Sequence record: MZ501108
Reading direction: 5' to 3' (one strand)
Length of the DNA stretch: 64,000 nucleotides
Source of the DNA: Escherichia phage TrudiGerster
Each line of letters opens with the position of its first letter. Positions within the stretch are counted from its first letter, which is position 1. Under the pieces are notes generated by a model. It did not search any database. It saw only the letters and a list, made by a program, of their open reading frames with translations, and was not told the origin of the DNA. Positions 1 to 64,000 of this stretch are shown here, piece by piece. The position numbers were made by a program, and so were the translations under genes.

Positions 1-483
1 ATGGCAAATGATGTTTTAGTACCTGATCTCATGTCTCCTGAAGGCATGGACGTAATTGAGGCTTATCTACAATGTGGTAGTGATGTACGAATGGCCTCAC
101 GTACTCTTGGAATGTCGGAAATTGCATTCCGCGATATTATGAATCGTGGTGAGGTAAAGAATTATCTCAACGACATATTTATGGAGAGTGGCTTCCGCAA
201 TCGTGACAAGTTATTTGGTGTACTCGATGAAGTCATCAAGCGCAAGTTGGAAGAACTCGAAGAAACTGGTATGGGATCTGACCAGGATATCATGGATATT
301 CTGTGGAAAGCCCATAAAATGAAGATGGAAGAAATGAAGATGATGGTAGAGCTGGAGAAAGCGAGAGCTGCTACACGTGCTCCTACTAATCAGACTAACA
401 TTCAGAACAACATTATTGCTGGCTCCGGTGATCAGAACTACATGGACTTAATTACTTCGCTAGCAACTGGAGGTAGAAAGTAA
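1..483 (+). CDS. putative terminase small subunit (may be 5'-truncated at window edge)
   Basis: 160 aa ORF immediately upstream of and abutting the terminase large subunit; assignment by position only. Confidence 0.4.
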
Positions 484-1799
484 TGGAAGTCTCAAGACCG
501 TATATTAACACTACGGATATTATTGACTTTGGTATAGACAAGCGATTCTTTCGTCTACCAGTCTCTAGCATCCTAGCCCAAGAGGGGATTATACCTAATG
601 CCCCTCAGGTAGCAATTATTAATGCTCTAGAAGATCCTAGGCATCGTTTCGTAACAGCATGTGTATCACGTCGTGTAGGTAAGTCATTCATAGCATATAC
701 ACTTGGGTTCTTAAAACTTCTGGAACCCAATGTAAAAGTACTAGTAGTTGCACCTAACTACTCATTGGCCAACATCGGTTGGTCACAGATTCGTGGTCTT
801 ATTAAGAAGTATGGATTGCAGACTGAACGTGAGAACGCCAAAGATAAAGAGATTGAGCTGGCAAACGGCTCGCTCTTCAAACTGGCTTCTGCGGCACAAG
901 CTGACTCCGCGGTTGGACGTTCGTATGATTTCATCATCTTTGACGAAGCAGCGATTTCCGACGTTGGTGGTGCAGCATTTGACATTCAGCTACGTCCTAC
1001 TCTAGATAAGCCAAACTCTAAAGCTCTATTTATCTCTACTCCTCGTGGTGGTAACTGGTTTAAAGAGTTCTATGAGAAAGGGTTTAACGAAACGTTACCT
1101 GGCTGGGTATCTATTCATGGTACATATCGTGACAACCCACGTGCTGACCTGAACGATATCGAGGAGGCGCGTCGTACTGTTAGTAAAAACTATTTCCGCC
1201 AAGAGTATGAGGCTGACTTCTCCGTATTCGAAGGTCAGATCTTTGATACCTTTAATGCTATTGAGCACGTTAAAGATCTCAAGGGTATGCGTCACTTCTT
1301 TAAAGATGATGAAGCATTCGAAACGTTACTTGGTATTGACGTTGGTTATCGTGACCCAACAGCTGTTCTTACTATCAAATATCATTACGATACCGATATC
1401 TACTACGTACTGGAAGAGTATCAACAGGCAGAGAAAACTACTGCCCAACATGCTGCTTATATCCAGCACTGTATAGATCGTTATAACGTTGACCGTATAT
1501 TTGTAGACTCCGCTGCTGCTCAGTTCCGTCAGGACTTAGCATACGAACACGAGATCGCTTCTGCACCCGCTAAGAAATCTGTCCTAGATGGTTTAGCATG
1601 CCTGCAAGCACTCTTCCAGCAGGGTAAGATCATCGTAGATGCTTCATGCACCTCATTGATTCACGCACTGGCCAACTACAAATGGGACTTCCAAGAAGGT
1701 GAAGAAAAATTATCACGTGAAAAACCACGTCATGATGCAAGTTCACACCTTTGTGACGCCCTGCGTTATGGAATTTACTCAATTTCCCGTGGGAAATAA
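483..1799 (+). CDS. terminase large subunit
   Basis: 438 aa; Walker A-like VSRRVGKS and Walker B-like DFIIFDEAA in N-terminal half, nuclease-like C-terminal half; followed by portal gene. Confidence 0.88.
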   Translation: MEVSRPYINTTDIIDFGIDKRFFRLPVSSILAQEGIIPNAPQVAIINALEDPRHRFVTACVSRRVGKSFIAYTLGFLKLLEPNVKVLVVAPNYSLANIGWSQIRGLIKKYGLQTERENAKDKEIELANGSLFKLASAAQADSAVGRSYDFIIFDEAAISDVGGAAFDIQLRPTLDKPNSKALFISTPRGGNWFKEFYEKGFNETLPGWVSIHGTYRDNPRADLNDIEEARRTVSKNYFRQEYEADFSVFEGQIFDTFNAIEHVKDLKGMRHFFKDDEAFETLLGIDVGYRDPTAVLTIKYHYDTDIYYVLEEYQQAEKTTAQHAAYIQHCIDRYNVDRIFVDSAAAQFRQDLAYEHEIASAPAKKSVLDGLACLQALFQQGKIIVDASCTSLIHALANYKWDFQEGEEKLSREKPRHDASSHLCDALRYGIYSISRGK

Positions 1800-1913
1800 A
1801 TAAGTTTAGGATGGGATACTACTCAGTTGGTATCCCATTCCTACATTTTAAAATCCCCTTTACAAATTCGACATGATTATGTATACTATATTCATACAGT
1901 TGAGGAGAATACT

Positions 1914-2351
1914 GTGGCGAGTAATGTAAAATACAAACGTGATGCAATATCACTCATGCGAGACGGTATAAAAAGTCAATATAAAAAAGCCGCTTGCTGC
2001 GAAATCTGTGGTTGTGAAGAAGAATTAGAGCTTCATCATTACCATACAGTGTCTCTACTAGTTAAAAAATTTGCTAAAGAACTCCAATTGGATTTCACTG
2101 ACGAAGAAACAGTCCTCTCAAATAGGACGGCATTCTATGAAAGATATAGGCATGAGCTAGTAGATGACACTGTTACCCTTTGTGTCCACCATCACCAACT
2201 ATTACACAAGGTGTACACTAAAGAGCCTCCCCTTTTCTCTGCTAATAAGCAGAAGGCATGGGTTCTTAAACAAAAGGAAAAGCTACAGAATCCTCACAAA
2301 GAGACACAAGTCAAGACTGAAAATAAATCAGGATTCGCAAGGTTCTTATAA
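1914..2351 (+). CDS. HNH homing endonuclease
   Basis: Cys/His cluster CCEICGCEEELELHHYH ... CVHHHQLLH; likely GTG start at 1914 after GAGGAG (track longest ORF starts 1827); inserted between terminase and portal. Confidence 0.7.
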   Translation: MASNVKYKRDAISLMRDGIKSQYKKAACCEICGCEEELELHHYHTVSLLVKKFAKELQLDFTDEETVLSNRTAFYERYRHELVDDTVTLCVHHHQLLHKVYTKEPPLFSANKQKAWVLKQKEKLQNPHKETQVKTENKSGFARFL

Positions 2352-3568
2352 TGGGTTTAAAAAGCTGGATTACTGAAAAGCTAAATCCGGGTCAACGTAT
2401 TATAAGAGACATGGAACCAGTTAGTCATCGTACTAACCGAAAGCCCTATACCACAGGTCAAGCCTACAGTAAGATTGAGATTCTCAACCGAACTGCTAAC
2501 ATGGTCATTGATAGTGCGGCTGAGTGTTCTTATACTGTCGGAGCAAAATATAATATTGTCACGTATGCTAATGGCGTCAAGGCAAAGACTCTAGACACTC
2601 TCTTAAATGTACGACCTAATCCATTCATGGATATAAGCACATTCCGTAGACTTGTAGTCACTGACCTACTTTTTGAAGGTTGTGCGTATATCTATTGGGA
2701 TGGCACAGCACTTTACCATGTCCCGGCTGCTCTTATGCAGGTCGAGGCAGATGCCAATAAGTTTATCAAAAAATTTATATTTAATAATCAGATAGACTAT
2801 CGCGTAGATGAGATTATCTTTATAAAGGATAACAGTTACGTGTGTGGCACAAACTCTCAAATTTCTGGACAATCTCGTGTTGCTACTGTTATTGACTCTC
2901 TTGAGAAGCGTTCTAAAATGCTCAACTTTAAAGAGAAGTTCCTCGATAACGGCACCGTGATTGGTCTTATTCTTGAGACGGATGAAATCCTGAACAAGAA
3001 ATTGCGTGAGCGTAAACAAGAAGAATTACAACTCGATTATAATCCTAGTACGGGTCAGTCTACTGTCCTGATTCTAGATGGTGGTATGAAAGCAAAACCG
3101 TACTCCCAAATATCCTCATTTAAAGATCTAGACTTTAAAGACGACATTGAACGTTTCGATAAGAGCGTCTGTCTGGCTTTTGGTGTTCCGCAAGTTCTGA
3201 TTGATGGTGGTAATAACGCTAATATTCGACCAAACATCGAATTGTTCTACTACATGACAATCGTTCCTATGCTGAACAAACTGACTAGTTCTCTTACTTT
3301 CTTCTTTGGTTACAAGATTACTCCTGATACTAAGGAAGTAGTTGCGTTAACTCCAGATAAGGAAGCTGAGGCTAAACATTTAACCTCTCTGGTTAATAAC
3401 GGTATCATGACTGGTAACGAAGCTCGACAAGAGCTGAACCTTGAACCTTTAGATGATGAGCAGATGAATAAGATTCGTATTCCTGCTAACGTTGCTGGTT
3501 CTGCTACAGGTGTATCTGGTCAAGAAGGTGGTAGACCGCAAGGTTCCGCCGAAGGGGATGAAGAATGA
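2351..3568 (+). CDS. portal protein
   Basis: 405 aa ORF directly downstream of terminase and upstream of the head genes; size and position typical of T5-like portal. Confidence 0.8.
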   Translation: MGLKSWITEKLNPGQRIIRDMEPVSHRTNRKPYTTGQAYSKIEILNRTANMVIDSAAECSYTVGAKYNIVTYANGVKAKTLDTLLNVRPNPFMDISTFRRLVVTDLLFEGCAYIYWDGTALYHVPAALMQVEADANKFIKKFIFNNQIDYRVDEIIFIKDNSYVCGTNSQISGQSRVATVIDSLEKRSKMLNFKEKFLDNGTVIGLILETDEILNKKLRERKQEELQLDYNPSTGQSTVLILDGGMKAKPYSQISSFKDLDFKDDIERFDKSVCLAFGVPQVLIDGGNNANIRPNIELFYYMTIVPMLNKLTSSLTFFFGYKITPDTKEVVALTPDKEAEAKHLTSLVNNGIMTGNEARQELNLEPLDDEQMNKIRIPANVAGSATGVSGQEGGRPQGSAEGDEE

Positions 3569-4047
3569 TTGATTATGATGGTCTGAAGGCCATTTTTGGT
3601 GAGAAGTTACCAGAATCTCATATCTTCTTTGCTACGGTTGCAGCACACAAGTTTGTTCCGAACTACACTACTCTACGTAAAGAGTTCGGAATGACCACTG
3701 CACATACCAACCGCAAGGTTTGGAATAAGTTCAAAGAAGCTTACGAAGTTACTGCTCCGGTTGTCCCGGCTCTAGCTTTCACGAAGAATCTGGCTAAAAC
3801 TCTAGCTATTGAAGAAGGCACAGCAATTAATCTAGGTGTTACGGTTACTGGTGGTACTGCACCATATACGTATGCTTGGACTAAAGATGGTTCTCCACTG
3901 AGTGGTGCTACCGGCCCTAACTTCAATAAAGCAACCGCGGCTGCAGGAGATGCAGGTACTTACAAAGTCGTAGTAACGGATAGTAAATCTACCGCCATTA
4001 CTTCTAACGAGTGTGTAACTACTGTTAATCCTGCTGCTGGAGGCTAA
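3565..4047 (+). CDS. head decoration protein with Ig-like domain (pb10-like)
   Basis: 160 aa; C-terminal Ig-like motif (TVTGGTAPYTYAWTKDGSPL...GTYKVVVTD); lies between portal and protease. Confidence 0.65.
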   Translation: MIDYDGLKAIFGEKLPESHIFFATVAAHKFVPNYTTLRKEFGMTTAHTNRKVWNKFKEAYEVTAPVVPALAFTKNLAKTLAIEEGTAINLGVTVTGGTAPYTYAWTKDGSPLSGATGPNFNKATAAAGDAGTYKVVVTDSKSTAITSNECVTTVNPAAGG

Positions 4048-4050
4048 TAA

Positions 4051-4680
4051 ATGACAAATGCTGCAATTGACTATAACAAGTTAAAATCAGCACCGGTTCA
4101 TTTAGACGCTTACGTTAAGTCTATTGATAGCGAGTCCGAAGGTGTAGTTAAGATCCGTGGATTCGCTAATACAATTAGTAAAGATCGCGCTGGTGATGTG
4201 ATTCCTGCTTCGGCATGGAAAACATCAAATGCACTTACTAACTACATGAAAAACCCGATTATTCTTTTCGGCCACGACCATCGTCGTCCAATCGGTAAGT
4301 GTATTGATCTTAATCCTACAGAGATGGGGCTTGAGATTGAATGTGAAGTTTATGAAGCTTCCGACCCTGCGATTTTTGCACTAATTAAAAACGGTGTACT
4401 GAAAACTTTTAGTATTGGATTCCGCTGCCTAGATGCAGAATGGGATGAAGCTACTGATATTTTTATTATTAAAGATTTAGAACTATACGAAGTCTCGGTA
4501 GTTTCTGTACCGTGTAACCAAGACTCTACTTTTAACCTAGCTAAGAGTATGAATGGTCATGATTACACTGAATGGCGTAAATCTTTTACTGCAACAAGTT
4601 CTAAAGCTGTCCCAGCTCAAGAACGTAATCTTTCTGAACTAGAAAAACTTGCGATAGCTTTAGGCTACGTTAAAGAATAA
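4051..4680 (+). CDS. prohead protease (pb11-like)
   Basis: 209 aa ORF immediately upstream of the major capsid gene; assignment by position and size. Confidence 0.6.
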   Translation: MTNAAIDYNKLKSAPVHLDAYVKSIDSESEGVVKIRGFANTISKDRAGDVIPASAWKTSNALTNYMKNPIILFGHDHRRPIGKCIDLNPTEMGLEIECEVYEASDPAIFALIKNGVLKTFSIGFRCLDAEWDEATDIFIIKDLELYEVSVVSVPCNQDSTFNLAKSMNGHDYTEWRKSFTATSSKAVPAQERNLSELEKLAIALGYVKE

Positions 4681-4697
4681 CGGAGAATTATTTAAAA

Positions 4698-6074
4698 ATG
4701 ACTATTGATATTAATAAGCTGAAGGAAGAACTTGGTCTGGGTGATCTGGCTAAATCTCTGGAAGGTCTGACTGCTGCTCAGAAAGCTGCGGAAGCTAAGC
4801 GTCTGCGTGAAGAGCAGGAAGAAAAAGAACTGGCTCGTATGAATGACCTGGTTGCTAAAGCTGTTGGCGAAGATCGTCAGAAAATGCAGGAAGCTCTGGA
4901 TCTGGTTAAATCTCTGGACGAAAAGTCTAAGAAGAGCGCAGAACTGTTTGCACAGACGGTAGAGAAGCAGCAGGAAACCATCGTTGGTCTTCAGGACGAA
5001 ATCAAATCTCTCCTGGCGGCACGTGACGGTCGTTCTTTCGTAGCTGACAACATCTCCAAAGCACTTCGTGGTGATCAGAACGCTTTCGAGGACGAAGTTG
5101 AAAAACTGGTTCTTCTGTCCTATGTAATGGAGAAAGGCGTATTTGATACTGACCATGGTCAGGCTCACCTGAAAGCTGTAAACGCTTCATCTTCTGTTGA
5201 AGTATCTAGCGAATCTTACGAAACTATCTTCTCCCAGCGTATCATCCGTGATCTGCAGAAAGAACTGGTAGTTGGTGCTCTGTTCGAAGAACTGCCAATG
5301 TCCAGCAAACTTCTGACTATGCTGGTTGAGCCAGATGCTGGTCGCGCTACTTGGGTAGATGCTTCTACTTACGGTACTGATGCTACTACTGGTAACGAAG
5401 TTAAAGGTGCTCTGACTGAAATTCAGTTCAAGACCTACAAACTGGCTGCTAAGTCCTTCATCACTGATGAAACTGAAGAAGATGCTATCTTCTCCCTGCT
5501 GCCTCTGTTACGTAAGCGTCTGATCGAAGCACACGCTGTTTCTATCGAAGAAGCTTTCATGACTGGTGACGGTTCTGGTAAGCCTAAAGGTCTGTTGACT
5601 CTGGCTTCCGAAGACAGTGCTAAAGTTGTTACCGAAGCTAAAGCTGACGGTTCCGTACTGGTAACTGCTAAGACTATCTCTAAGCTGCGTCGTAAACTGG
5701 GTCGCCACGGTCTGAAGCTTTCCAAGCTGGTACTGATCGTGTCTATGGATGCTTATTACGATCTGCTGGAAGATGAAGAATGGCAGGACGTTGCTCAGGT
5801 TGGTAACGATGCTGTTAAACTGCAGGGTCAGGTTGGTCGTATTTACGGTCTGCCGGTTGTAGTTTCTGAGTACTTCCCAGCTAAGGCTGCTTCTGCAGAA
5901 TTCGCAGTAATCGTCTACAAGGACAACTTCGTAATGCCGCGTCAGCGTGCTGTTACTGTTGAACGTGAGCGCCAAGCTGGCAAACAGCGTGACGCATACT
6001 ACGTTACTCAGCGTGTTAACCTGCAACGTTACTTCGAGAACGGCGTTGTATCCGGTGCTTACGCTGCATCTTAA
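4698..6074 (+). CDS. major capsid protein with N-terminal scaffolding (delta) domain
   Basis: 458 aa; charged coiled-coil N-terminus (KAAEAKRLREEQEEKELARMNDL); strongly biased high-expression codons; followed by a strong terminator. Confidence 0.85.
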   Translation: MTIDINKLKEELGLGDLAKSLEGLTAAQKAAEAKRLREEQEEKELARMNDLVAKAVGEDRQKMQEALDLVKSLDEKSKKSAELFAQTVEKQQETIVGLQDEIKSLLAARDGRSFVADNISKALRGDQNAFEDEVEKLVLLSYVMEKGVFDTDHGQAHLKAVNASSSVEVSSESYETIFSQRIIRDLQKELVVGALFEELPMSSKLLTMLVEPDAGRATWVDASTYGTDATTGNEVKGALTEIQFKTYKLAAKSFITDETEEDAIFSLLPLLRKRLIEAHAVSIEEAFMTGDGSGKPKGLLTLASEDSAKVVTEAKADGSVLVTAKTISKLRRKLGRHGLKLSKLVLIVSMDAYYDLLEDEEWQDVAQVGNDAVKLQGQVGRIYGLPVVVSEYFPAKAASAEFAVIVYKDNFVMPRQRAVTVERERQAGKQRDAYYVTQRVNLQRYFENGVVSGAYAAS

Positions 6075-6093
6075 TACAGGCTTTTCAGCCGAT

Positions 6094-6121
6094 AAGGAGA
6101 GCTTCGGCTCTCCTTTTTTAT
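6094..6121 (+). terminator. rho-independent terminator after major capsid gene
   Basis: hairpin aggagagc-ttcg-gctctcct followed by T-run. Confidence 0.75.
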
Positions 6122-6136
6122 TGGGAAAAATAAATG
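6114..6136 (+). repeat. conserved 23-nt element ttttttattgggaaaaataaATG (copy 1)
   Basis: identical 23/23 to 11131-11153; ends in the start codon of the downstream gene. Confidence 0.8.
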
Positions 6137-6646
6137 CAAATCATCACTGTTGAAGATTACAGACTATATGCTAACGCAAAACGTCCTGAAATTGAAACAC
6201 AAGTAGATATGATGATTAAAGCTGCCAATACGCTGATTACTAGCCTTCTAGGTATGGACGACGCGGATGCGGTAGATCAATTAATCACTACTAAACCTAG
6301 CCGTAGGAAATACTTTTTGAGTTCTCCTTCTGCTACATCAGTCACAAAGATGACTATTAATGAGAATGAAATAGCCCCGGAACAGTATAAACTGTATCCA
6401 GATGGTGTTATTCTCCTTAAATTTAATCCACCAGAAGGGTATATGGATGTAGAATATACGCAAGGTGGTTTCAACCCAATGCCTGAAGATCTCAAGCTGG
6501 CTGCATGTCTATTAGTAGATCACTGGCATAAACAAGATTATCGTCAAGCCAAGACTATTGGTGGTGAAACAGTAACGTTTAACAATACTAAGTCAGGTAT
6601 TCCTGAGCATATTCGTACAATCATCGAAGTCTATAGGAGAGTATAA
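6134..6646 (+). CDS. putative head completion / head-tail adaptor protein
   Basis: 170 aa ORF following the capsid gene; assignment by position. Confidence 0.45.
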   Translation: MQIITVEDYRLYANAKRPEIETQVDMMIKAANTLITSLLGMDDADAVDQLITTKPSRRKYFLSSPSATSVTKMTINENEIAPEQYKLYPDGVILLKFNPPEGYMDVEYTQGGFNPMPEDLKLAACLLVDHWHKQDYRQAKTIGGETVTFNNTKSGIPEHIRTIIEVYRRV

Positions 6647-7413
6647 TGTCTCTTTCTGATCTAGCTAGACAGATTATCAAAGAGCAGCTAGATACAGCAG
6701 GACGATCTGAAAATAATAAGAACACTGTTGTGTATACTGTTGAAACTGGGCTTAAAGATCCGAAAAGGGATGGTACTGTTGCGCAAGTATCATTCAAGTT
6801 CTCTAAACCAGTATCGCAGGACTTATTAAACGTGAGGACAGCCTCTATCTTGAAGGCTGTTTCCGCCAACTTAGATCTTTCTGGTGACTTAGGCGCTCTG
6901 GAAAATCTCATACAAGCCACGGCAGGCAAAAGATCAGCCGTTGGTAAGAAACGCTCAACTGGTAGGGTTCAAGTAAACTTTGGTGATCCTAGAGATACTG
7001 AAGATGGTTATTCAGGTGCAGTTACAGGTGCGGCTGGACGATTCGTTTCAAATAGTAACATGAAGGCTATCTTGGAGATAGTAGCTAAAGAATATCTTAT
7101 TAAGGATATGAAGAAAGCAGGAGCGCCACTGAAATTCAGAACTGGACGTTTTGCTAACTCCCTTAAAATCAAAGATGTTATGTTACGTGATGCTGAAACA
7201 AGTCGTGGTGCTCCTGAACTTAATGTGACCTACAATTATATGGTTAGACCTTACTCAGTATTCAACCCCGCAGTATCCACCTATCGCAGACTGTCTTTAC
7301 GTCCTTACCCTGGGGCGAGAAACCCACAAAAACTTATTGGGGAAGCGATAGCTAAAGCTGCAAGAGACCTGATTCACTCTAGATATAAAATCAAGGTTAA
7401 TCAAGGAACCTAA
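6646..7413 (+). CDS. putative neck/structural protein
   Basis: 255 aa ORF in head-tail joining block; start overlaps upstream stop. Confidence 0.4.
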   Translation: MSLSDLARQIIKEQLDTAGRSENNKNTVVYTVETGLKDPKRDGTVAQVSFKFSKPVSQDLLNVRTASILKAVSANLDLSGDLGALENLIQATAGKRSAVGKKRSTGRVQVNFGDPRDTEDGYSGAVTGAAGRFVSNSNMKAILEIVAKEYLIKDMKKAGAPLKFRTGRFANSLKIKDVMLRDAETSRGAPELNVTYNYMVRPYSVFNPAVSTYRRLSLRPYPGARNPQKLIGEAIAKAARDLIHSRYKIKVNQGT

Positions 7414-7416
7414 TAA

Positions 7417-7902
7417 ATGGATCACAGAACAAGTATTGCACAAGCGCTGGTTGATCGAATCTCCAAGCAAATGGACGGATCTCAGCCAGATGAGTATTTT
7501 AACAACCTTTATGGAAACGTTTCTCGTCAAACTTATAGATTTGAGGAAATCCGAGAATTCCCTTACGTGGCAGTTCATATAGGAACTGAAACTGGGCAGT
7601 ATCTTCCTTCAGGTCAACAGTGGATGTTTTTAGAACTTCCAATTCTGGTCTATGACAAAGAAGAAACAGATATTCAAGAGCAACTTGAAAAACTCGTAGC
7701 TGACATAAAAACCGTCATTGACACAGGTGGAAATTTAGAATATACTGTTAGTAAACCTAATGGATCGACCTTCCCATGTGAGGCAACTGATATGAGCATC
7801 ACGTCAGTTAGTACAGATGAGGGTCTACTGGCCCCATATGGTTTAGCGGAAATAAATGTAACAGTGCGCTATATGCCACCTAAGCGTGCATTACGCAGAT
7901 AA
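7417..7902 (+). CDS. putative tail completion protein
   Basis: 161 aa ORF just upstream of tail tube gene; assignment by position. Confidence 0.45.
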   Translation: MDHRTSIAQALVDRISKQMDGSQPDEYFNNLYGNVSRQTYRFEEIREFPYVAVHIGTETGQYLPSGQQWMFLELPILVYDKEETDIQEQLEKLVADIKTVIDTGGNLEYTVSKPNGSTFPCEATDMSITSVSTDEGLLAPYGLAEINVTVRYMPPKRALRR

Positions 7903-7928
7903 GTTACAGATTAGGAGAATATAAATAA

Positions 7929-9338
7929 ATGTCTTTACAACTATTACGTAATACTCGAATCTTCGTGTCTACGGTTAAGACTGGTCACACCAAAGAAAAC
8001 ACGCAAGAGATTCTAGTTCAAGATGATATTTCTTGGGGTCAGGACAGTAACTCAACCGATATTACTGTTAACGAAGCTGGTCCGCGTCCAACTCGTGGTT
8101 CAAAACGTTTCAACGACTCCTTGAACGCTGCTGAGTGGAGCTTCTCTACTTACATCCTGCCTTACGCGGATAAAACTACTGGTAAGCAGATCGTTCCAGA
8201 CTATATGTTATGGCATGCGCTCTCTAGTGGTAAGCCTATCGATCTCGATGGTGATACTGGAGCTCATACTAACGAAACCAACTTCATGGTTAACTTTAAG
8301 GATAACGCATATCACGAACTGGCTATGCTGCACATTTATATCCTTACTGATAAAGCCTGGAGTTACATTGATTCCTGTCAGATCAACCAAGCCGAAGTAA
8401 ACGTAGATATCGAAGATATCGGTCGTGTAACTTGGTCGGGTAACGGTAACCAGCTGATTCCTTTGGATTCACAGCCATTTGACCCTGATACTGTAGGTAT
8501 CGATGATGAAACTTACATGACTATCCAGAGTTCTTATATTAAGAACAAATTAACTATCCTGAAGATCAAGGATATGGATACTGGTAAGGCATATGATATT
8601 CCGATCACTGGTGGTAGCTTCACAATCAACAACAACATCACCTACCTGACTCCGAACATCATGTCCCGTGTAAACATTCCAATCGGTTCCTTTACTGGTG
8701 CATTCGAACTAACTGGTTCTCTGACTGCTTATCTGAACGATAAAGCTCTAGGTTCTATGGATCTGTACAAAGATCTGATTAAGACCCTGAAAGTAGTTAA
8801 CCGTTTCGAAATTGCCCTGATTCTTGGTGGTGAATACGATGATGAGCGCCCTGCAGCTGTTCTGGTCGCTAAGCAAGCCCACGTTAACATCCCAACTATC
8901 GAGACTGACGATGTACTTGGTACTTCTGTTGAGTTCAAGGCTATCCCTACCGATCTGGATACAGGTGATGAAGGTTACCTTGGTTTCTCTAACAAGTATA
9001 CCAAAACTACTATCGCTAACCTGATTGCTACAGGTGACGGTGGTCAAGTTGCTCCGGTTCCAGTTACTGGCATTACTGTTAAGTCTGCTGGTGACGCTAC
9101 TTCAGTTGAAAACAGCGCAACTCTTCAGATGACTGTAGATGTTCTGCCTGCTGAAGCTACGAACAAGGCTGTAACTTGGTCTATCTCTTCTGGTACTGCT
9201 GCTACTATTGACGCAACTTCTGGTCTTCTGACTGCTGATGCTTCTAAAACTGGTGCAATTACGGTCAAAGCGGTAGCTAAAGACGGTTCTGGTGTAGAAG
9301 GTACTAAGAGCATTACAGTTACTGCTTCTGGTGGCTAA
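7929..9338 (+). CDS. major tail tube protein with C-terminal Big_2-like Ig domain (pb6-like)
   Basis: 469 aa; C-terminal Ig-like segment (VTGITVKSAGDATSVENSATLQMTVDVLPAEATNKAVTWSISSGTAATIDATSGLLTA); biased codons. Confidence 0.78.
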   Translation: MSLQLLRNTRIFVSTVKTGHTKENTQEILVQDDISWGQDSNSTDITVNEAGPRPTRGSKRFNDSLNAAEWSFSTYILPYADKTTGKQIVPDYMLWHALSSGKPIDLDGDTGAHTNETNFMVNFKDNAYHELAMLHIYILTDKAWSYIDSCQINQAEVNVDIEDIGRVTWSGNGNQLIPLDSQPFDPDTVGIDDETYMTIQSSYIKNKLTILKIKDMDTGKAYDIPITGGSFTINNNITYLTPNIMSRVNIPIGSFTGAFELTGSLTAYLNDKALGSMDLYKDLIKTLKVVNRFEIALILGGEYDDERPAAVLVAKQAHVNIPTIETDDVLGTSVEFKAIPTDLDTGDEGYLGFSNKYTKTTIANLIATGDGGQVAPVPVTGITVKSAGDATSVENSATLQMTVDVLPAEATNKAVTWSISSGTAATIDATSGLLTADASKTGAITVKAVAKDGSGVEGTKSITVTASGG

Positions 9339-9342
9339 TTAA

Positions 9343-10239
9343 ATGTACTACTCTCTAATGCGAGAGTCGAAAGTTATAGTTGAGTACGATGGCAGGGCGT
9401 ATCACTTTGACGCTCTGTCAAACTATGATATCAATACCTCCTACGAGGAATTTAAAACTCTTCGTAGGACTATTCATCGCAGAACCAACTATGCTGACTC
9501 TGTTATTAACGCACAAGCTCCATCATCAATATCGCTGGCTATAAATTTTAGTAATACCCTTACTGAGGCTAACTTCTTTGAATGGATGGGCTTTGATAGA
9601 GAGGGTACTACCTTCCTACTACCACTTTATAGCACGAATATTGAACCAACAATGTTTAATATCTACATAGTTAATAAAGATAATAACTGTGTATATTTTG
9701 AAAACTGTTTTGTATCTAACGTTGACTTCTCACTTGATAAGAATGTCCCTGTGCTGAATGTTGGTATTGAGTCTGGTAAGTTCTCTGAGGTATCCACGTA
9801 CACTCCTGCTGGTATTGTTCAAGGCGAGGTTATGTCTTACAGCCCTCCTAGAGTAGCTACAAACAGTAATATTTTACCTGCTCTTTTATCCGCTTCTATG
9901 TCCTTCCAGCAGCAATGCTCTTGGAGAGAAGATAAAAGCGTATTTGACATAAACAAAATATATAATAATAAAAGAGCTTATGTTAATGAGATGAATGCTT
10001 CGGCAACAATTGCGTTCTACTACACCAAGCGATTTGCTGGTGATATGTTCTACAATATTGAACCTGAGACTGATATCCCTTTAACTATACGAAATGAACA
10101 TATTTCGGTTGATTTCCCTTCAGCACGTATAACAAAACGCCTACAATTCTCGGATCTGTACAGGATTGAGTGGGATGTAATTCCTACTGCTGATTCTGAT
10201 CCGGTAAGAATCGACTTCTTTGGAGAAATAAAGAAATGA
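9343..10239 (+). CDS. tail structural protein (p140-like)
   Basis: 298 aa ORF between tail tube and chaperone genes. Confidence 0.45.
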   Translation: MYYSLMRESKVIVEYDGRAYHFDALSNYDINTSYEEFKTLRRTIHRRTNYADSVINAQAPSSISLAINFSNTLTEANFFEWMGFDREGTTFLLPLYSTNIEPTMFNIYIVNKDNNCVYFENCFVSNVDFSLDKNVPVLNVGIESGKFSEVSTYTPAGIVQGEVMSYSPPRVATNSNILPALLSASMSFQQQCSWREDKSVFDINKIYNNKRAYVNEMNASATIAFYYTKRFAGDMFYNIEPETDIPLTIRNEHISVDFPSARITKRLQFSDLYRIEWDVIPTADSDPVRIDFFGEIKK

Positions 10240-10640
10240 TTAACTTAAAAGATATTACCCTAGATACTCGCTCTGTTACGCTTTCCTACCCTGGTATGCC
10301 TAACTTTAAGCTTGAACTGAACTACATGTCTCGTGCTACCTCTAAGCGTGTTATTGCTTCTGCAAAACGTGATGAGTGGGTTAACGGTACACTGTTACAA
10401 GTTCAGGATGATGACAAGTTCATCGAAGCTTTCGTTGACTCTGCTATCAAAGGTTGGACTGGTCTGACTATTGGTGATGTTGAGAAGCTGATGCTGATTG
10501 AAACTGAAGCTGATCCATCTACCGAAGTTCCTTTTAGCCGCGATAATGCTGTGATGCTAATGCAGAACTCTGCTGCGTTTGATTCTTGGATCAACCAGAC
10601 AGTGTTCCACTTAGACACTTTTCGTAGCCCAAAAGCGTAA
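10236..10640 (+). CDS. tail assembly chaperone (upstream ORF)
   Basis: 134 aa acidic ORF immediately upstream of tape measure region. Confidence 0.5.
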   Translation: MINLKDITLDTRSVTLSYPGMPNFKLELNYMSRATSKRVIASAKRDEWVNGTLLQVQDDDKFIEAFVDSAIKGWTGLTIGDVEKLMLIETEADPSTEVPFSRDNAVMLMQNSAAFDSWINQTVFHLDTFRSPKA

Positions 10641-10701
10641 ACAACTTTTAGATGCCGTTGCCAAATTCGCAGACAAATGCGTTAAATCTTCGGCATCTAA
10701 A

Positions 10702-11070
10702 ATGACTAAAGAACAATACTTAATAATGTGCGAGTCAATGGGTATCGAACCAGATCCTGATGTGATGCCTGTTGAACTCGAAGATTTTCCACCTATCGTA
10801 TCTACTAGTATGCAAATTTATAACAGTCTCATTGATTGTTTCATACCGGGTGACTTTCCTATCTTTATAGGCAAAGACAAGGGTGCATTAGGTGTTTTAT
10901 TTGATATCTATGGGATTACTGATCCGATAGAGAAAGAGTTCGTTCTACATATCATCAATATATTTGATTCGAAAGCAGTAGACGCAGCTCGTAAGAGAGC
11001 CGAGAAACATGGGAAACAGAATGGTCGCACTCCGAACATTAAACCTCATGGAAGATCTCGAGCTCAGTAA
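10702..11070 (+). CDS. tail assembly chaperone (downstream ORF; frame open upstream to 10615)
   Basis: 122 aa; weak RBS at its ATG; its frame is +1 relative to the upstream ORF and open from 10615. Confidence 0.45.
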   Translation: MTKEQYLIMCESMGIEPDPDVMPVELEDFPPIVSTSMQIYNSLIDCFIPGDFPIFIGKDKGALGVLFDIYGITDPIEKEFVLHIINIFDSKAVDAARKRAEKHGKQNGRTPNIKPHGRSRAQ

Positions 11071-11105
11071 AAGTTTCCTCCAATGGGCGTTCCACGATGA
11101 GGCTT

Positions 11106-11138
11106 GGCTCTGGGTGATTTGCCCAGAGCCTTTTTTAT
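11106..11138 (+). terminator. rho-independent terminator
   Basis: hairpin ggctctggg-tgatttg-cccagagcc followed by tttttt. Confidence 0.7.
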
Positions 11139-11153
11139 TGGGAAAAATAAATG
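11131..11153 (+). repeat. conserved 23-nt element ttttttattgggaaaaataaATG (copy 2)
   Basis: identical to 6114-6136; ends in start codon of tape measure gene. Confidence 0.8.
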
Positions 11154-14100
11154 ACTGATAAGCTAATACGAGAACTACTGATAGACGTAAAGCAGAAAGG
11201 GGCAACCCGTACTGCTAAATCTATTGAAAATGTTTCCAATGCGTTAGAGGATGCTGCTGCCGCTTCTGAACTGACTAATGAACAGTTAGGAAAGATGCCC
11301 AAAACTCTTTATTCCATTGAGAGGGCGGCGGATAGAGCAGCAAAAAGTCTAACGAAGATGCAAGCAAACCGTGGTATGGCTAGTATAACTACTTCAATAA
11401 CAAAAATTGGAGATAAGTTAGATGACTTAGCACTAGCAATGCTAGATGTTGCAGATAAAATGGAAAGTGGTTTTGACCACGTTGGTAAATCTGTAAAGGC
11501 TATGGGCAATGACGTAGCTTCTGCAACTGAAAAAGTTCAAGATAGGTTATACGATACAAATAGAGCCTTAGCAGGTACCTCTAGAGGCTTTAATGATACC
11601 ACTACGGCAGCAGGACGCGCTAGCCGAGCAATCGGTAATACTTCTGGGTCAGCACGTGGCGCAACTCGTGACTTCGCAGCTATGGCTAAAGTAGGAGGTG
11701 GTTTACCTCTAATGTATGCTGCAATCGCATCTAACGTGTTCGTTCTGCAATCTGCTTTCGAACAACTGAAGATGGGTGACCAGTTAAACCGTCTAGAGAA
11801 GTTTGGTACTATAGTTGGTACTCAGACGGGTACTCCAGTACAGACGTTGGCTAGATCTCTACAAGAAGCTGCTGGTTATGCAATTTCTTTTGAAGAAGCA
11901 ATGAGACAGGCATCTTCTGCTTCTGCATATGGTTTTGATGCAGAACAACTTAATAAGTTCGGTCTAGTAGCTCGTCGTGCTGCTGCTGTTCTTGGTGTAG
12001 ATATGACTGATGCGCTTAACCGTGTAATCAAGGGTGTATCCAAACAAGAAATCGAACTTCTGGATGAGCTTGGTGTTACTATTCGTCTTAATGATGCCTT
12101 CGCTGATTACGTTAAACAGCTTAATGCTGCTAACACTGGTATTACATATAATATTAATAGCCTTTCTTCCTTCCAGAAGCAACAAGCATACGCTAACGCA
12201 GTAATCGCTGAATCTACTAAACGTTTCGGCTACCTGGACGACGTGCTTCGTGCAACTCCATGGGAACAGTTTGCTGCTAACGCTGATGCTGCCTTACGTA
12301 AGATTCAACAAGCTGCTGCTAAGTACCTTGGTCCAGTTATTGATTCTATTAACGCAGTATTCTATACTTCTCAAGCTTCTATCTCTGCAACTGCGGCTAG
12401 GGCACAGGAGCAGACAAACAAATCGATTGATCCTAGTAACGTGGGTGCTGTAGCTCTTGGGCTCGAGGCATCAGAAGCTGGGTACAATAAGGCTCTCGAT
12501 ATGTATAGAGAATCTCTAGATAAGCGTAATAAGTTAAAGGCTGATCTAGATAAACGTATGCAGCAAGCTGACTTCTTTACCACTGGTGCAATCCGCTCTG
12601 TGGCTCAAGGAGTTCCTTTAAGTGCTGCTGCATTGGGTGCTTCCGAGGAGAATAAGAAGTTTGTTGCTGATACCGCTGCAATGGCATTACAAGTAGAACG
12701 TCTTGATAAGGAAGTTGCTGACTCTACAGATAACTTAGGAGCCTGGAAATCTGCGTATCAAGCTGCTGGAGCGGCTGCTGCTAAGGCAAATCCTGAGTTC
12801 CAAAAACAAATTAATCTGCAGAAAGATGCTAATGATCCGAGTGCAGTTTACGACTTCAATTCTGAAACTCTAAAAGGATTAACGGAGCAGCAGAAAGCGT
12901 ACAACCAGACTAAGAAAACTGCTAGTGACTTAGCAAATGATATTCAGAACATTGCTCAAAATACTAACACTGCTGCTAAGACAAGTGCATCATTAGCTGA
13001 TACAATTAAGACTATTGAATCGCTATCAGCTGGTACTGGTAAGAATGCTGATGAGTATGTTAAGAGCCTGAACTTAGGTTATAATACTCTAAGTGAAATG
13101 AAAACTGCTTCCCAAGCACTTGCTGGGTACGTAAAACTAACTGGTGATGAAACTAAGAATCAGTTAGCTGTTCAGCAGAAGATTGCCGAAGTATACAACC
13201 AGACTAAGGACAAAGAAAAGGCTCAGGAAGCTGGTAGACGTCTGGAAGTTCAACAGCTAGAAGAACAGGAAGCCGCACTTAAGCGTGTACTGGAAACTAA
13301 CCAAGGTAATAAAGCAATTGAAAATGAGATTGCTAAAATCCAGTTAGAGAAGATCAAAATCGCTAACCAGAACATGGAAGCTCAGAAGAAGGTTAAGGAT
13401 TATACGGATAAGATCCTTGGTGTCGATCGTGAAATTGCTCTGCTTAACAACCGTACTATGACGGATACTCAATATAAGTTAGCTCAGTTGAATCTTGAAC
13501 TGACTATCGAGAAAGAGAAGTATGCGTGGTACTCTAAGCAGGTTGACAAACAGAAGGATGCTGAGCAATCAAGACGTGCTCAGGCACAGATTGAACGTGA
13601 AATCTGGAAGTTCCGTCAAGACCAGCAAATGGAAATGGCCAGTGGGCGCGAGAGAGCCTTAGGGATATCCCAAACCGAACGTAACGTTACTGGTGAATCT
13701 CAGCGTTTAACTGAACAGCAAGCTCTGTACCAAAGTCTACTGGAGATTACAAAAGGAAACGCACAAGCTCAGGAAGAGTATAAGCGTAAGATCCAAGAAA
13801 CTTCGGCAGCTCTAGCACAACTCAAGATGCAACGTGATGCTCAAATGCAGCAATCTGTTACTTCTTCTGTTGGTGGCACTTATACACCTACTACTGGACT
13901 GGAGGGTGATGATAAGGCCAATATGGATATGCAGAATAGAATGGCATCCTATGACCAGGCTATCTCTAAATTATCTGAGCTGAACTCTGAAGCAGCTGCA
14001 GTAGCACAAAGTATGGGTAATCTAACTAATGCTATGATTCAGTTCTCCCAAGGATCTCTGGATACCACATCTTTAGTAGCTGCTGGTATGCAAACTGTAT

Positions 14101-14831
14101 CTTCAATGATTCAGTATAGTGTTGGTCAACAGGTAAGTGCGATTGATCAGGCTATTGCGGCAGAACAGAAGCGTGATGGTAAATCAGAGGCATCTAAGGC
14201 TAAGATCAAGAAGTTAGAAGCTGAAAAGCTTAAGATCCAACAAGATGCAGCTAAGAAGCAAATCATCATCCAAACAGCAGTTGCAGTTATGCAGGCAGCT
14301 ACTGCAGTACCTTATCCATTCTCTATCCCATTAATGGTGGCGGCTGGATTGGCAGGTGCTATGGCATTAGCTCAGGCGTCTTCCGCATCTGGTATGTCTA
14401 GTATTGGAGACACGGGTGGAGACACTGCTAGTTATTTAACTCTTGGTGAGCGCCAGAAGAACGTTGATGTTTCTATGTCGGCTAATGCTGGTGAATTATC
14501 CTACGTGCGGGGTGATCAAGGTATCGGCAATGCCAACTCCTTTGTCCCTCGTGCAGAAGGTGGTAATATGTACCCAGGAGTTAGTTACCAGATGGGTGAA
14601 CATGGTACCGAGGTAATTACTCCTATGGTTCCCATGAAGGCTACTCCTGCTGATGAAGTTAAAGGCTCAGCTAGAGGATCATCTGGTAGACCTATTGTAC
14701 TGAACATCAATACAATGGATGCGGCGAGCTTCCGAGATTTTGCTTCGAGTAACAGTGCTGCGTTCAGGGATGCCGTGGAACAGGCTCTTAATGAGAATGG
14801 AACCACCCTGAAATCACTTGGTAATTCTTAA
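11151..14831 (+). CDS. tail tape measure protein
   Basis: 1226 aa, long alpha-helical/coiled-coil Ala/Gln/Lys-rich protein with C-terminal hydrophobic segment; position after chaperones. Confidence 0.88.
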   Translation: MTDKLIRELLIDVKQKGATRTAKSIENVSNALEDAAAASELTNEQLGKMPKTLYSIERAADRAAKSLTKMQANRGMASITTSITKIGDKLDDLALAMLDVADKMESGFDHVGKSVKAMGNDVASATEKVQDRLYDTNRALAGTSRGFNDTTTAAGRASRAIGNTSGSARGATRDFAAMAKVGGGLPLMYAAIASNVFVLQSAFEQLKMGDQLNRLEKFGTIVGTQTGTPVQTLARSLQEAAGYAISFEEAMRQASSASAYGFDAEQLNKFGLVARRAAAVLGVDMTDALNRVIKGVSKQEIELLDELGVTIRLNDAFADYVKQLNAANTGITYNINSLSSFQKQQAYANAVIAESTKRFGYLDDVLRATPWEQFAANADAALRKIQQAAAKYLGPVIDSINAVFYTSQASISATAARAQEQTNKSIDPSNVGAVALGLEASEAGYNKALDMYRESLDKRNKLKADLDKRMQQADFFTTGAIRSVAQGVPLSAAALGASEENKKFVADTAAMALQVERLDKEVADSTDNLGAWKSAYQAAGAAAAKANPEFQKQINLQKDANDPSAVYDFNSETLKGLTEQQKAYNQTKKTASDLANDIQNIAQNTNTAAKTSASLADTIKTIESLSAGTGKNADEYVKSLNLGYNTLSEMKTASQALAGYVKLTGDETKNQLAVQQKIAEVYNQTKDKEKAQEAGRRLEVQQLEEQEAALKRVLETNQGNKAIENEIAKIQLEKIKIANQNMEAQKKVKDYTDKILGVDREIALLNNRTMTDTQYKLAQLNLELTIEKEKYAWYSKQVDKQKDAEQSRRAQAQIEREIWKFRQDQQMEMASGRERALGISQTERNVTGESQRLTEQQALYQSLLEITKGNAQAQEEYKRKIQETSAALAQLKMQRDAQMQQSVTSSVGGTYTPTTGLEGDDKANMDMQNRMASYDQAISKLSELNSEAAAVAQSMGNLTNAMIQFSQGSLDTTSLVAAGMQTVSSMIQYSVGQQVSAIDQAIAAEQKRDGKSEASKAKIKKLEAEKLKIQQDAAKKQIIIQTAVAVMQAATAVPYPFSIPLMVAAGLAGAMALAQASSASGMSSIGDTGGDTASYLTLGERQKNVDVSMSANAGELSYVRGDQGIGNANSFVPRAEGGNMYPGVSYQMGEHGTEVITPMVPMKATPADEVKGSARGSSGRPIVLNINTMDAASFRDFASSNSAAFRDAVEQALNENGTTLKSLGNS

Positions 14832-14837
14832 TATTGG

Positions 14838-14866
14838 AGGAGGACTTTATGTCCTCCTTTTCTTTA
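14838..14866 (+). terminator. rho-independent terminator after tape measure gene
   Basis: hairpin aggaggac-tttat-gtcctcct followed by ttttcttt; then a diverged copy of the ggaaaaataaa element. Confidence 0.7.
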
Positions 14867-14884
14867 TGGAAAAATAAAAATTTC

Positions 14885-14913
14885 TTGATAAAATTTTCCA
14901 ATCCTATTATAAT
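14885..14913 (+). promoter_or_regulatory. sigma70-like promoter upstream of distal tail gene
   Basis: TTGATA - 17 nt - TATAAT, followed by AGAGGAG RBS and ATG at 14940. Confidence 0.55.
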
Positions 14914-14939
14914 ATTGTTATTAAGAGGAGAAATTAACT

Positions 14940-15554
14940 ATGAGACTACCAGACCCATACACGAACCCAGAGCTATCAGGGTTAGGTTTTGAAAGCGTTA
15001 ACTTAGTAGACAATGACCCTATGATTCGTGATGAATTACCTAATGGTAAAGTTAGGGAGGTTAAGGTGTCTGCTCAATATTGGGGTATTAATATCTCTTA
15101 TCCAGAATTATTCCCAGATGAGTTTGCAAAATTAGACTCATTTATACTTGACTATAAAAGAAAGGGTGATTATATTGATGTTCTACTACCTCAATATGAA
15201 GCTTTTAGAGTACGTGGTGATACTAGTGCTGTGAATATTCCAGCAGGTCAAAAAGGTTCCACTGTTATGATGGATACTAAAGGAACACTACGTGGGCTAC
15301 CAAAGCCAGGAGATTTATTTAAACTCTCCAATCATCCTAAAGTATATAAAATCACTTCTATCACTACAGCAGGCAACTCATGGCAACTGAGTATTTATCC
15401 TGATCTGTTCATTACTACTACAGGTAGTGAAAAGCCAGTATTCAATGGTATTTTATTCAGAACTAAGCTCATGAATGGGGATAGTTTTGGCTCTACGTTA
15501 AATAATAACGGTACTTATTCTGGTATTTCACTTTCCTTGAGGGAAAGTCTATGA
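14940..15554 (+). CDS. distal tail protein (pb9-like)
   Basis: 204 aa ORF following tape measure gene. Confidence 0.65.
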   Translation: MRLPDPYTNPELSGLGFESVNLVDNDPMIRDELPNGKVREVKVSAQYWGINISYPELFPDEFAKLDSFILDYKRKGDYIDVLLPQYEAFRVRGDTSAVNIPAGQKGSTVMMDTKGTLRGLPKPGDLFKLSNHPKVYKITSITTAGNSWQLSIYPDLFITTTGSEKPVFNGILFRTKLMNGDSFGSTLNNNGTYSGISLSLRESL

Positions 15555-18400
15555 AGAAAATTCTTGACACAGCTAGAGAGTATTTAAGATCACACAATAA
15601 AATAAAAACAGCGTGTCTTATTACTCTTGAGCTTCCTAGCTCTACTGGATCTAGTGCAGCTTACATATATCTAACTGATTATTTCAGAGATGTTATGTAT
15701 AATGGTATTCTATATACATCTGGTAAAGTTAAGTCTATTGCAACTCACAAACAAAACAGAGATCTTTCCATTGGTAGCCTTTCTTTTACTATTACGGGTA
15801 CAGCAGAGGATGAAGTTTTAAAACTCGTTCAAAATGGTGTATCCTTCCTAGATAGATCTATATCTATTCATCAAGCTGTTATTGATGAAGATGGTAACAT
15901 TCTTCCAGTAGATCCAGATACTAATGGTCCTTTATTATACTTCCGTGGTAAGATTACTGGTGGAGGTATTAAAGATAATATTGGTACTTCAGGCATCAGT
16001 ACCTCAGTAATTACATGGAATTGTTCAAACCAGTTCTATGACTTCGATAGAGTTAACGGTCGTTTTACTGATGATGCTGACCATCGCGGATTAGAAATTG
16101 TTGCTGGTCAATTAGTTCCTTCTAATGGTGCTAAGCGTCCAGAGTATCAAGAGGATTATGGTTTCTTCCACGCTAATAAGAGTATCTCTATTCTTGCTAA
16201 GTATCAGGTGCAGGAAGAGAGATATAAACTGCAATCCAAGAAGAAATTATTTGGTCTATCAAGAAGTTATAGTCTTAAGAAGTATTATGAGACTGTAACT
16301 AAAGAAGTTGATCTTGATTTCAACCTTGCAGCTAAATTCCTTCCAGTAGTATATGGAGTTCAGAAAGTTCCTGGTATTCCAGTGTTTGCAGATACTGAAC
16401 TACATAATCCAAATATTGTGTATGTAGTATACGCCTTTGCAGAAGGGGAGATTGACGGGTTCCTAGACTTCTACTTTGGCGACGTTCCTATGATTTGTGT
16501 TGATCCAAATGATAGTAAAAACCGTACATGTTTTGGTACTAAAAAGACTGCTGGTGATACAATCCAACGTATTGCTTCTGGATTGCCAGACTCTTCTCCT
16601 TCTATTCACGGACAGGAATATAAGTATAACGATGGTAATGGGGATATTAGGGTATGGACATTCCACGGTAAACCAGATCAAACCGCAGCAGATGTTTTAG
16701 TAAACATTGCTAAAGAAAAAGGTTTCTATCTCCAGAACATGAATGAGAATGGCCCTGAATATTGGGATTCTCGTTATAAACTTCTAGATACTGCGTATGC
16801 TATTGTTCGTTTTACTATTAACGAAAACAGAACAGAAATTCCTGAGGTTAGTGCTGAGCTTCAAGGTAAGAAGATTAAGATCTACCATTCTGATGGTAAA
16901 GTAACTGCTGATCGTACTAGTTTAAACGGTATTTGGCAGACTCTTGACTACCTGACTTCAGATCGTTATGGTGCTAATATTACTATTGACCAGTTTCCAC
17001 TAAAACAACTAATTCAAGAGGCTGCTATTTTAGATATCATTGATGAGTCATATCAAGTATCTTGGCAACCTTATTGGAGATACGTTGGATGGACAGATGC
17101 AATAGGTGAACATCGTCAGATAGTACAGATGAACACTATTTTAGATACTTCTGAATCTGTGTTTAAAAACGTACAAGGTTTATTAGAATCTTTTGGTGGT
17201 GCGATAAATAACCTGTCAGGACAGTATCGTATAACTGTTGAAAAGTACTCCAATACTCCATTAGAGATTAACTTTATGGATACTTATGGGGACTTAGAGT
17301 TGTCTGATACAACTGGTAGGAATAAGTTTAACTCTGTTCAGGCCTCTATCCTAGACCCTGCATTAAGTTGGAAAACCAACTCTATCACATTCTTTAACTC
17401 TATATTTAAAGAGCAGGATAAAGGATTAGATAAAAAGCTGCAACTATCCTTTGCAAACATTACTAACTACTACACTGCACGTAGTTTTGCTGATAGAGAA
17501 CTTAAAAAGTCTCGTTACTCTCGAACTCTATCTTTCTCTCTACCATACCATTTCATTGGTATTGAACCTAACGATCCAATAGCATTTACTTATGACCGTT
17601 ATGGGTGGAATAAGAAATACTTCCTAGTAGACGAGGTTGAGAACTCAAGAGAAGGCAAGATTAATATTACTCTACAAGAGTACGGAGAAGATGTATTTAT
17701 TAACTCCGAGCAGGTAGATAACAGTGGTAATGATATTCCTGATGTAAGTAATAACGTTCTGCCTCCAAGAGATTTTATTTATACGCCAACTCCTGGCGGT
17801 ACTGTTGGAGCTATAGGTAAGAATGGTGAGTTATCTTGGCTTCCAAGTCTTACAAATAACGTTGTTTATTATTCTATTGTTCATTCTGGCCATGCAGAAC
17901 CGTATATCGTTCAGCAGTTAGAATCTAATCCAAATCTACGAATGATTCAAGAAATCATAGGAGAACCTGCTGGTTTAGCAGTATTTGAGATTAGAGCAGT
18001 AGATATAAATGGTAGAAGAAGTTCTCCAGTAACTTTATCTGTAGAGCTTAATTCTGCTAAAAACTTAAGCGTTGTTAGTAACTTTAGGGTAACTAATACA
18101 GCTTCAGGAGATGCATCGGAATTTGTAGGGCCAGATGTTAAATTGGCCTGGGATAGGATTCCAGAAGAGGACATTATTGATGGTATCTACTATACTCTCG
18201 AAATCTACGATAATCTAGATCGTTTATTAAGAAGTGTACGTATTGAGGATCAATATGTTTATGATTATCTACTGATATACAATAAGGCAGACTATGCTTT
18301 GCTAAATGAAGATGCTCTTGGTATTAACAGGAAATTACGTTTCCGAATTAGAGCAGAAGGTGATAATGGCGAGCAATCTGTGGATTGGGCATCTATTTAA
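15551..18400 (+). CDS. baseplate hub / tail tip protein (pb3-like)
   Basis: 949 aa ORF, overlapping stop/start with flanking tail genes. Confidence 0.7.
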   Translation: MKKILDTAREYLRSHNKIKTACLITLELPSSTGSSAAYIYLTDYFRDVMYNGILYTSGKVKSIATHKQNRDLSIGSLSFTITGTAEDEVLKLVQNGVSFLDRSISIHQAVIDEDGNILPVDPDTNGPLLYFRGKITGGGIKDNIGTSGISTSVITWNCSNQFYDFDRVNGRFTDDADHRGLEIVAGQLVPSNGAKRPEYQEDYGFFHANKSISILAKYQVQEERYKLQSKKKLFGLSRSYSLKKYYETVTKEVDLDFNLAAKFLPVVYGVQKVPGIPVFADTELHNPNIVYVVYAFAEGEIDGFLDFYFGDVPMICVDPNDSKNRTCFGTKKTAGDTIQRIASGLPDSSPSIHGQEYKYNDGNGDIRVWTFHGKPDQTAADVLVNIAKEKGFYLQNMNENGPEYWDSRYKLLDTAYAIVRFTINENRTEIPEVSAELQGKKIKIYHSDGKVTADRTSLNGIWQTLDYLTSDRYGANITIDQFPLKQLIQEAAILDIIDESYQVSWQPYWRYVGWTDAIGEHRQIVQMNTILDTSESVFKNVQGLLESFGGAINNLSGQYRITVEKYSNTPLEINFMDTYGDLELSDTTGRNKFNSVQASILDPALSWKTNSITFFNSIFKEQDKGLDKKLQLSFANITNYYTARSFADRELKKSRYSRTLSFSLPYHFIGIEPNDPIAFTYDRYGWNKKYFLVDEVENSREGKINITLQEYGEDVFINSEQVDNSGNDIPDVSNNVLPPRDFIYTPTPGGTVGAIGKNGELSWLPSLTNNVVYYSIVHSGHAEPYIVQQLESNPNLRMIQEIIGEPAGLAVFEIRAVDINGRRSSPVTLSVELNSAKNLSVVSNFRVTNTASGDASEFVGPDVKLAWDRIPEEDIIDGIYYTLEIYDNLDRLLRSVRIEDQYVYDYLLIYNKADYALLNEDALGINRKLRFRIRAEGDNGEQSVDWASI

Positions 18401-20458
18401 ATGATTTCGAATAATGCACCAGCCAAGATGGTCTTAAATAGTATTATGACTGGATATACAATGGCGTATATCCAGCATTCTATCTATACCGACTACGATG
18501 TTATCGGTAGATCATTCTGGCTAAAGATTGGGGAAGATATTGACAGACGTGACTATACCGGTGTCGATACTTTCTTTGTTATGATTAATAACTTAACTCC
18601 CTCTTCCATTTATCAGGTTCAGGGAGCTTTCTATGACTCGATTATAGATGAAGAACTTCTTGAAGCGAAGATTGGTATTAACCTCTCTAATGAAACTAAT
18701 TTTAAAACAAAAGAGAGGCCAGTCATTGTTGCTGCAAGATCAGAATCAGAACCTGTTGACGTGGGTGTTGGTGCTCCAATAGTTGTTGTAGAAACTACTG
18801 GTGAAGCTAGTTACTGCACTATTGAGTTAAGAAGCACTGCATCAGAAGATAGTGAATGGGTTAAGTATTACATAGGTGCAATGGGGGCTACTATTAAGTT
18901 TGGTGGTGTTCCTATTGGTGACTATAAGATTAGAATATCTGGCCAAGTAACTATGCCAGACGGTGTTACAGTAGACTCTTCAGGATACTATGAACTCCCT
19001 AGTATTCTTACTGTTGCATATAATTTCATTCCACCTACTGCTCCAACTAACATTACTTTCAAAGCTGCTAGAATTGCAGATGGTAAAGAACGTTATGATG
19101 TTAGGATTGAGTGGGATTGGCAAAAGGGTGGTGGTTCTAACGTTCGTGAGTTTCTAGTTACTTATATAGATTCTGCGGAATTTGCTAGAACTGGATGGGC
19201 TAAAGCTCAGAAAATAAACGTAGGTGCTGCGCAGGCTGCAACAATTGTTTCCTTCCCATGGAAAGTTGATCATACCTTCAAGGTAGCATCAATTGCCTGG
19301 GGTCCTGATAAACAAGACATTACAGAATCTGCTCCTGTAACGTTTATACTAAATGAAGATACTCCACTCGATAACAGCTTTGTTAATGAGACTGGTATCG
19401 AAGTTAACTATGCATACATTAAAGGTAAACTTAATGACAATGGTACGTGGAGACAGACTTTCTTAATTGATGCCGCAACTGGTGCTATTAACATTGGCCT
19501 ATTAGATGAAGAGGGTAAAGCTCCAATTTCCTTTGACCCAATAAATCACGTTGTTAACGTTGATGGTAAAGTAATTACTAGAGATATTAATGCTGCAAAC
19601 TTTATTATGACTAACCTGTCTGGTAAAGATAACCCTGCAATTTACACTCAAGGTAAATCTTGGGGAGATAATAACTCTGGTATCTGGATGGGGATGGATA
19701 ATGCCTCGGCCAAAGCAAAATTAGATATTGGTAACGCCACACAATGGATTCGTTATGACGGTGATGTACTGCGTATCTCTAGTGGAGTAGTTATTGGAAC
19801 CCCTAATGGTGACGTTGACATTGGGACAGGTCTGCAAGGTAAGCAAACAGTATTTGTTTATAAGTTAGCAACCTCACTTCCAGCAAAACCATTAGAGCAA
19901 GATTACCCACCTCCCGGTTGGTCGAAAACTCCACCTAACCGTACAGATATGACTCAAAATATCTATGCGACTACAGGTACACTTGATCCAGTTACTAATA
20001 AACTGCTTGCAGGTACTAGCTGGTCAGACGTGGTTCAATGGAGTGGTACTGAAGGTACCATCGGTCATGATGGTCAGCGTGGTCCTGGGATGTATTCCTT
20101 AGGAATTGCTGGATTGAGTGGGTGGAATGATGCTCAGGCTAACGCTTTCTTCCAAAATAACTTTGGAGGTCCTCCAGTTAAGTATGATGTATTGACTGAG
20201 TTTAATAGTAGTGCTCCACAAACTGCATTTACTCGTCAATGGAATGGCTCTAGTTGGGTTAGTCCTGCAATGGTGTTGCATGGAGACATGATTGTTAATG
20301 GCACGGTAACTGCTAGCAAGATTGTTGCGAATAATGCTTTCTTATCTCAGATTGGTGTTAACATCATTTATGATAGAAATGCTGCACTATCTGGAAACCC
20401 CGAGGCATACTACAAGATGAAGATAGACCTAAATAGTGGGTATATCCATATAAGGTAA
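18401..20458 (+). CDS. central tail fibre / tip protein (pb4-like)
   Basis: 685 aa ORF following baseplate hub gene. Confidence 0.6.
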   Translation: MISNNAPAKMVLNSIMTGYTMAYIQHSIYTDYDVIGRSFWLKIGEDIDRRDYTGVDTFFVMINNLTPSSIYQVQGAFYDSIIDEELLEAKIGINLSNETNFKTKERPVIVAARSESEPVDVGVGAPIVVVETTGEASYCTIELRSTASEDSEWVKYYIGAMGATIKFGGVPIGDYKIRISGQVTMPDGVTVDSSGYYELPSILTVAYNFIPPTAPTNITFKAARIADGKERYDVRIEWDWQKGGGSNVREFLVTYIDSAEFARTGWAKAQKINVGAAQAATIVSFPWKVDHTFKVASIAWGPDKQDITESAPVTFILNEDTPLDNSFVNETGIEVNYAYIKGKLNDNGTWRQTFLIDAATGAINIGLLDEEGKAPISFDPINHVVNVDGKVITRDINAANFIMTNLSGKDNPAIYTQGKSWGDNNSGIWMGMDNASAKAKLDIGNATQWIRYDGDVLRISSGVVIGTPNGDVDIGTGLQGKQTVFVYKLATSLPAKPLEQDYPPPGWSKTPPNRTDMTQNIYATTGTLDPVTNKLLAGTSWSDVVQWSGTEGTIGHDGQRGPGMYSLGIAGLSGWNDAQANAFFQNNFGGPPVKYDVLTEFNSSAPQTAFTRQWNGSSWVSPAMVLHGDMIVNGTVTASKIVANNAFLSQIGVNIIYDRNAALSGNPEAYYKMKIDLNSGYIHIR

Positions 20459-20464
20459 CAAATA

Positions 20465-20887
20465 ATGAGTACAGAAAATAGAGTTATTGATATTGTTGTT
20501 GATGAGAAAGTACCTTATGGTCTTATTATGCAGTTTATGGATGTTGATGATAGTGTCTATCCTCCAACTGAAGTTCCTGTAAATTTAGAGGGCTACTCAC
20601 TTCGTGGAACAATTAAATCTAGCCTTGATGAAAACGCCGAGATTCTAGCAAATTTTAAGGCTCGTGTAGTGGATGCCTCTCAGGGAGCCGCAGCGATTAG
20701 TCTTACTGTTGAAGATGTTACTAACATTGGTAACAAAGCATCTAAAGAACGTGATAAGTATAACCCAAGACAACGTTTCGCTGGTTATTACGACATTCTA
20801 ATGACTCGTGATGTTATTGGCTCAGAAGTCAGCTCATTCCGTATCATGGAAGGTAAGATCTACATCAGCGATGGAGTAACTCAATAA
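20465..20887 (+). CDS. putative collar / fibre attachment protein (p132-like)
   Basis: 140 aa ORF immediately upstream of the L-shaped fibre gene. Confidence 0.45.
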
Positions 20888-23800
20888 TGGCGATCAGAAC
20901 TAAAATTATTGTACAGCAGATTCTGAACATAGATGACACTACAACTACTGCTAGTAAGTATCCTAAGTATACAGTAGTTTTAGGTAACTCTATTAGTTCT
21001 ATTACTGCTGGTGAGCTGACTGCAGCTGTGGAATCATCCGCAGCTTCAGCTGCTGCTGCTAAAGATTCTGAAATTGCAGCAAAATCATCCGAAACTAATG
21101 CTAGAGACTCAGAAAATAGAGCCGCTATCTATGCTGATTCTTCTGAAGCTTCTGCTACTCAATCAGCTACTTCTGCTACAGAATCTGAGAGACAGGCTGA
21201 ATTATCTAAGGCTAGCGCTGAAGAATCCGCTGCATCTGCTACAGAAGCTGGTACACACAAAGATGCGGCTCAGTTAGCTGCTCAAAATGCTGAGAGAAGT
21301 AGAGAACTAGCCGAACAAGCTAAAACTGCTGCTCAACAAGCCCAGGTAGCCGCGGAGACTGCTAAGACGGGAGCTGAAACAGCTAAAGAAGGAGCAGATG
21401 CTGCTGCGACAACGGCTGGAGAACATGCTGCTGCTGCTAAACAATCAGAACTAAATGCTAAAGTTTCCGAAACTAATGCTGCTGGTTCTGCTACCGAAGC
21501 TGGTGATAAAGCTATCGATGCTACTGCTGAGGCAGACCGTGCTAAAGCAGAAGCCGATCGTGCATCCCAGGTTGTTGATGGTAAACTTGATAAAGTAGAC
21601 ATCTCTGGTTTTATCAAAGTTTATAAGACAAAAGCAGAAGCTGATGCGGATGTTGCAAACCGTGTTCTAGATGAAAAGATCTTAGTTTGGAATCAAACTG
21701 AGTCAAAATATGGTTGGTATAAAGTTGCAGGTACTACTAAAGCTCCTGTCCTAGAGTTAGTAGAAACTGAACAGAAACTTGTATCAATCAATAACGTTCA
21801 CGCTGATGATGCTGGTAACGTACAGATTACACTTCCAGGCGGTAACCCTTCTCTATGGTTAGGTGAAGTTACTTGGTTCCCTTATGATAAAGATTCTGGT
21901 GTTGGCTACCCTGGTGTTCTGCCTGCTGATGGACGTGAAGTACTTCGCGTAGACTATCCAGATACTTGGGAAGCTATCGAAGCTGGTCTGATCCCCTCTG
22001 TTACTGAGACTGAATGGCAGGCGGGTGCAATTCTTTACTTCTCCACTGGTGATGGTTCTACAACGTTCCGTTTACCAGATATGATGCAAGGGCAAGCCTT
22101 CCGTGCACCAACTAAAGGCGAAGAAGATGCTGGCGTTATTAAAGATCAGATTCCTTATGTTGTGACAGTTAATGGTATCTCTCCAGATGATATAACTGGT
22201 AACGTTGAAATTGATACCTCACTACAAGGTACTGTTAATATTAATCAAGGAGGTACTGGTGCAACAACTAAAGAAGACGCCCGTATAGCCCTCGAGCTAT
22301 ATAGTACTACGGAAGTTGATTCTGCTTTAGCAGATAAGGCCGATATTGCTACCACGTATACTAAGATGGAAGTTGATTCTGCTTTAGCAGATAAGGCCGA
22401 TATTGCTACCACGTATACTAAGATGGAAGTTGATTCTGCTTTAGCAGACGCTAAAACTCAGTCAGATACTAACTACTTATTAAAAGCAAATAACTTGAGT
22501 GATCTCGGAGACCGTACTGCTGCATGGCTTAACGTGCGACCACTTGGCTCTACTCCACTGGCGTCAGACCCTGTAAGTGACTATGACGCCACAACTAAGC
22601 GCTGGGTGCAGAACTTAATCGGCGCAGGGACTGTAGGCCCGACAATGAACGGGGTCATGAATTATGGTGTTGGGGATTTCCACCTACGGGATAGCAGGGC
22701 GTATATTCAACCTTATGAGGTATTATCAGACGGTCAATTGCTTAATCGTGCAGCATGGCCTGAATTGTGGGCATATGCTCAGATGCTATCCCCTATCAGT
22801 GATGCTGAGTGGCTTAGTTCTGCGGAAAAACGTGGGCGTTATTCCACCGGTGATGGGTCAACAACCTTCCGTGTTCCAGACCGAAACGGTGTGCAGCCTG
22901 GGTCAACGACTAGTCTTTTTGGACGAGGGGATGGTGGTACTTCATCAGAGAACGGTAGGGTTTATGAAGCTGCTGCACCTAATATATTGGGGACATTTGC
23001 AAATGATACCAGCGGAAAGGTGTGGATGCCTGCTCCAAAATCAGTAACGGGATCTTTTGGTTATGCCCCAACAACAGAAATGACATTTTTACCTAATGAT
23101 GGTTCCTTTGTAAAAGTCAATAACAATGCTACTACGACCTTTAATGCGAGATTGAGCGACGAGGTATATGGTAAATACGAAGTTAAAAATCAGATACTGC
23201 CCAAAAGTTTTGTAGGTGTTTGGGTTATTCGCGCATCCGGAGGTTTTACTGCTGCAAATACGTCATGGTCTGTGATCAATGCGGATGCTGTGGTTCCTGG
23301 AGCTAATGTTACTACTTATGGTGGTGATATGTGGTCAACATACCAAGTGGCTGGTGCTGATTATGTCAAATTAGGCTATCGTGCGAAAGTCACTATTGAT
23401 GGTGCGTCTACAGGAGAAATCCGTCTAATGGATAGCAGGGTAGGGGGTACTAGCAAAACCTGGGAAATGCCTACTGTCAGTGGTACGCTTCTTAGTAGTG
23501 CGGATATAGGAACTTCAGGAGCTAAAATCCCTTTACTTAACGTTCAGAACATGTGGACAAAAACTCAGGTTTTCCAAGAATCAGGTGTTGTCACTCAATC
23601 GGTGCTGCCATCGGATGCTACTTTAAATGATCACGGCGGTCCTCATTTTGTTTCATATGTTATAACTGATAATCAAATTCGTTTAGGCGCTAAATTCTTT
23701 TCTAGTTTTGATTCTACGAATTTAAGAAGAGCCGTTGTCCAAGTCACAACAGATAACGATGCTTCCGCCCAGATATTTGCATTTGATCAGAGAGGGGATA

Positions 23801-24285
23801 TTTCATCTGCGAAAGGTATTGTACAGTGGAGTGGCTCTGATACCCGTATTAAGACTAACTTTGAACCTGTGCAAAGTGGGTCGTGGGAGCGTATTTCTAA
23901 GATTAGTATCTGTGAATATACCTATAAGGTAAACCCTACTCCTCAGCGTGGGTATCTCGCTCAGCAAATGAGGGAAATAGACCCGTTATATGTCTTTGAA
24001 GGGGGTAGGTCTATTGATGATAACGGCAAAGAGTTTGAAATACTAAACGTGAACGATAAAGCTGTTACAGCAGATTTAATCATAGTTGTGCAGCAAATGC
24101 AGGAAAAACTAGCTGTGCTTGAAGAGCATAATAAAAAGATTATCCCCTTAGAGGAAGAAATAGCTACTTTAAAAGATGAAGTTAATACTCTTAAAAAGTT
24201 ACTTGTAGAGATTAATCAATCATTAGCTATCACTAGTCGTGTCTCAGCTTTAGAGTCCGAAGTTAATGAATTAAAACGTCCTTAA
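20887..24285 (+). CDS. ltfA: L-shaped tail fibre protein with C-terminal intramolecular chaperone (S74-like) domain
   Basis: 1132 aa; Ala/Ser/Glu-rich coiled N-terminal third; internal perfect tandem repeat; C-terminal SDTRIKTNFEP...YTYKVNP...LAQQMREIDPLYVFEG plus coiled-coil tail typical of autocleaving chaperone domains. Confidence 0.82.
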   Translation: MAIRTKIIVQQILNIDDTTTTASKYPKYTVVLGNSISSITAGELTAAVESSAASAAAAKDSEIAAKSSETNARDSENRAAIYADSSEASATQSATSATESERQAELSKASAEESAASATEAGTHKDAAQLAAQNAERSRELAEQAKTAAQQAQVAAETAKTGAETAKEGADAAATTAGEHAAAAKQSELNAKVSETNAAGSATEAGDKAIDATAEADRAKAEADRASQVVDGKLDKVDISGFIKVYKTKAEADADVANRVLDEKILVWNQTESKYGWYKVAGTTKAPVLELVETEQKLVSINNVHADDAGNVQITLPGGNPSLWLGEVTWFPYDKDSGVGYPGVLPADGREVLRVDYPDTWEAIEAGLIPSVTETEWQAGAILYFSTGDGSTTFRLPDMMQGQAFRAPTKGEEDAGVIKDQIPYVVTVNGISPDDITGNVEIDTSLQGTVNINQGGTGATTKEDARIALELYSTTEVDSALADKADIATTYTKMEVDSALADKADIATTYTKMEVDSALADAKTQSDTNYLLKANNLSDLGDRTAAWLNVRPLGSTPLASDPVSDYDATTKRWVQNLIGAGTVGPTMNGVMNYGVGDFHLRDSRAYIQPYEVLSDGQLLNRAAWPELWAYAQMLSPISDAEWLSSAEKRGRYSTGDGSTTFRVPDRNGVQPGSTTSLFGRGDGGTSSENGRVYEAAAPNILGTFANDTSGKVWMPAPKSVTGSFGYAPTTEMTFLPNDGSFVKVNNNATTTFNARLSDEVYGKYEVKNQILPKSFVGVWVIRASGGFTAANTSWSVINADAVVPGANVTTYGGDMWSTYQVAGADYVKLGYRAKVTIDGASTGEIRLMDSRVGGTSKTWEMPTVSGTLLSSADIGTSGAKIPLLNVQNMWTKTQVFQESGVVTQSVLPSDATLNDHGGPHFVSYVITDNQIRLGAKFFSSFDSTNLRRAVVQVTTDNDASAQIFAFDQRGDISSAKGIVQWSGSDTRIKTNFEPVQSGSWERISKISICEYTYKVNPTPQRGYLAQQMREIDPLYVFEGGRSIDDNGKEFEILNVNDKAVTADLIIVVQQMQEKLAVLEEHNKKIIPLEEEIATLKDEVNTLKKLLVEINQSLAITSRVSALESEVNELKRP
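22312..22448 (+). repeat. 57-bp perfect in-frame tandem repeat (2.4 copies) inside fibre gene
   Basis: unit gaagttgattctgctttagcagataaggccgatattgctaccacgtatactaagatg at 22312-22368 and 22369-22425, partial third copy to ~22448; encodes EVDSALADKADIATTYTKM. Confidence 0.9.
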
Positions 24286-24300
24286 TAATTATTAGGTAAA

Positions 24301-24324
24301 TACCTGTGAGATATCTCACAGGTA
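24301..24324 (+). promoter_or_regulatory. perfect 24-bp palindrome between the two fibre genes
   Basis: tacctgtgagatatctcacaggta is its own reverse complement; function (terminator hairpin or operator) unknown. Confidence 0.5.
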
Positions 24325-24397
24325 TCCCCTAGTACTAATTTATTAAAAAAGTAAAGAAGATTATAGTATATACTACTAGGTCTTTCTAGGAAATACT

Positions 24398-26164
24398 ATG
24401 TCACGTAATTTAATGCCTAAATCCGGCGCAATGGCGCCTTACGTTGTAGTTAACAGAGATGCTGCGGTTGCTGGTGTTTTCTCTGTTGATGGAGAGGCTG
24501 GTGCTGTTGTACTAACTTCCAAATACCTACAAATTACAAAGTATACTACTGATAAGACAGCTACTGATGCTGCGATCAAGAGTATTAATGATTCAATTGG
24601 TAACATCAATACTGCACTTGGTGGTATCAACACTACTCTAGATACTAAGGCTGCAAAAGGTGCTAATAACGATATTATAGAACTAAACGCACTGACTAAG
24701 GCTATTACTATTGCTCAGGGAGGTACTGGTGCTACTACCTTACCAGACGCAAAAACAGCTTTACAAGTAGATCGTTTAAGGCAGCAGGATAATGGTACTT
24801 TTGTAACCTCTCCAGATGGGAAGTACTCTTTATTTATCTATAATAGTGGAGATTTTGGACTGATTAATAGTTCTACTGCTGCAGTCCAAGCTATGAAAGT
24901 GCAGTTCGGAGGAACAGGGGCTTATGACGCAAAAACAGCAAGAAAGAACCTAGATGTTCCTGTAGGAGCTACAGCTGTAAATATTCCCCCTAATAGTAAC
25001 GTTCTTGCATATATTGCTACTATGGGGCAGAGTGGATACTACTCTTCAGGTGAGCTAATCACATTTGGTCCTCCTGTACAAGAAGGTTGGTGGACTTTTA
25101 ACTTCCACTGTCATGGTGTAGATATCAATGGTGTTGCACAGTATGGGGTTCTTAAGGCAACCGGGATATCAGGTAGTTCTTGGATCAATATTCTCAGCGG
25201 ATCAGGTAATTGGACAGGCTGGCAAGAGCAGTTTAATGTACAGTCTACAATCTCTATTGCTAATGGAGGTACTGGTGGTAATACATATGGTCAAGCTAGA
25301 GAGAATCTAGGTATTACACGTTTTGTTCAAGGTTCCTCCTCAACAGTAGTACAGTCTGCTGATGGGTTGCATAGCTTCAGTCTTGCGGATACCGGAGAAT
25401 GGGGTGTTACTAAGAAAGGGCAGCCAGGTTGGATTACTTTAGGGATCGCCCAAGGAGGTACTGGTGGGGGAGATATTAATACTGCTCGTAACAACCTTAA
25501 TCTAGGAACTGGTCAGCAGGCAGTATTTGACTCAGTATATTTGCCTAACTATAAGGCTGCTGATTGGTCTTATGGGGTAGGTTGTAGAATCAATGGTGGT
25601 GCATTATCTAGTTGGTCTTCTAGGCCTGTAGCTGTTAGTGTTGATGGTAATACTACTGATGTGGCTGTAGGTATTGCTAAAGTTACTATTCCAGGAAAAG
25701 GATACGCTTGTAACGTTGATGGCATACTTTGGAACGACGGAACCTCTGAGCTAGATATAATGACTGGTGCTTCTAGATTCTATTTCCATAGTGATGGTGG
25801 TGGTAGAGCATCTAACTGGATTAACGTCTCAGATATTAGAACTAAATCTAATTTAGCTAAGATCGAAAATCCATTAAGTAAGATCAATTTACTATGTGGT
25901 TATACTTATCAGAAACGAACTAACATTGATGATCCTGAAAGCAAAGATTATTCTATGGAAGCAGGTATTATTGCTCAGGATCTCCAGAAAGTATTGCCTG
26001 AAGCTGTATACCAAGTAAGTCAGGACGGTTACCTTGGTGTTAGTTATGGTGGTGTTTCTGCCCTTCTAGTTAGCGCTGTTAATGAGCTTAGTGGGATTGT
26101 TGAGCAACAGAAGCAAGAAATTGATGAACTCAAGGAATTGGTAAAACAACTACTTGCTAAGTAA
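24398..26164 (+). CDS. ltfB: second tail fibre protein with C-terminal intramolecular chaperone domain (LtfB-like branch fibre)
   Basis: 588 aa; repeated QGGTGA/ANGGTGG/AQGGTGG motifs; C-terminal SDIRTKSNLAKIENPLSKINLLCGYTYQKR...GIIAQDLQKVLPEAVYQ plus coiled coil resembles the ltfA C-terminus. Confidence 0.72.
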   Translation: MSRNLMPKSGAMAPYVVVNRDAAVAGVFSVDGEAGAVVLTSKYLQITKYTTDKTATDAAIKSINDSIGNINTALGGINTTLDTKAAKGANNDIIELNALTKAITIAQGGTGATTLPDAKTALQVDRLRQQDNGTFVTSPDGKYSLFIYNSGDFGLINSSTAAVQAMKVQFGGTGAYDAKTARKNLDVPVGATAVNIPPNSNVLAYIATMGQSGYYSSGELITFGPPVQEGWWTFNFHCHGVDINGVAQYGVLKATGISGSSWINILSGSGNWTGWQEQFNVQSTISIANGGTGGNTYGQARENLGITRFVQGSSSTVVQSADGLHSFSLADTGEWGVTKKGQPGWITLGIAQGGTGGGDINTARNNLNLGTGQQAVFDSVYLPNYKAADWSYGVGCRINGGALSSWSSRPVAVSVDGNTTDVAVGIAKVTIPGKGYACNVDGILWNDGTSELDIMTGASRFYFHSDGGGRASNWINVSDIRTKSNLAKIENPLSKINLLCGYTYQKRTNIDDPESKDYSMEAGIIAQDLQKVLPEAVYQVSQDGYLGVSYGGVSALLVSAVNELSGIVEQQKQEIDELKELVKQLLAK

Positions 26165-26199
26165 AAGAAAACCCCAGTGGATTGTCCACTGGGGTTTAT
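26163..26199. terminator. bidirectional terminator at late/early module boundary
   Basis: hairpin ccccagtgg-attgt-ccactgggg flanked by A-run upstream and T-run downstream; sits between convergent gene blocks. Confidence 0.75.
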
Positions 26200-26201
26200 T
26201 A

Positions 26202-26471
26202 TTATCTACTTCCGGTAATAATACCTAAGTTAAATACTGCTAACATAGCTCTGAGAGTAGGATCTTCGGACTTGCTACATAATTCGACAAAAGCATCTTC
26301 GTCCCAATAAATTACATTACCTTCTCGATCTACTTTAAGAACTACATTATTCAGGTTAGGTTCAGCAACTGCAACATGATAAGTATTTGACTGCTCAAAA
26401 TTACCTACCATATTAGGATCTGAATAGTTATAATTATTTACTTCCTGAGCTTCCAAATCCACCTTCTCCAC
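26202..26471 (-). CDS. hypothetical small protein (doubtful; start uncertain)
   Basis: 89 aa ORF with GTG start overlapping dUTPase 3' end; no signal peptide, no recognisable motif. Confidence 0.25.
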   Translation of the reverse strand: MEKVDLEAQEVNNYNYSDPNMVGNFEQSNTYHVAVAEPNLNNVVLKVDREGNVIYWDEDAFVELCSKSEDPTLRAMLAVFNLGIITGSR

Positions 26472-26880
26472 GTACAGTCTCCTCTAATTCGTCGACGATT
26501 TCAAAATGATGAGTTGAATAGTGTGGTAGTACCACTAGCTGGCAAAGTCTCTCGAAATTCTCCAGTGTTTGAATTTCAGAACCGTAGTTAAACAGATTCA
26601 TCTTAATAGTCCCACGATAGTCTGAGTCGATCACACCTGAGGTGTTTGCGATCATCAGATGACGCTTACCTAAAGAGCTACGAGGAACTACTAAACCGAA
26701 CCAACCTTGCGGAATTTCCACCGCAACACCGGTATCAATCATAAGGGCTTTGCCCGGTGCAATAGCTTTTAAATCTGCATTTGGGTTAGTACCGAAGAAT
26801 GCGCGCAGATCCATTCCTGCGGCATCTTCAGATCCAATCTTCGGCATGCAATCTGGGTGAGTTAGTTTAATTTTAATCAT
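26434..26880 (-). CDS. dut: dUTPase
   Basis: 148 aa; trimeric dUTPase-like motifs (AAGMDLRA, GVIDSDYRG, C-terminal GGFGSSG). Confidence 0.85.
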   Translation of the reverse strand: MIKIKLTHPDCMPKIGSEDAAGMDLRAFFGTNPNADLKAIAPGKALMIDTGVAVEIPQGWFGLVVPRSSLGKRHLMIANTSGVIDSDYRGTIKMNLFNYGSEIQTLENFERLCQLVVLPHYSTHHFEIVDELEETVRGEGGFGSSGSK

Positions 26881-27752
26881 TGTCCAGCAATCTCCAAAAT
26901 ATCTTTCGTAAACTTATCAAGTACGTCTTGACCAACCGCAGCAATAGCATCTATACAGTAAGTCGGTAAATCAACCAGAATCAGATTTCGGAAAAGCAAC
27001 TCCTCCGATGCGTTCAGATTCTGTATATATTTTTGTTTCCCAGGCAAAGGAAGTTGGTCAATAATATCCAGAACGTTTCCAAATTCACGGATAATATTAT
27101 AGCCACGTTTTGCACCAATCCCTTCAACACCACGGATGTTATCACCAAGATCTCCCATGATTGCTTTTAAAGAGATAAACTGGTCAACATCATCAACGTT
27201 GTGGTGCTCATACATATCACGAAGATGATACTCACGACGTGTGGTAAATGAGAAGCGAGAAACTCGATCTGTTAAGAGAGTATCCCAGTCACCATCGGTA
27301 GAGATTAACCAAACGTGATCATAATAATGACCAATGAGCTTAACAATATAAGCTGCCATGTCATCTGCTTCTACACCACGGATAGTGAAGGTCGGGAATG
27401 TAGTTTCACACAACTCGAAAGCATCACGCAGATACTCGAAGAACTGCTCGTCTAGAGCTTTCTCTTCTTCTGTACGTTGTGCATACTTTTCATCCCGGTT
27501 GCCCTTATAATCTGGAAGATGTTCAAGACGGAATACAGACTTCCCTTTATCACCAAGAACAATCGTAGTTCTAGCAGAATAAGATTTCGCCAAAGATTGA
27601 ATCGTCGATACATAACTAGAAGCAAAAGGTTTCTTACTATTATTATGTTTAAAGCGGAAGCCTAAGTTAGTTCCGTCAACAATCATAAGATTACGACGAG
27701 AAGCCAGCTCAGCTTCTTCCTCTTCAATAAATTTTCCCCAGGATTTACTCAT
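26877..27752 (-). CDS. flap endonuclease / 5'-3' exonuclease
   Basis: 291 aa; FEN-like acidic motifs (MIVDGTNL, VLGDKGKS.FR, GVEADD, ISTDGD) and helix-hairpin-helix segment GDLGDNIRGVEGIGAKRG. Confidence 0.85.
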   Translation of the reverse strand: MSKSWGKFIEEEEAELASRRNLMIVDGTNLGFRFKHNNSKKPFASSYVSTIQSLAKSYSARTTIVLGDKGKSVFRLEHLPDYKGNRDEKYAQRTEEEKALDEQFFEYLRDAFELCETTFPTFTIRGVEADDMAAYIVKLIGHYYDHVWLISTDGDWDTLLTDRVSRFSFTTRREYHLRDMYEHHNVDDVDQFISLKAIMGDLGDNIRGVEGIGAKRGYNIIREFGNVLDIIDQLPLPGKQKYIQNLNASEELLFRNLILVDLPTYCIDAIAAVGQDVLDKFTKDILEIAGQ

Positions 27753-28234
27753 TATTTAATTAAGTCCTCAACAGATAAGTGATGTAACCACGGCTCAAAT
27801 AAACCGATTACGATTTCCATGTCTTTCTTATTTAGCACCATATGGGTACGACTCATTAAGTTGTCAACCATCGGGTCTGAGCTATCCAATGCAACTAACC
27901 ACTGTCCTCTGTCTTTCTTGAATATCAATGCTGGTTTGGAGTTCATCTGCTCACCTTCACGGGAACATTGCTGCCACCACTTCTCTAGAGTGGATTCACC
28001 AACATTGAATAAATTACTTGAAATATTATCATCTTTATACCACTTAACTTCGAAGCAGTATTTACTAATGTGTCCGCTTTGTGGTGGGAGGTAGATGTCA
28101 CCCTTTAGTCCATGGCTCTGGCCAAAAGCACCAGAGCCTGGAACACGTTCCCACTCAAGACCTGTACGTTCACGCAGTATATCTCTTACCTGATATTCAC
28201 CACGTTTACCTTTCTCTCTACTATCTACGGCCAT
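27752..28234 (-). CDS. putative PD-(D/E)xK-type nuclease
   Basis: 160 aa; GDIYLP ... CFEVKW resembles a D-x(n)-E-x-K nuclease core; assignment tentative. Confidence 0.45.
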   Translation of the reverse strand: MAVDSREKGKRGEYQVRDILRERTGLEWERVPGSGAFGQSHGLKGDIYLPPQSGHISKYCFEVKWYKDDNISSNLFNVGESTLEKWWQQCSREGEQMNSKPALIFKKDRGQWLVALDSSDPMVDNLMSRTHMVLNKKDMEIVIGLFEPWLHHLSVEDLIK

Positions 28235-28238
28235 GTTT

Positions 28239-30077
28239 TTATTCTAAGTAGGAAAATCCTTCTGCATCTTTTTTGACAGTAATCTTATGGGCTAATGGAT
28301 GCGTATGCCCATGAGAAACAATGATAGAGTTCAGACTATCTTCCTCATTTAATAATTCAACGAGAGTGTCAAGCCCTTTCGTATCAATAAAGCTAATCAC
28401 TTCATCAAGGAACAGAAGATTAATGTTAACTTTACTAATAGATGTTAACAGCATACGAATCGCTAACAGTGTTGCTAGGTTAATTCGACTTTGCTGACCA
28501 GTAGAGCAGTTCTCCATACTGGTTCTATTTCCATCATTGAAGATTACTACCTGTAATTTCGTTTCATCAAGCTCAAATCCAAGTGCGAACTTACCAGCAG
28601 TCATAATAGAAAGATATTTATTAATTAATTCTTCAAACACTTTCACACTATGCTCTAGTTTATATCCTACCAGATTTTTCAAAGCAGCAATCAGAATATC
28701 AAGATCAGCTACAGCTTCGGCTACTCCATCAAGTTTGGAAGTAATCTCAGTCATTTCTGCTTCTGCTTTCTCTATCTGTTCTAGCTTTGCTTTATACCTT
28801 GCATTGGCAACTTCAACATTTGAGTTATGCTCTTTAGCCCTTGCAACTTTGGAACGGCCATCCGCTATTTCCTGTTCAAGCTGTAGGATTTGCACCTGTA
28901 GGATTTGCACATTGAGTTCTTCAAAAGAGGAATCACTCATTGAATTTTTGAACTCGTCTCTAGCTGCTACTGCCTTATCCAAAGCATCTTTAGCTCTAGT
29001 GTACGCAGTGTACTCGAGTTGTTCTTTCTTTAATACTTCCAGTTGCGCTTCGAGTGTCTGCTTCTCTTTAAATAGAGGATCATATTCCACTCGTGCCATA
29101 TCCATAGCTTTTTGTGCAGCCGTTGTATCCAGATGAGTTCCGCAGGTAGGACATTCAGTTGCTGAAGCCTCATGCTTGAACTTCTGATAACGTTTCTTGA
29201 CTTCGCCCGCACGTGAGGTAACAATCGTTAGGTCACGCGTAACATTCGAGATATCGTCGTTTTTGCACATGGGCGCGGGAAGATTTTGATAAGGCTCGAA
29301 AGATTTTTCGGCAACTTGTACAGCTTTGTCCAAATTACGTAACTTAGTAATATTAGCTTCTTGTGCTTTAGCTAATGCCGCCTTGACTTTCGACTCAGTC
29401 AACTCTTGTGACAGTGGTTCTTCATCAAACTCAGGAACTTCAACTGGCTCCTGCAAACTTCCGAGATTGTCTTTACTATTGAGAATCTTCGTAATTACAG
29501 CCATTTGGCCTTGCAGATTACTTAATGTAGCTGCCACTTCTTTACGATCAGTCTTAATAGTTTCAGACATTTCTTTATATTGCTCTTGATTAAACAAGTT
29601 AACAAGAAATGCTTTACGTGTTGCATCAGTAGCTTTGAGGAAGTCTAGATTTGAACCAACAGATTGATAGATCAATTTGGTGAACGTTTGGAAATCTCCA
29701 CCCATAATCTCTTCGATCATCTTGTACGTTTGAGTTGCTGTGTGTCCACTGACATCTTCTCCGTTCTTAATCAGTGTAACTTTAGCAGTTGATTTAACAA
29801 CTTTATGCAGCTCGTACTCATCTTCATCTTTCGAGAAGTAAGCGTGCATTTCGTACTCTTTCTTCGGAGCGCTCCATGAGAAGAGGGCGTCCTTCTTGAT
29901 ACCACGTGAGTTCTTATTATAAAAGAGTTCCTCAAGAACAGTAGCAATAGTGGACTTCCCTAAACCATTTTCTCCGATTAACTGAGTAACTGGGTTCTTA
30001 TCGAAATGAATCACGATATCCTTACCGTAAGACATAACGTTGCTGAATTTTAGTGTCTTAATTATAATCTTTGACAT
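28239..30077 (-). CDS. SbcC/Rad50-like recombination ATPase
   Basis: P-loop GENGLGKST at N-terminus, long central coiled coil with CPTCG zinc-hook-like motif, C-terminal LLFLDEV signature/Walker B region; likely start MSKIII (track ORF extends to 30107). Confidence 0.8.
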   Translation of the reverse strand: MSKIIIKTLKFSNVMSYGKDIVIHFDKNPVTQLIGENGLGKSTIATVLEELFYNKNSRGIKKDALFSWSAPKKEYEMHAYFSKDEDEYELHKVVKSTAKVTLIKNGEDVSGHTATQTYKMIEEIMGGDFQTFTKLIYQSVGSNLDFLKATDATRKAFLVNLFNQEQYKEMSETIKTDRKEVAATLSNLQGQMAVITKILNSKDNLGSLQEPVEVPEFDEEPLSQELTESKVKAALAKAQEANITKLRNLDKAVQVAEKSFEPYQNLPAPMCKNDDISNVTRDLTIVTSRAGEVKKRYQKFKHEASATECPTCGTHLDTTAAQKAMDMARVEYDPLFKEKQTLEAQLEVLKKEQLEYTAYTRAKDALDKAVAARDEFKNSMSDSSFEELNVQILQVQILQLEQEIADGRSKVARAKEHNSNVEVANARYKAKLEQIEKAEAEMTEITSKLDGVAEAVADLDILIAALKNLVGYKLEHSVKVFEELINKYLSIMTAGKFALGFELDETKLQVVIFNDGNRTSMENCSTGQQSRINLATLLAIRMLLTSISKVNINLLFLDEVISFIDTKGLDTLVELLNEEDSLNSIIVSHGHTHPLAHKITVKKDAEGFSYLE

Positions 30078-31035
30078 ATTTAGCAGCTCTAGCCAAAATT
30101 CGATCAATATCGTCTTGGGTCAGCTTTTCAACTTCACGGAAGTAAAGTTCTAGCTCGCCTAACATATCAAGATCGACAAGATTTAATTTAGCATCTTTAG
30201 TAACTCGATGGTTAATCTTTTTATCTAAGAGATCGGAGTTCTTAACAGACTTCAACTGAACAACGTCACCAGTGACTTCATAGATTACACGGTCATAATC
30301 ACTTGGTTCCATTTCTTCGCCAACCTCGATTGTCCTACGAATCAATTGAGGTAAATCACCAAGTTCAATCCATTCTACTTTTAATGTGTCGGTATCGATG
30401 ATGAAACAACCATTCGTACCTTTTGTGCGTTCTCTATGGAACGATGTAGTTAACGGAGATCCTGGATAAAGAAGTTTAGTAGAACCAATAGTTTGACTAT
30501 TAGTATAAGAATGTAAATCGCCAGCAATTACAGTGTCATAACAGTTATACCTCGTTAGATCAATCTCTGGTTTTACATGTGGAGGGATTTCACCACGAAC
30601 ATGCGTGAAACATAGTTTTGATTCAGATGGTTTCCACTTCGGTTTGTGGATTTCAGCGTAGGGAACTATATCATATTCTGGTGAACGATAGGGCTTAGTA
30701 ACAACATCCCATTTTCCATTAGTTACCTTATGGATAACTCCAGCATAGTGATACAAACATGAAATTGTTTTGGTTAACATTTCATGGTTTCCGGTGAAGA
30801 TCTTACCGGGATGATCAAGTCTTGACATGAATTGTTCAAGAAGTTCTACTTCTTCCGACGACGGGTCGGAATGGTCAAATAAATCACCACCAATAATATG
30901 AAGATCACAGTTATGATTATGGAATACATCATTTAAACGGCCCCCCAACATTAAGAATCTCTTCTTTTGCCATTCTTTGGGGATTTTGTCCTGTCCAAGT
31001 TTTATATGATGATCTGCGCTAAAGAGTATTTTCAT
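30058..31035 (-). CDS. SbcD/Mre11-like nuclease
   Basis: calcineurin-like phosphoesterase motifs (SADHH, GGDLFDH, GNHE, GDLH); start overlaps stop of upstream small ORF. Confidence 0.82.
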   Translation of the reverse strand: MKILFSADHHIKLGQDKIPKEWQKKRFLMLGGRLNDVFHNHNCDLHIIGGDLFDHSDPSSEEVELLEQFMSRLDHPGKIFTGNHEMLTKTISCLYHYAGVIHKVTNGKWDVVTKPYRSPEYDIVPYAEIHKPKWKPSESKLCFTHVRGEIPPHVKPEIDLTRYNCYDTVIAGDLHSYTNSQTIGSTKLLYPGSPLTTSFHRERTKGTNGCFIIDTDTLKVEWIELGDLPQLIRRTIEVGEEMEPSDYDRVIYEVTGDVVQLKSVKNSDLLDKKINHRVTKDAKLNLVDLDMLGELELYFREVEKLTQDDIDRILARAAKYVKDYN

Positions 31036-31142
31036 CTTTGTGCATACTTTCGCTTTATCTCTTGAATATCTATTCCTTGTTTCAGTTCACTCAAAACCTG
31101 GACTAAGATGCCCTCGAGATCTTTTCGTTCTTTACTAGCCAT
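31032..31142 (-). CDS. small ORF (36 aa) translationally coupled between HNH and SbcD-like genes
   Basis: ATG 4 nt upstream of the HNH stop, TGA overlapping the SbcD ATG (ATGA); below the 60 aa cutoff of the ORF track; hypothetical. Confidence 0.3.
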   Translation of the reverse strand: MASKERKDLEGILVQVLSELKQGIDIQEIKRKYAQR

Positions 31143-31554
31143 TATATGGTAGTGTTTTTTTTTTTTTATTATAATACAAACGTAGAGTATATGTACTTGA
31201 TTTGACATTGTAGCTTATATTTCCAGAATAATTTTCTATATTCTGCATGTTAGATCGGTGATCACCGTTTTTGAGGTTGTCCCATCTATTATCGTGTCGT
31301 ATGCGATTATCATGGTCAATTTCTTCTGGCATCTCCCCGGTTTGCATTAACCAAATAAGTCTGTGCAACCTATATTTAGTTCCAAATACCATAGCATCTA
31401 AATATCCAGACTGCTTAGAGGGAGTTCCTACAGGTTTTCCTACACAATCTTTAGGAAGTCCATTTGACCATACTTTATAGGTTACAATACCTGTATCTGG
31501 ATCATATGAGAATCTACGATGACATTCATTGTACAACTTAACTAAATCATCCAT
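31135..31554 (-). CDS. HNH homing endonuclease
   Basis: 139 aa; HNH_3-like EIDHDNRIRHDNRWDNL; contains a 13-nt homopolymer near its 3' end. Confidence 0.72.
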   Translation of the reverse strand: MDDLVKLYNECHRRFSYDPDTGIVTYKVWSNGLPKDCVGKPVGTPSKQSGYLDAMVFGTKYRLHRLIWLMQTGEMPEEIDHDNRIRHDNRWDNLKNGDHRSNMQNIENYSGNISYNVKSSTYTLRLYYNKKKKTLPYNG

Positions 31555-31557
31555 AAG

Positions 31558-31586
31558 TTAAAAATAAAGGGGCATGAAGCCCCTTT
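31558..31586 (-). terminator. rho-independent terminator after SSB-like gene
   Basis: minus-strand hairpin aggggc-ttcat-gcccct followed by ttatttttaa. Confidence 0.7.
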
Positions 31587-31591
31587 GGTTA

Positions 31592-32365
31592 TTAGTCGTC
31601 CAGATCGCTAGCAGCTTCTGCATCGATACCTTTCTGGGAACCAGCTTCGGAACCACCCTTAGCATCGCCACCTTCCTGCTTCTCACGTCCTTCCATGAAG
31701 GCATCTACTGCTTCTTTCTGTTCTTCGTAAGACGGAACCGGATAGGTTTCTTCCAGAGAAGGAACTTTCTCGAACTTCAGGAAATCGCCATTTTCATCGC
31801 TCAGTGCTTCACCGAGGATATCTACATCAGCAGCGTGTAACTTAGACTCAGCACTGTTAGGATCTTTCAGTTTCATCTGGAACTGCATTGCTGCAATCTG
31901 TTGTACATCGTACTCAGTTTCGAAGCCTTTACCTTTCTTCTCGATAGAGATATCGATATCGAACGGATCGGATAGTTCAAGCTGTTTCATGATAGACTTG
32001 ATGCCTTTCAGGATAGTAGCTTTAACTTCCATTACTTTCAGTTTGTTATCAGAACGGTCGATAACGAAAGCGATGTAGTTCTTCTTAGGTTTCAGCGGAA
32101 CACGATTACCCTCTTTGTCCAGATCTTTCTCGAAGAAGCCCATTTCATGGATCGGGTCAGCTTTACCACGAACAAAGCTCTCTTTAGTACGGTTGAAACG
32201 CAGGCACTCAAACGGAGCTGCATTACCATCTTTGTTAGTCAGCCAGTAGACATAACGCGGAAGAACACCAGAAACGATACGAACACGAGTGATACCGTTG
32301 TTGAATTTCAGGAAGTCGATTTTATCGTTAGAACCGCCAGTAGTTTCGCCCCAAGACTTAGCCAT
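31592..32365 (-). CDS. putative ssDNA-binding protein
   Basis: 257 aa, biased high-expression codons, acidic C-terminal tail (DAEAASDLDD) typical of SSBs; assignment tentative. Confidence 0.5.
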   Translation of the reverse strand: MAKSWGETTGGSNDKIDFLKFNNGITRVRIVSGVLPRYVYWLTNKDGNAAPFECLRFNRTKESFVRGKADPIHEMGFFEKDLDKEGNRVPLKPKKNYIAFVIDRSDNKLKVMEVKATILKGIKSIMKQLELSDPFDIDISIEKKGKGFETEYDVQQIAAMQFQMKLKDPNSAESKLHAADVDILGEALSDENGDFLKFEKVPSLEETYPVPSYEEQKEAVDAFMEGREKQEGGDAKGGSEAGSQKGIDAEAASDLDD

Positions 32366-32642
32366 ATTTTATTTCCTCAATAAATGTTAATTTCGATTTG
32401 TTAATTGCGATTAGTGGGTTAGTGTCGATTACAGAACGTGGTATCCATATCGGAACATATTGCATGTCCAAACTCGGATCGTTTGTAAACTTGTATTCGG
32501 CATAATTTCGTAGACTTAAAATTCCTAGATATTCTGCCAGTTGTCTATTAGACAGTTTGCGTGGATTATCAACTATCGTTGATTCATTCAAAATGAATGA
32601 GGAGCCGACCAGCAATTGGTGAGCATCAGGCTCTGCAAGCAT
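32358..32642 (-). CDS. hypothetical protein
   Basis: 94 aa ORF downstream of tandem promoters; start uncertain (frame open upstream without ATG). Confidence 0.35.
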   Translation of the reverse strand: MLAEPDAHQLLVGSSFILNESTIVDNPRKLSNRQLAEYLGILSLRNYAEYKFTNDPSLDMQYVPIWIPRSVIDTNPLIAINKSKLTFIEEIKYG

Positions 32643-32749
32643 TCTATTAAATAACTTAACAATCAGGTCGGAATTTCCTCTAGCTAGTAAGTATAGCTTT
32701 TCATAGTCGAAGAATTTAATTTTTGTTTTCTCCTCGAATTTATGTATAT

Positions 32750-32779
32750 ATTATACTAGATTTCGAGAGAATTTAGCAA
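32750..32779 (-). promoter_or_regulatory. early promoter (minus strand), proximal copy
   Basis: minus strand TTGCTA - 18 nt - TATAAT followed by conserved ATATACATAAATT and GAGGAG. Confidence 0.55.
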
Positions 32780-32850
32780 GTACAATTTTTATTTTTCTGC
32801 TTCGGACTTTCTTATCAATCCGAAACTTTCTCTCTCAAATTTATGTATAT

Positions 32851-32879
32851 ATTATACAATAATTATGAACTGTTGCCAA
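32851..32879 (-). promoter_or_regulatory. early promoter (minus strand), distal tandem copy
   Basis: minus strand TTGGCA - 17 nt - TATAAT followed by the same ATATACATAAATTTGAGAG box; overlaps 3' end of helicase gene. Confidence 0.45.
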
Positions 32880-34215
32880 ATGCAATTTTAGCTAACTGTA
32901 CTGCTTTCTCCGGAGTCATAGTAATAGTTTTCCATGCATTATTGCGATACACGGCCATACGTCCGGAAGCCTGTCTTAAACCAGTGCCACCTTTCATAAT
33001 TAGGTCTACTACTATCGGATCTAACTTCCCATCAACTATACGTTGTACACGACCTGCTAACTGTTCTATTAACGATTCGTTATTAATGAGACTTCCCATT
33101 ATTAAACAAGACAGCTCGTTAAGAGAAATACCTTCGGAGAAGATACTTTGTGCAGCAGCAAGACAACATGGACCACCTTCTGCTACTTCCTTCTGGATTC
33201 GCAGACGATCATCGAGTGGAGTTGCACCAATAATCTCGTAGGTTGTAACACCTCGCTGAGACAGTGCTTCTAGTATCGTTTGTATTAGTTCTGTCCTGTC
33301 ACTCACAAACAGAACCTTATGTCCCATGTTCACATACAGATGCGCCAGATTAATAATAGTCTGACGATATTCAGGGTTAGAATACACATCATTAGCACGT
33401 AAAGCCCACGGAACGTTCTGGTTTCCAGACAATTCAACCGGTACGGAGTACCTGTGGATTGTAGGAGCGACAGTATTATTAACCGGAGGGCTAAAGATCT
33501 TATATCCAAAGAAATCTTTGAACATAACCTGCAAACCATCCTTACGTTTTAACGTACCGGATAGCCCAATCTTGTAGCGGGCACAGGAAATTTCCAAGAA
33601 ATTAGTAAATGTAGTTGCAACACAATGGTGAACTTCATCCACAATAACTGTTCCAAACACTTTGGACAGCTGATTAGCGTGTTTATTTACTGTTTGTATA
33701 TTACTAACCACAATAGGTGGGTCAATATTATACTTTCCTGAACCAATAACTCCAGGTTCAAACCCAAACCATTTACGAACTTCGGCCATCCACATTTCAC
33801 GGATGGAAGTATTCGTACAGATTACCAGAGTTTTCTGTCCAAACTTATACGCAAGTGCTAATGCTAGGATAGTTTTACCAAATCCTGGCTTACCATTGAT
33901 AATGCAGGTATCATCACACTCTTCATAAATAGGTAACTGATCTTCTTCACGCAGTTTAAAAGATGGTTCTGGAATATAAACCGGAGCCAATGTGCGTTTA
34001 TCAACCAGTTCGTACTTCACTCCCTTAGCATCTAGTAAATCCAGACGTGTAATGGGAATCCACTTAATCTCTTTAGCAACAACACCGCTATTCTTATACA
34101 TAATAGGGTATTTACTTGTCATTGTCTCGACATGGTAAGTGGTTTGCTTACTACAATAATCCCAAAGTTCATCATCGGGCTTGAAATAGGCTTTATTAGA
34201 TATAACAACCTTCAT
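32863..34215 (-). CDS. SF2 helicase (DEAD/DEAH-box family)
   Basis: 450 aa; Walker A GKPGFGKT, DEVH box (VIVDEVHH), C-terminal helicase motifs. Confidence 0.8.
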   Translation of the reverse strand: MKVVISNKAYFKPDDELWDYCSKQTTYHVETMTSKYPIMYKNSGVVAKEIKWIPITRLDLLDAKGVKYELVDKRTLAPVYIPEPSFKLREEDQLPIYEECDDTCIINGKPGFGKTILALALAYKFGQKTLVICTNTSIREMWMAEVRKWFGFEPGVIGSGKYNIDPPIVVSNIQTVNKHANQLSKVFGTVIVDEVHHCVATTFTNFLEISCARYKIGLSGTLKRKDGLQVMFKDFFGYKIFSPPVNNTVAPTIHRYSVPVELSGNQNVPWALRANDVYSNPEYRQTIINLAHLYVNMGHKVLFVSDRTELIQTILEALSQRGVTTYEIIGATPLDDRLRIQKEVAEGGPCCLAAAQSIFSEGISLNELSCLIMGSLINNESLIEQLAGRVQRIVDGKLDPIVVDLIMKGGTGLRQASGRMAVYRNNAWKTITMTPEKAVQLAKIAFGNSS

Positions 34216-34709
34216 AATTTTATTCTAAGTCTAGGAATTTCAGGCTCCTCTTGATGGACTTGATAAATAACAGGGCTATTATTTACCAGAATATAGCTTA
34301 TATAAGCTGGTACACTAGAAAGCACGAATGGATACGGAACCTTCGCTACGTAACATTGATACTTTCCATTATAAATTCTTGCAGAATGCAGAACTTTCGC
34401 AGTCACAACATCATAGAACGTAGTTTTCTTCCAGTTAATAAGATTTCCATCAGAATCTATAAACTGGGTACGTTTCGATCCCACTAACTGGGACAGCATT
34501 GATATTCTACCACGAATAGGATAGAGTTTGTAAGGTAATTCCTTTCGTTCCTCGTATAGAACAAGCCTACGTTGAGAAAATGTGCCAGGCAACTTCCTGT
34601 TATCCAGCACATATTTGTTATATCTTGTAGTTATTACGGAATAATCACCTTCTTGCTCAATTCTTTCAAAAGCCCGCAGTGCGTATACGGGCAGTTTGAA
34701 ATTAAGCAC
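34212..34709 (-). CDS. hypothetical protein
   Basis: 165 aa ORF overlapping stop/start between polymerase and helicase genes. Confidence 0.45.
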   Translation of the reverse strand: MLNFKLPVYALRAFERIEQEGDYSVITTRYNKYVLDNRKLPGTFSQRRLVLYEERKELPYKLYPIRGRISMLSQLVGSKRTQFIDSDGNLINWKKTTFYDVVTAKVLHSARIYNGKYQCYVAKVPYPFVLSSVPAYISYILVNNSPVIYQVHQEEPEIPRLRIKL

Positions 34710-37269
34710 CGAGAATCCTTTTCACGTTATCCAGATCTTTACATACAGCGATAAACTTATCATCCTTGTACTTGCTGTGGTCTGGATGCTCTTTATCCAT
34801 AGCTGCTAACTTCTTGTATTCGAAGTCTGCGTCTAATAATACACCCTTAACATAACGAGTATATTCATCATCATCGATACACGCAATAGACGGGTGCTGT
34901 TTCTTCATCTTACCGCAGGAGTAGTCACGAGAACCCCCAGCTTCGGAGTCAGAATCAATACCGATTGGGCAATCAGGAATACTGATACCACGGTCTTTCT
35001 GAATGTTACGAATCAGAATCTGGTTATACTGCTCAATCAGATCTTCACGTACAATGGCAACCACGGAGTCGTGAACCAACATGACGATCTTCATCTCCTT
35101 TCCTAGACCCAGGGACAGGATTTCTTCATCAGCATCAATAGCACCTAATAGGAGACTGTCAGAAGATGCAGACTGAATGATTGCGTTAAATCCAGAACGG
35201 ATTTCTTCACCCTGAACACCACGATCTTCGGAGTGGATGTTGTGAAGACGACGTTTACGACCAAAGTGACTATAGATGAATCCAAAGTTCTTGATCTGAT
35301 CGTGGCACTTATCAATCCAACGCTTAAGCTGAGGGAACTGACCGAAGTAAGTTTCGATGTAATCTTTCGCATCTGCAACAGTACATTCAGTGAACGGTTC
35401 ACCAGTTTTAGCTGCTTGCTCAAGCAATGCTTCGTTAACAGAATGAGCTACCTTAGCTGGGCCAGAACCATACAGAATACCGAAGGTAATTGCCTTAGCT
35501 GCCTGACGCAGGGCTGGGAACAGTTTCTTAACATCACGTGGTTCACAGGATAACTTAAATACCATGTGGGCGATGTTAGAGTGGAAGTCAGGATACTTAT
35601 CCGGCTCATTTTTCATGTTGATGAATACTTGTTGCATGTTTCTGTCACCAGACAGTACAGCAGCATAGTAAACTTCAGCAGTTGTTAAGTCCCATGCGAT
35701 TACACGATATCCAGGTGGTGCAACTACACAACCCTTGATAATAGATTCATCACGAGGTAACTGTTGCAAGTTCAGTTTACCAGAAGAACTCAGACGACCA
35801 GAAGTAGTCATGTGTTCGTGGAAACCTGTACGGATGCAACCATCGGCATCGATACTCAGAAGAATCTTCTCAACATAAGTAGAGATCAGCTTAGTCAGCT
35901 TACGAATCTCTAGCAGAGTCTTAGCAATCGGATGTTGAGTTGCTAATTCATTCAGAGCTTCTGCGTTCGTAGAATCTGCACCAGTATCCGTCAACTTACC
36001 AGTTGGAGCCAAACCAACATAATCGAACAGAAGAACACGGAGCTGCTTAACAGAGTTCGGGTTAAACGCTTCATTCTGATCCTGTTCTAGTTGCTTAACT
36101 TCTGGATAAGTATACAGATGCTCACGAGCCTTATTCAGACGATGAGTCAATTGATACTGAGCTTCTTTCAGACGATCTACGGAAATAGGTACACCACGAT
36201 CTTCAACACGTTGCAGGAATACACAACCGGGCATCAGAACTTCGTAATACAGATCACGCAGTTTCTCGTTCTTCTCAATCTTCGGTAAGAAGAAATTGTG
36301 CAGACGCAGAGTCGCATCGGTATCCTTCGCAGCATATGGCCACATAATATCAAATGGAATCAGATCATAGCTGAAATCCTCTTTCTTGATCTTATGCGCT
36401 TTGCAATAATCGTCCTTGAACTTATCGAGTTCAAAGTCGTAGTCACCCATGTCAGTATACTTCATAGCCAAAGATTTCAGGCCGTGAGTACCACGACGTT
36501 CATCGAGAACATAGTGCTGTAACATGGTATCATGAAGTCTACGCTCTTTACTTGCTTTCTCGAAGGAAAGTCCTAGATGGTAGGAGTAAAAGTGCATATC
36601 GAACTTCAAGTTATGGAAAACAATGTCATGCTTCTCACTGTCCAGGATCTTCTGGAGATAATGGACTGTCACTTCCGTAAGCACATCGGCATCAATATAA
36701 ACACCCTGATACTCTTGGTGAGAAATGGAAACACCAAGCAGATAACCATCACGGCAATACAGAGCCGAGGTTTCGGAGTCAAATGCGATCGGGCCGATAA
36801 CCATGGTATACACCATCTTGATGTATTCTTCGGCTTCATCAGGATCTGTAATCGGGCGATAATCACCAGCTTTAGCAATTTTCTCCCGACCATTAATAAT
36901 GTCATGAATGCTTTCAACAGTTGCTTCAAAGACTGGTTTCATTTCAGGTTTAAAGTGTAACTGGGCTGGACTAATACTTGCAATCCAGTTCGCATAGCCA
37001 TTATGCTCTACACGTTTACCGGTATAATCACCAATACCTTTCTTGCCTGCAAAATACAGGAAAGGTTCAGCACCAACTAGTACAACAAAATCGTAATCAT
37101 TCGGATCGAATGGATTCTCTGGAGTTCCAATGGTAATATGCTTTTTCAGCAAACGCCCAGATAACTTCTCGTTACACATATGGAATACATCAACTTCCTC
37201 ACCGTAAAGCTGGAAGTGTTTATCATAACGAGTATTATTTAGAGCTTTATCAACTACTGCAATTTTCAA
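34702..37269 (-). CDS. DNA polymerase, family A, with 3'-5' exonuclease domain
   Basis: 855 aa; exo motifs (IAFDSETSAL), pol motifs (RRLHDTMLQHYVLDE, palm-like VMLVHDSVV); apparent TTG start after AAGGAGA. Confidence 0.9.
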   Translation of the reverse strand: MKIAVVDKALNNTRYDKHFQLYGEEVDVFHMCNEKLSGRLLKKHITIGTPENPFDPNDYDFVVLVGAEPFLYFAGKKGIGDYTGKRVEHNGYANWIASISPAQLHFKPEMKPVFEATVESIHDIINGREKIAKAGDYRPITDPDEAEEYIKMVYTMVIGPIAFDSETSALYCRDGYLLGVSISHQEYQGVYIDADVLTEVTVHYLQKILDSEKHDIVFHNLKFDMHFYSYHLGLSFEKASKERRLHDTMLQHYVLDERRGTHGLKSLAMKYTDMGDYDFELDKFKDDYCKAHKIKKEDFSYDLIPFDIMWPYAAKDTDATLRLHNFFLPKIEKNEKLRDLYYEVLMPGCVFLQRVEDRGVPISVDRLKEAQYQLTHRLNKAREHLYTYPEVKQLEQDQNEAFNPNSVKQLRVLLFDYVGLAPTGKLTDTGADSTNAEALNELATQHPIAKTLLEIRKLTKLISTYVEKILLSIDADGCIRTGFHEHMTTSGRLSSSGKLNLQQLPRDESIIKGCVVAPPGYRVIAWDLTTAEVYYAAVLSGDRNMQQVFINMKNEPDKYPDFHSNIAHMVFKLSCEPRDVKKLFPALRQAAKAITFGILYGSGPAKVAHSVNEALLEQAAKTGEPFTECTVADAKDYIETYFGQFPQLKRWIDKCHDQIKNFGFIYSHFGRKRRLHNIHSEDRGVQGEEIRSGFNAIIQSASSDSLLLGAIDADEEILSLGLGKEMKIVMLVHDSVVAIVREDLIEQYNQILIRNIQKDRGISIPDCPIGIDSDSEAGGSRDYSCGKMKKQHPSIACIDDDEYTRYVKGVLLDADFEYKKLAAMDKEHPDHSKYKDDKFIAVCKDLDNVKRILGA

Positions 37270-37330
37270 ATTTAGTCTCCTTTTGGTAAGTAAGTATAAC
37301 TTCAGTGTTTCTTCTCTAACTTACCAATAT

Positions 37331-37360
37331 ATTATACCAAATCTTTAAGCGATTCAGCAA
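37331..37360 (-). promoter_or_regulatory. early promoter upstream of DNA polymerase gene
   Basis: minus strand TTGCTG - 18 nt - TATAAT followed by a diverged ATATATTGGTAAG box. Confidence 0.45.
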
Positions 37361-38222
37361 CTAAAATTTCAATACGTTGTGCTAACGTATCGATCTCTTC
37401 TTTATTAAGATCACCTGGGTCTTTTCCTTCAGGAAGAAGGAAGTTACCAACTACAGGTGTTAAACGTGTTTTTGTACGGATTAATTTAGCCAATGCTTGG
37501 GCAGCTTTATTACCCGAAGCATCGTTATCTAGTAAGATAACTACTACTCTAACTCCAGCAATAATATATGGGCTGAACTTATCTGCAATGTTATCAGAAG
37601 TAAACTGATGTGTACCAAAGCAACAAGAGGCATAGTTTATCCCATTATCTTCTAGGTTCAACATATCAAAGATGCCTTCAACTAGAACGAGAACTGGAGT
37701 ATTATATCGTACAGGAAAAATCGGGGGTGAAACTTGTTTAGGTTTTACTAAGTATTTAGGAGGGGCAGAACTGTTTATAGAACGACCCAGGAATAGGATA
37801 TTACGTCCAACAGCATCTGTTATTGGGAACACGATTCTGCCTTCCCAGTCTGCTTGATGTTGGAAAGCAAAATATTTCTTCAAGGTCTTAGAACTGATAC
37901 CTCGGAAATCACCTTCGAAAAGGTAAGCAGATTCAGGAATTGCAAGATTCGTAGATCCATTCCTGATCTCTGAAATCTTTTTACGTACTTGTGACAATCT
38001 TGGTGACTGTCTGTACTGAGTCTCATTAAAATAATGGTAAATGCTCGGTATACCTTTACCGAAGCCGCAACTCAAGCAATGCATAACTCCTGATTCAGGA
38101 TCAATACGTAAACTTGGGTGCTTATCATCATGATCTGGGTTGAGACAACAGATGAGGATGTCCCCACCTGTGTCTTTGTATTCAATGCCTTTCAGATCAA
38201 GTAGTTCTGTTATCCTACTCAT
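37332..38222 (-). CDS. DNA primase
   Basis: 296 aa; N-terminal zinc-binding motif (CCLNPDHDDKHPSLRIDPESGVMHCLSCG) and TOPRIM-like acidic region (LVLVEGIFD, ILLDNDASG). Confidence 0.78.
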   Translation of the reverse strand: MSRITELLDLKGIEYKDTGGDILICCLNPDHDDKHPSLRIDPESGVMHCLSCGFGKGIPSIYHYFNETQYRQSPRLSQVRKKISEIRNGSTNLAIPESAYLFEGDFRGISSKTLKKYFAFQHQADWEGRIVFPITDAVGRNILFLGRSINSSAPPKYLVKPKQVSPPIFPVRYNTPVLVLVEGIFDMLNLEDNGINYASCCFGTHQFTSDNIADKFSPYIIAGVRVVVILLDNDASGNKAAQALAKLIRTKTRLTPVVGNFLLPEGKDPGDLNKEEIDTLAQRIEILVAESLKDLV

Positions 38223-39691
38223 ATATCTTTGGCCTCTTCACCTGAGGAATTTTCTGGTTTTTCTTTCTTAGCACGTTTAGGTTGGGCTGGTTTATCCTTC
38301 TCGATCGGAATAACAAATTCAGCTTCCATTTGAGTGATATCTTCCATTGCCAAGTTAGTAGTGTTATCCATTCGTAGAGTTTCCCAGTTCATCTTAGGCA
38401 TAAACTTCACACTATCAGAGGAACGAGTCTTAACGAAGTCAAACATAATAGCACCCTGACCATTATCAGCTTTAGCAGCATTAAGGTTGGCAGCCATGTC
38501 TGCGGAATCAAGGATACCTTTAGACATACGAGTTCTACCGTCTTGATCAATCTGGTAAGGAGCTACACCAGCAACATTATGTTTCTGGCATATAGATTTG
38601 AAAGATGAACTTACAACCATCTGCTCTTTCCAGTCATACATGTCAATGGTTTTGGAATCTGGAAGTCTAGTCTGGTTAATGTAGTCCAGTAGAGCTACAG
38701 TAACTTTATCACCATACTTAGCAACTAGTTTGTTTAGTTCTACGTCTACTGTAGTAATGGAGAGTTCGGGATCATACACAACGATCATTGGAGTATGTAA
38801 CTCATGACTTTCTAACAGCTTACTTTCCATATCATAGAAGTCGCTCATTCTAGCCATTGTGTACTGCTTAACGAAGTTATCGAAAAGTTCTTCACCACCA
38901 TTAAACATTCTAGCCCTAGTTCTTGCTAATCTCAAAAGAGGAGCGCCATCAAGGGTGTTGTTACGCATTGCCAGTGCAGATACACCAGCTAACATTGCTA
39001 AATTACGCCTAAACACTTCGTGCTCTTTCATCTCAATTGAGAAATATGGAGCAATGTCTCCATTCAAATATTGCTGAACCTGTATGTTTGAACAGATAAT
39101 GGATTTACCAGTACCACGCCAACCACCAAGCAGTAACGTTTCTGTACGAGCTAAACCAATTTGCGCGTCGAACTCATTACAAATACCAAGAGCAATCATG
39201 TTAAGTTTGGTATCTTCTTCTCTCTGGAAAATACGCATTGTGTCTGCGTTGAATACCTTTCCAGTATTCGTTACTTTCTCTTCTAATTTTAAGTGAAGGG
39301 AGGCAACCCTGTTGAGAATTTCTCCCTGATCCAGCATTGTTAAATCTTGAAGCACGTCTGTTTCTAGAAGTTTCAGGAATAGATCCTGTGTATATTCAGC
39401 TTCTAGGACTTCAAGTGCCTGTTCCATGCTCACTTCTGGAATTTGAGTGTTAGCTAAGACGACTAGAGCTTGAGAAAGGCGGGCGTTCCTGTTGGCCTCA
39501 AGCATAAGTGCGTCAATGGACGGCATTGCGTTATATTTTTTATAATAATTCTGGACGGCTTGGTAAATTGAGGAGAAAGCGTCATTAAAATGATCTTTAT
39601 GCAGTTTTGAGAATGTTTCCAATGCTATTTGTTTCTGTTCAGAAGCCAGAAGCATCTTCAACACTACAGCTTGCACGTTAAACAAGGTCAT
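38219..39691 (-). CDS. DnaB-like replicative helicase
   Basis: Walker A LLLGGWRGTGKS, Walker B-like MIVVYDPE; likely ATG start MTLFNV after AAGGAGA (track ORF extends to 39742). Confidence 0.75.
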   Translation of the reverse strand: MTLFNVQAVVLKMLLASEQKQIALETFSKLHKDHFNDAFSSIYQAVQNYYKKYNAMPSIDALMLEANRNARLSQALVVLANTQIPEVSMEQALEVLEAEYTQDLFLKLLETDVLQDLTMLDQGEILNRVASLHLKLEEKVTNTGKVFNADTMRIFQREEDTKLNMIALGICNEFDAQIGLARTETLLLGGWRGTGKSIICSNIQVQQYLNGDIAPYFSIEMKEHEVFRRNLAMLAGVSALAMRNNTLDGAPLLRLARTRARMFNGGEELFDNFVKQYTMARMSDFYDMESKLLESHELHTPMIVVYDPELSITTVDVELNKLVAKYGDKVTVALLDYINQTRLPDSKTIDMYDWKEQMVVSSSFKSICQKHNVAGVAPYQIDQDGRTRMSKGILDSADMAANLNAAKADNGQGAIMFDFVKTRSSDSVKFMPKMNWETLRMDNTTNLAMEDITQMEAEFVIPIEKDKPAQPKRAKKEKPENSSGEEAKDI

Positions 39692-39721
39692 TCTCCTTTG
39701 CACGCTTTCGTGCCTTCTAAA

Positions 39722-39754
39722 TGCAAAAAGGGGAAGGAGCATAGCCCCCTCCCC
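39722..39754 (-). terminator. terminator-like hairpin after the repeat-containing DNA-binding gene
   Basis: imperfect GC-rich hairpin followed on minus strand by tttttgcat. Confidence 0.5.
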
Positions 39755-39773
39755 TTAGGTTTAATTTACCAGA

Positions 39774-40541
39774 TTATTCAGCAGCCGCAGCTTTTGCATC
39801 CAGTTTAGCACGCTTAGCAGCACCATCATAGTCCTTAGCAACCAGACCACGACGAGACAGCATAGATTTAACACCGCGCTCAGACTTACCAGTTTTCTCA
39901 GCGATATCAGCAACAGTCATGTTAGCCAGATCCAGACCTTCTAACAGATCTTCGCGAGTTTTAGCGCTTGAAGTTTCCTGTACCGGCATTGCAGCGATAC
40001 GACCTTCACGAAGCAGGCTCAGAGCTTTACCACGGATCTGCTTGATATTGCGACCGAAGTGAGCAGCGATAGCTTCAATAGTTGCACCAGCAACAACCTG
40101 ATTAACGAAATCAGTTTCTTCGTCAGGAGTGAAGGAACGAACGGCAGCAGCTTTTTCAGTTGGCTTAACAGCAGCAGTCATTTCCAGACTCAGAATCTTA
40201 CCCTGTACCTGCTTAGCACCGAACTGACCACCAGCTACAGCAGCAGCGATTTCAGCGTAGGTATACTGACCAGCATGAGAGTTCAGGAAATCAACCAGTT
40301 CAGCTTCCTGCTCAGGAGTCCACGGGGATTTCTGTACTTCGTTAGCTTTCTGTACTTCGAAGCCTTCTTTACGCAGCTTAGAACCAACAGAGCGGGCGGT
40401 TACGTCCTTGCCAGTTTCAGCAGCCAGTTCTACAGCGATAGCAGCAACTTGTTCTTGAGAGATTACAGCTACACCCAGAGCAACGGCTTTAGCTTTCAGA
40501 GACTCGGTTACACCTTCTACGTTCCAGTTCAGTTTAGACAT
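39774..40541 (-). CDS. abundant DNA-binding-like protein with four tandem ~50-aa helical repeats
   Basis: 255 aa; repeated motif T(V/Y)xEIAxxxGxxxxx(V/I)xxKxLSLxxxG; very strong high-expression codon bias. Confidence 0.5.
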   Translation of the reverse strand: MSKLNWNVEGVTESLKAKAVALGVAVISQEQVAAIAVELAAETGKDVTARSVGSKLRKEGFEVQKANEVQKSPWTPEQEAELVDFLNSHAGQYTYAEIAAAVAGGQFGAKQVQGKILSLEMTAAVKPTEKAAAVRSFTPDEETDFVNQVVAGATIEAIAAHFGRNIKQIRGKALSLLREGRIAAMPVQETSSAKTREDLLEGLDLANMTVADIAEKTGKSERGVKSMLSRRGLVAKDYDGAAKRAKLDAKAAAAE

Positions 40542-40543
40542 TA

Positions 40544-41317
40544 TTATTTTTTCTCCAATAGTTCTTTAATCGACAGGATTTCTATCCCATTCGTTTCGGC
40601 TTTCTTATAAGATGAGGAAGAACGCTTTGATTCATCCTCACAGATGAGGTAGTTTACGTCTTTGGTAACGGACTTCTTAACCGTATATCCTAGACTTTCT
40701 AAGTAGTTTGTTGCATCCGTTCTATTTGCAAAATCTTGCAAAGAACCGGTAATACATACCACGATTCCGTTCGGTTGAGCAACTAAATCATCGATAAAGA
40801 TGATATCAGCTTTTGTGCCCCGAATACCAGAACTAAATTTCCATGGTAGTTCGATAACATCCTTGCCTTGTGGGGAATTTAGCCAGGCTTTATAATTTTC
40901 TCCAGCTTTGCCGTCAGCCTTAACATCATTAAAACTAATGCAACCCTGGGATAGCTTTTTAGCAGCAACCTCTCCAATCAGAGGGATTCCTAAAGAACCG
41001 AGAACTGAACCAAAGTCAATGTCTCCGCGAACCTTAGTATTTAACTCGCTAATTAACTTAGCGGCAACCTTACTTCCCACAGCTCCGACCAAATCTTCTT
41101 CGGTCAGGTAAAACAGTTCTGAGATCTTAGTCAGTTCCAGCTTTTCAATTGTTTTCGGGCCAAAGCCCTTTAACTTCATCTTTGTGCAGAAGTTCTCAAT
41201 TAACTTACTTGACTGAGCTGGACAGTTGGACTTATTCCGACAGAATAATTGTCCGTTGACAAGATCTAGCTTAGAACCACAAGAGGGACATTGTGTTGGA
41301 ATTTCGATTTTCATCAA
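40544..41317 (-). CDS. NAD-dependent DNA ligase, C-terminal part (Zn finger, HhH, BRCT)
   Basis: 257 aa; CPSCGSKLDLVNGQLFCRNKSNCPAQ zinc finger, HhH region GFGPKTIEKL, C-terminal BRCT-like IVVCITGSL...YLICED. Confidence 0.78.
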   Translation of the reverse strand: MMKIEIPTQCPSCGSKLDLVNGQLFCRNKSNCPAQSSKLIENFCTKMKLKGFGPKTIEKLELTKISELFYLTEEDLVGAVGSKVAAKLISELNTKVRGDIDFGSVLGSLGIPLIGEVAAKKLSQGCISFNDVKADGKAGENYKAWLNSPQGKDVIELPWKFSSGIRGTKADIIFIDDLVAQPNGIVVCITGSLQDFANRTDATNYLESLGYTVKKSVTKDVNYLICEDESKRSSSSYKKAETNGIEILSIKELLEKK

Positions 41318-41344
41318 ATTTCTTCCTTATCAATTTATATAACT

Positions 41345-41373
41345 ATTATAGCAAGTATTTAAGCATTTAGCAA
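41345..41373 (-). promoter_or_regulatory. early promoter upstream of ligase C-terminal part
   Basis: minus strand TTGCTA - 17 nt - TATAAT followed by AGTTATATAAATTGATAAGGAAG. Confidence 0.55.
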
Positions 41374-41520
41374 CTACAATTTTAACTAACTTTGCTTACC
41401 CTCGCCATAACTTTCTATCCCTCAACTGAATGATAATAGTATATACCTAAGCGGCGAAAATGTCAATAACCACTTTATAATTCCGACATGGGAAACGGGT
41501 AGCAAAGGGTTATGAATTAC

Positions 41521-42492
41521 TTAATCTACTCGCTCTACAATACATGGGATTACACCACCAGCACGAATCACTCGAATCTGGCAACCGATCTCTAAATCGA
41601 GAGCGTTAATGTAATCAACGTTATTGAGAGTTGCTTTAATAATCTTGGCATCGTCAATAATTACCGGTTCGAAATATCCAACAGGAGTTACTTTACCAGA
41701 AGCCCCTACCTGCCACTCAACTTTGAGAAGAGTTGTAATTTCGCCTTCTTCATCTTGTTTAATTGCATAAGCACCACGAGGATGTTTATTTGTCCAACCT
41801 TCACGGAAGAATTTGTTGTTGTCATTAATACGAACAACTTTACCATCCATTGGATACCAGTTGAAGTAGTTTTTAATATTCAGTACAGTGATGAAATCTT
41901 CGTTAGCTAACCAAGACATATCATCTAAGTAAGAGCCTGTAATACCTACAGAATCTTCGGAACACTGAATACCATAAGCTACAAAGATCAATCCACCTTC
42001 CGCAATACGTTCGATGAAGTCATCTTCTTCTTTTAAGTTAATAGCACCAGAAGCGTAGTTACGTTTGTTTTCTACTTCTTTAGTGATAAGAACTTCACCA
42101 GTGATTTGAGTTGGTACTTTCTGAGAAATCTTTTTCGGAATGTTCAGCAATCTAACGTTGCTTGTGACATCATTTCCTAGAATACCATTACCACGAGTTA
42201 ACGCTTGAACAAACGTTCCGTCGATATACAACAGAGAAATTGCGCAACCGTCTAGCTTATCAGTTTCTACATCATCAAGAGTAGTGAATGGAGCTTTATC
42301 ACCCCGATCGAAGTAAACTTTCTGCAAAGAATACATACGATACAGATGTGGGATATCACCTTTCGGACCGATGGCATCTTCCGCTGTTGGGAAACGTTTA
42401 AGCAGACGATCATACTCAGCATCAGAGATAATACTATAACCCTGATAATACGCTTCTTGACAACGTTGGATAAACTCTTTTACATTATTCAT
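41521..42492 (-). CDS. NAD-dependent DNA ligase, N-terminal adenylation part
   Basis: KxDG adenylation motif (DKLDGCAISL) and NAD-ligase-like N-terminus; likely start MNNVKEF, whose ATG overlaps the stop of the upstream small ORF. Confidence 0.78.
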   Translation of the reverse strand: MNNVKEFIQRCQEAYYQGYSIISDAEYDRLLKRFPTAEDAIGPKGDIPHLYRMYSLQKVYFDRGDKAPFTTLDDVETDKLDGCAISLLYIDGTFVQALTRGNGILGNDVTSNVRLLNIPKKISQKVPTQITGEVLITKEVENKRNYASGAINLKEEDDFIERIAEGGLIFVAYGIQCSEDSVGITGSYLDDMSWLANEDFITVLNIKNYFNWYPMDGKVVRINDNNKFFREGWTNKHPRGAYAIKQDEEGEITTLLKVEWQVGASGKVTPVGYFEPVIIDDAKIIKATLNNVDYINALDLEIGCQIRVIRAGGVIPCIVERVD

Positions 42493-42685
42493 CGTCGGCG
42501 ATTTCCATCTTGAGTTCTTTATTATACTGCGCAACCATACCAGCTAAATCAGCAGATTCTTTCAGAAACGCATCTCTGTACGCTTTTTGATTTACTGTGC
42601 CGATACTATCTTGATATTTAATGCGAGCCATTGAAAGCAAATTAAGTTTTGCTTGAATTTTGGGAAGTGTTACTGTCATTGCCAT
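42485..42685 (-). CDS. hypothetical small protein
   Basis: 66 aa from ATG MAMTVTLPK after GAGAGGA RBS; translationally coupled to ligase gene. Confidence 0.4.
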   Translation of the reverse strand: MAMTVTLPKIQAKLNLLSMARIKYQDSIGTVNQKAYRDAFLKESADLAGMVAQYNKELKMEIADDE

Positions 42686-42714
42686 AATTGATCCTCTCAT
42701 CAATTTATATAAAT

Positions 42715-42743
42715 ATTATATATTAAAATTGAGCTGAAAGCAA
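42715..42743 (-). promoter_or_regulatory. early promoter
   Basis: minus strand TTGCTT - 17 nt - TATAAT followed by ATTTATATAAATTGATGAGAGGA. Confidence 0.55.
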
Positions 42744-42750
42744 GTACATT

Positions 42751-42786
42751 TATAAAGAAAAAGCCAAGAACTATTCAGTCTTGGCT
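42751..42786 (-). terminator. rho-independent terminator after PC4-like gene
   Basis: minus-strand hairpin agccaaga-ctgaatagt-tcttggct followed by ttttctttata. Confidence 0.65.
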
Positions 42787-43079
42787 TTGAGTTCCTCAGC
42801 TCTTTTCTGAACTTCGGCAAGAACCTCAGATTCACTAAGGATTTGCGTAAAAGCATAGAATAGCTGTGAAGTAGTTTCTAGAGTGTACGGAAAAGAGAAG
42901 CCGGATTTCGTTGGAAACCATTCTCCAGTAATATCCTGGAGCCAATATCTAATTCCCATGTATAGATTCCCACGAAATTCAGATACTGTCAATCTTACTT
43001 GTTCACCTTCCTTTTCCCATAGAAGGATTGACTGATCATCAATGTGTCCTTCATAGTTTTGGTTTACCTGATCGCTCAT
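42771..43079 (-). CDS. PC4/YdbC-like putative ssDNA-binding protein
   Basis: 102 aa; motif LTVSEFRGNLYMGIRYW...GEWFPTKSGFSF resembles the PC4-fold signature. Confidence 0.5.
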   Translation of the reverse strand: MSDQVNQNYEGHIDDQSILLWEKEGEQVRLTVSEFRGNLYMGIRYWLQDITGEWFPTKSGFSFPYTLETTSQLFYAFTQILSESEVLAEVQKRAEELKAKTE

Positions 43080-43129
43080 TTACGTTTCTCAAATAGACAA
43101 AAAGCCCCATATAGGGGCTAATTGCTTTC

Positions 43130-43426
43130 TTATCGGCCTACTGGAGAAGCACGATCTAACTCTGACTGAAGGCTCGTAATGCGACGAACTTTCGCAACAG
43201 GAATGAAACGGAAGCTATCGTTAGTACGGGAGAAAACGAGGATCTCGTCGTCTTTATCCTTACGAATACGTTCACGTTTAATGCGCTCTGCTAGGTATTT
43301 ATCCTGAGCAGGATCAAACTCCATCGTACCCTGAAGATACGTGGTTCCTTTCTGACGCAGTTTCTCATAATGGAGATAAAACTCACCAAATTTGTTGCAT
43401 TGTGCAATGATTTCAGCTTTATTCAT
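43130..43426 (-). CDS. hypothetical protein
   Basis: 98 aa ORF, no recognisable motif. Confidence 0.4.
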   Translation of the reverse strand: MNKAEIIAQCNKFGEFYLHYEKLRQKGTTYLQGTMEFDPAQDKYLAERIKRERIRKDKDDEILVFSRTNDSFRFIPVAKVRRITSLQSELDRASPVGR

Positions 43427-43463
43427 AACTGTATTTCCTTGTGTGGTGGATTTATCTTGAGAA

Positions 43464-43874
43464 TTATTTAGTGATAGCTCGGACAGCTTCTGCCAGATGA
43501 GCAGCTGCTTTACCAGTCAGCTTGTCGATAATCGCTGAATCCAGGAAGTCTGGAGCCAGACCTGCATCAGAGAATGCAGACAGAAGATCGGCATGAGCCT
43601 GAGCTTTAGAAGTACGAGAACCGCCAGAAGCTTTTTCTCCAGTAGATGCAGTTGATTTGGAAGCAGAGCCAGCAGCTTTCTTGATATACAGACCCGCTTT
43701 AGTCAACTTCATACGGAAGCCGTTCGGAGTTACACCGTTTTCCTGAGCGATTTCGCTAACAATTTCCATGCTAACGCCCGGACGCTCATCTTCTGGGAAT
43801 TGCTCCATACGAGCAACGTAATCGGAAGACATTTTTTCGAACAGTTCATCAGTCCACTGAGTTGGAGTAGTCAT
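43464..43874 (-). CDS. putative DNA-binding protein (same helical motif family as 39774-40541)
   Basis: 136 aa; SMEIVSEIAQENGVTPNGFRMKLTKAGL motif; Ser/Ala/Gly-rich linker; biased codons. Confidence 0.45.
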   Translation of the reverse strand: MTTPTQWTDELFEKMSSDYVARMEQFPEDERPGVSMEIVSEIAQENGVTPNGFRMKLTKAGLYIKKAAGSASKSTASTGEKASGGSRTSKAQAHADLLSAFSDAGLAPDFLDSAIIDKLTGKAAAHLAEAVRAITK

Positions 43875-43932
43875 ATTTTTGAATTTCCTTAATTAAGAAT
43901 TAAACAGAATAGTTCTTTCAAACTATGAGAAT

Positions 43933-43961
43933 ATTATATCAAGAATTACAGGATTAAGCAA
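43933..43961 (-). promoter_or_regulatory. early promoter
   Basis: minus strand TTGCTT - 17 nt - TATAAT. Confidence 0.5.
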
Positions 43962-44211
43962 CTGAAATTTTTCAGTAACTGCTACACATCAAGCTCAACG
44001 ATCTCCCAATCATCGGCCAGTGCTTCTTCTAGGGTCAGCTCACACACTTCGTCACTAGGCATTAGTGACGTATCGGAGGGCATCCACACGTACTGGCGTA
44101 CGGTGTTGCTATCTACGAAGAATTTCAGGATTACTGTGTAATCCTTGTTGTTTTCCCAACTAGTCCGCTGGAGATATTTTTACGTCTCTAGCTTTTAACA
44201 GATCAGTTAAT

Positions 44212-44916
44212 TTACTCGCTGCGTCTTCCTTTTTCTTTATCAAGTTTCAGGGCAGCCTTAACAGCTTCATTAACTAACGTGATTACTTCTTCACGAGTAT
44301 ATTTGAAACCTAAAGCCTTAACATCGACTCCCAGCTCTTGCAGATGTTTTACAGAAGCTAATTCGTAGTTCATATAATGAACGTTCTGTTGTTTACCCTC
44401 GCTTAACAACCAAACACGATAAGCTCCTACCGGATTAGTCAATGCTTTCTTAACTTCACCGATACACTGATAGCCAGGAACCCAAACAAGCTCACCAACT
44501 TCAAATTCTTCTGCCATTGCATCATCTGGAACCAGCGGTGGATTCAACGGATCAACGATATCATTGATACGAAGCAGAGCACCATAACGTTCAAGGACAG
44601 ATTTAACCATAGCTACAGAACGATAGTTACGATCGGCAATTTCTTCGAAAGAATCACCAGATAAATACTGTTCAATTACGTTTGCGAGCTCAACACCTTG
44701 AATTAGTGTGCCACGCTTCTTTTTCTTCATTTCCGCGACTTGAACTTGGCGATCCTGCCATTCTTCAATCATTCGTTCCATCGTCGGGTTAGAAGAAACT
44801 CCCAGCATTTCACAAGCAGCTTTCTTCGTTCCACCGTTCTCTAGATGTTCAATAACCTTCTTGAATACATCATCGGAGATTTCGTGGATTTGCTTTTTTC
44901 TACGAGAACCAGCCAT
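44212..44916 (-). CDS. putative HTH DNA-binding regulator
   Basis: 234 aa; two helix-turn-helix-like segments (TKKAACEMLGVSSNPTMERMI; SFEEIADRNYRSVAMVKSVLERYG). Confidence 0.5.
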   Translation of the reverse strand: MAGSRRKKQIHEISDDVFKKVIEHLENGGTKKAACEMLGVSSNPTMERMIEEWQDRQVQVAEMKKKKRGTLIQGVELANVIEQYLSGDSFEEIADRNYRSVAMVKSVLERYGALLRINDIVDPLNPPLVPDDAMAEEFEVGELVWVPGYQCIGEVKKALTNPVGAYRVWLLSEGKQQNVHYMNYELASVKHLQELGVDVKALGFKYTREEVITLVNEAVKAALKLDKEKGRRSE

Positions 44917-44947
44917 TTAAATACTCCTCTCTCAAATTTATGAATCT

Positions 44948-44976
44948 ATTATACAGAAAATTTTTGCAAGATGCAA
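44948..44976 (-). promoter_or_regulatory. early promoter
   Basis: minus strand TTGCAT - 17 nt - TATAAT followed by AGATTCATAAATTTGAGAGAGGAG and ATG. Confidence 0.6.
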
Positions 44977-44984
44977 ATAAATTT

Positions 44985-45218
44985 TTACGATTCCTTGAGC
45001 AAAGAAGCCAGCTCAGCATAAACTTTATCTAACTCAAATCCAACGCGAAGGGACACACGAGTCTTCCGTTGTTTCAGAAGCCATATAGATACGTTAGGGA
45101 TACCAGCGAGACGAGGTGGTACAACCCTACATAACTTTTCCGCAGTGTCATATCCGGAACGTTTACTCTCTTTTACGGGGAACTTCCTTGTTTCCCATTT
45201 TTTATTCTTCGCTGTCAT
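44985..45218 (-). CDS. hypothetical small basic protein
   Basis: 77 aa from ATG MTAKNKKW after GGGAG RBS (track ORF extends to 45269); overlaps upstream gene end. Confidence 0.4.
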   Translation of the reverse strand: MTAKNKKWETRKFPVKESKRSGYDTAEKLCRVVPPRLAGIPNVSIWLLKQRKTRVSLRVGFELDKVYAELASLLKES

Positions 45219-47991
45219 TTCTAGCTCCCAGTTCTGCCAAAGCCTCTTCATGCATCTGACGTTCTTCATCAGTCATGAACTTAACTGGAATCGGCATACA
45301 CTCGATCTTACAGTAAGTTCTGTACCAGTCCACAATCTTTTCTGTATCCAAATCCTTTCCGATACCCATCATTCCCAAGTACATACGAGCATACTTTGGG
45401 TTTGCACTCTGACCTGTTTTAAGGAAGAAATCTTTCTTCTTACCTTTCAGAGCTTCGATAAATGGTTTGATTGTGACATTTGAACACTTCTTAATATCTT
45501 CCCAGAACATCTCGTGCATCTTATGGAAGAATGCAGCCCGATCGTTTGGTTTATCCTTGATATACTGTTCAACATGTTCAACTGTTACATCTTTAATAGA
45601 ATCAAGATGATAGTAACGAACTAGCAGAAGTTTTGCTTCATAAGCATCAGCATGACGTGGTGCACAATAATCAGGAGTTGAGTGCAGGATAGCTTTAATT
45701 CGCTCTTCTGTGTACTCTTTGTTTGCACCTTCGATAGTCCCCCAGCTTTCACTGAAGATATCAATAGTCGCACCCTGATCAAGCAGATAATAGCGTAGAG
45801 TACTAGTATAATTCCTAGACTCCAGCTCACGACGACGTGCATAAAGTTGCTGTGCTAACTCAATCCAACCTTCGTCAATATTATACTGCTCGGAACCCGC
45901 AGAAAATCCACTTGTAGACTTATCAATAAAGTAATAGATATTCTGAGCACCACGGTCGCGCCTGATTGCTTGAAAACGCATGTTTGGCGCTTGGTTACTG
46001 GTTCGAGTAATAACGAATACGTTATCGAAATAGTTAAAGTCAACCCCACTCGTTACAGAGGGACTACATAATAAACAATCAATCTGCTGATCAATTAGCT
46101 CATTAGTTGTGTAATCCAGAATACGACGAATATCCACATCTGATGTGGAATTTGAGTGAATTTCTTTAACTAACGCACCAGTATTACGACGTAACGCCAT
46201 ACCTTTTTCGTTCAGTTCATCCGGACCACAGTCAGATACTAGGATAGATTTCTCACCCATCTCTAGAGATGTTTGTAAGGCAACCCAAATGCTGGATTCA
46301 TCAGGGAACTCATAAGCATGAGCTTTTGCCAGCATTTTACGGTGATGATTATAGAACGCTACCGGTTTATCAAAGTCGATCAGAGAGCCATAGGCTTCAA
46401 TCGTTTCAGCACTAATATCACCATCAGACAGAATAACTGTTTTAGCTGTCATGAGAATATCACGAAGAACCTGAATACATTCACGACGGTTCTTAACAAC
46501 TGGAGCAAACAACAGGTCATTCATTACCGCGTCACATTCATCGATAAAGATTGTATCAATCTGACCAACAAAACTCTTGAATTTATGGATTGAGTGAATC
46601 GTAGTTGACATACGATCAATCGCACCACGCTTGAAGTTCAGCATATCTACAGACTTATCATACTGACCAGCACTAAATTTCTTTGCGTTTGAAGATACCA
46701 GAGCACGAGTGTTTGTTACCGCGATGAAATTCCCAGGAAGAACGCCAGCATCCAGCCACTTCGTTACCGCCGTAGTTTTACCTGTACCAAGACTTGCCTT
46801 AACAAATGTTAGGTGATCTTTTGGAGGTACAATGTTAATCTTCAGATATGGGACTTCCGCTGGAGAATCCGTATTTAACTGTTTTAGAGGAACACCTTTC
46901 AAGTTTTGTGGAATATCTCTACGACTATTGTTAACAAACGCTTTTAACGCCTGTTTACGACCGTTATTGAAGTAATCCTGAATATTACGACTATTATCTT
47001 TAGTTGCAATGTATTCAGACAAGGCAGGTTTAATCTCACGTTCTAACCACGCAAAATCAACACCATCCTCTAACGCTCGGTGATATAGTTTTGGAATAAT
47101 ACGCAGGTACACTCCATCCTCAGCTTCTTCTAATTCGCTGATGGTTTCCTCTACTTTTTCAGAAGCAGCCTTCTTACCTTTGATTTGATCGAGTAAAGAG
47201 TAGAACTCTTCTTTGAACTCACCCCTAGTTGTTTCATAGTCAACTAGGTTGTTTGGCAGATTTACTTTCGAACCCTTAACATACACAAGGCGTGGCTTAT
47301 TCTCCGCTTTAAACGGATCAACTATACCATCGCTAAATAAAGGGTCGGCAAAATAGTGAAGCTGTACAGAAGAATAATAAGCTAAGTCAGCAATATCAAA
47401 ACCATACTTTTGCTTACTACTATCGTTGATAGACGTAAATAAGAACTTTAACTGTCCCTGCGTCACCTTAACATTAGATTCCAGCATTAAGTGCATTCGG
47501 ATACCTGATTTTAATCCAGCCGAAGACGATGCATGAGCAATAAACCCTGCATCAAGAGGAAACATATCCTCACTAATACTATGTAACATCTTAATGATAT
47601 GACGTGCCATGCCAACAAGATTAAACTTGTCGTAACCACCAGTATCCTGAATACCATCCACGTCCATTGCAATAATGTGACTAGGATTAGAAACGTTAAA
47701 GTTTCCACGAGTACGACGGACATTATCCTTTGGAGCCAAACATTTACCACGAATAGCCACAATATGAGGATCTTGGGTTAGCCTACGCATAATAGGCAGC
47801 ATTTCAGCAAGGCTTTGCGGGTCAAGCTCTTCAAGTACATCAAATTTGAAGGGCATGGAAGCTGGTTTACCTTCCGGATGCTCTTTCGAGAATCGCTTAG
47901 CAAAGGTGTAATCTTCCACTTTAATTTCTTTCCAGATGCCTGTTGCTTTATCTCTGGAAAATCCTGCATGACCTTGTAGGATTGAGAACAC
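45202..47991 (-). CDS. putative replication initiator / origin-binding P-loop ATPase
   Basis: about 929 aa; Walker A SLGTGKTTA and Walker B-like IFIDECD in central region; likely GTG start after AGGAG (track ORF extends to 48057). Confidence 0.65.
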   Translation of the reverse strand: MFSILQGHAGFSRDKATGIWKEIKVEDYTFAKRFSKEHPEGKPASMPFKFDVLEELDPQSLAEMLPIMRRLTQDPHIVAIRGKCLAPKDNVRRTRGNFNVSNPSHIIAMDVDGIQDTGGYDKFNLVGMARHIIKMLHSISEDMFPLDAGFIAHASSSAGLKSGIRMHLMLESNVKVTQGQLKFLFTSINDSSKQKYGFDIADLAYYSSVQLHYFADPLFSDGIVDPFKAENKPRLVYVKGSKVNLPNNLVDYETTRGEFKEEFYSLLDQIKGKKAASEKVEETISELEEAEDGVYLRIIPKLYHRALEDGVDFAWLEREIKPALSEYIATKDNSRNIQDYFNNGRKQALKAFVNNSRRDIPQNLKGVPLKQLNTDSPAEVPYLKINIVPPKDHLTFVKASLGTGKTTAVTKWLDAGVLPGNFIAVTNTRALVSSNAKKFSAGQYDKSVDMLNFKRGAIDRMSTTIHSIHKFKSFVGQIDTIFIDECDAVMNDLLFAPVVKNRRECIQVLRDILMTAKTVILSDGDISAETIEAYGSLIDFDKPVAFYNHHRKMLAKAHAYEFPDESSIWVALQTSLEMGEKSILVSDCGPDELNEKGMALRRNTGALVKEIHSNSTSDVDIRRILDYTTNELIDQQIDCLLCSPSVTSGVDFNYFDNVFVITRTSNQAPNMRFQAIRRDRGAQNIYYFIDKSTSGFSAGSEQYNIDEGWIELAQQLYARRRELESRNYTSTLRYYLLDQGATIDIFSESWGTIEGANKEYTEERIKAILHSTPDYCAPRHADAYEAKLLLVRYYHLDSIKDVTVEHVEQYIKDKPNDRAAFFHKMHEMFWEDIKKCSNVTIKPFIEALKGKKKDFFLKTGQSANPKYARMYLGMMGIGKDLDTEKIVDWYRTYCKIECMPIPVKFMTDEERQMHEEALAELGARNDSEE

Positions 47992-48557
47992 AACAATACT
48001 CCTATGCTGGTTATTCGAATACTTTTCTTTAGGACTATTCAAAAAAGAATAGAACAACTATTACTAACGTCAACACAAATATTAATCATCATCAAGCAGT
48101 ATGGATAAGTTACCATACCTCAGTGCTGTGCTCTCTATACTCATATCCAGAATAGAAATTAGGTCTATCGGCCGCTAAGCCATTTCTATTTGTCCTCACT
48201 ATCCTATTGGTAGGTGACTACTGGACGTGTTACCATTCGCAGCTCTTTTCGTTCGCACCCCCATAAAAGCCTCTCCCTATCTAACGAAGCTAATATGCAC
48301 GGTTTGGATTTACCTTTCCGAATTCAGGGTACACAGATCACTTAATTGACAACCAACTAATATCGTATAAACATTAGTAATAGTTAAAACAACCTTTAAT
48401 GGGGCAGCCGAACTGTTCCGTATTGCGGATTGTAAACAAGAAAAATTAGTAAAATCAATTTTTACTAATGTCTCTCAATTCAATATAAATATTATATCAA
48501 CTTTTGGAGCATCCTGCAAGTAAAATTTTCCCGACGGTGCTATCAGTGGCCTTGAGT

Positions 48558-48587
48558 ACGGAGAAAACCGAGCCAAAGTGACTCGGT
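48558..48587 (-). terminator. rho-independent terminator after the paralog pair
   Basis: minus-strand hairpin accgag-tcactttgg-ctcggt followed by tttctcc. Confidence 0.55.
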
Positions 48588-48610
48588 AATCAGGATTGTG
48601 CTAAGGAAAA

Positions 48611-49018
48611 TCAATCATCATTTAGACCTGGAACATAGATTCCAATACGGTTTAATTGATGTTTGGCTTCTTCGAGAATATCTGGAGTGTACTCCCAAAT
48701 ATCATCTTCCACAAATAACAAATAAGGGGACTCACCTGTTTCGGGGTCACGTGTAATGGCGTAACCGCGTGGGTGGAACAGGGAGAAGTTTAGGGCAACA
48801 ATAAGACCCATACGAGATAGCTCATTCCAGTGCATCTCAAAATCTACAGGAACATCATTTTGATCTCTACTGGTAACAAAGATTCCTAGACAAGGATCTG
48901 TCGGGTCAGTAAAGGGGAAAGTTACACTAACCTTTTCAACCCCCAACCAACGTGCAAGGAGCCCTTCAGCCCGCTCCACTAAACTAGGATCAATAAGACG
49001 CCAAGATACTTGTTCCAT
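48611..49018 (-). CDS. hypothetical protein, paralog B
   Basis: 135 aa; shares W.EL..MGL(I/V).ALN..LF.P ... W.Y.P(E/D) ... G..(V/I)PGL with the adjacent ORF. Confidence 0.5.
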   Translation of the reverse strand: MEQVSWRLIDPSLVERAEGLLARWLGVEKVSVTFPFTDPTDPCLGIFVTSRDQNDVPVDFEMHWNELSRMGLIVALNFSLFHPRGYAITRDPETGESPYLLFVEDDIWEYTPDILEEAKHQLNRIGIYVPGLNDD

Positions 49019-49028
49019 TCTGCCTCCT

Positions 49029-49457
49029 TTAAGCAGTTAAACCAGGGATCTGATAGCCGAAATGACGCAGCTTCTGGATACCCTCATTTATTTCTTCGGG
49101 CGAATAATGCCAGCCCTCACGTTCATTTACCTGGAAAGCCGGAGCCTCCCCATTACGATAGTTTACTATCAAACGATGTTTAATAGGCATGAACAGTTTG
49201 TAGTTCAATGCAAAAACCAATCCCATGTAGTCCAGTTCTTTCCAGTCTACAATCTCTTCTACCCCATCTTCCAACATTACACTGATACCAATGCAGCTAG
49301 CTTCATCAGAGTCTGAAGTAAACGCGAAAGCAATCTCATTATTCTCACACCAAATCTTGAGAGTATTAATGGCTTCCTCAAACAGATTATCCGGCAGAGA
49401 ACGCCAGAAGTTGATAAGAAGTGGATTGATATTGGTTTCAAATAGGTTATTAAACAT
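49029..49457 (-). CDS. hypothetical protein, paralog A
   Basis: 142 aa; paralogous to 48611-49018. Confidence 0.5.
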   Translation of the reverse strand: MFNNLFETNINPLLINFWRSLPDNLFEEAINTLKIWCENNEIAFAFTSDSDEASCIGISVMLEDGVEEIVDWKELDYMGLVFALNYKLFMPIKHRLIVNYRNGEAPAFQVNEREGWHYSPEEINEGIQKLRHFGYQIPGLTA

Positions 49458-49459
49458 AG

Positions 49460-49999
49460 CTATACCTTTAAGTTTTGAAGGGCTTTACACATTGCAAGAT
49501 CAGGACTAAACTCCAGCATATAGCTGATAGCATTCAGATCCTGCATATTTATTCCAGTTCTACCATTGACAATAACTGTTGGATACTGGTACATCATAGC
49601 TCCAGCATCATCTAGGACACACCAGTGCTTGAGTTTGTACTTTTCCACAAACCGAAGAACAGAATTGCCTCTAGATAATCCACCACCAGTAAAATCAGTA
49701 GTACCAAGAAAACGATCAACCAGACCTAACGCGGTCATGATCTCAACATTCTCCACCTCGTTACGTACTGTAAACCATGATGAAACCCCAACAATCATTA
49801 TACCGGATGGTTTTAAGAAGTTCTGGAAAGCCTGTAGTAAAGGTTTGAAAACCCAGTCTCCACCAAAGAAGATCTTCTCTTCATCTGGAGCATGGTGGTG
49901 AGAGATGCTCGAATTGAGCACCCCATCAATATCCAGAAAAATAATTGGAGTATTACTTAGATCCACCGGATTTGTCCCATTGCAGAGTTTTAGCTTCAT
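49460..49999 (-). CDS. HAD-superfamily phosphatase (nucleotidase-like)
   Basis: 179 aa; HAD motif I IIFLDIDGVLN near N-terminus. Confidence 0.6.
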   Translation of the reverse strand: MKLKLCNGTNPVDLSNTPIIFLDIDGVLNSSISHHHAPDEEKIFFGGDWVFKPLLQAFQNFLKPSGIMIVGVSSWFTVRNEVENVEIMTALGLVDRFLGTTDFTGGGLSRGNSVLRFVEKYKLKHWCVLDDAGAMMYQYPTVIVNGRTGINMQDLNAISYMLEFSPDLAMCKALQNLKV

Positions 50000-50138
50000 C
50001 GGAGAAAGGAATATGGTAGTCTACCTTACCCTTACCAAACATAGCCGCCAAAAATACAGTATAGATAGTAATCATACCAATCAGGTTTACAGTCCACACC
50101 AATACTTTCCAGATACCCTTAAAAATCTTCTTCACCAT
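49953..50138 (-). CDS. small membrane protein
   Basis: 61 aa with one hydrophobic helix (WKVLVWTVNLIGMITIYTVFLAAMF); overlaps HAD gene start in another frame. Confidence 0.35.
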   Translation of the reverse strand: MVKKIFKGIWKVLVWTVNLIGMITIYTVFLAAMFGKGKVDYHIPFSDEAKTLQWDKSGGSK

Positions 50139-50301
50139 ATTCTTCCTCCTTAATCAGGAATTCTTTCCATTCTGCTGTATCCTCATAGATAACGCAGAAA
50201 TCATCACTCTTGCACGAGAAATCATCAGTAGCATATTCAAAACGGTAGCACCAACTACCATCTGGCCATACTAAAAGATCACACATGCTTTTGCGGTGCA
50301 T
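50119..50301 (-). CDS. small acidic Cys-containing protein
   Basis: 60 aa ORF overlapping neighbours at both ends; four Cys. Confidence 0.3.
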   Translation of the reverse strand: MHRKSMCDLLVWPDGSWCYRFEYATDDFSCKSDDFCVIYEDTAEWKEFLIKEEEYGEEDF

Positions 50302-51055
50302 AAATAGTTCCTTCCATAAAAGCCCCTACTTGGCCAATAAAGTGTTTGTTACCAAAAACTTCGGCAGCCCCAGCACGCCATACAGTAACACCACGTTTCT
50401 CATACAAGGACTGTTCTAAGTAGTTGATAGTTGGGTTAACAACCATCATCTTAGTACCCCGTGCCACCGCAGGAAATAGTTCCCAGTTGAAGTTGATAAC
50501 TTGGTTACTGCACCCAACCACGATAACCATATCATTAGCCGTAAGACTATCGAAAGTAGCGTTCATCAAAGCGTATTCAGGGGCTACTTCACCGAAGAAT
50601 ACAACGTTAGGCTTAGCCCAATAAAACTCATCAGGATCTATGGCAGTATAACCCACATCTAGGATATACTCTTTTCGATCTGGCAATTCCTTAATACGAA
50701 CTTCTGGTAAATAACCATGAACGTGTAGAACTTCACTTTTTGGCACACCAGCCCTTTCCAGTAGATCATCCACGTTAGTAGTGATGTTCAGTACAGTCTC
50801 TGGATATCGTTGGAACCACTCCCCAATGCGGAGATGCGCAATGTTAGGTTCAACAGTCTGCAATTCCTGACGACGCTTGTTGTAGAACTCGTGGGTTTTC
50901 CAGTAGAACTGTCCACGGAAAGCATGAATATCACATACTTCTTCCAGATCGTATTCATCCCACATTGCCTTGCCACTAGCAGTATCTGTACGGAATGCAC
51001 GGATACCACTATCAACACTTAAACCTGCACCACTAACAATAATTAGTCTACGCAT
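50279..51055 (-). CDS. Sir2-family (sirtuin-like) protein lacking the zinc ribbon
   Basis: 258 aa; GAGLSVDSGIRAFR, TTNVDDLLERAG, LHVHGYL match sirtuin NAD-binding/catalytic motifs; no CxxC pairs. Confidence 0.7.
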   Translation of the reverse strand: MRRLIIVSGAGLSVDSGIRAFRTDTASGKAMWDEYDLEEVCDIHAFRGQFYWKTHEFYNKRRQELQTVEPNIAHLRIGEWFQRYPETVLNITTNVDDLLERAGVPKSEVLHVHGYLPEVRIKELPDRKEYILDVGYTAIDPDEFYWAKPNVVFFGEVAPEYALMNATFDSLTANDMVIVVGCSNQVINFNWELFPAVARGTKMMVVNPTINYLEQSLYEKRGVTVWRAGAAEVFGNKHFIGQVGAFMEGTIYAPQKHV

Positions 51056-51290
51056 TTTTCACCTGCTCTCGGAAATTTTGACCAATACTATCTAATAGCT
51101 CAGCTAATTCTTTATTACCTTTTTCTACTAAGGTATTAGCAATAACTTCCAGCATAGTAGCACAAGATTCAACACCATCTTTGTAACCAGTTTCCCAGTG
51201 TTTCATTAAAACACCCTGAAACTCTTCATTGAGCTTGTTTAGGTCAATGAGGCTAACATTTTCACTTGGTAGCTTCTGACTCGAGAATGC
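51048..51290 (-). CDS. hypothetical protein
   Basis: 81 aa from ATG MAFSSQK after GGAGGA RBS (track ORF extends to 51425). Confidence 0.4.
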   Translation of the reverse strand, partial: AFSSQKLPSENVSLIDLNKLNEEFQGVLMKHWETGYKDGVESCATMLEVIANTLVEKGNKELAELLDSIGQNFREQVKNA

Positions 51291-51465
51291 CATACAGTTT
51301 GTCCTCCAGTTCCATAATACGATTTTCATAGGAAGCACGCAGCTTCTCGATGGATAAAGCACGAACCGTAACCTCATCTGAGTTAATCGCCAGTTGAGCG
51401 AGGTCTTCCGTTTCCATGCGGCCATTGTAAATTAAGCGATATTTAAGATGTTTTACGTTTTTCAT
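51262..51465 (-). CDS. hypothetical protein
   Basis: 67 aa ORF, overlaps downstream gene start by about 28 nt. Confidence 0.4.
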   Translation of the reverse strand: MKNVKHLKYRLIYNGRMETEDLAQLAINSDEVTVRALSIEKLRASYENRIMELEDKLYGILESEATK

Positions 51466-51474
51466 TCTTCTTCC

Positions 51475-51756
51475 TTAGTTCTGTACTGTAAATGCGTTTT
51501 TATCGGCATGAGCATTATAAGGATCATTCATGCGATAGATTTTCACAGCTTTAGTAGACCCTTTTGATTCTTCATAATCAATCCAGAGCCACTTGTCTTT
51601 GCCTACATAATGTACCCGAAATTTCTTAACTTTCTTATCGTTCCACGTTGCTACAACTCTACGATAATCAAAGCCACCTAACCAATCAAGAGCCTTACGT
51701 TCTTCACTAGGCTCTCCCAAATGTGAAACGTCCACTTTAGGAAGCAATTCGCTCAT
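51475..51756 (-). CDS. hypothetical protein
   Basis: 93 aa ORF, first gene after promoter at 51785-51813. Confidence 0.45.
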   Translation of the reverse strand: MSELLPKVDVSHLGEPSEERKALDWLGGFDYRRVVATWNDKKVKKFRVHYVGKDKWLWIDYEESKGSTKAVKIYRMNDPYNAHADKNAFTVQN

Positions 51757-51784
51757 AGCTTTCTCCTCTCAAATTTATAAATCT

Positions 51785-51813
51785 ATTATACACAAATTTT
51801 TAGCTGAAAGCAA
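51785..51813 (-). promoter_or_regulatory. early promoter driving the Sir2/HAD operon
   Basis: minus strand TTGCTT - 17 nt - TATAAT followed by AGATTTATAAATTTGAGAGGAG. Confidence 0.6.
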
Positions 51814-51848
51814 ATAAAATAAAAGCCAGGTCGACTAGCAACCTGGCT
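51812..51848 (-). terminator. rho-independent terminator after nrdD
   Basis: minus-strand hairpin agccaggt-tgctagtcg-acctggct followed by tttattttattt. Confidence 0.7.
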
Positions 51849-51855
51849 GATTCAC

Positions 51856-53730
51856 TTATTTAGCGCGAACGTCTCTATGTTTCACTCGACCCATAACCTC
51901 ATGTTGTTTACCAGGGTTAAAAGGACGTGCTCCTGGGTTCCCAAGATAACCACAAACTCGACGAGTTACCTCTAAAGTTTCAGGATCATGGTTTCCACAG
52001 ATAGGACATTTGAATCCATCCTCAGAAGCGATAGTCTCACCCAAGAATCCACACTCACCACAGGAATCTACGGGGGTATTAATACCGAAGTAATGAACCT
52101 TACTTGCAGCATAATTAATAACCCATTCCAATGCATCAGGGAATTTCTTCATATCAGGTAATTCCACATAGGAAATGCACCCACCAGAAGCAATTGGGGT
52201 AAAGTTAGACTCATAATCAAACTTCACGTTTGGAGCAACCTTACGTTCCACATCAAGGTGATGTGAGTTAGTATAGTATCCTTTACCAAGAATATCTTCA
52301 TGCTCTGGGAAATATTCACGGTCTAGACGACAGAAGCGATCACATAGGGATTCAGAAGGCGTTGCATACAAACTGTACCCTAACTGAGTTTCTTCCTTCT
52401 TCTGATCTGCACGATCACGCATATATTGTAAAACACGCTGTACAAACTTAATGCAGGTGTCAGACATTGTATCTACATCCTTACCAAACATAAACTGTAA
52501 CATTTCATGGCAGCCAATGTACCCTAGTGATACAGAAGCACGCTTGTAGAAATGATCAAACACATATTCATCGGGCCCCAGACGTAATCCAAAGGCTCCT
52601 GACATATAGAGGATGGGCGCAGCTTTAGCTTGAATGTATTTTAAGCGATCAACCCTCCACTCCAATGCTTTAAGTGCAGTATCAACACGCAGCTCAAGCA
52701 GATCGAAAAACAGATCAATATCTCCATCGGCTTCGATAGCGATTCGAGGAAGGTTTACAGAAACGACACCTAAGTTATTACGACCTGATGTTTCTCCATC
52801 TTCCGCAGCAGCTAAGAATGAGCGGCAGCCCATAGAAACTTTGTAGTCTCCAGTAACTTCAACTACCTTATCATAGCTGATATAGTCAGGATACATACGT
52901 TCGGCAGTACACTTCATAGCTAACTTCTTGATATCGTAGTTTACATCACCAGGTTTCATATTAACGCCATCACGAAGTACAAATACCAGTTTAGGGAAGA
53001 TTGCAGTACGTTTATTGATACCCAGACCATCCATACGTACTTCTAGGATTGCTTTCTGTACAAGACGAGCTTCCCAAGAAGTTCCTAAACCAAAGCCAAA
53101 GGTGATAAAAGGACTCTGACCATTAGAGTTGAACATCGTATTGATCTCATACTCTAGACCCTGACAGGCGTCGTAAACTTCTTTCTCAGTCATTTCCGTA
53201 GCCATTACAGATGCTTTGGCTTCGTCCTTAGTCCAACGCTTAGCGAACGCATGGTTCTTATCATAAGATTTACGAACGTAAGGGGCTAATACTTCATCAA
53301 GACGGTCAACAGAAGTACCGCCATATTGATGGGAGCTAACCTGAGTAATAATCTGAGCTGTAATAGCAGCCGCAGTAGTGATAGAATTTGGCGTACTGAT
53401 TTCAGCATTACCAACCTTCATACCATTCTTCAACATATCTTCCAAAGCAACGAGGCAACAGTTAGTCATACCTAAAGCTGCATAGTCAGCATCGTGGAAG
53501 TGAATATCACCAATCATATGAGCATTTCGAATCTGAATCGGCATTTCTTCTAGAATCAGATACTTACTCAACTCACCTGCTAGCATATCCCTTTGAGTAG
53601 GGAAGCGTTCTGAAGGTTTATTGGCGTTATTAAACAGCAGCTCTTCATCTGCTGAACCTTCGATAATTTCCTTGCAGTTTGTAATTAAAGACTGCATTCT
53701 TTTAATCTTCATCTGATCATTGTGATTCAT
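51856..53730 (-). CDS. nrdD: anaerobic ribonucleoside-triphosphate reductase (class III)
   Basis: 624 aa; C-terminal Zn-ribbon Cys pairs (SCGECGF ... CPICGNH) and glycyl-radical motif TRRVCGYLG. Confidence 0.85.
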   Translation of the reverse strand: MNHNDQMKIKRMQSLITNCKEIIEGSADEELLFNNANKPSERFPTQRDMLAGELSKYLILEEMPIQIRNAHMIGDIHFHDADYAALGMTNCCLVALEDMLKNGMKVGNAEISTPNSITTAAAITAQIITQVSSHQYGGTSVDRLDEVLAPYVRKSYDKNHAFAKRWTKDEAKASVMATEMTEKEVYDACQGLEYEINTMFNSNGQSPFITFGFGLGTSWEARLVQKAILEVRMDGLGINKRTAIFPKLVFVLRDGVNMKPGDVNYDIKKLAMKCTAERMYPDYISYDKVVEVTGDYKVSMGCRSFLAAAEDGETSGRNNLGVVSVNLPRIAIEADGDIDLFFDLLELRVDTALKALEWRVDRLKYIQAKAAPILYMSGAFGLRLGPDEYVFDHFYKRASVSLGYIGCHEMLQFMFGKDVDTMSDTCIKFVQRVLQYMRDRADQKKEETQLGYSLYATPSESLCDRFCRLDREYFPEHEDILGKGYYTNSHHLDVERKVAPNVKFDYESNFTPIASGGCISYVELPDMKKFPDALEWVINYAASKVHYFGINTPVDSCGECGFLGETIASEDGFKCPICGNHDPETLEVTRRVCGYLGNPGARPFNPGKQHEVMGRVKHRDVRAK

Positions 53731-53759
53731 TATATTCTCCTTCTCTAACTAAGACTACT

Positions 53760-53788
53760 ATTATAGCTCATTTGAAGGCGTATGTCAA
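53760..53788 (-). promoter_or_regulatory. consensus sigma70 promoter for nrdD
   Basis: minus strand TTGACA - 17 nt - TATAAT, then GAAGGAG RBS and ATG. Confidence 0.7.
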
Positions 53789-53846
53789 TATAAATTTTCT
53801 AAAGAGCTAAGTAACTTGATCTGGCTCAATTTTTGGAAAATTGTTG

Positions 53847-53876
53847 TTGACACCTTACCCTATTTTATACTATAAT
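53847..53876 (+). promoter_or_regulatory. sigma70 promoter (plus strand), divergent from nrdD promoter
   Basis: TTGACA - 18 nt - TATAAT. Confidence 0.6.
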
Positions 53877-53988
53877 CCCGCGCCCATGTACGCGATATAA
53901 AATGATTATCTAGTATCATACATCTCCCTCTATAAGCAAGCAAATTTTTTATTTAACTGCAATGTCATAGGCTTATTTAAAATTGTAG

Positions 53989-54017
53989 TTGCTTTTTACT
54001 GTAGATATTGGTATAAT
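53989..54017 (+). promoter_or_regulatory. second plus-strand promoter upstream of phoH
   Basis: TTGCTT - 17 nt - TATAAT. Confidence 0.55.
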
Positions 54018-54090
54018 ATATTTGTAAGTTGATAAACAAGATCTTTTTGTTGATCCTCTGTTAGCGAAGTACACTATAGGAGTGTTATTT

Positions 54091-54840
54091 ATGGGAAAAC
54101 TGCGTCAGAAAAGAGAAACCCGTAACGGGTCAAGAAAGCGTAACAGCAACTACGAAGATAACATTATTCAGGGAAACTTCTCTGATTTTGCTATTCCCGT
54201 TGCTAAGTCCCTAGAAGGTAAAAACAAAGAGCAAAAATCATATATCAATATGATCAAGAACAACACCATTACCGTTGGTATTGGTGAACCAGGTACGGGT
54301 AAGACTTTTATCCCTTCCGTTCTTGCTGCTCAGGAACTTACTAATCCTCGCTCTAATATTGAGCAAGTGATTTTAGTGCGTCCTAACGAACCTCTAGGCA
54401 AATCTCTTGGGATGCTACCGGGTGACCTGGCTGAGAAGCTAGAACCTTGGCTGGAACCGATTGCAGATGGCATGAAATGGGCTATAGGTGATCAGGCATA
54501 TAAAGGGTATGTAGAACGTCAGAAAGTTAAATTCCTGGCTATCGAGCATGCTCGTGGACGAACTTTCAACAACTCCTATGTGATTGTCGATGAAGCTCAG
54601 AATATCTCAGTCGAAGCAATGATCTGTCTCCTAACTCGTGTAGGACAAGATTGTCGCTTAGTCATTTGCGGAGATATCGCTCAGAAAGACATTAAGGGTG
54701 ACTCAGGCTTAGCACTTCTAATGGAAGTGTATAAGAGGTATGATTACTCTCCATTCTCAATGATTGAACTTATTGAGAACGTACGTTCCCGAGAATCTAA
54801 AGCATTCTATGACATCTTTAAAGAGATGGGGCTGGTGTAA
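54091..54840 (+). CDS. phoH: PhoH-like ATPase
   Basis: P-loop GIGEPGTGKTF, Walker B VIVDEAQN; ATG at 54091 after AGGAG. Confidence 0.8.
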   Translation: MGKLRQKRETRNGSRKRNSNYEDNIIQGNFSDFAIPVAKSLEGKNKEQKSYINMIKNNTITVGIGEPGTGKTFIPSVLAAQELTNPRSNIEQVILVRPNEPLGKSLGMLPGDLAEKLEPWLEPIADGMKWAIGDQAYKGYVERQKVKFLAIEHARGRTFNNSYVIVDEAQNISVEAMICLLTRVGQDCRLVICGDIAQKDIKGDSGLALLMEVYKRYDYSPFSMIELIENVRSRESKAFYDIFKEMGLV

Positions 54841-54841
54841 T

Positions 54842-55084
54842 ATGGGAAATGTCGTACATCTACATCGCAAAACTAAAATTCACCGCACTTCGCTGAGTGC
54901 TGCAAACATGATTACCCGTAAAGAGGGTGAAGAAAGTCCTAAGACTTCTCTAGCATGGAAAATTGTAGCCTCTAATCCAAATCGACCGTTCAACTATAAT
55001 GAATTGAATACTTCCGTAGATATTTTAATGGCTAAGGAAATACGAGAGAAATTAAGAGATATGGCCGATAAAATTAAACGGTAA
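54842..55084 (+). CDS. hypothetical small protein
   Basis: 80 aa; ATG overlaps phoH stop (TAATATG). Confidence 0.4.
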   Translation: MGNVVHLHRKTKIHRTSLSAANMITRKEGEESPKTSLAWKIVASNPNRPFNYNELNTSVDILMAKEIREKLRDMADKIKR

Positions 55085-55091
55085 GACAGAT

Positions 55092-55126
55092 GAGCCTGGG
55101 TATGAAAATATCCGGGCTCTTTTTAT
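55092..55126 (+). terminator. rho-independent terminator
   Basis: hairpin gagcctggg...cccgggctc followed by tttttatctg. Confidence 0.6.
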
Positions 55127-55207
55127 CTGTAAAATTGTACTTGCATAATGACTCAAAACAAAGTAGAATATTTCCTAAATCCTGAGAACTACAAAAAGGA
55201 AACTGCA

Positions 55208-57541
55208 ATGGACTTTCGAATCACAAAAGTAATTAAACGCGACGGTACGATCCAGGACTTTGCTCCTGAAAAACTCAACGACTGGGCTGCGTGGGCATGT
55301 AAGAATGCTAACGTTAGCTGGTCTGCCGTAGTTATGGCTGCACTGAAAAATCTACCTAAAGGGGTTGTAGATTCCGATACACTTCAAGATGTATTAATCA
55401 AAGCAGCAGAAGGTTTGATCAAAGATAACCCTGCGTATGATGAAGTAGCGAAGGAATTACGTCTTGCACAGATGCGTAAACGCCTGTATGATTCCTATGA
55501 ACCACCTTCTTTACGTTTCTTCCATGACCACATGGTTAAAGTTGGGGCTTGGGAAGATATGAGTGCATGGATTTCCGATGAACAGTTTGACGCTTTGAAT
55601 GGTGTTATTGATCATGAACGTGATCGTCTCTTCACTAGCGGTGGTCTGAAACAGTTCTTCGATAAGTATTCCCGTCGTAATATCGCAACTGGCGAAATTT
55701 ACGAAACCCCGCAATTTGCCTACATGGGTATGGCAATGGCGATGTTATCTCAACCTAACTGGACAATTCTGGATGCAATCGACCTCTACAATGCAATGTC
55801 GCTCCATAAAATCAACGTTCCTACTCCGCCACTGGTTGGTCTGCGCTCTAGTGACCGTGGATTTGCTAGTTGCTGCCTCGTGGATTCCACGGACACGCTG
55901 GATTCAATCGACACAGCCGAGCACATCGTTTTCAAAATGGTCGCAGCCAGAGCGGGAATCGGGTATCATCTTGAAAGCCGATCAATTGCTGATCCGGTGC
56001 GAAATGGGGCGTTCCCGCATTCCGGAAAACTGCCATATTATAGACACATCGACCGTTCAGTAAAAGCGAACACTCAGCAAACCCGTGGTGGTTCTGCTAC
56101 TGTATCTTATCCGTACTTCGATCCTGAAATCATTCAGTTGATGCAGGTTAAACAGCAACGTGCTACAGACGAGAACAAAATCGATAAGATGGACTACTCT
56201 CTGAGCTTTAACAACCTTCTATTGAAACGTTATCTGAAAAACGAAGATATTACGCTCATGTCTTACTTCTATGCACCAGAAGTCCACGAAGCGTTTTATG
56301 GGGAAGATGAGGCTAAGTTTGAAGAAATCTATGTGGCAGCGGAGAAACGTGTGGCATCTCTTACAAAGATCGACCACGAAGGAAAAACAATTCCAGCAGC
56401 TCCTAAAATCCCTGCAAAAGAAATCCTAGATACTTGGTTACGTATCCGTATGGAAACAGGTCGTATGTACGCTCATCACATTGGGGAATCTAACCGTCAT
56501 GGTAACTTCCTTGACCCGATTCGTATGACCAACCTTTGTGTAGAGATTACCCAGCCAACTCGTCCATTCCAGCACATTACGGAACTGTACAAAACTCCAG
56601 ATCAACTGGATGATATGCGTCCAGAAGATATTGGTGAAGTATCTCTGTGTAACCTGGGTGGTGTTGTTCTAGGCCGTATGAGTTCTCTGGCAGAATGGGA
56701 GAAAACTTGCTACATCCTTCTGAAATTCGTTGATACTATCATTGAAATTCAGGACTATCCGTTCCCAACTATGGAATACACGGCTAAGAAGCGTCGTAAC
56801 GTAGGTATTGGTCTGATGAATGCAGCAGGTGCAATGGCAGCAGAAGGTCTGGCTTACGAAGGTGAAGAAGCTCGTAACTGGATTCACCGTGAAGCTGAGA
56901 AGCTCTCTTACTTCCTGCATAAAGCCTCTGTACGTCTGGCAAAAGAACAAGGTGCATGTGATTGGTTTAACCGTACCAAACCTTCTCAAGGAACTCTGGT
57001 AATCGACACCTATAAGAAAACTGTTGATGAACTGGTATCCGTAGGTCTAGAAATGGATTGGGAATCTCTGCGTGCAGATATCCTGAAATACGGTATGCGT
57101 AACTCTGTTCTGACAGCTCAGATGCCTGGTGAAAGTTCTTCTGTACTGTTAGGTGTTACCAACTCAATTGAGCCACCTCGTAAGATTGTATCTATCAAGG
57201 GTAGTGCAGTGAACAAAGTAATTGCAATTGCTCCAGGTGCAACTGATTGGGATACTCTCATGAGCTATAAACTAGCCTATGATGTAGATCGCATTGAGTG
57301 GATCAAGTGGGTAGCAACTATGCAGAAATTCTTCAGCCAGTCTATTAGTACGAACATGTACTATGACTACACCAAGTTTGAGAATGAAATCATTCCTGGC
57401 CCAGTAGTAGTTCGTGATTTCATGACTGCTGTTAAGTACGGATGGAAGACTTGGTACTACGCTAACTTCAACACTGAAAACGGTGGTGGAGCAGGTGAAG
57501 AAGCCGCAGCTGGTTGTGCATCAGGTGGTTGCCAACTTTAA
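55208..57541 (+). CDS. nrdA: ribonucleotide reductase class I large subunit
   Basis: N-terminal ATP-cone (ITKVIKRDGTIQDF), central catalytic region, C-terminal Cys pair (CASGGCQL); ATG at 55208 has the better RBS (track start 55148). Confidence 0.85.
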   Translation: MDFRITKVIKRDGTIQDFAPEKLNDWAAWACKNANVSWSAVVMAALKNLPKGVVDSDTLQDVLIKAAEGLIKDNPAYDEVAKELRLAQMRKRLYDSYEPPSLRFFHDHMVKVGAWEDMSAWISDEQFDALNGVIDHERDRLFTSGGLKQFFDKYSRRNIATGEIYETPQFAYMGMAMAMLSQPNWTILDAIDLYNAMSLHKINVPTPPLVGLRSSDRGFASCCLVDSTDTLDSIDTAEHIVFKMVAARAGIGYHLESRSIADPVRNGAFPHSGKLPYYRHIDRSVKANTQQTRGGSATVSYPYFDPEIIQLMQVKQQRATDENKIDKMDYSLSFNNLLLKRYLKNEDITLMSYFYAPEVHEAFYGEDEAKFEEIYVAAEKRVASLTKIDHEGKTIPAAPKIPAKEILDTWLRIRMETGRMYAHHIGESNRHGNFLDPIRMTNLCVEITQPTRPFQHITELYKTPDQLDDMRPEDIGEVSLCNLGGVVLGRMSSLAEWEKTCYILLKFVDTIIEIQDYPFPTMEYTAKKRRNVGIGLMNAAGAMAAEGLAYEGEEARNWIHREAEKLSYFLHKASVRLAKEQGACDWFNRTKPSQGTLVIDTYKKTVDELVSVGLEMDWESLRADILKYGMRNSVLTAQMPGESSSVLLGVTNSIEPPRKIVSIKGSAVNKVIAIAPGATDWDTLMSYKLAYDVDRIEWIKWVATMQKFFSQSISTNMYYDYTKFENEIIPGPVVVRDFMTAVKYGWKTWYYANFNTENGGGAGEEAAAGCASGGCQL

Positions 57542-57550
57542 TAAAACTAA

Positions 57551-57578
57551 GGAGATCTTCGGGTCTCCTTTTTCTTTG
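57551..57578 (+). terminator. rho-independent terminator after nrdA
   Basis: hairpin ggagatc-ttcg-ggtctcc followed by tttttcttt. Confidence 0.7.
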
Positions 57579-57587
57579 AAATTTTAC

Positions 57588-57616
57588 TTGCTAATCGCGA
57601 CCTGATTTGCTATAAT
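57588..57616 (+). promoter_or_regulatory. sigma70 promoter upstream of HNH/nrdB
   Basis: TTGCTA - 17 nt - TATAAT, then AAGGAGA RBS. Confidence 0.6.
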
Positions 57617-57640
57617 ATCTCTATATTAAGGAGATATACT

Positions 57641-58159
57641 GTGAAACCTCAATTAACAAAAGAATTTCTAGAGAAATACCTAGAACTCAGAGAAGATACA
57701 CTCTATTGGAAGCCAAGAGAAACTAACAAGGGTGGATTTAACACTAGATTTGCTGGAAAACCTGTAGGAGCCGTCAATGGAAATGGCTACCTATGCTTCC
57801 GACTTAATGTGGAAGGTTATAGATGGGAGTTAAGAAATCATGTAGTAATCTTCTGTCTCTATTATGGATATTACCCTACTAAGACAGTAGATCATAAAGA
57901 TACAAATAAACTTAATAACCACCCTTTAAGTCTAAGGGAATCAACCGATGCTGGTAACGCCCAAAATAGAGGAGCTGGTAAAAACAATACTCATGGGCAT
58001 AAAAACCTAGAGCCTCTTAGTTCAGGAAACTGGAGGGTTAGGATAACACACAACGGTACTGTTTATAGATCTTCCGCAATGCCTTTAGAAAAAGCTCTAG
58101 AACATAGAGATATTAAACTTAAAGAATTTCATGGTGAATACGCTAATAATGGAGAATAA
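57641..58159 (+). CDS. HNH homing endonuclease between nrdA and nrdB
   Basis: 172 aa, GTG start; HNH_3-like VDHKDTNKLNNHPLSLRESTDAGNAQN. Confidence 0.72.
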   Translation: MKPQLTKEFLEKYLELREDTLYWKPRETNKGGFNTRFAGKPVGAVNGNGYLCFRLNVEGYRWELRNHVVIFCLYYGYYPTKTVDHKDTNKLNNHPLSLRESTDAGNAQNRGAGKNNTHGHKNLEPLSSGNWRVRITHNGTVYRSSAMPLEKALEHRDIKLKEFHGEYANNGE

Positions 58160-58162
58160 TTA

Positions 58163-59308
58163 ATGACAACCTTACTAAATCTGAACTGGAATCCTGATTC
58201 TGAAGAGCTATTTCTGGGTGATGCTTTGGGAGTAGCAGACTATGTTCGTGTTGCTCATCCAGAGCTAGAACGACTTGCACTATTGCAGAGGAGCCAGTTT
58301 TGGACTGAAACAGAAATCAGTCTAGAAAGTGACAAAAAGCAATGGCCTAATCTCCCAAGAGAAATACAAGAAATCACTCTGCTGAATTTAGCTTGGCAGG
58401 TTCAAACAGATTCATTTATTAGTAGAGCACCAGAAGCCGCAGTACTTCCTTTGGTTAGTCGCCCTGAGTTAGAGGGAATGCTAAAGCAGTGGAGCTACTT
58501 CGAAGATCTGCACAGCCGTGCTTATAGCAACATTATCCGTAACGTTCTGACTGATCCAGCAGAATTTATCGATTCTGTTACAAAAAACCAAGAAGCATTC
58601 GCACGTATCGCTGATTCCGTAGAACTGTTCGATGAACTGTATCAATTAGGTCAGTATTTCATCGCAGTACGTGACCATCGTGGTGACAATACTTATCCAG
58701 AAACCGAGTTTCCTGAAGTTAAACGTGAAACTCAGGCTAAACTGTTAGATGCCTATTTTGCAATCTATGGTCTGGAAGCAATGCAGTTCTACGCATCTTT
58801 TGCTTGTACCTTTGCTCTAGCAGAAAACGATATTCTGCAAGGTATTGCTAAGAACCTGCAATTGATTGCTAAAGATGAAGCTCTGCATACTCAAATGTCC
58901 AAAGCAGTTATCCAGATCATGTTCCAGCAGTTCGACCAAGATCTGATTGATGAAGCTCTGGCTAAAGCACCAGCGCAGCTTTTGAAAACTCTGCAAACTG
59001 AAATCAACTGGGGCCACTTTATCTTTAAAGGCCGTAGTCTGATTGGTCTGAACGCAGAACTTCTGGAAGAATACCTTTACTTTGTAGGACGTAACGCATT
59101 TATGCATATTGGCGTAGAATGGCCGAGCAATCTGCCAGTAATTACTAAGAACCCAATTCCGTGGATCATGAACTGGCTGGATACTACCTCTTTACAACCT
59201 GCTCCACAGGAAATCCAGATTGGTGCAGCTTATCGTGTAGGTCAGGTAACTGAGACTTCAACTGATACCTTGAAAGACCTGGGTAATGAATTTGAGGGCA
59301 TGTTCTAA
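58163..59308 (+). CDS. nrdB: ribonucleotide reductase class I small subunit
   Basis: 381 aa; ferritin-like diiron protein with conserved E/H-containing helices (FEDLHSRAYS; KDEALHT). Confidence 0.85.
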   Translation: MTTLLNLNWNPDSEELFLGDALGVADYVRVAHPELERLALLQRSQFWTETEISLESDKKQWPNLPREIQEITLLNLAWQVQTDSFISRAPEAAVLPLVSRPELEGMLKQWSYFEDLHSRAYSNIIRNVLTDPAEFIDSVTKNQEAFARIADSVELFDELYQLGQYFIAVRDHRGDNTYPETEFPEVKRETQAKLLDAYFAIYGLEAMQFYASFACTFALAENDILQGIAKNLQLIAKDEALHTQMSKAVIQIMFQQFDQDLIDEALAKAPAQLLKTLQTEINWGHFIFKGRSLIGLNAELLEEYLYFVGRNAFMHIGVEWPSNLPVITKNPIPWIMNWLDTTSLQPAPQEIQIGAAYRVGQVTETSTDTLKDLGNEFEGMF

Positions 59309-59844
59309 TGATAGCAGCAATCTATGCAACTGGGCCGAAAGGGGAGTTCGGCCTCAATGGTAGACTCCCTTGGGGTTCCTTCAAAGAGGAACTAGATATA
59401 TTTTATGCCACACTAGATTCTCTAGCACCTGATAACATCATCATTGGTGCAGGTACGTGGTTGGGCTTTCCTGAAACGCTTCAAAAGCGGATTTTAGGGG
59501 ATTCTGATCTGTTTATTTATGCCAATGCCCACAAGCCTTTACCAGAAACTATTGGGTGCCCTACTCGAATTACTAGCATTGGGTATACTTTGCCTGAATT
59601 CTTTAAGGAAGAAGTAACAGTAGTATTGGGCGGAGCAGCTTTGCTCCTAGAGATGTATGCTAAAAATCACTTAGACATGGCATATGTTTCGACAATCGCA
59701 TCAGCAACACCATTATCAGCTGATGTACACTTGCATCCACATATTACTATGACTAACTCGATGGCAACCAGAATGGAGTATGCATCAGGGGAGAATGCGG
59801 ATAAAACCCTTTCCTTCCTACAGGAGCTGGTAACGTTTAAATGA
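59308..59844 (+). CDS. dihydrofolate reductase
   Basis: 178 aa; N-terminal [22 protein letters not shown] resembles DHFR NADPH/folate-binding start; sits between nrdB and thymidylate synthase. Confidence 0.7.
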
Positions 59845-60695
59845 AACAATATATTGAAACAGGAAAACGTATTCTCGAAGAAGGTCAGTGGGTAACTAAT
59901 CCTAGAACAGGTGTACGTTGCCTCACTATTATTGATGCAGATTTCACTTTTAATGTGGGGGCTAATGAATTTCCTCTTATTACTACTCGTAAGGCATTTG
60001 CAAAACAAGCAATAATGGAAATGATTGGCTATCTACGTGGTTATGACTCCGCAGCACAATTCCGCGATATCGGGGTTAATACGTGGAACGCTAATGCAAA
60101 TGAAAACCTTGCATGGTTGGATAATCCATATCGTAAAGGCGAGGATGATATGGGACGGGTCTATGGTGTTCAAGGACGTCATTGGACAAACTCTGATGGT
60201 CTTATGTTTGACCAATTATCCAAGATCTATCGTAACCTGAAAAGAGGGATTGATGATCGTGGGGAAATTCTAACTTTCTGGAATCCGGGGGAGTTCTCAA
60301 AGGGCTGCTTGCGTCCTTGTATGCACACCCATCAGTTCTCTATTCTAGGTGATACCTTATATCTGAATTCATTTCAGAGGTCTAATGACTTCCTGCTAGG
60401 CCAGGTATTTAACATGGTTCAATGCTACGCTTTGCTTGCAATCATGGCTCAAATCACTGGATATAAACCTGGGATCGCTCGCCAAAAGATCGTGAATCTT
60501 CACATCTATGAGAATCAGTATGAAGTTCTAATGGAACACAAACAGTTTGATCGTGAACCTTTTGAGCCGCCTCATCTGATTATTAATCCAGATATTCGAA
60601 CTTTGGATGATGTATTAACTTGGGTAAGTAAGGATGATTTTACTGTTCGTGGCTATGAACATCATCCTGCTATTGCATATCCATTTACGGTGTAA
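59841..60695 (+). CDS. thymidylate synthase-family enzyme
   Basis: 284 aa; TS-fold motifs ([19 protein letters not shown] with catalytic Cys, [14 protein letters not shown]). Confidence 0.75.
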
Positions 60696-60698
60696 CAT

Positions 60699-61052
60699 AT
60701 GTTAATTATACTATTATTTGTAATATTCTTTCTAAAACATTTTATGGCCGATTATCCTCTCCAAACACCATATATGCTAAGAAAGACTCATAAAATAGGG
60801 TGGAAACTTCCATTATTAACCCATTCTCTAGTACATGCTGTATTAACATTTGCAATTCTAATTCTATTCACATCACTAGGGATGGCTATAGCTTTAGCTA
60901 TTATGGAATTAATTTTACACTTTATTATAGATTATTGGAAAGCACAACGCTGTAAGTACGCTATAAGCGATGCTAAGTTTTGGATAGCTTTAGGATTTGA
61001 TCAGTTACTGCACTATCTGACATACGCCTTAATAATCTTGATTATAATCTAA
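60699..61052 (+). CDS. hypothetical multi-pass membrane protein
   Basis: 117 aa with three hydrophobic segments. Confidence 0.45.
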   Translation: MLIILLFVIFFLKHFMADYPLQTPYMLRKTHKIGWKLPLLTHSLVHAVLTFAILILFTSLGMAIALAIMELILHFIIDYWKAQRCKYAISDAKFWIALGFDQLLHYLTYALIILIII

Positions 61053-61056
61053 CTCA

Positions 61057-61085
61057 AATAGCCCTTCGGGGCTATTATATTTAAA
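61057..61085 (+). terminator. rho-independent terminator
   Basis: hairpin atagccc-ttcg-gggctat followed by AT/T-rich run. Confidence 0.65.
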
Positions 61086-61091
61086 TTTCAT

Positions 61092-61120
61092 TTGCTTACT
61101 GAGTGAAATTCAAATATAAT
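61092..61120 (+). promoter_or_regulatory. early promoter (TCATTTGCT-type)
   Basis: TTGCTT - 17 nt - TATAAT preceded by TTCATT. Confidence 0.6.
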
Positions 61121-61144
61121 ATATTTTATAAATTGGAGACACCT

Positions 61145-61399
61145 ATGGGACTCTTTAAAAAGAAAGTTTATTTAACACAAAGTCAAGAACGCAGGTTCTT
61201 AACTCTGTCTCAGTATTATCACTTACCTTTCGATCATTTCGTAGAACGGGCGATAGAACAATTCCTAGAAAAGGAACTAAGGGCAATAAGACCCGAACCG
61301 CCAAGAGTACCCAATGATGCACAGAGAGGCCACCCACGTATTCCTCCTATGCCGCCAATTCCTCAGGCGACTAGGGTCATTGTAGAGGGCGAAAAATAA
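61145..61399 (+). CDS. putative ribbon-helix-helix-like small DNA-binding protein
   Basis: 84 aa from ATG after GGAGA; N-terminal KKVYLTQSQERRFLTLSQYYHLPFDHFVERAIEQFLEKE fits a strand-helix-helix pattern; Pro-rich basic C-terminus. Confidence 0.4.
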   Translation: MGLFKKKVYLTQSQERRFLTLSQYYHLPFDHFVERAIEQFLEKELRAIRPEPPRVPNDAQRGHPRIPPMPPIPQATRVIVEGEK

Positions 61400-61668
61400 T
61401 GTCTATTCTTTTATCTGCTTTAGAAGCAAAACAAAATACTATTGCTGTTATTAAACAGGAAGTAATTGACCTAGAATCACTTATTGCCGTAGAGATTGAT
61501 AAAGCAATCAAAGAAAAAGAATTTAACTGCCATATTCAGGGATTAACTGAATATTCAGAAAACGCCAGAAACAGCGTTATGCAACGACTTACTAAACTAG
61601 GCTATATCGTAGAGGCTAAGTATGAGCAGCGTGAAGGTTTTTGGCTTGAAATTGACTGGAGCAAATAA
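61399..61668 (+). CDS. hypothetical protein
   Basis: 89 aa; ATG overlaps upstream stop. Confidence 0.4.
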   Translation: MSILLSALEAKQNTIAVIKQEVIDLESLIAVEIDKAIKEKEFNCHIQGLTEYSENARNSVMQRLTKLGYIVEAKYEQREGFWLEIDWSK

Positions 61669-62144
61669 TGTCGGTTTTCCACATATATACAGATGGTGCA
61701 TGTAAAGGTAATCCTGGGTTAGGCGCTTGGGGTTTTGTAGTATATGATCCTACTGATGAACGTTTAGGTTCTAAATCCGGTTTTAATCCAAAAACCACAA
61801 ATAATGAGATGGAACTCACAGCTATTGTTGAAGTTCTACGTTGGGCTACTAAAAATGATAAGCGCCCAGCTATGATCTACACTGACTCTACATACTGTAA
61901 AAATGGCATGGAAAGCTGGGTTTTCTCCTGGCAGAAAAAAGGCTGGAAGAAAGCCGATGGAGAAGCCCCTCTTAACCTAGAGTTGTGGAAAGAAGCATTC
62001 TCATTACTACAAAAATACATAAACTTCCACGACACCACACCGACCTTCGTTAAAGTCAAGGGGCACTCAGGTGGTCCTAGAAATGACGAAGTAGACGCTC
62101 TATGTAATACAGTTATAACAGAGCAAGAGTTAGCTGAGATGTAA
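61668..62144 (+). CDS. rnh: ribonuclease H
   Basis: 158 aa; RNase HI motifs (IYTDGACKGNPGLGAWG, TNNEMEL, YTDS, HSGGPRNDEVD). Confidence 0.85.
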   Translation: MSVFHIYTDGACKGNPGLGAWGFVVYDPTDERLGSKSGFNPKTTNNEMELTAIVEVLRWATKNDKRPAMIYTDSTYCKNGMESWVFSWQKKGWKKADGEAPLNLELWKEAFSLLQKYINFHDTTPTFVKVKGHSGGPRNDEVDALCNTVITEQELAEM

Positions 62145-62164
62145 TAAATAAATTAAAAATTCAG

Positions 62165-62193
62165 TTGCTTAAAGCCCTCGATTTTAGTATAAT
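62165..62193 (+). promoter_or_regulatory. early promoter
   Basis: TTGCTT - 17 nt - TATAAT, then GAGGAGGG RBS; promoter flanked by inverted repeat aagccctc/gagggctt. Confidence 0.6.
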
Positions 62194-62220
62194 ATTCATA
62201 TTGAAAGTGAGGAGGGCTTT

Positions 62221-62499
62221 ATGCGAATTTATAACTCAAATTCATTAGGTTTCAAACCATTGAGAAAACGTGCACAATCTCCGCGTCAGATCAGAAAGGC
62301 TAATATCGGAGAACCAGAAACGCGTCTTCCGCCACCTCCTGAACAACGTTTAGTTTATCTAGACGAGGAATTGGCAGAACGTGAACGTAAAGCTCAAGAA
62401 GAAATTGAGCGTAAGAAGATGTGTACTGCTCCGGCATATAATAAAGGTGCATATCAATACGTTTCTGATGAAGAACAAGCTAAGATGGTCGGCAGATAA
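62221..62499 (+). CDS. hypothetical protein
   Basis: 92 aa charged protein with own promoter. Confidence 0.45.
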   Translation: MRIYNSNSLGFKPLRKRAQSPRQIRKANIGEPETRLPPPPEQRLVYLDEELAERERKAQEEIERKKMCTAPAYNKGAYQYVSDEEQAKMVGR

Positions 62500-62515
62500 T
62501 TTTTAAAAAATTCAT

Positions 62516-62544
62516 TTGCTAAACGCTTCAAAATCTCGTATAAT
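62516..62544 (+). promoter_or_regulatory. early promoter (TCATTTGCT-type)
   Basis: TTGCTA - 17 nt - TATAAT preceded by TTCATT, then AAGGAAA RBS. Confidence 0.6.
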
Positions 62545-62582
62545 ATACTTCATAAATTGATCAACAAAAAGGAAAATAAATA

Positions 62583-63098
62583 ATGGCTAAGCAGAAAAAC
62601 GCAAAAACTCAGGCAGCTCCAGCAGTTAAGACTTTCCCGCAGACCGAAGCTAATCGTAAGGCTCGTCTGGAACGTCATCTGCGTAAGCATCCTGAAGATG
62701 TTCAGGCTGCACAAGCTCTGGGTCGTCCGGCTCCTGTTCGTCAGAAACCGAAGGCTAAAAACTCAACCCGAGCTGTAGCTAAACAGGTTGTGTTCATCAA
62801 AGGTGAAGGCCACAAGTCTGTACCTGTAACCCTGGGCTTCAACGGTGGAGCTGAAATGTTCTCCCGTAAGGACATGTCCCCGAAAGAGTACGAAAAAGCA
62901 GTTAATCAGAAACGTAAGCCAATGGCCGACGTATTCCGTGAAACTCGCGGCCAGTTCGGCTCTGTTAAACCGAATATCTTCGGTGTAGAGTATAGCCGTG
63001 ACAACGTTCGCGCTCTGTGCTACGGCATTGGCATCAAGTTCACTGGTGCTTCTGATCGTAAATCCGCTAAACCGGCTCGTAAGCGTAAAGCGAAGTAA
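62583..63098 (+). CDS. highly basic, codon-optimised small protein of unknown function
   Basis: 171 aa, Lys/Arg-rich at both ends (C-terminal KSAKPARKRKAK), codon usage dominated by cgt/ctg/ccg/ggt; own promoter. Confidence 0.55.
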   Translation: MAKQKNAKTQAAPAVKTFPQTEANRKARLERHLRKHPEDVQAAQALGRPAPVRQKPKAKNSTRAVAKQVVFIKGEGHKSVPVTLGFNGGAEMFSRKDMSPKEYEKAVNQKRKPMADVFRETRGQFGSVKPNIFGVEYSRDNVRALCYGIGIKFTGASDRKSAKPARKRKAK

Positions 63099-63104
63099 TG
63101 ATTG

Positions 63105-63122
63105 ATGGGGCGAAAGCCCCAT
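63105..63122 (+). repeat. GNRA-tetraloop hairpin containing ggggcgaaagcccc (copy 1)
   Basis: stem ggggc/gcccc closed by GAAA loop; same 14-mer recurs at 63644-63657; no U-tract. Confidence 0.6.
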
Positions 63123-63156
63123 ATACTAACTCTCTTTCTAACTAAGGATATTTTTT

Positions 63157-63372
63157 ATGTTCTCTAAGAAACCACGTTCCGTTACTGAAATCGTTGCTTC
63201 CTTTACCACAATTACTGACGAACTTCAAGCTCGTATTGATGCTGATCAGAAAACCGCTGCTGAAATTCAGAAACAGCAGGAAGAACTTGCTCTGAAATTG
63301 GCTGAAACCAATAAGAGCGAAAAATCTGCTCAAACTATTAAGGAAAACATCCTTAAACTGCTGGGTAAGTAA
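63157..63372 (+). CDS. hypothetical coiled-coil protein
   Basis: 71 aa ORF. Confidence 0.4.
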   Translation: MFSKKPRSVTEIVASFTTITDELQARIDADQKTAAEIQKQQEELALKLAETNKSEKSAQTIKENILKLLGK

Positions 63373-63373
63373 T

Positions 63374-63634
63374 ATGAGACATAATAACTCACGTATTATG
63401 TCTGGTATGCTTCAACGACTATTTAACGATGGAGCGGTGAGGGCTTATCGGACAGACATTACCAATATTTGGAAACTAGAGTTTAGGTTATCAGATGATT
63501 CCGAAGCCATAAACAACCGTACCTTTACTTGGTATGAATTTGAAGATGAAGTTCAGCAGTTTAGCGAGGGTTACTTTGTAACACCTGGAGAAGCTCAGGC
63601 TGCCCTAGAGCACTACTGTAGGACTTATCTCTGA
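63374..63634 (+). CDS. hypothetical protein
   Basis: 86 aa ORF; ATG overlaps upstream stop. Confidence 0.4.
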   Translation: MRHNNSRIMSGMLQRLFNDGAVRAYRTDITNIWKLEFRLSDDSEAINNRTFTWYEFEDEVQQFSEGYFVTPGEAQAALEHYCRTYL

Positions 63635-63641
63635 TATACTA

Positions 63642-63659
63642 GGGGGCGAAAGCCCCTCT
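63642..63659 (+). repeat. GNRA-tetraloop hairpin containing ggggcgaaagcccc (copy 2)
   Basis: identical 14-mer core to 63107-63120. Confidence 0.6.
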
Positions 63660-63673
63660 CATTTGGAGAAACT

Positions 63674-63889
63674 ATGCGTAACTTCGTTGCAAAGAATGAT
63701 TTTAACCGTGCTAGCACTCATAAGTCTGCTAGAGATTATACTCGTCTTTCTAAACATGAGCTTCTAGAAGAAATCATGGAAGAAAACTGGGATGTTAATG
63801 AAAATGGAACAGACCTGTTTGAAGAAGAAGAAATTCCCTTGAAAGACCCCAAGCAGTGGGAGTCTAACAAAGAGACCACTCTTTGTTAG
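63674..63889 (+). CDS. hypothetical acidic protein
   Basis: 71 aa ORF. Confidence 0.4.
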   Translation: MRNFVAKNDFNRASTHKSARDYTRLSKHELLEEIMEENWDVNENGTDLFEEEEIPLKDPKQWESNKETTLC

Positions 63890-63913
63890 TTTTCTACACA
63901 ATAAGGATAAGTT

Positions 63914-64000
63914 ATGAAAGTAAAACCATTTGGTATGCTGGACATTGAATCCCTAGGGACTCCAGATAACTGTGGAACAACCCATATCGCAATGCCGTCT
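63914..64000 (+). CDS. partial ORF (3'-truncated by window edge)
   Basis: begins MKVKPFGMLDIESLG; the DIES segment is reminiscent of DEDD exonuclease motif I but too short to call. Confidence 0.25.
   Translation, partial: MKVKPFGMLDIESLGTPDNCGTTHIAMPS

What the first reader, a model, noticed from the sequence alone, without database searches (positions are those of the whole stretch)
6094..14880. Exactly repeated 23-nt terminator-to-start-codon module in the late region
ttttttattgggaaaaataaATG occurs identically at 6114-6136 and 11131-11153, each time directly after a strong hairpin terminator and ending in the start codon of the next gene. A diverged third copy (ggaaaaataaaaa) follows the tape-measure terminator at 14858-14880. 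Exact 23-mer identity in intergenic DNA implies selection, for example a late-promoter or translation-initiation element coupled to upstream termination.
Basis: seen in the sequence. Interest (0 to 1): 0.45.

Follow-up and report, generated by a model that had tools for sequence, protein, structure and literature searches.

The report
Terminator tail fused to ribosome-binding site
The repeated 23-base stretch is real, but it is simply the end of an ordinary transcription terminator joined directly to the ribosome-binding site and start codon of the next gene, a layout shared by all T5-like phages and already annotated in phage T5.

Summary
An exact 25-mer, CCTTTTTTATTGGGAAAAATAAATG, occurs at 6112-6136 and 11129-11153 (0 of 100 shuffles). 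A 76% copy lies at 14856-14880.

The window is the late region of a T5-like phage (Epseptimavirus, about 93% identical to Salmonella phage S124). Each copy follows a strong hairpin after a structural gene: major capsid, tail-assembly chaperone, tape measure.

The repeat is a composite:
- TTTTTTATT is the terminator U-tract.
- GGGA is a weak Shine-Dalgarno sequence.
- AAAATAA is an A-rich spacer.
- ATG is the start codon of the head-completion or tape-measure gene.

Twenty-two lineages (37-100% capsid identity) keep hairpin, T-tract, G-rich block 4-9 nt from the start (21 of 22), then ATG. Their stems and spacers differ. Providencia phage PSTCR5 has an identical site-1 string. In Tequintavirus, 3 extra bases separate the site-2 motif from the ATG.

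No sigma-70 promoter fits sites 1 or 2. The third copy overlaps the AT-rich -43 region of the known T5 promoter P-G25. T5 RefSeq already annotates all three terminators.

The likely function is attenuation: low-copy genes are transcribed only by read-through. This is inferred, not shown. Verdict: an ordinary, already known kind of element.

One side observation is more interesting. A conserved anti-Shine-Dalgarno-like block lies upstream of terminator 2.

The parts
4698..6074 (+). Major capsid protein gene (context). Its stop codon TAA is at 6072-6074.
   Evidence: ORF list. Annotated as major head protein in S124 and T5.
6094..6115 (+). Terminator 1 hairpin: AAGGAGAGC-TTCG-GCTCTCCTT.
   Evidence: Terminator scans and fold at -19.4 kcal/mol. 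The orthologous site in T5 is annotated 'putative rho-independent transcription terminator'. All 22 lineages have a hairpin here, with many different stems.
6114..6122 (+). U-tract of terminator 1 (TTTTTTATT). This is the first part of the repeated 23-mer.
   Evidence: Read from the sequence. T6ATT(G) is the most widely conserved part across genera.
6123..6136 (+). Ribosome-binding region of the head-completion gene: weak SD GGGA (6123-6126), A-rich spacer AAAATAA, and ATG at 6134-6136.
   Evidence: SD:anti-SD duplex of -4.2 kcal/mol ending 6 nt from the AUG. In 21 of 22 lineages a G-rich block lies 4-9 nt before the ATG. The downstream protein matches Pfam HCP with E=5e-78.
10702..11070 (+). 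Tail-assembly-chaperone-like gene upstream of site 2 (context).
   Evidence: Annotated as tail assembly chaperone in S124 and T5.
11071..11105 (+). Conserved non-coding block AAGTTTCCTCCAATGGGCGTTCCACGATGAGGCTTGG. It contains the anti-SD-like TTCCTCCA at 11075-11082.
   Evidence: Nucleotide diversity is 0 in close relatives. The core is kept in lineages with only 28-40% chaperone identity. One-base indels inside it argue against coding. It is unique in the window.
11106..11130 (+). Terminator 2 hairpin: GGCTCTGGGT-GATTT-GCCCAGAGCC.
   Evidence: RNAalifold finds 9 of 11 pairs with compensatory changes in 19 lineages. Annotated as a terminator in T5.
11131..11153 (+). Second copy of the 23-mer: U-tract TTTTTTATT, weak SD GGGA (11140-11143), spacer, and the ATG of the tape-measure gene (11151-11153).
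   Evidence: The start of T5 pb2 is supported by N-terminal sequencing according to the T5 record.
11151..14831 (+). Tape-measure / pore-forming tail tip protein gene (pb2 homologue).
14836..14860 (+). Terminator 3 hairpin (GGAGGAGGAC-TTTAT-GTCCTCCTT), followed by TTTTCTTTA.
   Evidence: Annotated as a terminator in T5.
14867..14884 (+). Third, diverged copy (TGGAAAAATAAAAATTTC). It is the AT-rich block at about -53 to -36 of the promoter that follows.
   Evidence: The T5-like promoter consensus includes an AT-rich -43 region, AAAAATT (PMC3326045). The block is not conserved as this motif in more distant relatives.
14885..14913 (+). Sigma-70 promoter TTGATA-17-TATAAT, homologue of T5 promoter P-G25. 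It drives the distal tail genes that start at 14940.
   Evidence: Promoter scan gives 11 of 12 matches. Annotated 'promoter P-G 25' in both T5 records.
7718..7746 (+). Sigma-70 promoter TTGACA-17-TATACT inside the tail-terminator gene, homologue of T5 P-J5. It is the next annotated named promoter downstream of terminator 1.
   Evidence: Annotated 'promoter P-J 5' at the same relative position in T5.

Best explanation
The repeated 23-mer (25-mer) is not a dedicated element. It is the junction between an intrinsic (Rho-independent) terminator and the ribosome-binding site of the next gene. TTTTTTATT is the terminator U-tract. GGGA is a weak Shine-Dalgarno sequence, AAAATAA is an A-rich unstructured spacer, and ATG starts the head-completion gene at site 1 and the tape-measure gene at site 2. 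No promoter lies between the terminator and either ATG. These low-copy virion genes can therefore be transcribed only by RNA polymerase that reads through the terminator behind a high-copy gene (the major capsid gene, or the tail tube and chaperone unit). The roughly 20 nt between hairpin and ATG is about the minimum single-stranded landing pad for a 30S subunit. The two copies are identical because both descend from, or are held to, one old template (T6ATT + GG-rich SD + A-rich spacer) that is under strong purifying selection throughout Demerecviridae. In this Epseptimavirus lineage the last difference, a 3-nt indel before the tape-measure ATG, is absent. The third copy keeps only the terminator tail plus an A-rich run, and there that run is the AT-rich -43 / UP-like block of promoter P-G25. 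What is shown: the anatomy, the conservation, the SD position, the terminator covariation and the absence of promoter hexamers. What is inferred: partial read-through, the attenuation of expression ratios, and the use of GGGA as the SD.
For: - Exact repeat and hairpins.
- Gene context.
- Site 1 in 22 lineages (capsid C-terminal identity 37-100%): every one has a hairpin of -14.8 to -22.3 kcal/mol followed by a T run, with at least a dozen different stems. The ATG lies 13-26 nt (median 18) after the stem. In 21 of 22 lineages a G-rich block (GGG, GGAG, GAGG or GGAGG) lies 4-9 nt before the ATG.
- Site 2: same layout, with 9 of 11 stem pairs showing compensatory changes.
- Variants: the motif is replaced by clearer SDs in relatives, for example TTTGGAGTAAAT|ATG in My1, TTGAGGAAAATAT|ATG in L028 and TAGGAGGTAAGAA|ATG in a Vibrio phage.
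- Distance to the ATG: the A-run varies from 4 to 6 and a 3-nt insert is tolerated at site 2. The hairpin-to-GGG register does not change in those site-2 variants. At site 1 a few relatives do vary it (a longer T run in L025, ATTATTAGG in L012 and L014).
- SD strength: GGGA pairs with the 16S tail at -4.2 kcal/mol, ending 6 nt from the AUG. This is within the range of other late genes, many of which also end in ...ATAA|ATG.
- Selection: nucleotide diversity is 0.003 and 0.011 in the 23-mers against 0.13-0.28 at flanking third codon positions.
- Age of the sequence: Providencia phage PSTCR5 (56% capsid identity) has an identical site-1 string and a near-identical site-2 string.
- Prior annotation: T5 RefSeq annotates all three sites as putative rho-independent terminators and names P-G25 and P-J5.
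- Promoter type: T5 late genes use sigma-70 promoters (PMC7472727), which have an AT-rich -43 block (PMC3326045).
Against: - No transcript 3'- or 5'-end data for any T5-like phage could be found, so termination and read-through are predictions.
- GGGA is a weak SD (-4.2 kcal/mol). In Tequintavirus it lies 10-11 nt from the tape-measure ATG, which is long for an SD.
- The whole intergenic stretch, not only the terminator and RBS, is invariant in close relatives. That is more conservation than a plain terminator needs.
- Within-genome similarity of sites 1 and 2 is slightly higher than between-genome similarity (permutation p about 0.01-0.03). Some homogenisation or a shared trans-acting factor is therefore not excluded.
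Confidence: 0.78

Rival explanations
1. The motif is the binding site of a trans-acting RNA-binding factor. Candidates are a phage translational repressor of the T4 RegA type, host Hfq (U-rich plus ARN-type A-rich motif), or ribosomal protein S1 acting as an enhancer. Such a factor would co-regulate translation of the head-completion and tape-measure genes, and that shared recognition would explain why the two leaders are identical.
For: Two genes with different partners share an identical leader. The SD is weak, so initiation may depend on something other than SD pairing. Conservation is very high. Within-genome similarity of the two sites is slightly above between-genome similarity.
Against: More distant relatives replace the A-rich part freely and strengthen the SD instead. 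A-run length and a 3-nt insert are tolerated at site 2. No candidate factor was identified. No other gene in the 112-kb genome carries the motif.
Confidence: 0.1
2. The exact identity is a product of recent gene conversion or duplication between the two intergenic sites (concerted evolution). On this view it does not reflect independent selection on each site. The sequence itself would still be only a terminator tail plus an RBS.
For: Within-genome Levenshtein distance between the two sites averages 6.4, against 7.1 between genomes (permutation p 0.01-0.03). Eos and My1 show matching lineage-specific variants at both sites.
Against: The outgroup PSTCR5 already has an identical site 1 and a nearly identical site 2, and all Markadamsvirinae share the 21-22 nt core at both sites. 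The similarity is therefore old. The small within-genome excess can be explained by phylogenetic structure. The hairpins next to the repeat are unrelated. Many lineages show no within-genome matching: the partner site ranks 7-17 of 19.
Confidence: 0.08
3. The motif is a late promoter, or a UP element of one, at all three sites.
For: At site 3 the motif does lie in the -53 to -36 region of a strong sigma-70 promoter. T5-type promoters have AT-rich -43 blocks.
Against: No -35/-10 pair lies in or downstream of the motif at sites 1 and 2 before the ATG. The ATG follows at once, so a transcript started there would lack the start codon or be leaderless without a suitable -10. The candidate hexamers inside the coding starts are not conserved in relatives. 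The pattern of variation in relatives follows SD logic, not promoter logic.
Confidence: 0.03

Closest known systems
Annotated T5 late-region terminators and promoter P-G25 (NC_005859 / AY692264; genome paper of Wang et al. 2005, cited from memory)
   Same: The sites are orthologous. T5 has putative rho-independent terminators after the major head gene, after the tail assembly chaperone gene and after pb2, with P-G25 immediately after the third. The T5 site-1 string is identical to the window.
   Different: The T5 records annotate only the hairpins and the promoter, and do not note the shared tail/RBS string. In T5 itself site 2 is split, right after TTTTTTATT, by an inserted endonuclease-like gene (T5.141/T5p137). 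T5 therefore has only one intact copy.
Phage T7 terminator T-phi downstream of the major capsid gene 10 (established knowledge, from memory)
   Same: A terminator lies directly behind the most abundantly needed structural gene. Partial read-through supplies the downstream, lower-copy structural genes.
   Different: T-phi acts on T7 RNA polymerase, whereas these terminators would act on host sigma-70 RNA polymerase. Read-through here is inferred, not measured. Here the next gene's RBS starts immediately after the U-tract.
UP elements / AT-rich -43 blocks of T5-type sigma-70 promoters (PMC3326045; UP-element concept from memory)
   Same: The third copy (14867-14884) is an A/T-rich run at the UP-element position of the P-G25 homologue.
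   Different: This applies to site 3 only. Sites 1 and 2 have no promoter downstream.
Translational coupling by long-range anti-SD:SD pairing, as in MS2 coat-replicase or ribosomal-protein operons (from memory). This is relevant to the side observation at site 2.
   Same: A CCUCC-containing block lies a few nucleotides after the upstream stop codon. It is complementary to the downstream RBS and could be opened by a terminating ribosome.
   Different: No covariation supports the pairing. A terminator hairpin lies between the two partners. Nothing has been tested experimentally.

Membership tests
Intrinsic (Rho-independent) terminator | A G+C-rich stem-loop on the transcribed strand, downstream of a stop codon | tested here: met
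   The hairpins at 6094-6115, 11106-11130 and 14836-14860 fold at -15 to -20 kcal/mol and lie 4-35 nt after the stop codons.
Intrinsic (Rho-independent) terminator | A U-rich tract immediately 3' of the stem | tested here: met
   The tracts are TTTTTTATT at sites 1 and 2 and TTTTCTTTA at site 3.
Intrinsic (Rho-independent) terminator | The structure, rather than the sequence, is conserved in relatives (compensatory changes) | tested here: met
   At site 2, 9 of 11 pairs show changes on both sides in 19 lineages. At site 1 all 22 lineages fold into a hairpin with many different stems. An alifold run on the MAFFT alignment of site 1 failed through misalignment.
Intrinsic (Rho-independent) terminator | RNA 3' ends form at the U-tract in vivo or in vitro | not testable with these tools
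   No transcript-end data for T5-like phages were found.
Shine-Dalgarno ribosome-binding site | A purine-rich stretch complementary to the 16S rRNA 3' end, about 4-9 nt upstream of the start codon | tested here: met
   GGGA gives -4.2 kcal/mol (weak) with the duplex ending 6 nt from the AUG. An equivalent G-block lies 4-9 nt from the ATG in 21 of 22 lineages, and it is often GGAG, GAGG or GGAGG.
Shine-Dalgarno ribosome-binding site | The start codon is the true N-terminus | tested here: met
   The N-termini align from residue 1 across relatives. The T5 pb2 N-terminus was determined by protein sequencing according to the T5 record. There is no direct evidence for this phage.
Sigma-70 (T5 late) promoter | -35 and -10 hexamers 16-18 bp apart, upstream of the gene's leader | tested here: not met
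   The scan finds none in 6094-6136 or 11106-11153. The ATG follows the motif directly. Site 3 is different: a promoter (P-G25) follows the motif.
UP element / AT-rich -43 block | An A/T-rich run at about -40 to -60 of a sigma-70 promoter | tested here: inconclusive
   The position is met at site 3 only: 14867-14884 corresponds to about -53 to -36 of TTGATA-17-TATAAT. Function was not tested. The feature is not met at sites 1 and 2.
Any curated RNA family (Rfam 15) | A match at or above the gathering score | tested here: not met
   The only hit is a chance-level match to RF02456 (21 bits against a gathering score of 100, E=0.096) in 5900-15100.

The most novel reading that the evidence does not exclude
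The intergenic region before the tape-measure gene may be a conserved cis-regulatory RNA and not just a terminator plus RBS. The invariant block right after the chaperone stop codon (11071-11105, core UUCCUCCA...UUCCACGA) would pair across the terminator hairpin with the U-tract and SD of the repeated motif. Tape-measure translation, or terminator read-through, would then depend on a ribosome finishing the chaperone gene. Chaperone and tape-measure protein would be made in step. The shared 23-mer at site 1 would be the unregulated version of the same landing pad.
Probability: 0.15. Interest if true: 0.45.

Novelty: already known. Interest (0 to 1): 0.14.

Why it matters
The practical value is for annotation and engineering of T5-like phages. 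The head-completion and tape-measure genes appear to have no promoter of their own and to depend on terminator read-through plus a weak, A-rich RBS. Insertions or edits in these 59- and 80-nt intergenic stretches are therefore likely to disturb virion stoichiometry. The finding does not open a new question. Terminators behind major structural genes, and ribosome-binding sites abutting them, are textbook features, and the three terminators are already annotated in T5. The only lead that might repay experiments is the deeply conserved anti-SD-like block upstream of terminator 2.

Tried and rejected
- **Late promoter at sites 1 and 2.** Rejected: no hexamer pair, no leader space, and candidate hexamers inside the coding starts are not conserved.
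- **Bidirectional terminator or minus-strand function.** Rejected by inspection: the minus-strand side of the hairpins is not followed by a T run.
- **Concerted evolution of sites 1 and 2.** The permutation test gives only a weak signal (6.4 against 7.1 edits, p 0.01-0.03). Phylogenetic structure could explain it.
- **Coding explanation for the conserved block 11071-11105.** A +1 frame is open through it in the window, but 1-nt indels occur inside the block in close and distant relatives. Rejected.
- **Covariation between the anti-SD-like block and the downstream RBS.** Native pairs average -6.68 kcal/mol and re-paired ones -6.66 (p 0.47). The complementarity is generic; shuffled controls average -3.98.
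- **Rfam.** No family matched.
- **IMG/VR scan for ATTGGGAAAAATAA.** More than 120 hits, nearly all in unrelated contigs, as expected for an AT-rich 14-mer. Uninformative.
- **RNAalifold on the MAFFT alignment of site 1.** Returned no pairs because divergent hairpins were misaligned. Replaced by per-sequence folds.
- **Literature search for T5 late-transcript end mapping or RNA-seq.** Nothing usable was found. The BF23 late-gene paper (PMC197117) is not held. One search failed on a term that was too short.
- **The U-tract/A-run mini-hairpin (UUUAUU-GGGAAA-AAUAAA).** It appears in the MFE fold of site 1. It is a weak all-A:U stem that any U-tract followed by an A-rich spacer would form. It was not pursued as a functional element.
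Full report
**Observation.** The 23-mer TTTTTTATTGGGAAAAATAAATG occurs exactly twice on the + strand, at 6114-6136 and 11131-11153. No other match appears even with three mismatches allowed, and none appears in 100 dinucleotide-preserving shuffles. The identity is really a 25-mer, CCTTTTTTATTGGGAAAAATAAATG, at 6112-6136 and 11129-11153. A third stretch at 14856-14880 is 76% identical. All three follow strong hairpins.

**Context.** The window is the late (structural) region and part of the early region of a T5-like phage.
- Positions 5000-16000 are about 93% identical to Salmonella phage S124 (Demerecviridae, Epseptimavirus) and 88% identical to many Tequintavirus and Epseptimavirus genomes.
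- Site 1 lies between the major capsid gene (4698-6074) and the head-completion gene (6134-6646; Pfam HCP, E=5e-78).
- Site 2 lies between a tail-assembly-chaperone gene (10702-11070) and the tape-measure / pb2 gene (11151-14831).
- Site 3 lies after the tape-measure gene. It is followed by TTGATA-17-TATAAT (14885-14913) and the distal-tail gene at 14940.
- My own scan of the whole window found about a dozen convincing intrinsic terminators. Only these three carry the GGAAAAATAA core.
- The remaining 49.5 kb of the S124 genome has no further copy.

**What the repeat is made of.** The first nine bases, TTTTTTATT, are the U-tract of the terminator. GGGA lies at Shine-Dalgarno distance. It pairs with the 16S rRNA tail at -4.2 kcal/mol, and the duplex ends 6 nt from the AUG. 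That is weak but within the range of the other late genes. AAAATAA is an A-rich spacer. Seven of 18 late genes in the window also end their leader in TAA|ATG, and several use a GGAG or GGA block followed by an A/T-rich spacer.

**Comparative evidence, site 1.** I collected 89 related loci from IMG/VR and 10 stretches from annotated phage genomes. In 22 distinct lineages, with capsid C-terminal identity from 100% down to 37%, the same architecture follows the capsid stop codon:
- a hairpin of -14.8 to -22.3 kcal/mol, with at least a dozen different stem sequences;
- a T run;
- a G-rich block (GGG, GGAG, GAGG, GGAGG or AGGA) 4-9 nt before the ATG in 21 of 22 lineages;
- the ATG, 13-26 nt (median 18) after the stem.

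The window's GGGAAAAATAA is one state of this template. Other states are:
- My1: TTTGGAGTAAAT|ATG
- metagenomic lineage L028: TTGAGGAAAATAT|ATG
- a Vibrio phage: TAGGAGGTAAGAA|ATG
- Eos: GGGTGAAAA|ATG

Providencia phage PSTCR5 has only 56% capsid identity but the identical string.

**Comparative evidence, site 2.** Site 2 behaves the same way. Its terminator stem has compensatory changes in 9 of 11 pairs across 19 lineages. In Tequintavirus relatives three extra bases (AAC, AAT or ATT) lie between the site-2 motif and the ATG, and the A-run varies from 4 to 6. In these site-2 variants the hairpin-to-GGG register stays the same while the distance to the start codon changes. At site 1 a few relatives vary the register as well: L025 has a longer T run, and L012 and L014 read ATTATTAGG. 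This pattern fits a terminator tail abutting an ordinary RBS, not a single indivisible element.

**Selection.** Among close relatives (26 sequences for site 1, 16 for site 2), nucleotide diversity in the two 23-mers is 0.003 and 0.011. It is 0.13-0.28 at third codon positions and 0.03-0.06 at first and second positions of the flanking genes. However, the whole intergenic stretch from stop codon to ATG is equally invariant, so the 23-mer is not specially conserved within it.

**Why the two copies are identical.**
- The core TTTTTTATTGGGAAAAATAA(A) is present at both sites in nearly all Markadamsvirinae examined (T5 itself is an exception; see Side observations). It is nearly the same at both sites in the outgroup PSTCR5. 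The similarity is therefore old.
- Full identity through the ATG is confined to the Epseptimavirus-type genomes (the window, S124 and two others). It comes down to one 3-nt indel.
- A permutation test over 19 lineages shows that the two sites of one genome are only slightly more alike than sites from different genomes (6.4 against 7.1 edits, p about 0.01-0.03). Phylogenetic structure can explain this.
- I conclude that the identity reflects two similarly constrained junctions retaining one template. Occasional gene conversion or a shared binding factor is not excluded.

**Promoter hypothesis.** No -35/-10 pair exists in or after the motif at sites 1 and 2, and the ATG follows immediately. T5 late genes are known to use ordinary sigma-70 promoters (PMC7472727). 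The T5 records place the named promoters P-J5 inside the tail-terminator gene (window homologue 7718-7746) and P-G25 right after terminator 3 (window homologue 14885-14913). At site 3 the diverged copy occupies about -53 to -36 of the P-G25 homologue. That is the AT-rich -43 block described for T5-type promoters (consensus AAAAATT; PMC3326045). In more distant relatives this position is AT-rich but does not carry the motif. The third copy shares the terminator tail and an A-run with the other two, but it serves a promoter and not a start codon.

**Likely mechanism (inferred).** No promoter separates terminator 1 from the head-completion gene or terminator 2 from the tape-measure gene. Both genes should therefore be transcribed only by read-through. 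This would set a low ratio of these low-copy proteins relative to the capsid protein and the tail tube/chaperone unit. It is the same logic as T7's T-phi terminator behind gene 10 (from memory). The roughly 20 unstructured nucleotides between stem and ATG are about what a 30S subunit needs. No transcript-end data were found to confirm this.

**Comparison with what is known.** The T5 RefSeq record already annotates all three orthologous sites as putative rho-independent terminators, with P-G25 next to the third. Rfam has no family for these stretches. The element is an ordinary, already known kind of feature. The shared tail/RBS string is a detail that the annotations do not mention.

**Side observations.**
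1. A 35-nt non-coding block between the chaperone stop and terminator 2 (11071-11105, core TTCCTCCA...TTCCACGA) is invariant in close relatives. It is recognisable in lineages with only 28-40% chaperone identity.
   - It is anti-SD-like. In many lineages the MFE fold pairs it with the downstream RBS across the terminator.
   - Its complementarity to the RBS is well above shuffled controls (-6.7 against -4.0 kcal/mol). It shows no lineage-specific covariation.
   - It could couple tape-measure translation to chaperone translation. This is the most novel reading that remains open.
2. In T5 itself an inserted gene splits the site-2 motif right after TTTTTTATT. In three relatives a related gene is inserted just after the capsid stop codon. 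Both inserted genes carry Pfam CapR and treble-clef zinc-finger domains.
3. The second chaperone ORF's frame is open back to 10615, overlapping the end of the first ORF in the +1 frame near CCCAAAAG. This suggests a programmed frameshift.

Noticed in passing
window 11071-11105: A non-coding block, AAGTTTCCTCCAATGGGCGTTCCACGATGAGGCTTGG, lies between the chaperone stop codon and terminator 2. It is invariant in close relatives, and its core (TCCTC(C)A...GGGC(R)TTCCACGAG) is kept in Vibrio, Proteus, Providencia and metagenomic relatives with only 28-40% chaperone identity. It is anti-Shine-Dalgarno-like and complementary to the downstream RBS (mean duplex -6.7 kcal/mol against -4.0 for shuffles), but shows no lineage-specific covariation. 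One-base indels argue against coding. There is no Rfam match and it is unique in the window.
   Followed up: partly
L042 (T5, AY692264) 17396-18208; L211 (NC_005859) 4778-5530; L018 11467-12039; also L012 and L032 just after the capsid stop codon: Related mobile-looking genes (Pfam CapR homology domain plus treble-clef zinc finger; T5.141 is annotated 'endonuclease') are inserted at these junctions in some relatives. In T5 the insertion comes right after TTTTTTATT of terminator 2 and splits the motif. In three other phages it comes directly after the capsid stop codon, upstream of terminator 1.
   Followed up: partly
window 10236-10640 and 10702-11070 (overlap zone 10615-10640): There are two tail-assembly-chaperone ORFs. 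The reading frame of the second is open upstream to 10615 and overlaps the last 8 codons of the first in the +1 frame, next to CCCAAAAG. This looks like a programmed frameshift of the G/GT type, but in the +1 (or -2) direction.
   Followed up: partly
window 14914-14945: The leader downstream of the P-G25 homologue, ATTAAGAGGAGAAATTAACTATGAGA, is almost identical to the 'RBSII' ribosome-binding site of pDS/pQE expression vectors as I remember it. In T5 it reads ATTAAAGAGGAGAAATTAACTATGAGA. This is a recollection and was not checked against a vector sequence.
   Followed up: no
window 32733-51818, minus strand (repeat families D1 and D2): A family of seven copies of a roughly 50-nt repeat is centred on ...TATATTATA.... 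On the minus strand these are T5-type early promoters (TTGCT... / TATAATA), several of them placed directly after intrinsic terminators. This terminator-promoter pairing is the same as at site 3.
   Followed up: no
window 22300-22470 and 21049-21480: Tandem 57-nt repeats (three copies, 93% and 61% identical to the first) and dispersed 54-nt repeats lie inside the long tail-fibre gene at 20887-24285.
   Followed up: no
window 6079-6090: A small hairpin, GGC-TTTTCA-GCC, lies between the capsid stop codon and terminator 1. Enterobacterial relatives keep the GGC...GCC stem with different loops (Eos, Kp P5010, My1, L045, PSTCR5), and it is absent in Proteus phage 2.
   Followed up: no

What the first reader, a model, noticed from the sequence alone, without database searches (positions are those of the whole stretch)
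10612..10704. Tail assembly chaperone ORFs related by a +1 frame with a 23-nt overlap
The downstream chaperone ORF has essentially no Shine-Dalgarno before its first ATG (10702), yet its frame is open from 10615, overlapping the last eight codons of the upstream ORF (stop 10638-10640). The two frames differ by +1, not the -1 of lambda G/GT; the -1 frame is closed here. Candidate shift sites in the overlap are TTT-C (10620-10623) and AAA-G (10632-10635). Either a programmed +1 frameshift makes a fused chaperone or the downstream ORF initiates independently.
Basis: seen in the sequence. Interest (0 to 1): 0.5.

Follow-up and report, generated by a model that had tools for sequence, protein, structure and literature searches.

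The report
T5-type tail chaperone +1 frameshift
In this T5-like phage the two small tail-assembly chaperone reading frames are almost certainly joined by a programmed +1 ribosomal slip at UUU_CGU, a signal so far described only in influenza and other eukaryotic viruses, which would explain why T5 appeared to lack the frameshift that nearly all long-tailed phages use.

Summary
ORF1 (10236-10640) and ORF2 (ATG 10702-11070) lie between the tail-tube/baseplate-tube genes and the tape-measure gene of a T5-like phage. ORF2 is in the +1 frame, which is open from 10615 (23-nt overlap), and the -1 frame is closed. Comparative evidence strongly favours a programmed +1 frameshift. All 29 relatives with the +1 arrangement, about 13 deep lineages down to 28% identity, keep the frame open and carry TTT_CGN in the ORF1 frame inside the overlap. 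The overlaps shared by all lineages reduce to about 11 nt around TTT_CGT (window 10620-10625). The 61-nt "intergenic" linker evolves as coding sequence in the +1 frame (pN/pS 0.18). No start codon or Shine-Dalgarno is conserved. A sister clade of 45 environmental relatives has the same second domain in the -1 frame, and 44 of them carry canonical heptamers (G_GGA_AAC, A_AAT_TTY) at the same place. UUU_CGN is the influenza PA-X/amalgavirus +1 motif; I found no report of it for phages, and one paper states that T5 has no predicted frameshift signal. No protein evidence exists. I rate it a new variant of a known kind.

The parts
10236..10640 (+). ORF1, the short 'G-like' tail assembly chaperone (134 aa). 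It is the product of standard decoding and ends ...DTF-RSPKA*.
10620..10625 (+). Proposed +1 shift site TTT_CGT. [quoted passage not shown]
   Evidence: TTT_CGN is in the ORF1 frame inside the overlap in 29 of 29 loci with the +1 arrangement, and TTTCG is the only invariant nucleotide block. The intersection of all overlaps runs from -5 to +6 around TTT. Elsewhere in these genes TTT is 55% of Phe codons and CGN 55% of Arg codons.
10615..10637 (+). The 23-nt dual-coding overlap of ORF1 and the +1 frame. It is bounded by the +1-frame stop TAG at 10612-10614 and the ORF1 stop at 10638-10640.
   Evidence: define the boundaries. The overlap is almost invariant among 29 unique T5-like sequences, with one variable C/T.
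10624..10701 (+). Linker of the fusion protein (VAQKRKQLLDAVAKFADKCVKSSASK), read in the +1 frame. The part from 10641 to 10701 is annotated everywhere as intergenic.
   Evidence: Variable sites fall by codon position as 6/1/15 in the +1 frame, compared with 26/4/88 in ORF1 and 18/12/75 in ORF2. For window versus T5, pN/pS is 0.18 in this frame, against 0.92 and 9.0 in the other two. The residue pattern is conserved across deep lineages.
10702..11070 (+). ORF2, the 'T-like' C-terminal domain of the fusion. The predicted fusion is ORF1 residues 1-129 plus 148 residues from 10624-11067, giving 277 aa.
   Evidence: It matches phrog_3914 at E 1e-56 and the C-terminal half of phrog_313. The 277-aa fusion matches phrog_313 collinearly, residues 1-261 to profile positions 12-257 of 258, at E 3e-50.
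10646..10702 (+). Hairpin with a 12-bp stem (10646-10657 paired with 10691-10702). It buries the A of ATG 10702 and the 11 nt before it. It may suppress independent initiation. It is lineage-specific and not part of the conserved signal.
   Evidence: The MFE is -28.9 kcal/mol with z -4.5. Nine to ten pairs are kept in T5-like phages, with one covarying pair. No consensus structure exists across deep lineages.

Best explanation
The window comes from a T5-like phage (Demerecviridae, closest to Salmonella phage S124). ORF1 encodes the abundant short tail assembly chaperone. A minority of ribosomes translating ORF1 pause with tRNA-Phe on UUU (10620-10622) in the P site and CGU (10623-10625) in the A site. 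The tRNA-Phe, whose GAA anticodon pairs better with UUC, slips one base forward onto UUC (10621-10623). Decoding then resumes at GUA (10624) and runs through the 'intergenic' linker and ORF2 to the stop at 11068. The product is a 277-aa fusion, analogous to lambda gpGT, whose N-terminal part would bind the tape-measure protein and whose C-terminal T-like domain would recruit the tail-tube protein. Several things are shown by computation: the frame relationship, the open frame, protein-level selection on the linker, conservation of the motif at synonymous positions, homology of both halves to a chaperone family, and the existence of relatives with a classical -1 signal at the same spot. Several things are inferred: that the shift is ribosomal, that it happens at UUU_C, that its efficiency is low (a few per cent or less), and the functions of the two domains, which rest on analogy with lambda G/GT.
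For: (1) In 29 of 29 loci with the +1 arrangement, about 13 deep lineages, the second domain is in the +1 frame, that frame is open across the ORF1 stop, and TTT_CGN lies in the ORF1 frame within the overlap. These lineages include T5, Sugarland, Kamaji, AAS21, Proteus M4H10_20, the Vibrio phages Brizo, phi3, ValDsh2, D260 and D437, and marine metagenome contigs, with ORF1 identity down to 28%.
(2) In Vibrio phage D437 the overlap is only 11 nt (ACAACTTTCGT, followed by TAA). The region common to all overlaps runs from -5 to +6 around TTT.
(3) At the site, 16 of 16 representative sequences have TTT and CGT or CGA. Elsewhere in the same genes Phe is TTT 106 to TTC 86, and Arg is CGN in 89 of 161 cases. 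In the sister -1 clade the residue after the Phe is not Arg in the ORF1 frame, and the codon after it does not have to start with G in the T frame. The CG is therefore not explained by protein constraints.
(4) The linker 10641-10701 shows coding-type variation in the +1 frame (6/1/15 by codon position). Its pN/pS of 0.18 compares with 0.15 for ORF2 and with 0.92 and 9.0 in the other frames.
(5) The ATG at 10702 is replaced by ATA in Sugarland and by GTA in Kamaji and AAS21, while the flanking TKEQYL motif is kept. The first ATG of the T frame lies anywhere from +70 to +145 from the site, and no Shine-Dalgarno is conserved.
(6) Forty-five environmental relatives have the homologous T domain in the -1 frame. 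Forty-four of them carry G_GGA_AAC or A_AAT_TTY at the homologous position and none has TTT_CGN, so the T domain is reached by recoding throughout the family.
(7) None of 167 T-domain homologues in 1.8 billion representative proteins is an in-frame fusion or has a consistent N-terminus.
(8) In the window's own 62 ORFs, TTT followed by C is uniquely depleted: 25 observed against 64 expected, a ratio of 0.39, while every other NNT codon lies between 0.76 and 1.57. This fits UUU_C being shift-prone in this host.
(9) UUU_CGU is the experimentally proven +1 site of influenza PA-X, and UUU_CGN is the proposed site in amalgaviruses. Firth et al. predicted a class of sites made of UUU_C plus an A-site CGN (PMC3498833, PMC5052127).
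Against: There is no protein evidence: no junction peptide and no reporter assay. CGU is the most common Arg codon of this phage (24.9 per 1000) and of E. coli (table in PMC3498833), so the usual 'hungry A-site codon' rationale for +1 shifting does not apply and the efficiency in bacteria is unknown. No conserved stimulator was found, neither an upstream Shine-Dalgarno-like sequence nor a downstream structure shared by the lineages. The switch between the -1 and +1 arrangements seems to have happened about once, so the perfect association of frame with motif is not many independent events; the weight rests on maintenance of the motif over deep divergence. The lineages share ancestry, so the multiplied probabilities are upper bounds on significance. 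A paper citing the main T5 morphogenesis study states that T5 has no predicted frameshift signal (PMC6256483). I could not read the cited study itself.
Confidence: 0.85

Rival explanations
1. There is no recoding. ORF2 is an independent gene translated from ATG 10702 (or ATG 10726), perhaps by leaky or coupled initiation after ORF1 terminates, and the two chaperones act as separate proteins.
For: Every GenBank record inspected annotates two separate CDS. The ATG at 10702 is conserved within the T5-like group. Kamaji has an AAGGAG 7 nt before its first ATG. One paper states that T5 and Sugarland have no predicted frameshift signal (PMC6256483).
Against: The window has no Shine-Dalgarno before the ATG, and a 12-bp hairpin buries this ATG. 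The ATG is lost in Sugarland, Kamaji and AAS21 while the upstream residues are conserved. The 61 nt upstream evolve as coding sequence in the +1 frame although they hold no start codon. The frame relationship and the open frame are kept in all lineages, with a chance probability of about 1e-14. Relatives in the sister clade have canonical -1 heptamers at the same position.
Confidence: 0.04
2. A fusion is made, but by another event within the overlap. The candidates are a +1 slip of tRNA-Lys at AAA_G (10632-10635), a -2 shift as in phage Mu, or a shift at the ORF1 stop codon.
For: AAA_G is present in the window and T5, and tRNA-Lys can read AAG. A -2 shift is known for Mu gpGT (PMC3498833). +1 and -2 shifts cannot be distinguished from frames alone.
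Against: AAA_G is absent or lies beyond the ORF1 stop in Kamaji (ATC AAG), Proteus, AAS21, Brizo, D260, ValDsh2 and D437. A -2 re-pairing of tRNA-Phe would land on ACU, AAC-derived or GGU-type triplets that differ between lineages and do not pair. The codon before the ORF1 stop is different in every lineage.
Confidence: 0.05
3. Both routes operate. The +1 fusion is made, and in T5-like phages some free T-domain protein is also initiated at ATG 10702.
For: The ATG is invariant in 29 T5-like sequences. Gene callers find starts at this position in many homologues.
Against: This Met is also simply a residue of the fusion and is replaced by Ile or Val elsewhere. There is no Shine-Dalgarno, and the start is buried in a hairpin. 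In lambda no free T protein is made; this is established knowledge, summarised in PMC5009743.
Confidence: 0.15
4. Transcriptional slippage by RNA polymerase on the T run produces an mRNA lacking one nucleotide, which joins the two frames.
For: The window has TTTT at 10619-10622.
Against: Most lineages have only three T's (AACTTTCG, GGGTTTCG). That is far shorter than the homopolymer runs known to support polymerase slippage (established knowledge, reviewed in PMC5009743). It also would not explain conservation of the following CG.
Confidence: 0.01

Closest known systems
Phage lambda gpG/gpGT tail assembly chaperones (programmed -1 frameshift at G_GGA_AAG)
   Different: Here the direction is +1, not -1. 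The signal is a P-site tetranucleotide plus an A-site codon (UUU_CGN), not a tandem-slippage heptamer. There is no detectable sequence similarity to lambda G/T (Pfam). A baseplate-tube gene (p140) sits between the tube gene and the chaperones.
Influenza A virus PA-X +1 frameshift at UCC_UUU_CGU (Firth et al. 2012, PMC3498833)
   Same: The P-site and A-site dicodon UUU_CGU is identical. The proposed mechanism is the same: tRNA-Phe re-pairs from UUU to UUC. No obvious stimulatory structure is present. Low efficiency would suffice for function.
   Different: The host ribosome here is bacterial, and CGU is a common codon in this system rather than a rare one. The E-site codon is ACU, AAC or others, not UCC. 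The product is a morphogenetic chaperone rather than a host shut-off nuclease. The influenza site is proven by a junction peptide, and this one is not.
Amalgavirus, chronic bee paralysis virus and fijivirus proposed UUU_CGN +1 sites (PMC5052127, PMC3498833)
   Same: The motif was inferred in the same way, from conservation inside an ORF overlap. The A-site codon is CGN with variable N.
   Different: Those are eukaryotic RNA viruses in which the fusion makes the polymerase. In this family N is only U or A.
Other non -1 recoding in phage tail genes: Mu gpGT (-2), Listeria phage PSA, A118 and A500 tsh (+1 at CCC_UGA), SPP1 gp17.1* (+1)
   Same: They show that phage tail modules tolerate either direction of shift (PMC3498833; PMC5009743).
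   Different: Those sites use different shift sequences. The +1 cases use a proline codon with a stop codon or pseudoknot, and they occur in tube-protein genes rather than chaperone genes.
E. coli prfB (RF2) +1 frameshift, CUU_UGA with an upstream Shine-Dalgarno
   Same: It is a bacterial +1 P-site slip onto a better or equal pairing that begins UU.
   Different: [quoted passage not shown] Neither is present or conserved here.

Membership tests
Tail assembly chaperone pair of the lambda G/GT type | The genes lie immediately upstream of the tape-measure gene and downstream of the tail-tube gene. | tested here: met
   The gene order is pb6-like tube protein 7929-9338, p140 baseplate-tube protein 9343-10239 (PF23779, E 1.5e-140), ORF1, ORF2, then the 1226-aa tape measure 11151-14831. 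The same order holds in T5 and the other relatives.
Tail assembly chaperone pair of the lambda G/GT type | The first ORF has the tail-assembly-chaperone fold. | tested here: met
Tail assembly chaperone pair of the lambda G/GT type | The second ORF overlaps the end of the first in another frame and lacks its own conserved start. | tested here: met
   The overlap is 23 nt. There is no Shine-Dalgarno, no conserved start codon, and the linker is coding.
Tail assembly chaperone pair of the lambda G/GT type | A -1 slippery heptamer X_XXY_YYZ leads into the second ORF. | tested here: not met
   The only heptamer in the window (C_CCA_AAA, 10628-10634) leads into a -1 frame that closes after 5 codons, and it is not conserved. 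The feature is met in 44 of 45 relatives of the sister clade.
Tail assembly chaperone pair of the lambda G/GT type | A fusion protein is made at a low ratio to the short protein, is required for tail assembly and is absent from virions. | not testable with these tools
   This needs proteomics and genetics.
PA-X-like UUU_CGN +1 frameshift sites | UUU_C lies in the upstream frame inside the ORF overlap, so that tRNA-Phe can re-pair on UUC. | tested here: met
   It is at 10620-10623. It is present in 29 of 29 +1 loci and lies within the about 11 nt common to all overlaps.
PA-X-like UUU_CGN +1 frameshift sites | The A-site codon is CGN, conserved beyond what the protein requires. | tested here: met
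   Of 16 representatives, 11 have CGT and 5 have CGA, against 55% CGN among Arg codons elsewhere in these genes. The Arg and the G are not required in the -1 clade.
PA-X-like UUU_CGN +1 frameshift sites | The E-site codon is UCC, which stimulates frameshifting in influenza. | tested here: not met
   The E-site codon is ACT in the window and AAC, AAT, ACC, TCA, GGG, TTG or CGA elsewhere. It is not conserved in amalgaviruses either, so it is not strictly defining.
PA-X-like UUU_CGN +1 frameshift sites | A junction peptide shows +1 decoding (Phe followed by the +1-frame residue). | not testable with these tools
   The expected peptide is ...HLDTFVAQK. No data are available.
prfB-type +1 frameshift | A stop codon occupies the A site and a Shine-Dalgarno-like stimulator lies 3 nt upstream of the shift codon. 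| tested here: not met
   The A site holds a sense codon (CGT). The ORF1 stop lies 6 to 60 nt downstream of the TTT, depending on the lineage. No purine-rich block is conserved upstream.

The most novel reading that the evidence does not exclude
UUU_CGN may be a universal, stimulator-independent +1 frameshift signal that works on bacterial as well as eukaryotic ribosomes. The whole family Demerecviridae, including the classical model phage T5, would then have replaced the canonical -1 heptamer of its tail chaperone gene by this signal and kept it for its entire history. CGU is a common, rapidly decoded codon in these hosts, so the conserved CGN could not act through codon rarity. The effect would instead come from some intrinsic property of a CGN codon in the A site; one possibility, which I did not test, is decoding by the inosine-containing tRNA-Arg(ICG) that bacteria and eukaryotes share. 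T5 would then give a genetically tractable bacterial system for the unresolved question of why PA-X-type sites prefer CGN.
Probability: 0.5. Interest if true: 0.8.

Novelty: new variant of a known kind. Interest (0 to 1): 0.68.

Why it matters
T5 is a principal model for siphophage tail structure and assembly, yet its chaperone genes are annotated everywhere as two separate proteins, and one paper describes them as lacking a frameshift signal. If the +1 fusion is real, about 900 deposited genomes of this family need a joined CDS, and the expected G/GT logic of tail-length determination extends to T5. The family would also become a natural experiment in which homologous genes use -1 tandem slippage in one clade and +1 P-site slippage in another at the same codon. 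The case would also carry the PA-X/amalgavirus UUU_CGN motif into bacteria. There the rare-codon explanation fails, and the motif could be dissected with E. coli genetics (tRNA modification mutants, tRNA-Arg levels, in vitro translation). The strong and specific avoidance of UUU_C in the phage's other genes suggests the tetranucleotide is costly in this host, and that can be tested as well.

Tried and rejected
(1) The AAA_G site (10632-10635) is not conserved and lies beyond the ORF1 stop in several lineages.
(2) The C_CCA_AAA -1 heptamer (10628-10634) leads into a -1 frame that closes after 5 codons, and T5 has TCAAAA instead.
(3) I looked for a conserved RNA stimulator. RNAalifold on 14 deep lineages gave zero consensus pairs. 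Per-lineage folding of the 95 nt downstream gave z-scores from -3.5 to +0.6, with no common position. Rfam gave nothing meaningful.
(4) No upstream Shine-Dalgarno-like stimulator is conserved.
(5) I searched for natural in-frame G-T fusions. None of the 150 best-scoring of 167 T-domain homologues spans both halves. A word-indexed search with the fused sequence returned nothing.
(6) Pfam, NCBIfam and PDB sequence searches of both ORFs gave no hits.
(7) The alignment A1 of all lineages was too divergent for a locus search. Single-protein scans of IMG/VR with Vibrio and Proteus queries gave only near-identical loci.
(8) Literature searches for a +1 frameshift in T5, Tequintavirus or Demerecviridae chaperones, or for UUU_CGN in phages or bacteria, found no report. 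The T5 morphogenesis paper (Zivanovic 2014) and Schwartz & Curran 1997 are not held.
(9) The fused protein could not be submitted for structure prediction or to the representative-library search because it is not an exact window translation.

Full report
**What is in the window**

The region belongs to a T5-like phage. The 835 bases covering both ORFs are 96.8% identical to Salmonella phage S124 (Demerecviridae, Epseptimavirus) and 83-88% identical to about 430 other T5-like genomes. The local gene order is:
- a pb6-like tail-tube protein with a Big_2 domain (7929-9338);
- the p140 baseplate-tube protein (9343-10239; PF23779, E 1.5e-140);
- ORF1 (10236-10640, 134 aa);
- ORF2 (ATG 10702-11070, 122 aa);
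- a 1226-aa tape-measure protein (11151-14831).

**Checking the observation**

- The ORF1 stop is at 10638-10640.
- The +1 frame is closed by TAG at 10612-10614 and open from 10615 to 11067, which gives a 23-nt overlap.
- The -1 frame is open for only 7 codons.
- No Shine-Dalgarno-like sequence lies in the 18 nt before ATG 10702.
- None of the 29 +1-frame codons before that ATG is a canonical or common near-cognate start.

**Conservation of the arrangement**

All 28 IMG/VR T5-like loci and T5 itself have the same geometry. I then collected distant relatives by tblastn: Klebsiella phage Sugarland, Serratia phage Kamaji, Pantoea phage AAS21, Proteus phage M4H10_20, and the Vibrio phages Brizo, phi3, ValDsh2, D260 and D437. 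Their ORF1 identity to the window runs from 57% down to 28%. Three things hold in every one of them:
- The second domain is +1 relative to ORF1.
- The +1 frame is open across the ORF1 stop.
- ORF1 ends a few codons after an invariant Phe-Arg encoded TTT CGT or TTT CGA.

The ORF1 tail after Phe-Arg varies from 0 to 19 residues and is not conserved.

In Vibrio phage D437 the overlap is only 11 nt, ACAACTTTCGT followed by TAA, and the many D-series records listed match at the same coordinates with the same identity. Taken over all lineages, the stretch where a shift could occur runs from 5 nt before to 6 nt after the first T of TTT. Within that stretch only tRNA-Phe moving from UUU to UUC can re-pair. 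The window's AAA_G is missing in most lineages, or lies beyond the ORF1 stop.

**The linker is translated**

Among 29 unique T5-like sequences, the 61 nt between the ORF1 stop and ATG 10702 vary at codon positions 1/2/3 of the +1 frame in the ratio 6/1/15. The bona fide coding regions show the same pattern: 26/4/88 for ORF1 and 18/12/75 for ORF2. The overlap itself is almost invariant.

Between the window and T5 the 26 linker codons differ at 18 nucleotides but at only 3 residues, and they include a TCT-to-AGC serine change. The pN/pS ratio is 0.18 in the +1 frame, against 0.92 and 9.0 in the other two frames and 0.15 for the ORF2 body.

Across deep lineages the linker keeps a recognisable residue pattern: F-[VE]-x-x-x-R-x-x-L...[DA]-K-[FY]...[ST]-K-x-x-Y. 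The Met of ATG 10702 is Ile (ATA) in Sugarland and Val (GTA) in Kamaji and AAS21, while the neighbouring TKEQYL is kept. The first ATG of the frame lies between +70 and +145 from the TTT, and no ribosome-binding site is conserved.

With the off-frame stop density of these genes (0.097 per codon), the chance that the linker is open is 0.12 for the window alone. It is about 1e-14 for 13 lineages taken as independent, which overstates independence but not by enough to matter.

**A sister clade with a classical signal**

A metagenome scan with an ORF1 alignment returned 77 loci. Counted together with the phage-record loci, 74 loci had a resolvable junction. Twenty-nine had the T domain in the +1 frame, and all 29 carry TTT_CGN in the ORF1 frame inside the overlap. 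Forty-five had the T domain in the -1 frame, confirmed with an HMM of the T domain. Forty-four of those carry a canonical X_XXY_YYZ heptamer, either G_GGA_AAC or A_AAT_TTY, immediately before or at the homologous Phe codon, and none has TTT_CGN. G_GGA_AAC differs from lambda's G_GGA_AAG only in the last base.

In a neighbour-joining tree of ORF1 proteins the -1 loci form one clade and the +1 loci form several deep branches. One switch therefore suffices to explain the distribution. The T domain is thus reached by recoding throughout the family. In line with this, none of the 150 best-scoring of 167 T-domain homologues found in 1.8 billion representative proteins spans both halves in one frame or has a consistent N-terminus.

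**Is TTT_CGN a signal or just Phe-Arg?**

Elsewhere in these chaperone genes Phe is encoded TTT 106 times and TTC 86 times, and Arg is CGN 89 times out of 161 (AGA 59, CGT 41, CGA 23, CGC 19, AGG 13, CGG 6). At the site, 16 of 16 representative sequences have TTT, with CGT in 11 and CGA in 5. If about 13 lineages are treated as independent at saturated synonymous sites, 0.55^13 is about 4e-4 for each of the two codons.

In the -1 clade the residue after the Phe is Ser, Thr, Gln, Pro or a stop in the ORF1 frame. The next T-frame codon starts with C, T or G. Neither protein therefore needs the CG.

TTTCG is the only invariant block in a 130-nt alignment of 14 deep lineages, and RNAalifold finds no consensus structure there. 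No purine-rich element is conserved upstream.

Within the window's own 62 ORFs, TTT followed by a C-initial codon is observed 25 times against 64 expected, a ratio of 0.39. The ratio for every other NNT codon lies between 0.76 and 1.57. TTC followed by CGN is enriched, 27 observed against 13.2 expected. The genome therefore avoids UUU_C specifically, yet keeps it invariantly at this junction.

**Comparison with what is known**

UCC_UUU_CGU is the site of the +1 frameshift that makes influenza A PA-X. That site was shown by a junction peptide, has an efficiency of about 1% and has no known stimulator. Firth et al. noted that similar proposed sites prefer CGN in the A site, that the role of CGN is unresolved, and that a class of sites made of UUU_C plus restricted A- and E-site codons might exist (PMC3498833). 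UUU_CGN is the proposed +1 motif of plant amalgaviruses (PMC5052127).

All eight papers in the held library that contain 'UUU_CGN' concern eukaryotic systems (seven describe plant viruses and one human ASXL genes). Searches combining frameshift with T5, Tequintavirus, Demerecviridae or tape-measure chaperone found no report of recoding in these genes. [quoted passage not shown] It cites the T5 morphogenesis paper of Zivanovic et al. 2014, which I could not read. None of the GenBank records I inspected annotates a joined CDS.

Frameshifts in tail chaperone genes are otherwise mostly -1, with -2 in Mu. +1 shifts are known in tail-tube genes of Listeria phages and SPP1.

**Mechanism and caveats**

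The most likely mechanism is a P-site slip of tRNA-Phe from UUU to UUC while CGU waits in the A site. Decoding then resumes at GUA and yields a 277-aa fusion: ORF1 residues 1-129, a 26-residue linker, and the 122-residue T-like domain. By analogy with lambda G/GT (reviewed in PMC5009743), the short protein would coat the tape measure and the rare fusion would recruit the tube protein. That functional part is inference.

The main weaknesses are these:
- There are no protein data.
- CGU is the commonest Arg codon of this phage (24.9 per 1000) and of E. coli (table in PMC3498833), so a slow A site cannot be assumed.
- No stimulator was found, so the efficiency on bacterial ribosomes is unknown.

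A low efficiency would nevertheless be adequate for a G/GT-type system. From memory, and not verified here, E. coli studies (Fu & Parker 1994; Schwartz & Curran 1997) showed that UUU followed by a pyrimidine is prone to rightward shifting.

**Verdict**

The interpretation as a programmed +1 frameshift is supported and can be sharpened to the site TTT_CGT at 10620-10625. It is a new variant of a known kind: a G/GT-type chaperone fusion made by a PA-X-like +1 signal instead of a -1 heptamer, conserved across Demerecviridae. My confidence in the fusion-by-+1-shift explanation is about 0.85, and I score interest at 0.68.

Noticed in passing
window 10646-10657 paired with 10691-10702: A perfect 12-bp hairpin (UUUUAGAUGCCG / CGGCAUCUAAAA) sits in the linker. 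Its 3' arm covers the 11 nt before ATG 10702 and the A of the ATG. The local fold has z -4.5. Nine to ten pairs are kept in T5-like phages, with one covarying pair (C-G in the window and S124, U-A elsewhere). It could block independent initiation of ORF2, or it may simply reflect coding constraints. It is not conserved in distant lineages.
   Followed up: partly
window 10628-10634: A canonical -1 slippery heptamer, C_CCA_AAA, lies in the ORF1 frame. The -1 frame closes after 5 codons (stop at 10649-10651), and T5 and many relatives have TCAAAA instead. It probably has no function.
   Followed up: yes
window, all 62 long ORFs: TTT followed by a C-initial codon is strongly and specifically depleted (25 observed, 64 expected, ratio 0.39), and TTC followed by C is enriched (107 against 72). 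No other NNT codon shows this (ratios 0.76-1.57). This suggests selection against UUU_C, possibly because it is shift-prone.
   Followed up: partly
window 11106-11130 plus the T-run to about 11137: A strong intrinsic-terminator-like hairpin (11 pairs, 7 of them G-C, followed by TTTTTTATT) lies between the end of the chaperone ORF2 and the tape-measure gene. T5 and Sugarland records annotate a terminator at the equivalent place. It may attenuate transcription into the tape-measure gene.
   Followed up: no
L033 2390-3151, L035 2345-3082, L038 2380-3135, L040 3169-3912: Vibrio members of the family carry an extra ORF of about 250 aa, annotated as hypothetical, between the T-domain ORF and the tape-measure gene. 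It is absent from the window and from enteric T5-like phages.
   Followed up: no
protein P0010: A 1455-aa protein in the representative library matches residues 89-129 of the T domain in seven separate stretches. It is a repeat protein of unknown context.
   Followed up: no
L036 2385-3182 and 3179 onward (T5 record AY587007): This T5 record splits the tape-measure gene into a 'hypothetical RB49ORF238c-like' CDS and pb2, whereas the window has one 1226-aa ORF. It is probably a sequencing or annotation frameshift in that record.
   Followed up: no
search hits H27, H40, H81 and P0151; H8: Short records labelled 'Listeria phage LM 4-11-1' and 'LM 4-14-1', and a protein labelled Enterococcus faecalis, carry T5-like chaperone sequence at 87-93% identity. 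These are likely contamination or mislabelling. The SP_Thor annotation under the match (DNA methylase, ribose-phosphate pyrophosphokinase) looks displaced.
   Followed up: no
L057 (metagenome contig OIEK01001625.1): This is the only close relative (56% identity) whose ORF1 ends early and shows no T-domain hit in any frame. It looks like an assembly error or a truncated contig rather than a counter-example.
   Followed up: partly
window 1-64000: ARAGORN finds no tRNA gene in the 64-kb window, so the tRNA cluster known from T5 (my recollection, not checked here) must lie outside it. Whether the phage encodes tRNA-Phe or tRNA-Arg could not be assessed.
   Followed up: partly
proteins P0151-P0161: ORF1 homologues carry a precomputed Pfam accession, PF27119.1, that is absent from the local Pfam copy (no hit). 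Its name and description could not be read, and it may already describe this chaperone family.
   Followed up: no

What the first reader, a model, noticed from the sequence alone, without database searches (positions are those of the whole stretch)
20887..26164. Two-gene tail fibre locus: a long fibre plus a second, separately promoted fibre, both ending in chaperone-type domains
The 1132 aa fibre is followed by a 588 aa ORF that also ends in an intramolecular-chaperone-like domain with a coiled-coil tail. The second gene is set off by a perfect 24-bp palindrome (24301-24324) and a 112-bp intergenic region with a -10-like element. This looks like the branched lateral fibre arrangement described for some T5-like phages, where receptor-binding domains exchange between phages. 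No receptor-binding or lipoprotein gene was recognised in the window.
Basis: partly seen in the sequence, partly recalled or inferred. Interest (0 to 1): 0.45.

Follow-up and report, generated by a model that had tools for sequence, protein, structure and literature searches.

The report
T5-like two-protein lateral tail fibre
This is the ordinary, already described LtfA/LtfB lateral tail fibre locus of a T5-like coliphage (the published BASEL phage TrudiGerster): two host-sugar-binding fibre proteins, the second most likely riding on the first, and the palindrome between the genes is this phage's version of a hairpin that sits there in most relatives.

Summary
ltfA (20887-24285, 1132 aa) and ltfB (24398-26164, 588 aa) are intact. 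Both end in a Peptidase_S74 intramolecular-chaperone domain with the Ser-Lys cleavage motif. The 112-nt spacer holds a perfect palindrome, which is 26 bp long (24300-24325), not 24.

Both proteins are 100% identical to the "lateral tail fiber protein" and "tail fiber protein" of Escherichia phage TrudiGerster, an Epseptimavirus. Every sequence feature that defines the DT57C/DT571-2 branched fibre (Golomidova 2016) is present:
- a T5 pb1-like N-terminus on LtfA;
- a region like phiEco32 gp14 at LtfA aa 223-471;
- the 19-aa tandem repeat;
- a gp15-like N-terminus on LtfB.

About 150 T5-like records in the phage collection carry both modules. Both proteins are mosaics, and several breakpoints lie at GGTG motifs. 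No enzyme domain was found.

"Separately promoted" is not supported. No plus-strand promoter match lies in the spacer. In 11 other T5-like spacers examined (10 of them only 38-57 nt) a hairpin is followed by the ribosome-binding site, which leaves no room for a promoter in those 10. The palindrome is most likely a leaky terminator or RNA-stabilising hairpin. The receptor-binding protein pb5 and the lipoprotein llp lie outside the window by genome layout.

Verdict: already known, low interest.

The parts
20465..20887 (+). ltfC (p132), the collar protein to which the lateral fibres attach
   Evidence: Pfam PF23926 LtfC, E = 2.3e-15. 66-70% identical to T5.135 and T5.136.
20887..24285 (+). ltfA, the proximal, virion-attached lateral tail fibre protein, 1132 aa
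   Evidence: 100% identical to the TrudiGerster lateral tail fiber protein (P0001). 65% identical over its full length to DT571/2 LtfA. PDB match 8hqz_d, DT57C LtfA.
20887..21576 (+). LtfA aa 1-230: collar-attachment N-terminus plus Ala-rich helical shaft
   Evidence: 51% identical to T5 pb1 aa 1-215, E = 8e-29. Imperfect Ala-rich direct repeats D1/D4.
21553..22299 (+). LtfA aa 223-471: inferred docking region for LtfB (like phiEco32 gp14 and SU10 gp12)
   Evidence: 43% identical to phiEco32 gp14 aa 239-508, E = 7e-53. PDB 7z47_D, E = 7e-47. This is the most conserved part of LtfA across relatives, mostly 86-98%.
22300..22470 (+). Tandem 57-nt (19-aa) repeat VDSALADKADIATTYTKME, two full copies plus one partial
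   Evidence: Repeat family D3. It is the same motif at the same position as in DT571/2 LtfA (PMC4728585).
22474..23835 (+). LtfA aa 530-983: distal shaft and receptor-binding tip, a mosaic
   Evidence: aa 561-869 are 46% identical to phiEco32 gp15 aa 205-504. aa 401-700 are of the DT57C/DT571-2 type, aa 700-800 are unique, and aa 800-1132 are of the P0003 type. The AlphaFold model is poor, so the fold is not established.
23836..24285 (+). LtfA aa 984-1132: intramolecular chaperone (Peptidase_S74) with a long C-terminal helix; predicted self-cleavage before Ser984
   Evidence: PF13884. Motif S984-D-T-R-I-K989 matches T5 pb1 S1264-DARLK. Foldseek match to the MyRF ICA domain (TM about 0.6) and a weaker match to 3gw6.
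24290..24334 (+). Intercistronic hairpin: outer 7-bp stem plus inner 11-bp stem with an AUAU loop; the inner part is the 26-bp perfect palindrome 24300-24325
   Evidence: It is conserved in Logan contig L003 with one change, in the loop. A hairpin sits at this position in 12 of 13 T5-like loci.
24388..24391 (+). Ribosome-binding site AGGA, 6 nt before the ltfB ATG
   Evidence: Read directly. The motif AAGGAAATACT-ATG is shared with DT571/2, AKM_ECS, JNwz02, GEC_vB_N3 and DaisyDussoix.
24398..26164 (+). ltfB, the second lateral fibre protein, 588 aa
   Evidence: 100% identical to the TrudiGerster tail fiber protein (P0121). 82% identical to the vB_EcoS_Ace and IrmaTschudi proteins.
24398..24607 (+). 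LtfB aa 1-70: anchor thought to dock on LtfA
   Evidence: 58% identical to phiEco32 gp15 aa 1-72, E = 3e-16. aa 1-45 are 71-76% identical to kuravirus fibres. aa 1-50 are at least 92% identical in all T5-like comparators. aa 1-37 are disordered in the monomer model.
24698..25828 (+). LtfB aa 101-477: small beta domains and a knob separated by four GGTG motifs, then the distal tip
   Evidence: GGTG motifs at aa 108, 171, 290 and 353. AlphaFold model with pLDDT about 80-88 in these domains. Foldseek matches the R1 pyocin fibre, the Mu fibre and T4 gp34, and no enzyme fold. A 44-aa cassette (aa 305-348) differs from Ace.
25829..26164 (+). LtfB aa 478-588: intramolecular chaperone; predicted self-cleavage before Ser478
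   Evidence: PF13884, E = 1.2e-12. Motif S478-D-I-R-T-K483. S478 and K483 are invariant in 45 homologues. PDB 6f45_A, E = 1e-13.
26169..26197 (.). Bidirectional intrinsic terminator between ltfB and the convergent DUF7369/dut genes
   Evidence: 13-bp stem with 7 G-C pairs and T tracts on both strands. Phage T5 has an annotated 'efficient bidirectional rho-independent terminator' at the same position.

Best explanation
The locus encodes the two-component lateral (L-shaped) tail fibre of a T5-like siphovirus. By exact protein identity the phage is Escherichia phage TrudiGerster, an Epseptimavirus.

Assembly. LtfA trimers attach by their N-terminus to the LtfC collar on the tail. LtfB trimers have no virion-attachment homology. 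They are inferred to hang on LtfA by docking their conserved N-terminal 45-70 residues to LtfA aa 223-471. This gives a branched fibre with two independent receptor-binding tips, most likely specific for two different O-antigen types.

Maturation. Each protein folds with the help of its own C-terminal intramolecular chaperone. The chaperone is then predicted to cut itself off, before Ser984 in LtfA and before Ser478 in LtfB. The mature proteins would be 983 and 477 aa.

Function. The fibres speed up or enable adsorption through the O-antigen layer. Irreversible binding is then made by pb5, which is encoded outside this window.

Expression. The two genes are most likely transcribed together as the end of the late tail operon. 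The strong hairpin right after the ltfA stop codon is the local form of a conserved intercistronic hairpin. It most likely acts as a leaky terminator or a 3'-end stabiliser, not as a gene boundary with its own promoter.

Shown here: ORFs, domains, homologies, motifs, mosaicism, and conservation of the hairpin position. Inferred: physical branching, self-cleavage, O-antigen specificity and the role of the hairpin.
For: Identity and context:
- LtfA and LtfB are 100% identical to the TrudiGerster proteins.
- The gene order is pb3, pb4, ltfC, ltfA, ltfB, then convergent DUF7369, dut, flap endonuclease, D14 and SbcC. This matches DT571/2, T5 and IrmaTschudi.

Features defining the LtfA/LtfB fibre:
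- LtfA 1-230 matches T5 pb1 1-215 at 51%.
- LtfA 223-471 matches phiEco32 gp14 239-508 at 43%. These are the same coordinates as reported for DT57C, and the region also matches SU10 gp12 in the PDB.
- The 19-aa repeat VDSALADKADIATTYTKME is present.
- LtfB 1-70 matches gp15 1-72 at 58%.
- The docking region and the anchor are the most conserved segments of their proteins.
- They are found in almost the same number of phage records, 240 versus 234, with the same organism breakdown.

Chaperone domains:
- PF13884 matches above the curated cut-off in both proteins.
- The SDxRxK motif aligns with T5 pb1 Ser1264. In T5 the C-terminal 133 of 1396 residues are released (PMC4690869).
- S478 and K483 are invariant in 45 homologues.
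- Both models match the MyRF ICA domain in fold.

Binding rather than cutting: no enzyme domain appears in Pfam, PHROGs or Foldseek, only fibre and knob folds.

Co-transcription:
- 12 of 13 T5-like spacers have a hairpin followed by the ribosome-binding site, and so does phiEco32 gp14-gp15. Apart from the three long spacers (window 112 nt, L003 115 nt, 26175II about 87 nt) they are 38-57 nt.
- The spacer has no plus-strand promoter match.
- The scan does detect the known T5-type terminator-plus-promoter cassette at 14836-14913.

Literature: genetics (PMC4728585) and cryo-EM (PMC10713586) support attachment of LtfB through LtfA in DT57C.
Against: - No physical evidence for branching exists for this phage, and even for DT57C it is indirect.
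- In the kuravirus SU10 the homologous pair is described as proximal and distal segments of one elbowed fibre, not as a branch.
- The window's spacer is 65-70 nt longer than usual and contains -10-like hexamers, so an extra promoter cannot be excluded.
- The hairpin lacks a clean U tract. Only AATTTATT follows the outer stem.
- The LtfA distal model was poor (pLDDT 61.7), so a cryptic enzymatic fold in aa 700-980 is not strictly excluded.
Confidence: 0.85

Rival explanations
1. ltfB is an independently transcribed unit. The palindrome terminates the ltfA transcript, and a promoter in the remaining 65 nt of the spacer drives ltfB.
For: The spacer is 112 nt, against 38-57 nt in most relatives. 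It contains TATAGT and TATACT. The same operon has a true terminator-plus-promoter cassette of similar length (108 nt) between pb2 and the next gene. ltfB is bracketed by the two strongest hairpins of the window.
Against: No plus-strand -35/-10 pair reaches 9 of 12 matches in the spacer; the only match there is on the minus strand. The best -35 candidate for TATAGT is TTTATT, 3 of 6 by direct reading. Relatives with the same conserved ltfB 5' end have hairpin plus ribosome-binding site only. The hairpin has no proper U tract.
Confidence: 0.12
2. LtfA and LtfB form one serial, elbowed fibre with a proximal and a distal half, as described for the homologous SU10 gp12/gp13 pair, rather than a branched fibre with two tips.
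For: The SU10 paper describes the homologues as long-tail-fibre proximal and distal proteins of one 700-A fibre with one elbow. The docking region and the anchor are homologous to that pair.
Against: LtfA continues for about 510 residues beyond the docking region. It ends in its own tip plus self-cleaving chaperone, whereas phiEco32 gp14 shows no SDxRxK motif. In DT57C and DT571/2 both proteins confer separate host specificities, and ltfB mutants keep LtfA-dependent infectivity (PMC4728585, abstract).
Confidence: 0.1
3. The 26-bp perfect palindrome is a DNA-level site, either an operator for a dimeric DNA-binding protein or a recombination or nicking hot spot that marks the edge of an exchangeable fibre cassette. 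It would not be an RNA hairpin.
For: It is perfect through its centre, which an RNA hairpin does not need. It lies at a mosaic boundary, between the P0003-type ltfA 3' module and the conserved ltfB 5' end. It has no match in the phage collection or in viral contigs.
Against: In the one relative that has it (L003), the single change falls at the centre. That breaks the dyad symmetry but keeps the stem. Unrelated hairpin sequences occupy the same position in other phages, which argues for a structural rather than a sequence-specific role. There is no second copy in the window.
Confidence: 0.05

Closest known systems
LtfA/LtfB branched L-shaped tail fibres of T5-like phages DT57C and DT571/2 (Golomidova et al. 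2016, PMC4728585; cryo-EM Ayala et al. 2023, PMC10713586)
   Same: The gene order is the same: ltfC, ltfA, ltfB, then a convergent dut cluster. LtfA is 64-65% identical over its full length. The same gp14-like region lies at aa 223-471. The same 19-aa repeat is present. LtfB shares the N-terminal anchor (59% over aa 1-194). Both proteins end in PF13884 with the cleavage motif.
   Different: The backbone is Epseptimavirus, not Tequintavirus. The distal tip and chaperone of LtfA (aa 800-1132) and most of LtfB beyond aa 200 are unrelated alleles. LtfB is shorter (588 aa against 767). The spacer is 112 nt with a different, longer hairpin, against 38-39 nt. No receptor is known.
Phage T5 L-shaped tail fibre pb1 (Ltf), a single 1396-aa protein with a C-terminal intramolecular chaperone (Garcia-Doval et al. 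2015, PMC4690869)
   Same: The N-terminal 215-230 residues are homologous (51%). The self-cleaving chaperone has the SDxRxK motif at a comparable position. The genomic position is the same, and the same bidirectional terminator lies downstream.
   Different: T5 has one fibre gene. It has no gp14-like docking region and no LtfB. Beyond the first 215-230 residues no other similarity to pb1 was detected by BLASTP.
Kuravirus long tail fibre pair: phiEco32 gp14/gp15 and SU10 gp12/gp13 (Siborova et al. 2022, PMC9509320)
   Same: LtfA 223-471 matches gp14 239-508 (43%) and SU10 gp12 (PDB 7z47). LtfB 1-70 matches gp15 1-72 (58%). LtfA 561-869 matches gp15 205-504 (46%). A hairpin followed by the ribosome-binding site also lies between gp14 and gp15.
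   Different: These are podoviruses, and the fibre attaches to an adaptor ring. The pair is described as serial proximal and distal segments. gp14 shows no S74 cleavage motif.
Peptidase S74 C-terminal intramolecular chaperone domains (K1F endosialidase CIMCD 3gw6; S16 gp37 6f45; MyRF ICA domain 7dc3)
   Same: Pfam matches above the curated cut-off. The Ser/Lys dyad motif is present. The fold is beta-rich and ends in a long helix.
   Different: The LtfA chaperone is long (149 aa, with a helix of about 73 residues). LtfB has 111 aa and T5 pb1 has 133.

Membership tests
T5-like LtfA/LtfB branched lateral tail fibre | Two consecutive fibre genes directly after ltfC (p132) at the end of the late tail operon | tested here: met
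   ORFs and Pfam matches for PB4 and LtfC; same order as in DT571/2.
T5-like LtfA/LtfB branched lateral tail fibre | LtfA N-terminus homologous to the T5 pb1 N-terminus (collar attachment) | tested here: met
   aa 1-230 against pb1 1-215: 51% identical, E = 8e-29.
T5-like LtfA/LtfB branched lateral tail fibre | LtfA mid-region homologous to phiEco32 gp14 aa 239-508 (proposed LtfB docking site) | tested here: met
   aa 223-471: 43% identical, E = 7e-53. PDB 7z47_D, E = 7e-47.
T5-like LtfA/LtfB branched lateral tail fibre | LtfB N-terminal ~45 aa homologous to the phiEco32 gp15 N-terminus, with no homology to T5 virion proteins | tested here: met
   71% identical over aa 1-45 by tblastn to EU330206. 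58% over aa 1-70. No hit to T5 pb1.
T5-like LtfA/LtfB branched lateral tail fibre | Tandem 19-aa repeat immediately after the docking region | tested here: met
   22300-22470, two copies plus a partial one, the same motif as in DT571/2.
T5-like LtfA/LtfB branched lateral tail fibre | LtfB physically attached to the virion through LtfA (the branch) | not testable with these tools
   Only indirect evidence: the docking and anchor modules occur in 240 and 234 records and are the most conserved segments. The structure tool predicts single chains only.
T5-like LtfA/LtfB branched lateral tail fibre | Each protein recognises its own O-antigen type | not testable with these tools
   The two distal parts are unrelated to each other apart from the chaperone domain and short motif matches. 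No receptor data exist for this phage.
Peptidase S74 intramolecular chaperone | Pfam PF13884 match above the gathering score at the C-terminus | tested here: met
   LtfA 35.1 bits and LtfB 48.3 bits, cut-off 22.
Peptidase S74 intramolecular chaperone | Catalytic Ser-Lys dyad in the motif S-D-x-R-x-K | tested here: met
   LtfA S984/K989, LtfB S478/K483, aligned with T5 pb1 S1264. Invariant in 45 LtfB homologues.
Peptidase S74 intramolecular chaperone | Autoproteolytic release after trimer folding | not testable with these tools
   Needs virion mass spectrometry or S-to-A mutants.
Intrinsic (rho-independent) terminator, for the palindrome | G+C-rich stem-loop followed at once by a U tract | tested here: inconclusive
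   The stem is strong (11-13 bp, fold -31 to -34 kcal/mol). The scan did not call it: CCCCTAGT follows the inner stem, and only AATTTATT follows the outer stem.
Sigma-70-type promoter in the ltfA-ltfB spacer | -35 and -10 hexamers with 16-18 nt spacing on the plus strand | tested here: not met
   No plus-strand site reaches 9 of 12 matches in 24286-24397. Positive control: TTGATA-17-TATAAT found at 14885-14913.
Tailspike or depolymerase (enzymatic receptor-binding protein) | Recognisable glycanase, lyase or esterase domain or beta-helix fold | tested here: not met
   Pfam and PHROGs give only fibre families. Foldseek gives pyocin, Mu and T4 fibre folds. The LtfA 700-980 model is of low confidence.

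The most novel reading that the evidence does not exclude
A stable hairpin is kept between the proximal and distal fibre genes across T5-like siphoviruses and kuravirus podoviruses. Here it is enlarged to a 26-bp palindrome within a 112-nt spacer. It could be a functional expression switch, an attenuator or processing site that sets the LtfA:LtfB ratio or the timing of synthesis so that LtfB docks only on folded LtfA. In this lineage it could be combined with a weak internal promoter. It might also mark the boundary at which whole 3' fibre modules are exchanged.
Probability: 0.15. Interest if true: 0.35.

Novelty: already known. Interest (0 to 1): 0.15.

Why it matters
The lateral fibres decide which O-antigen-bearing hosts a T5-like phage can infect. 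A correct domain map shows which pieces to swap when re-targeting such phages: attachment, docking region, repeats, tips, self-cleaving chaperones and GGTG junctions. This locus adds no new principle. It is a fresh allele combination of a system described in 2016, in a published and annotated phage. The one mildly useful general point is that a hairpin followed by the ribosome-binding site lies between the two fibre genes in almost all relatives, including kuraviruses. That argues for co-transcription and against treating ltfB as an independent unit.

Tried and rejected
- The exact palindrome core (22 nt) was searched in IMG/VR viral contigs: no match.
- The 151-nt spacer region was searched in the phage collection by blastn. 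Only the ribosome-binding site and the ltfB start matched; the palindrome part matched nothing.
- Rfam at E up to 1 over 20000-27000 gave nothing at the spacer, only a chance sub-threshold Spot 42 hit at the downstream terminator.
- The promoter scan of the spacer found no plus-strand site. The one minus-strand site (10 of 12 matches) was not pursued.
- Depolymerase or tailspike reading: rejected. No enzyme family appears in Pfam or PHROGs, and there are no enzyme folds in Foldseek.
- The AlphaFold model of LtfA aa 530-1132 was too poor to assign the tip fold (pLDDT 61.7; only the chaperone and one beta domain are confident).
- The 'three-fibre' arrangement in the closest relative, IrmaTschudi, was considered as a variant architecture and rejected. 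It is a single GAA-to-TAA nonsense codon in an otherwise Ace-like ltfA.
- A hidden pb5 or llp in the window: rejected by tblastn.
- The third fold search, the representative-protein search and the metagenome and genome scans were not used. The identity was already exact.

Full report
OBSERVATION. The two ORFs are exactly as described: 20887-24285 (+, 1132 aa) and 24398-26164 (+, 588 aa). The spacer is 24286-24397, 112 nt. The palindrome is real and slightly longer than reported. ATACCTGTGAGATATCTCACAGGTAT at 24300-24325 is a perfect 26-mer. It is unique in the window and absent from 100 shuffles even with 3 mismatches allowed. With 13-bp arms it ties for the longest perfect hairpin in the 64 kb. 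The other is the terminator just after ltfB at 26169-26197, so ltfB is bracketed by the two strongest hairpins of the window. Shuffled sequence gives 0-2 hairpins with arms of 10 bp or more. As RNA the spacer folds at -33.6 kcal/mol (z = -4.25). The fold has an inner 11-bp stem with an AUAU loop and an outer 7-bp stem, 24290-24334. -10-like hexamers (TATAGT, TATACT) are present.

WHAT THE WINDOW IS. LtfA and LtfB are 100% identical over their full length to the "lateral tail fiber protein" and "tail fiber protein" of Escherichia phage TrudiGerster, on a 114,179-bp contig (P0001; P0121). This is a BASEL-collection T5-like phage. The first 20.4 kb of the window are 88-92% identical and collinear with Epseptimavirus genomes from position 1 of their records.

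The neighbouring genes are those of the T5 late tail operon and the early genes that converge on it. In order they are pb2 (11151-14831), a 204-aa gene, pb3 (15551-18400), pb4 (18401-20458, four PB4 Pfam domains), ltfC/p132 (20465-20887, PF23926), ltfA and ltfB. On the minus strand follow DUF7369, dUTPase, flap endonuclease, the D14 PDDEXK protein and an SbcC-like ATPase. The order is the same in DT571/2, IrmaTschudi and T5.

IS IT THE LtfA/LtfB FIBRE? Golomidova et al. (PMC4728585) defined the DT57C/DT571-2 fibre by a set of sequence features. All of them are met here.
- LtfA aa 1-230 are 51% identical to T5 pb1 aa 1-215 (E = 8e-29).
- LtfA aa 223-471 are 43% identical to phiEco32 gp14 aa 239-508 (E = 7e-53). 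These are the same coordinates as in the paper. The region also matches the solved SU10 long-tail-fibre proximal protein 7z47_D (E = 7e-47).
- Directly after it lies the 19-aa tandem repeat VDSALADKADIATTYTKME, two copies plus a partial one (nt 22300-22470).
- LtfB aa 1-70 are 58% identical to phiEco32 gp15 aa 1-72, and aa 1-45 are 71-76% identical to many kuravirus fibres.
- Both proteins carry PF13884 above the curated cut-off.
- Overall, LtfA is 65% identical to DT571/2 LtfA over its full length, and LtfB aa 1-194 are 59% identical to DT571/2 LtfB. The best solved relative of LtfA is DT57C LtfA itself (8hqz_d).

The docking region and the anchor are the most conserved stretches of their proteins. 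LtfA aa 301-400 are 88-98% identical, and LtfB aa 1-50 at least 92% identical, in all T5-like comparators. The two modules also occur in nearly the same set sizes in the phage collection. The docking region is covered at 80% or more in 240 records, and the anchor matches in 234, with matching counts per organism name. About 150 of those records are T5-like (identity bands). The arrangement is therefore common.

DOMAIN ANATOMY. The LtfA parts are:
- attachment N-terminus and Ala-rich helical shaft, aa 1-230;
- docking region, aa 223-471, ending in a GGTGA motif at aa 455;
- 19-aa repeats, aa 472-528;
- distal shaft with a region 46% identical to phiEco32 gp15 aa 205-504, aa 561-869;
- tip, to aa 983;
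- chaperone, aa 984-1132.

The LtfB model has a mean pLDDT of 74.8. Its parts are:
- a disordered anchor, aa 1-37;
- a long helix, aa 35-100;
- small beta domains and a knob (aa 190-280), separated by four GGTG motifs at aa 108, 171, 290 and 353;
- a beta tip, aa 400-477;
- the chaperone, aa 478-588.

Foldseek matches the R1 pyocin fibre (6cl5), the Mu fibre, T4 gp34 and, for the chaperone, the MyRF ICA domain (TM about 0.6). No enzyme fold appears. PHROGs and Pfam give only fibre families. The LtfA distal model was poor (pLDDT 61.7), and only the chaperone and one beta domain are confident.

The cleavage motif S-D-x-R-x-K is at S984/K989 in LtfA and S478/K483 in LtfB. It matches T5 pb1 S1264, where the C-terminal 133 of 1396 residues are released (PMC4690869). 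S478 and K483 are invariant in 45 homologues. The predicted mature sizes are 983 and 477 aa.

MOSAICISM. Windowed identity shows that LtfA is built from at least four sources.
- aa 1-400 match the Epseptimavirus backbone, 92-98% to IrmaTschudi and Ace.
- aa 401-700 are of the DT57C/DT571-2 type (mostly 82-100%, falling to 62-72% over aa 651-700). They are 98-100% identical to the Tequintavirus DT571/2 at aa 401-500, which is higher than the flanks.
- aa 700-800 are essentially unique.
- aa 800-1132 are shared mainly with one Logan metagenome fibre (P0003, 72-98%).

LtfB is 82% identical to the Ace and IrmaTschudi proteins. The strongest difference is a gapless 44-aa cassette (aa 305-348) that lies exactly between two GGTG motifs, and aa 201-300 are also somewhat diverged.

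THE SPACER. The palindrome-bearing part of the spacer has no match in the phage collection or in viral contigs. It is present downstream of the P0003 gene in Logan contig L003, where the spacer is 115 nt. The only change within the palindrome falls at its centre, in the hairpin loop, so the stem is kept and the dyad symmetry is broken.

I compared the ltfA-ltfB spacers of 13 T5-like loci and the phiEco32 gp14-gp15 spacer.
- Twelve T5-like loci and phiEco32 have a stable hairpin right after the upstream stop codon, followed by the ribosome-binding site.
- The hairpin sequences differ.
- Apart from the three long spacers (window 112 nt, L003 115 nt, 26175II about 87 nt) the spacers are only 38-57 nt long, so there is no room for a promoter.
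- One phage, 118970_sal2, has overlapping stop and start codons.

The window's spacer looks like a foreign 3' module with its own hairpin, placed in front of a degenerate copy of the usual A-rich spacer and ribosome-binding site.

The consensus scan finds no plus-strand promoter in the spacer. It does find the homologue of T5's annotated terminator plus promoter P-G25 between pb2 and the next gene: a hairpin at 14836-14860 and TTGATA-17-TATAAT at 14885-14913. The hairpin is not followed by a clean T tract, so it does not pass as a canonical terminator. Rfam has nothing there.

My reading is that ltfA and ltfB are co-transcribed, and that the hairpin is a leaky terminator or 3'-end stabiliser. 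An extra weak promoter in the additional 65 nt cannot be excluded.

pb5 AND llp. No homologue is in the window. In the collinear phage IrmaTschudi they are the last two genes of the record, just before the terminase at the record start. Their absence here is a consequence of where the window begins.

MECHANISM. LtfA trimers bind the LtfC collar through the pb1-like N-terminus; this is shown by cryo-EM for DT57C. LtfB trimers dock by their N-terminal anchor on the gp14-like region of LtfA. This step is inferred from homology, co-occurrence, DT57C genetics and the lack of LtfB density on the DT57C tail core. Both tips bind surface glycans without degrading them, since no enzyme domain is present. 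The chaperones assist trimer folding and then cut themselves off, which is inferred from the motif.

The main rival for the architecture is a serial proximal-distal fibre, as described for the homologous SU10 pair. The roughly 510 residues of LtfA beyond the docking site, with their own tip and chaperone, argue for a branch.

NOVELTY AND VERDICT. The system was described in 2016. It is present in about 150 T5-like records in the phage collection. This very locus is deposited and annotated as lateral tail fibre genes, and the BASEL paper already notes the high diversity of the lateral tail fibre locus among its T5-like phages. What is particular here is the allele combination and an unusually long spacer hairpin. 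That is ordinary variation for this locus. Interest is low.

Noticed in passing
L001 (IrmaTschudi MZ501076) 3485-6547; stop at locus 5522-5524: The apparent three-gene fibre locus of the closest named relative is a single in-frame nonsense codon (GAA to TAA, codon 680) in an ltfA that is otherwise 95% identical to the intact 1020-aa gene of vB_EcoS_Ace. This fits the fact that lateral fibres are dispensable on rough K-12 hosts, or it may be a sequencing error.
   Followed up: yes
window 14832-14939: The 108-nt spacer between pb2 and the next tail gene carries a terminator-like hairpin (14836-14860 plus a T run) followed by TTGATA-17-TATAAT (14885-14913). It is homologous to T5's annotated terminator plus promoter P-G25. 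I used it as the positive control for the promoter scan.
   Followed up: partly
window 24388-24360, minus strand: The best promoter-like match in 20000-27000 (TAGAAA-17-TATAAT, 10 of 12) lies in the ltfA-ltfB spacer on the minus strand and points antisense into the 3' end of ltfA. The T5 record annotates a comparable antisense promoter and a small ORF (T5.134) downstream of ltf. No convincing antisense ORF is seen here.
   Followed up: no
window 24300-24325 and 26169-26197: The two longest perfect hairpins of the whole 64-kb window (13-bp arms each) lie immediately before and immediately after ltfB.
   Followed up: partly
LtfA aa 401-500 (window 22087-22386): This stretch is 98-100% identical to the Tequintavirus DT571/2, while the flanking N-terminal parts are only 68-94% identical. 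This looks like a recent recombination patch between genera, covering the end of the docking region and the 19-aa repeats.
   Followed up: partly
Proteins P0113, P0116, P0120 (983-aa fibres of single-fibre Epseptimaviruses): The same proteins match the LtfA N-terminus (69% over 18% of LtfA) and most of LtfB (35% over 83%). They look like natural counterparts of the laboratory LtfA-LtfB fusions described by Golomidova et al.
   Followed up: no
LtfA aa 455; LtfB aa 108, 171, 290, 353 (window 22249, 24719, 24908, 25265, 25454): The motif (Q/N)GGTG(A/G)...A(R/K)xxL recurs five times at domain junctions and flanks the 44-aa cassette that differs from Ace. These are likely recombination joints.
   Followed up: partly
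Phage collection hits: T5-like sequences are deposited under unlikely host names: Corynebacterium phage CPphiVTCCBPA_418, Campylobacter phage A148, and records named for Listeria and Vibrio. These are probably contaminants or mislabelled records.
   Followed up: no
L012 (118970_sal2) 3765-5748; L006 (vB_EcoS-26175II) 324-3366: Other deposited T5-like genomes have ltfB or ltfA split into two or three ORFs. Broken lateral fibre genes seem frequent in this group.
   Followed up: no
window 63864-63889, 63377-63403, 48445-48469, 18450-18475: These are further perfect hairpins with 10-11-bp arms elsewhere in the window. They were not examined.
   Followed up: no
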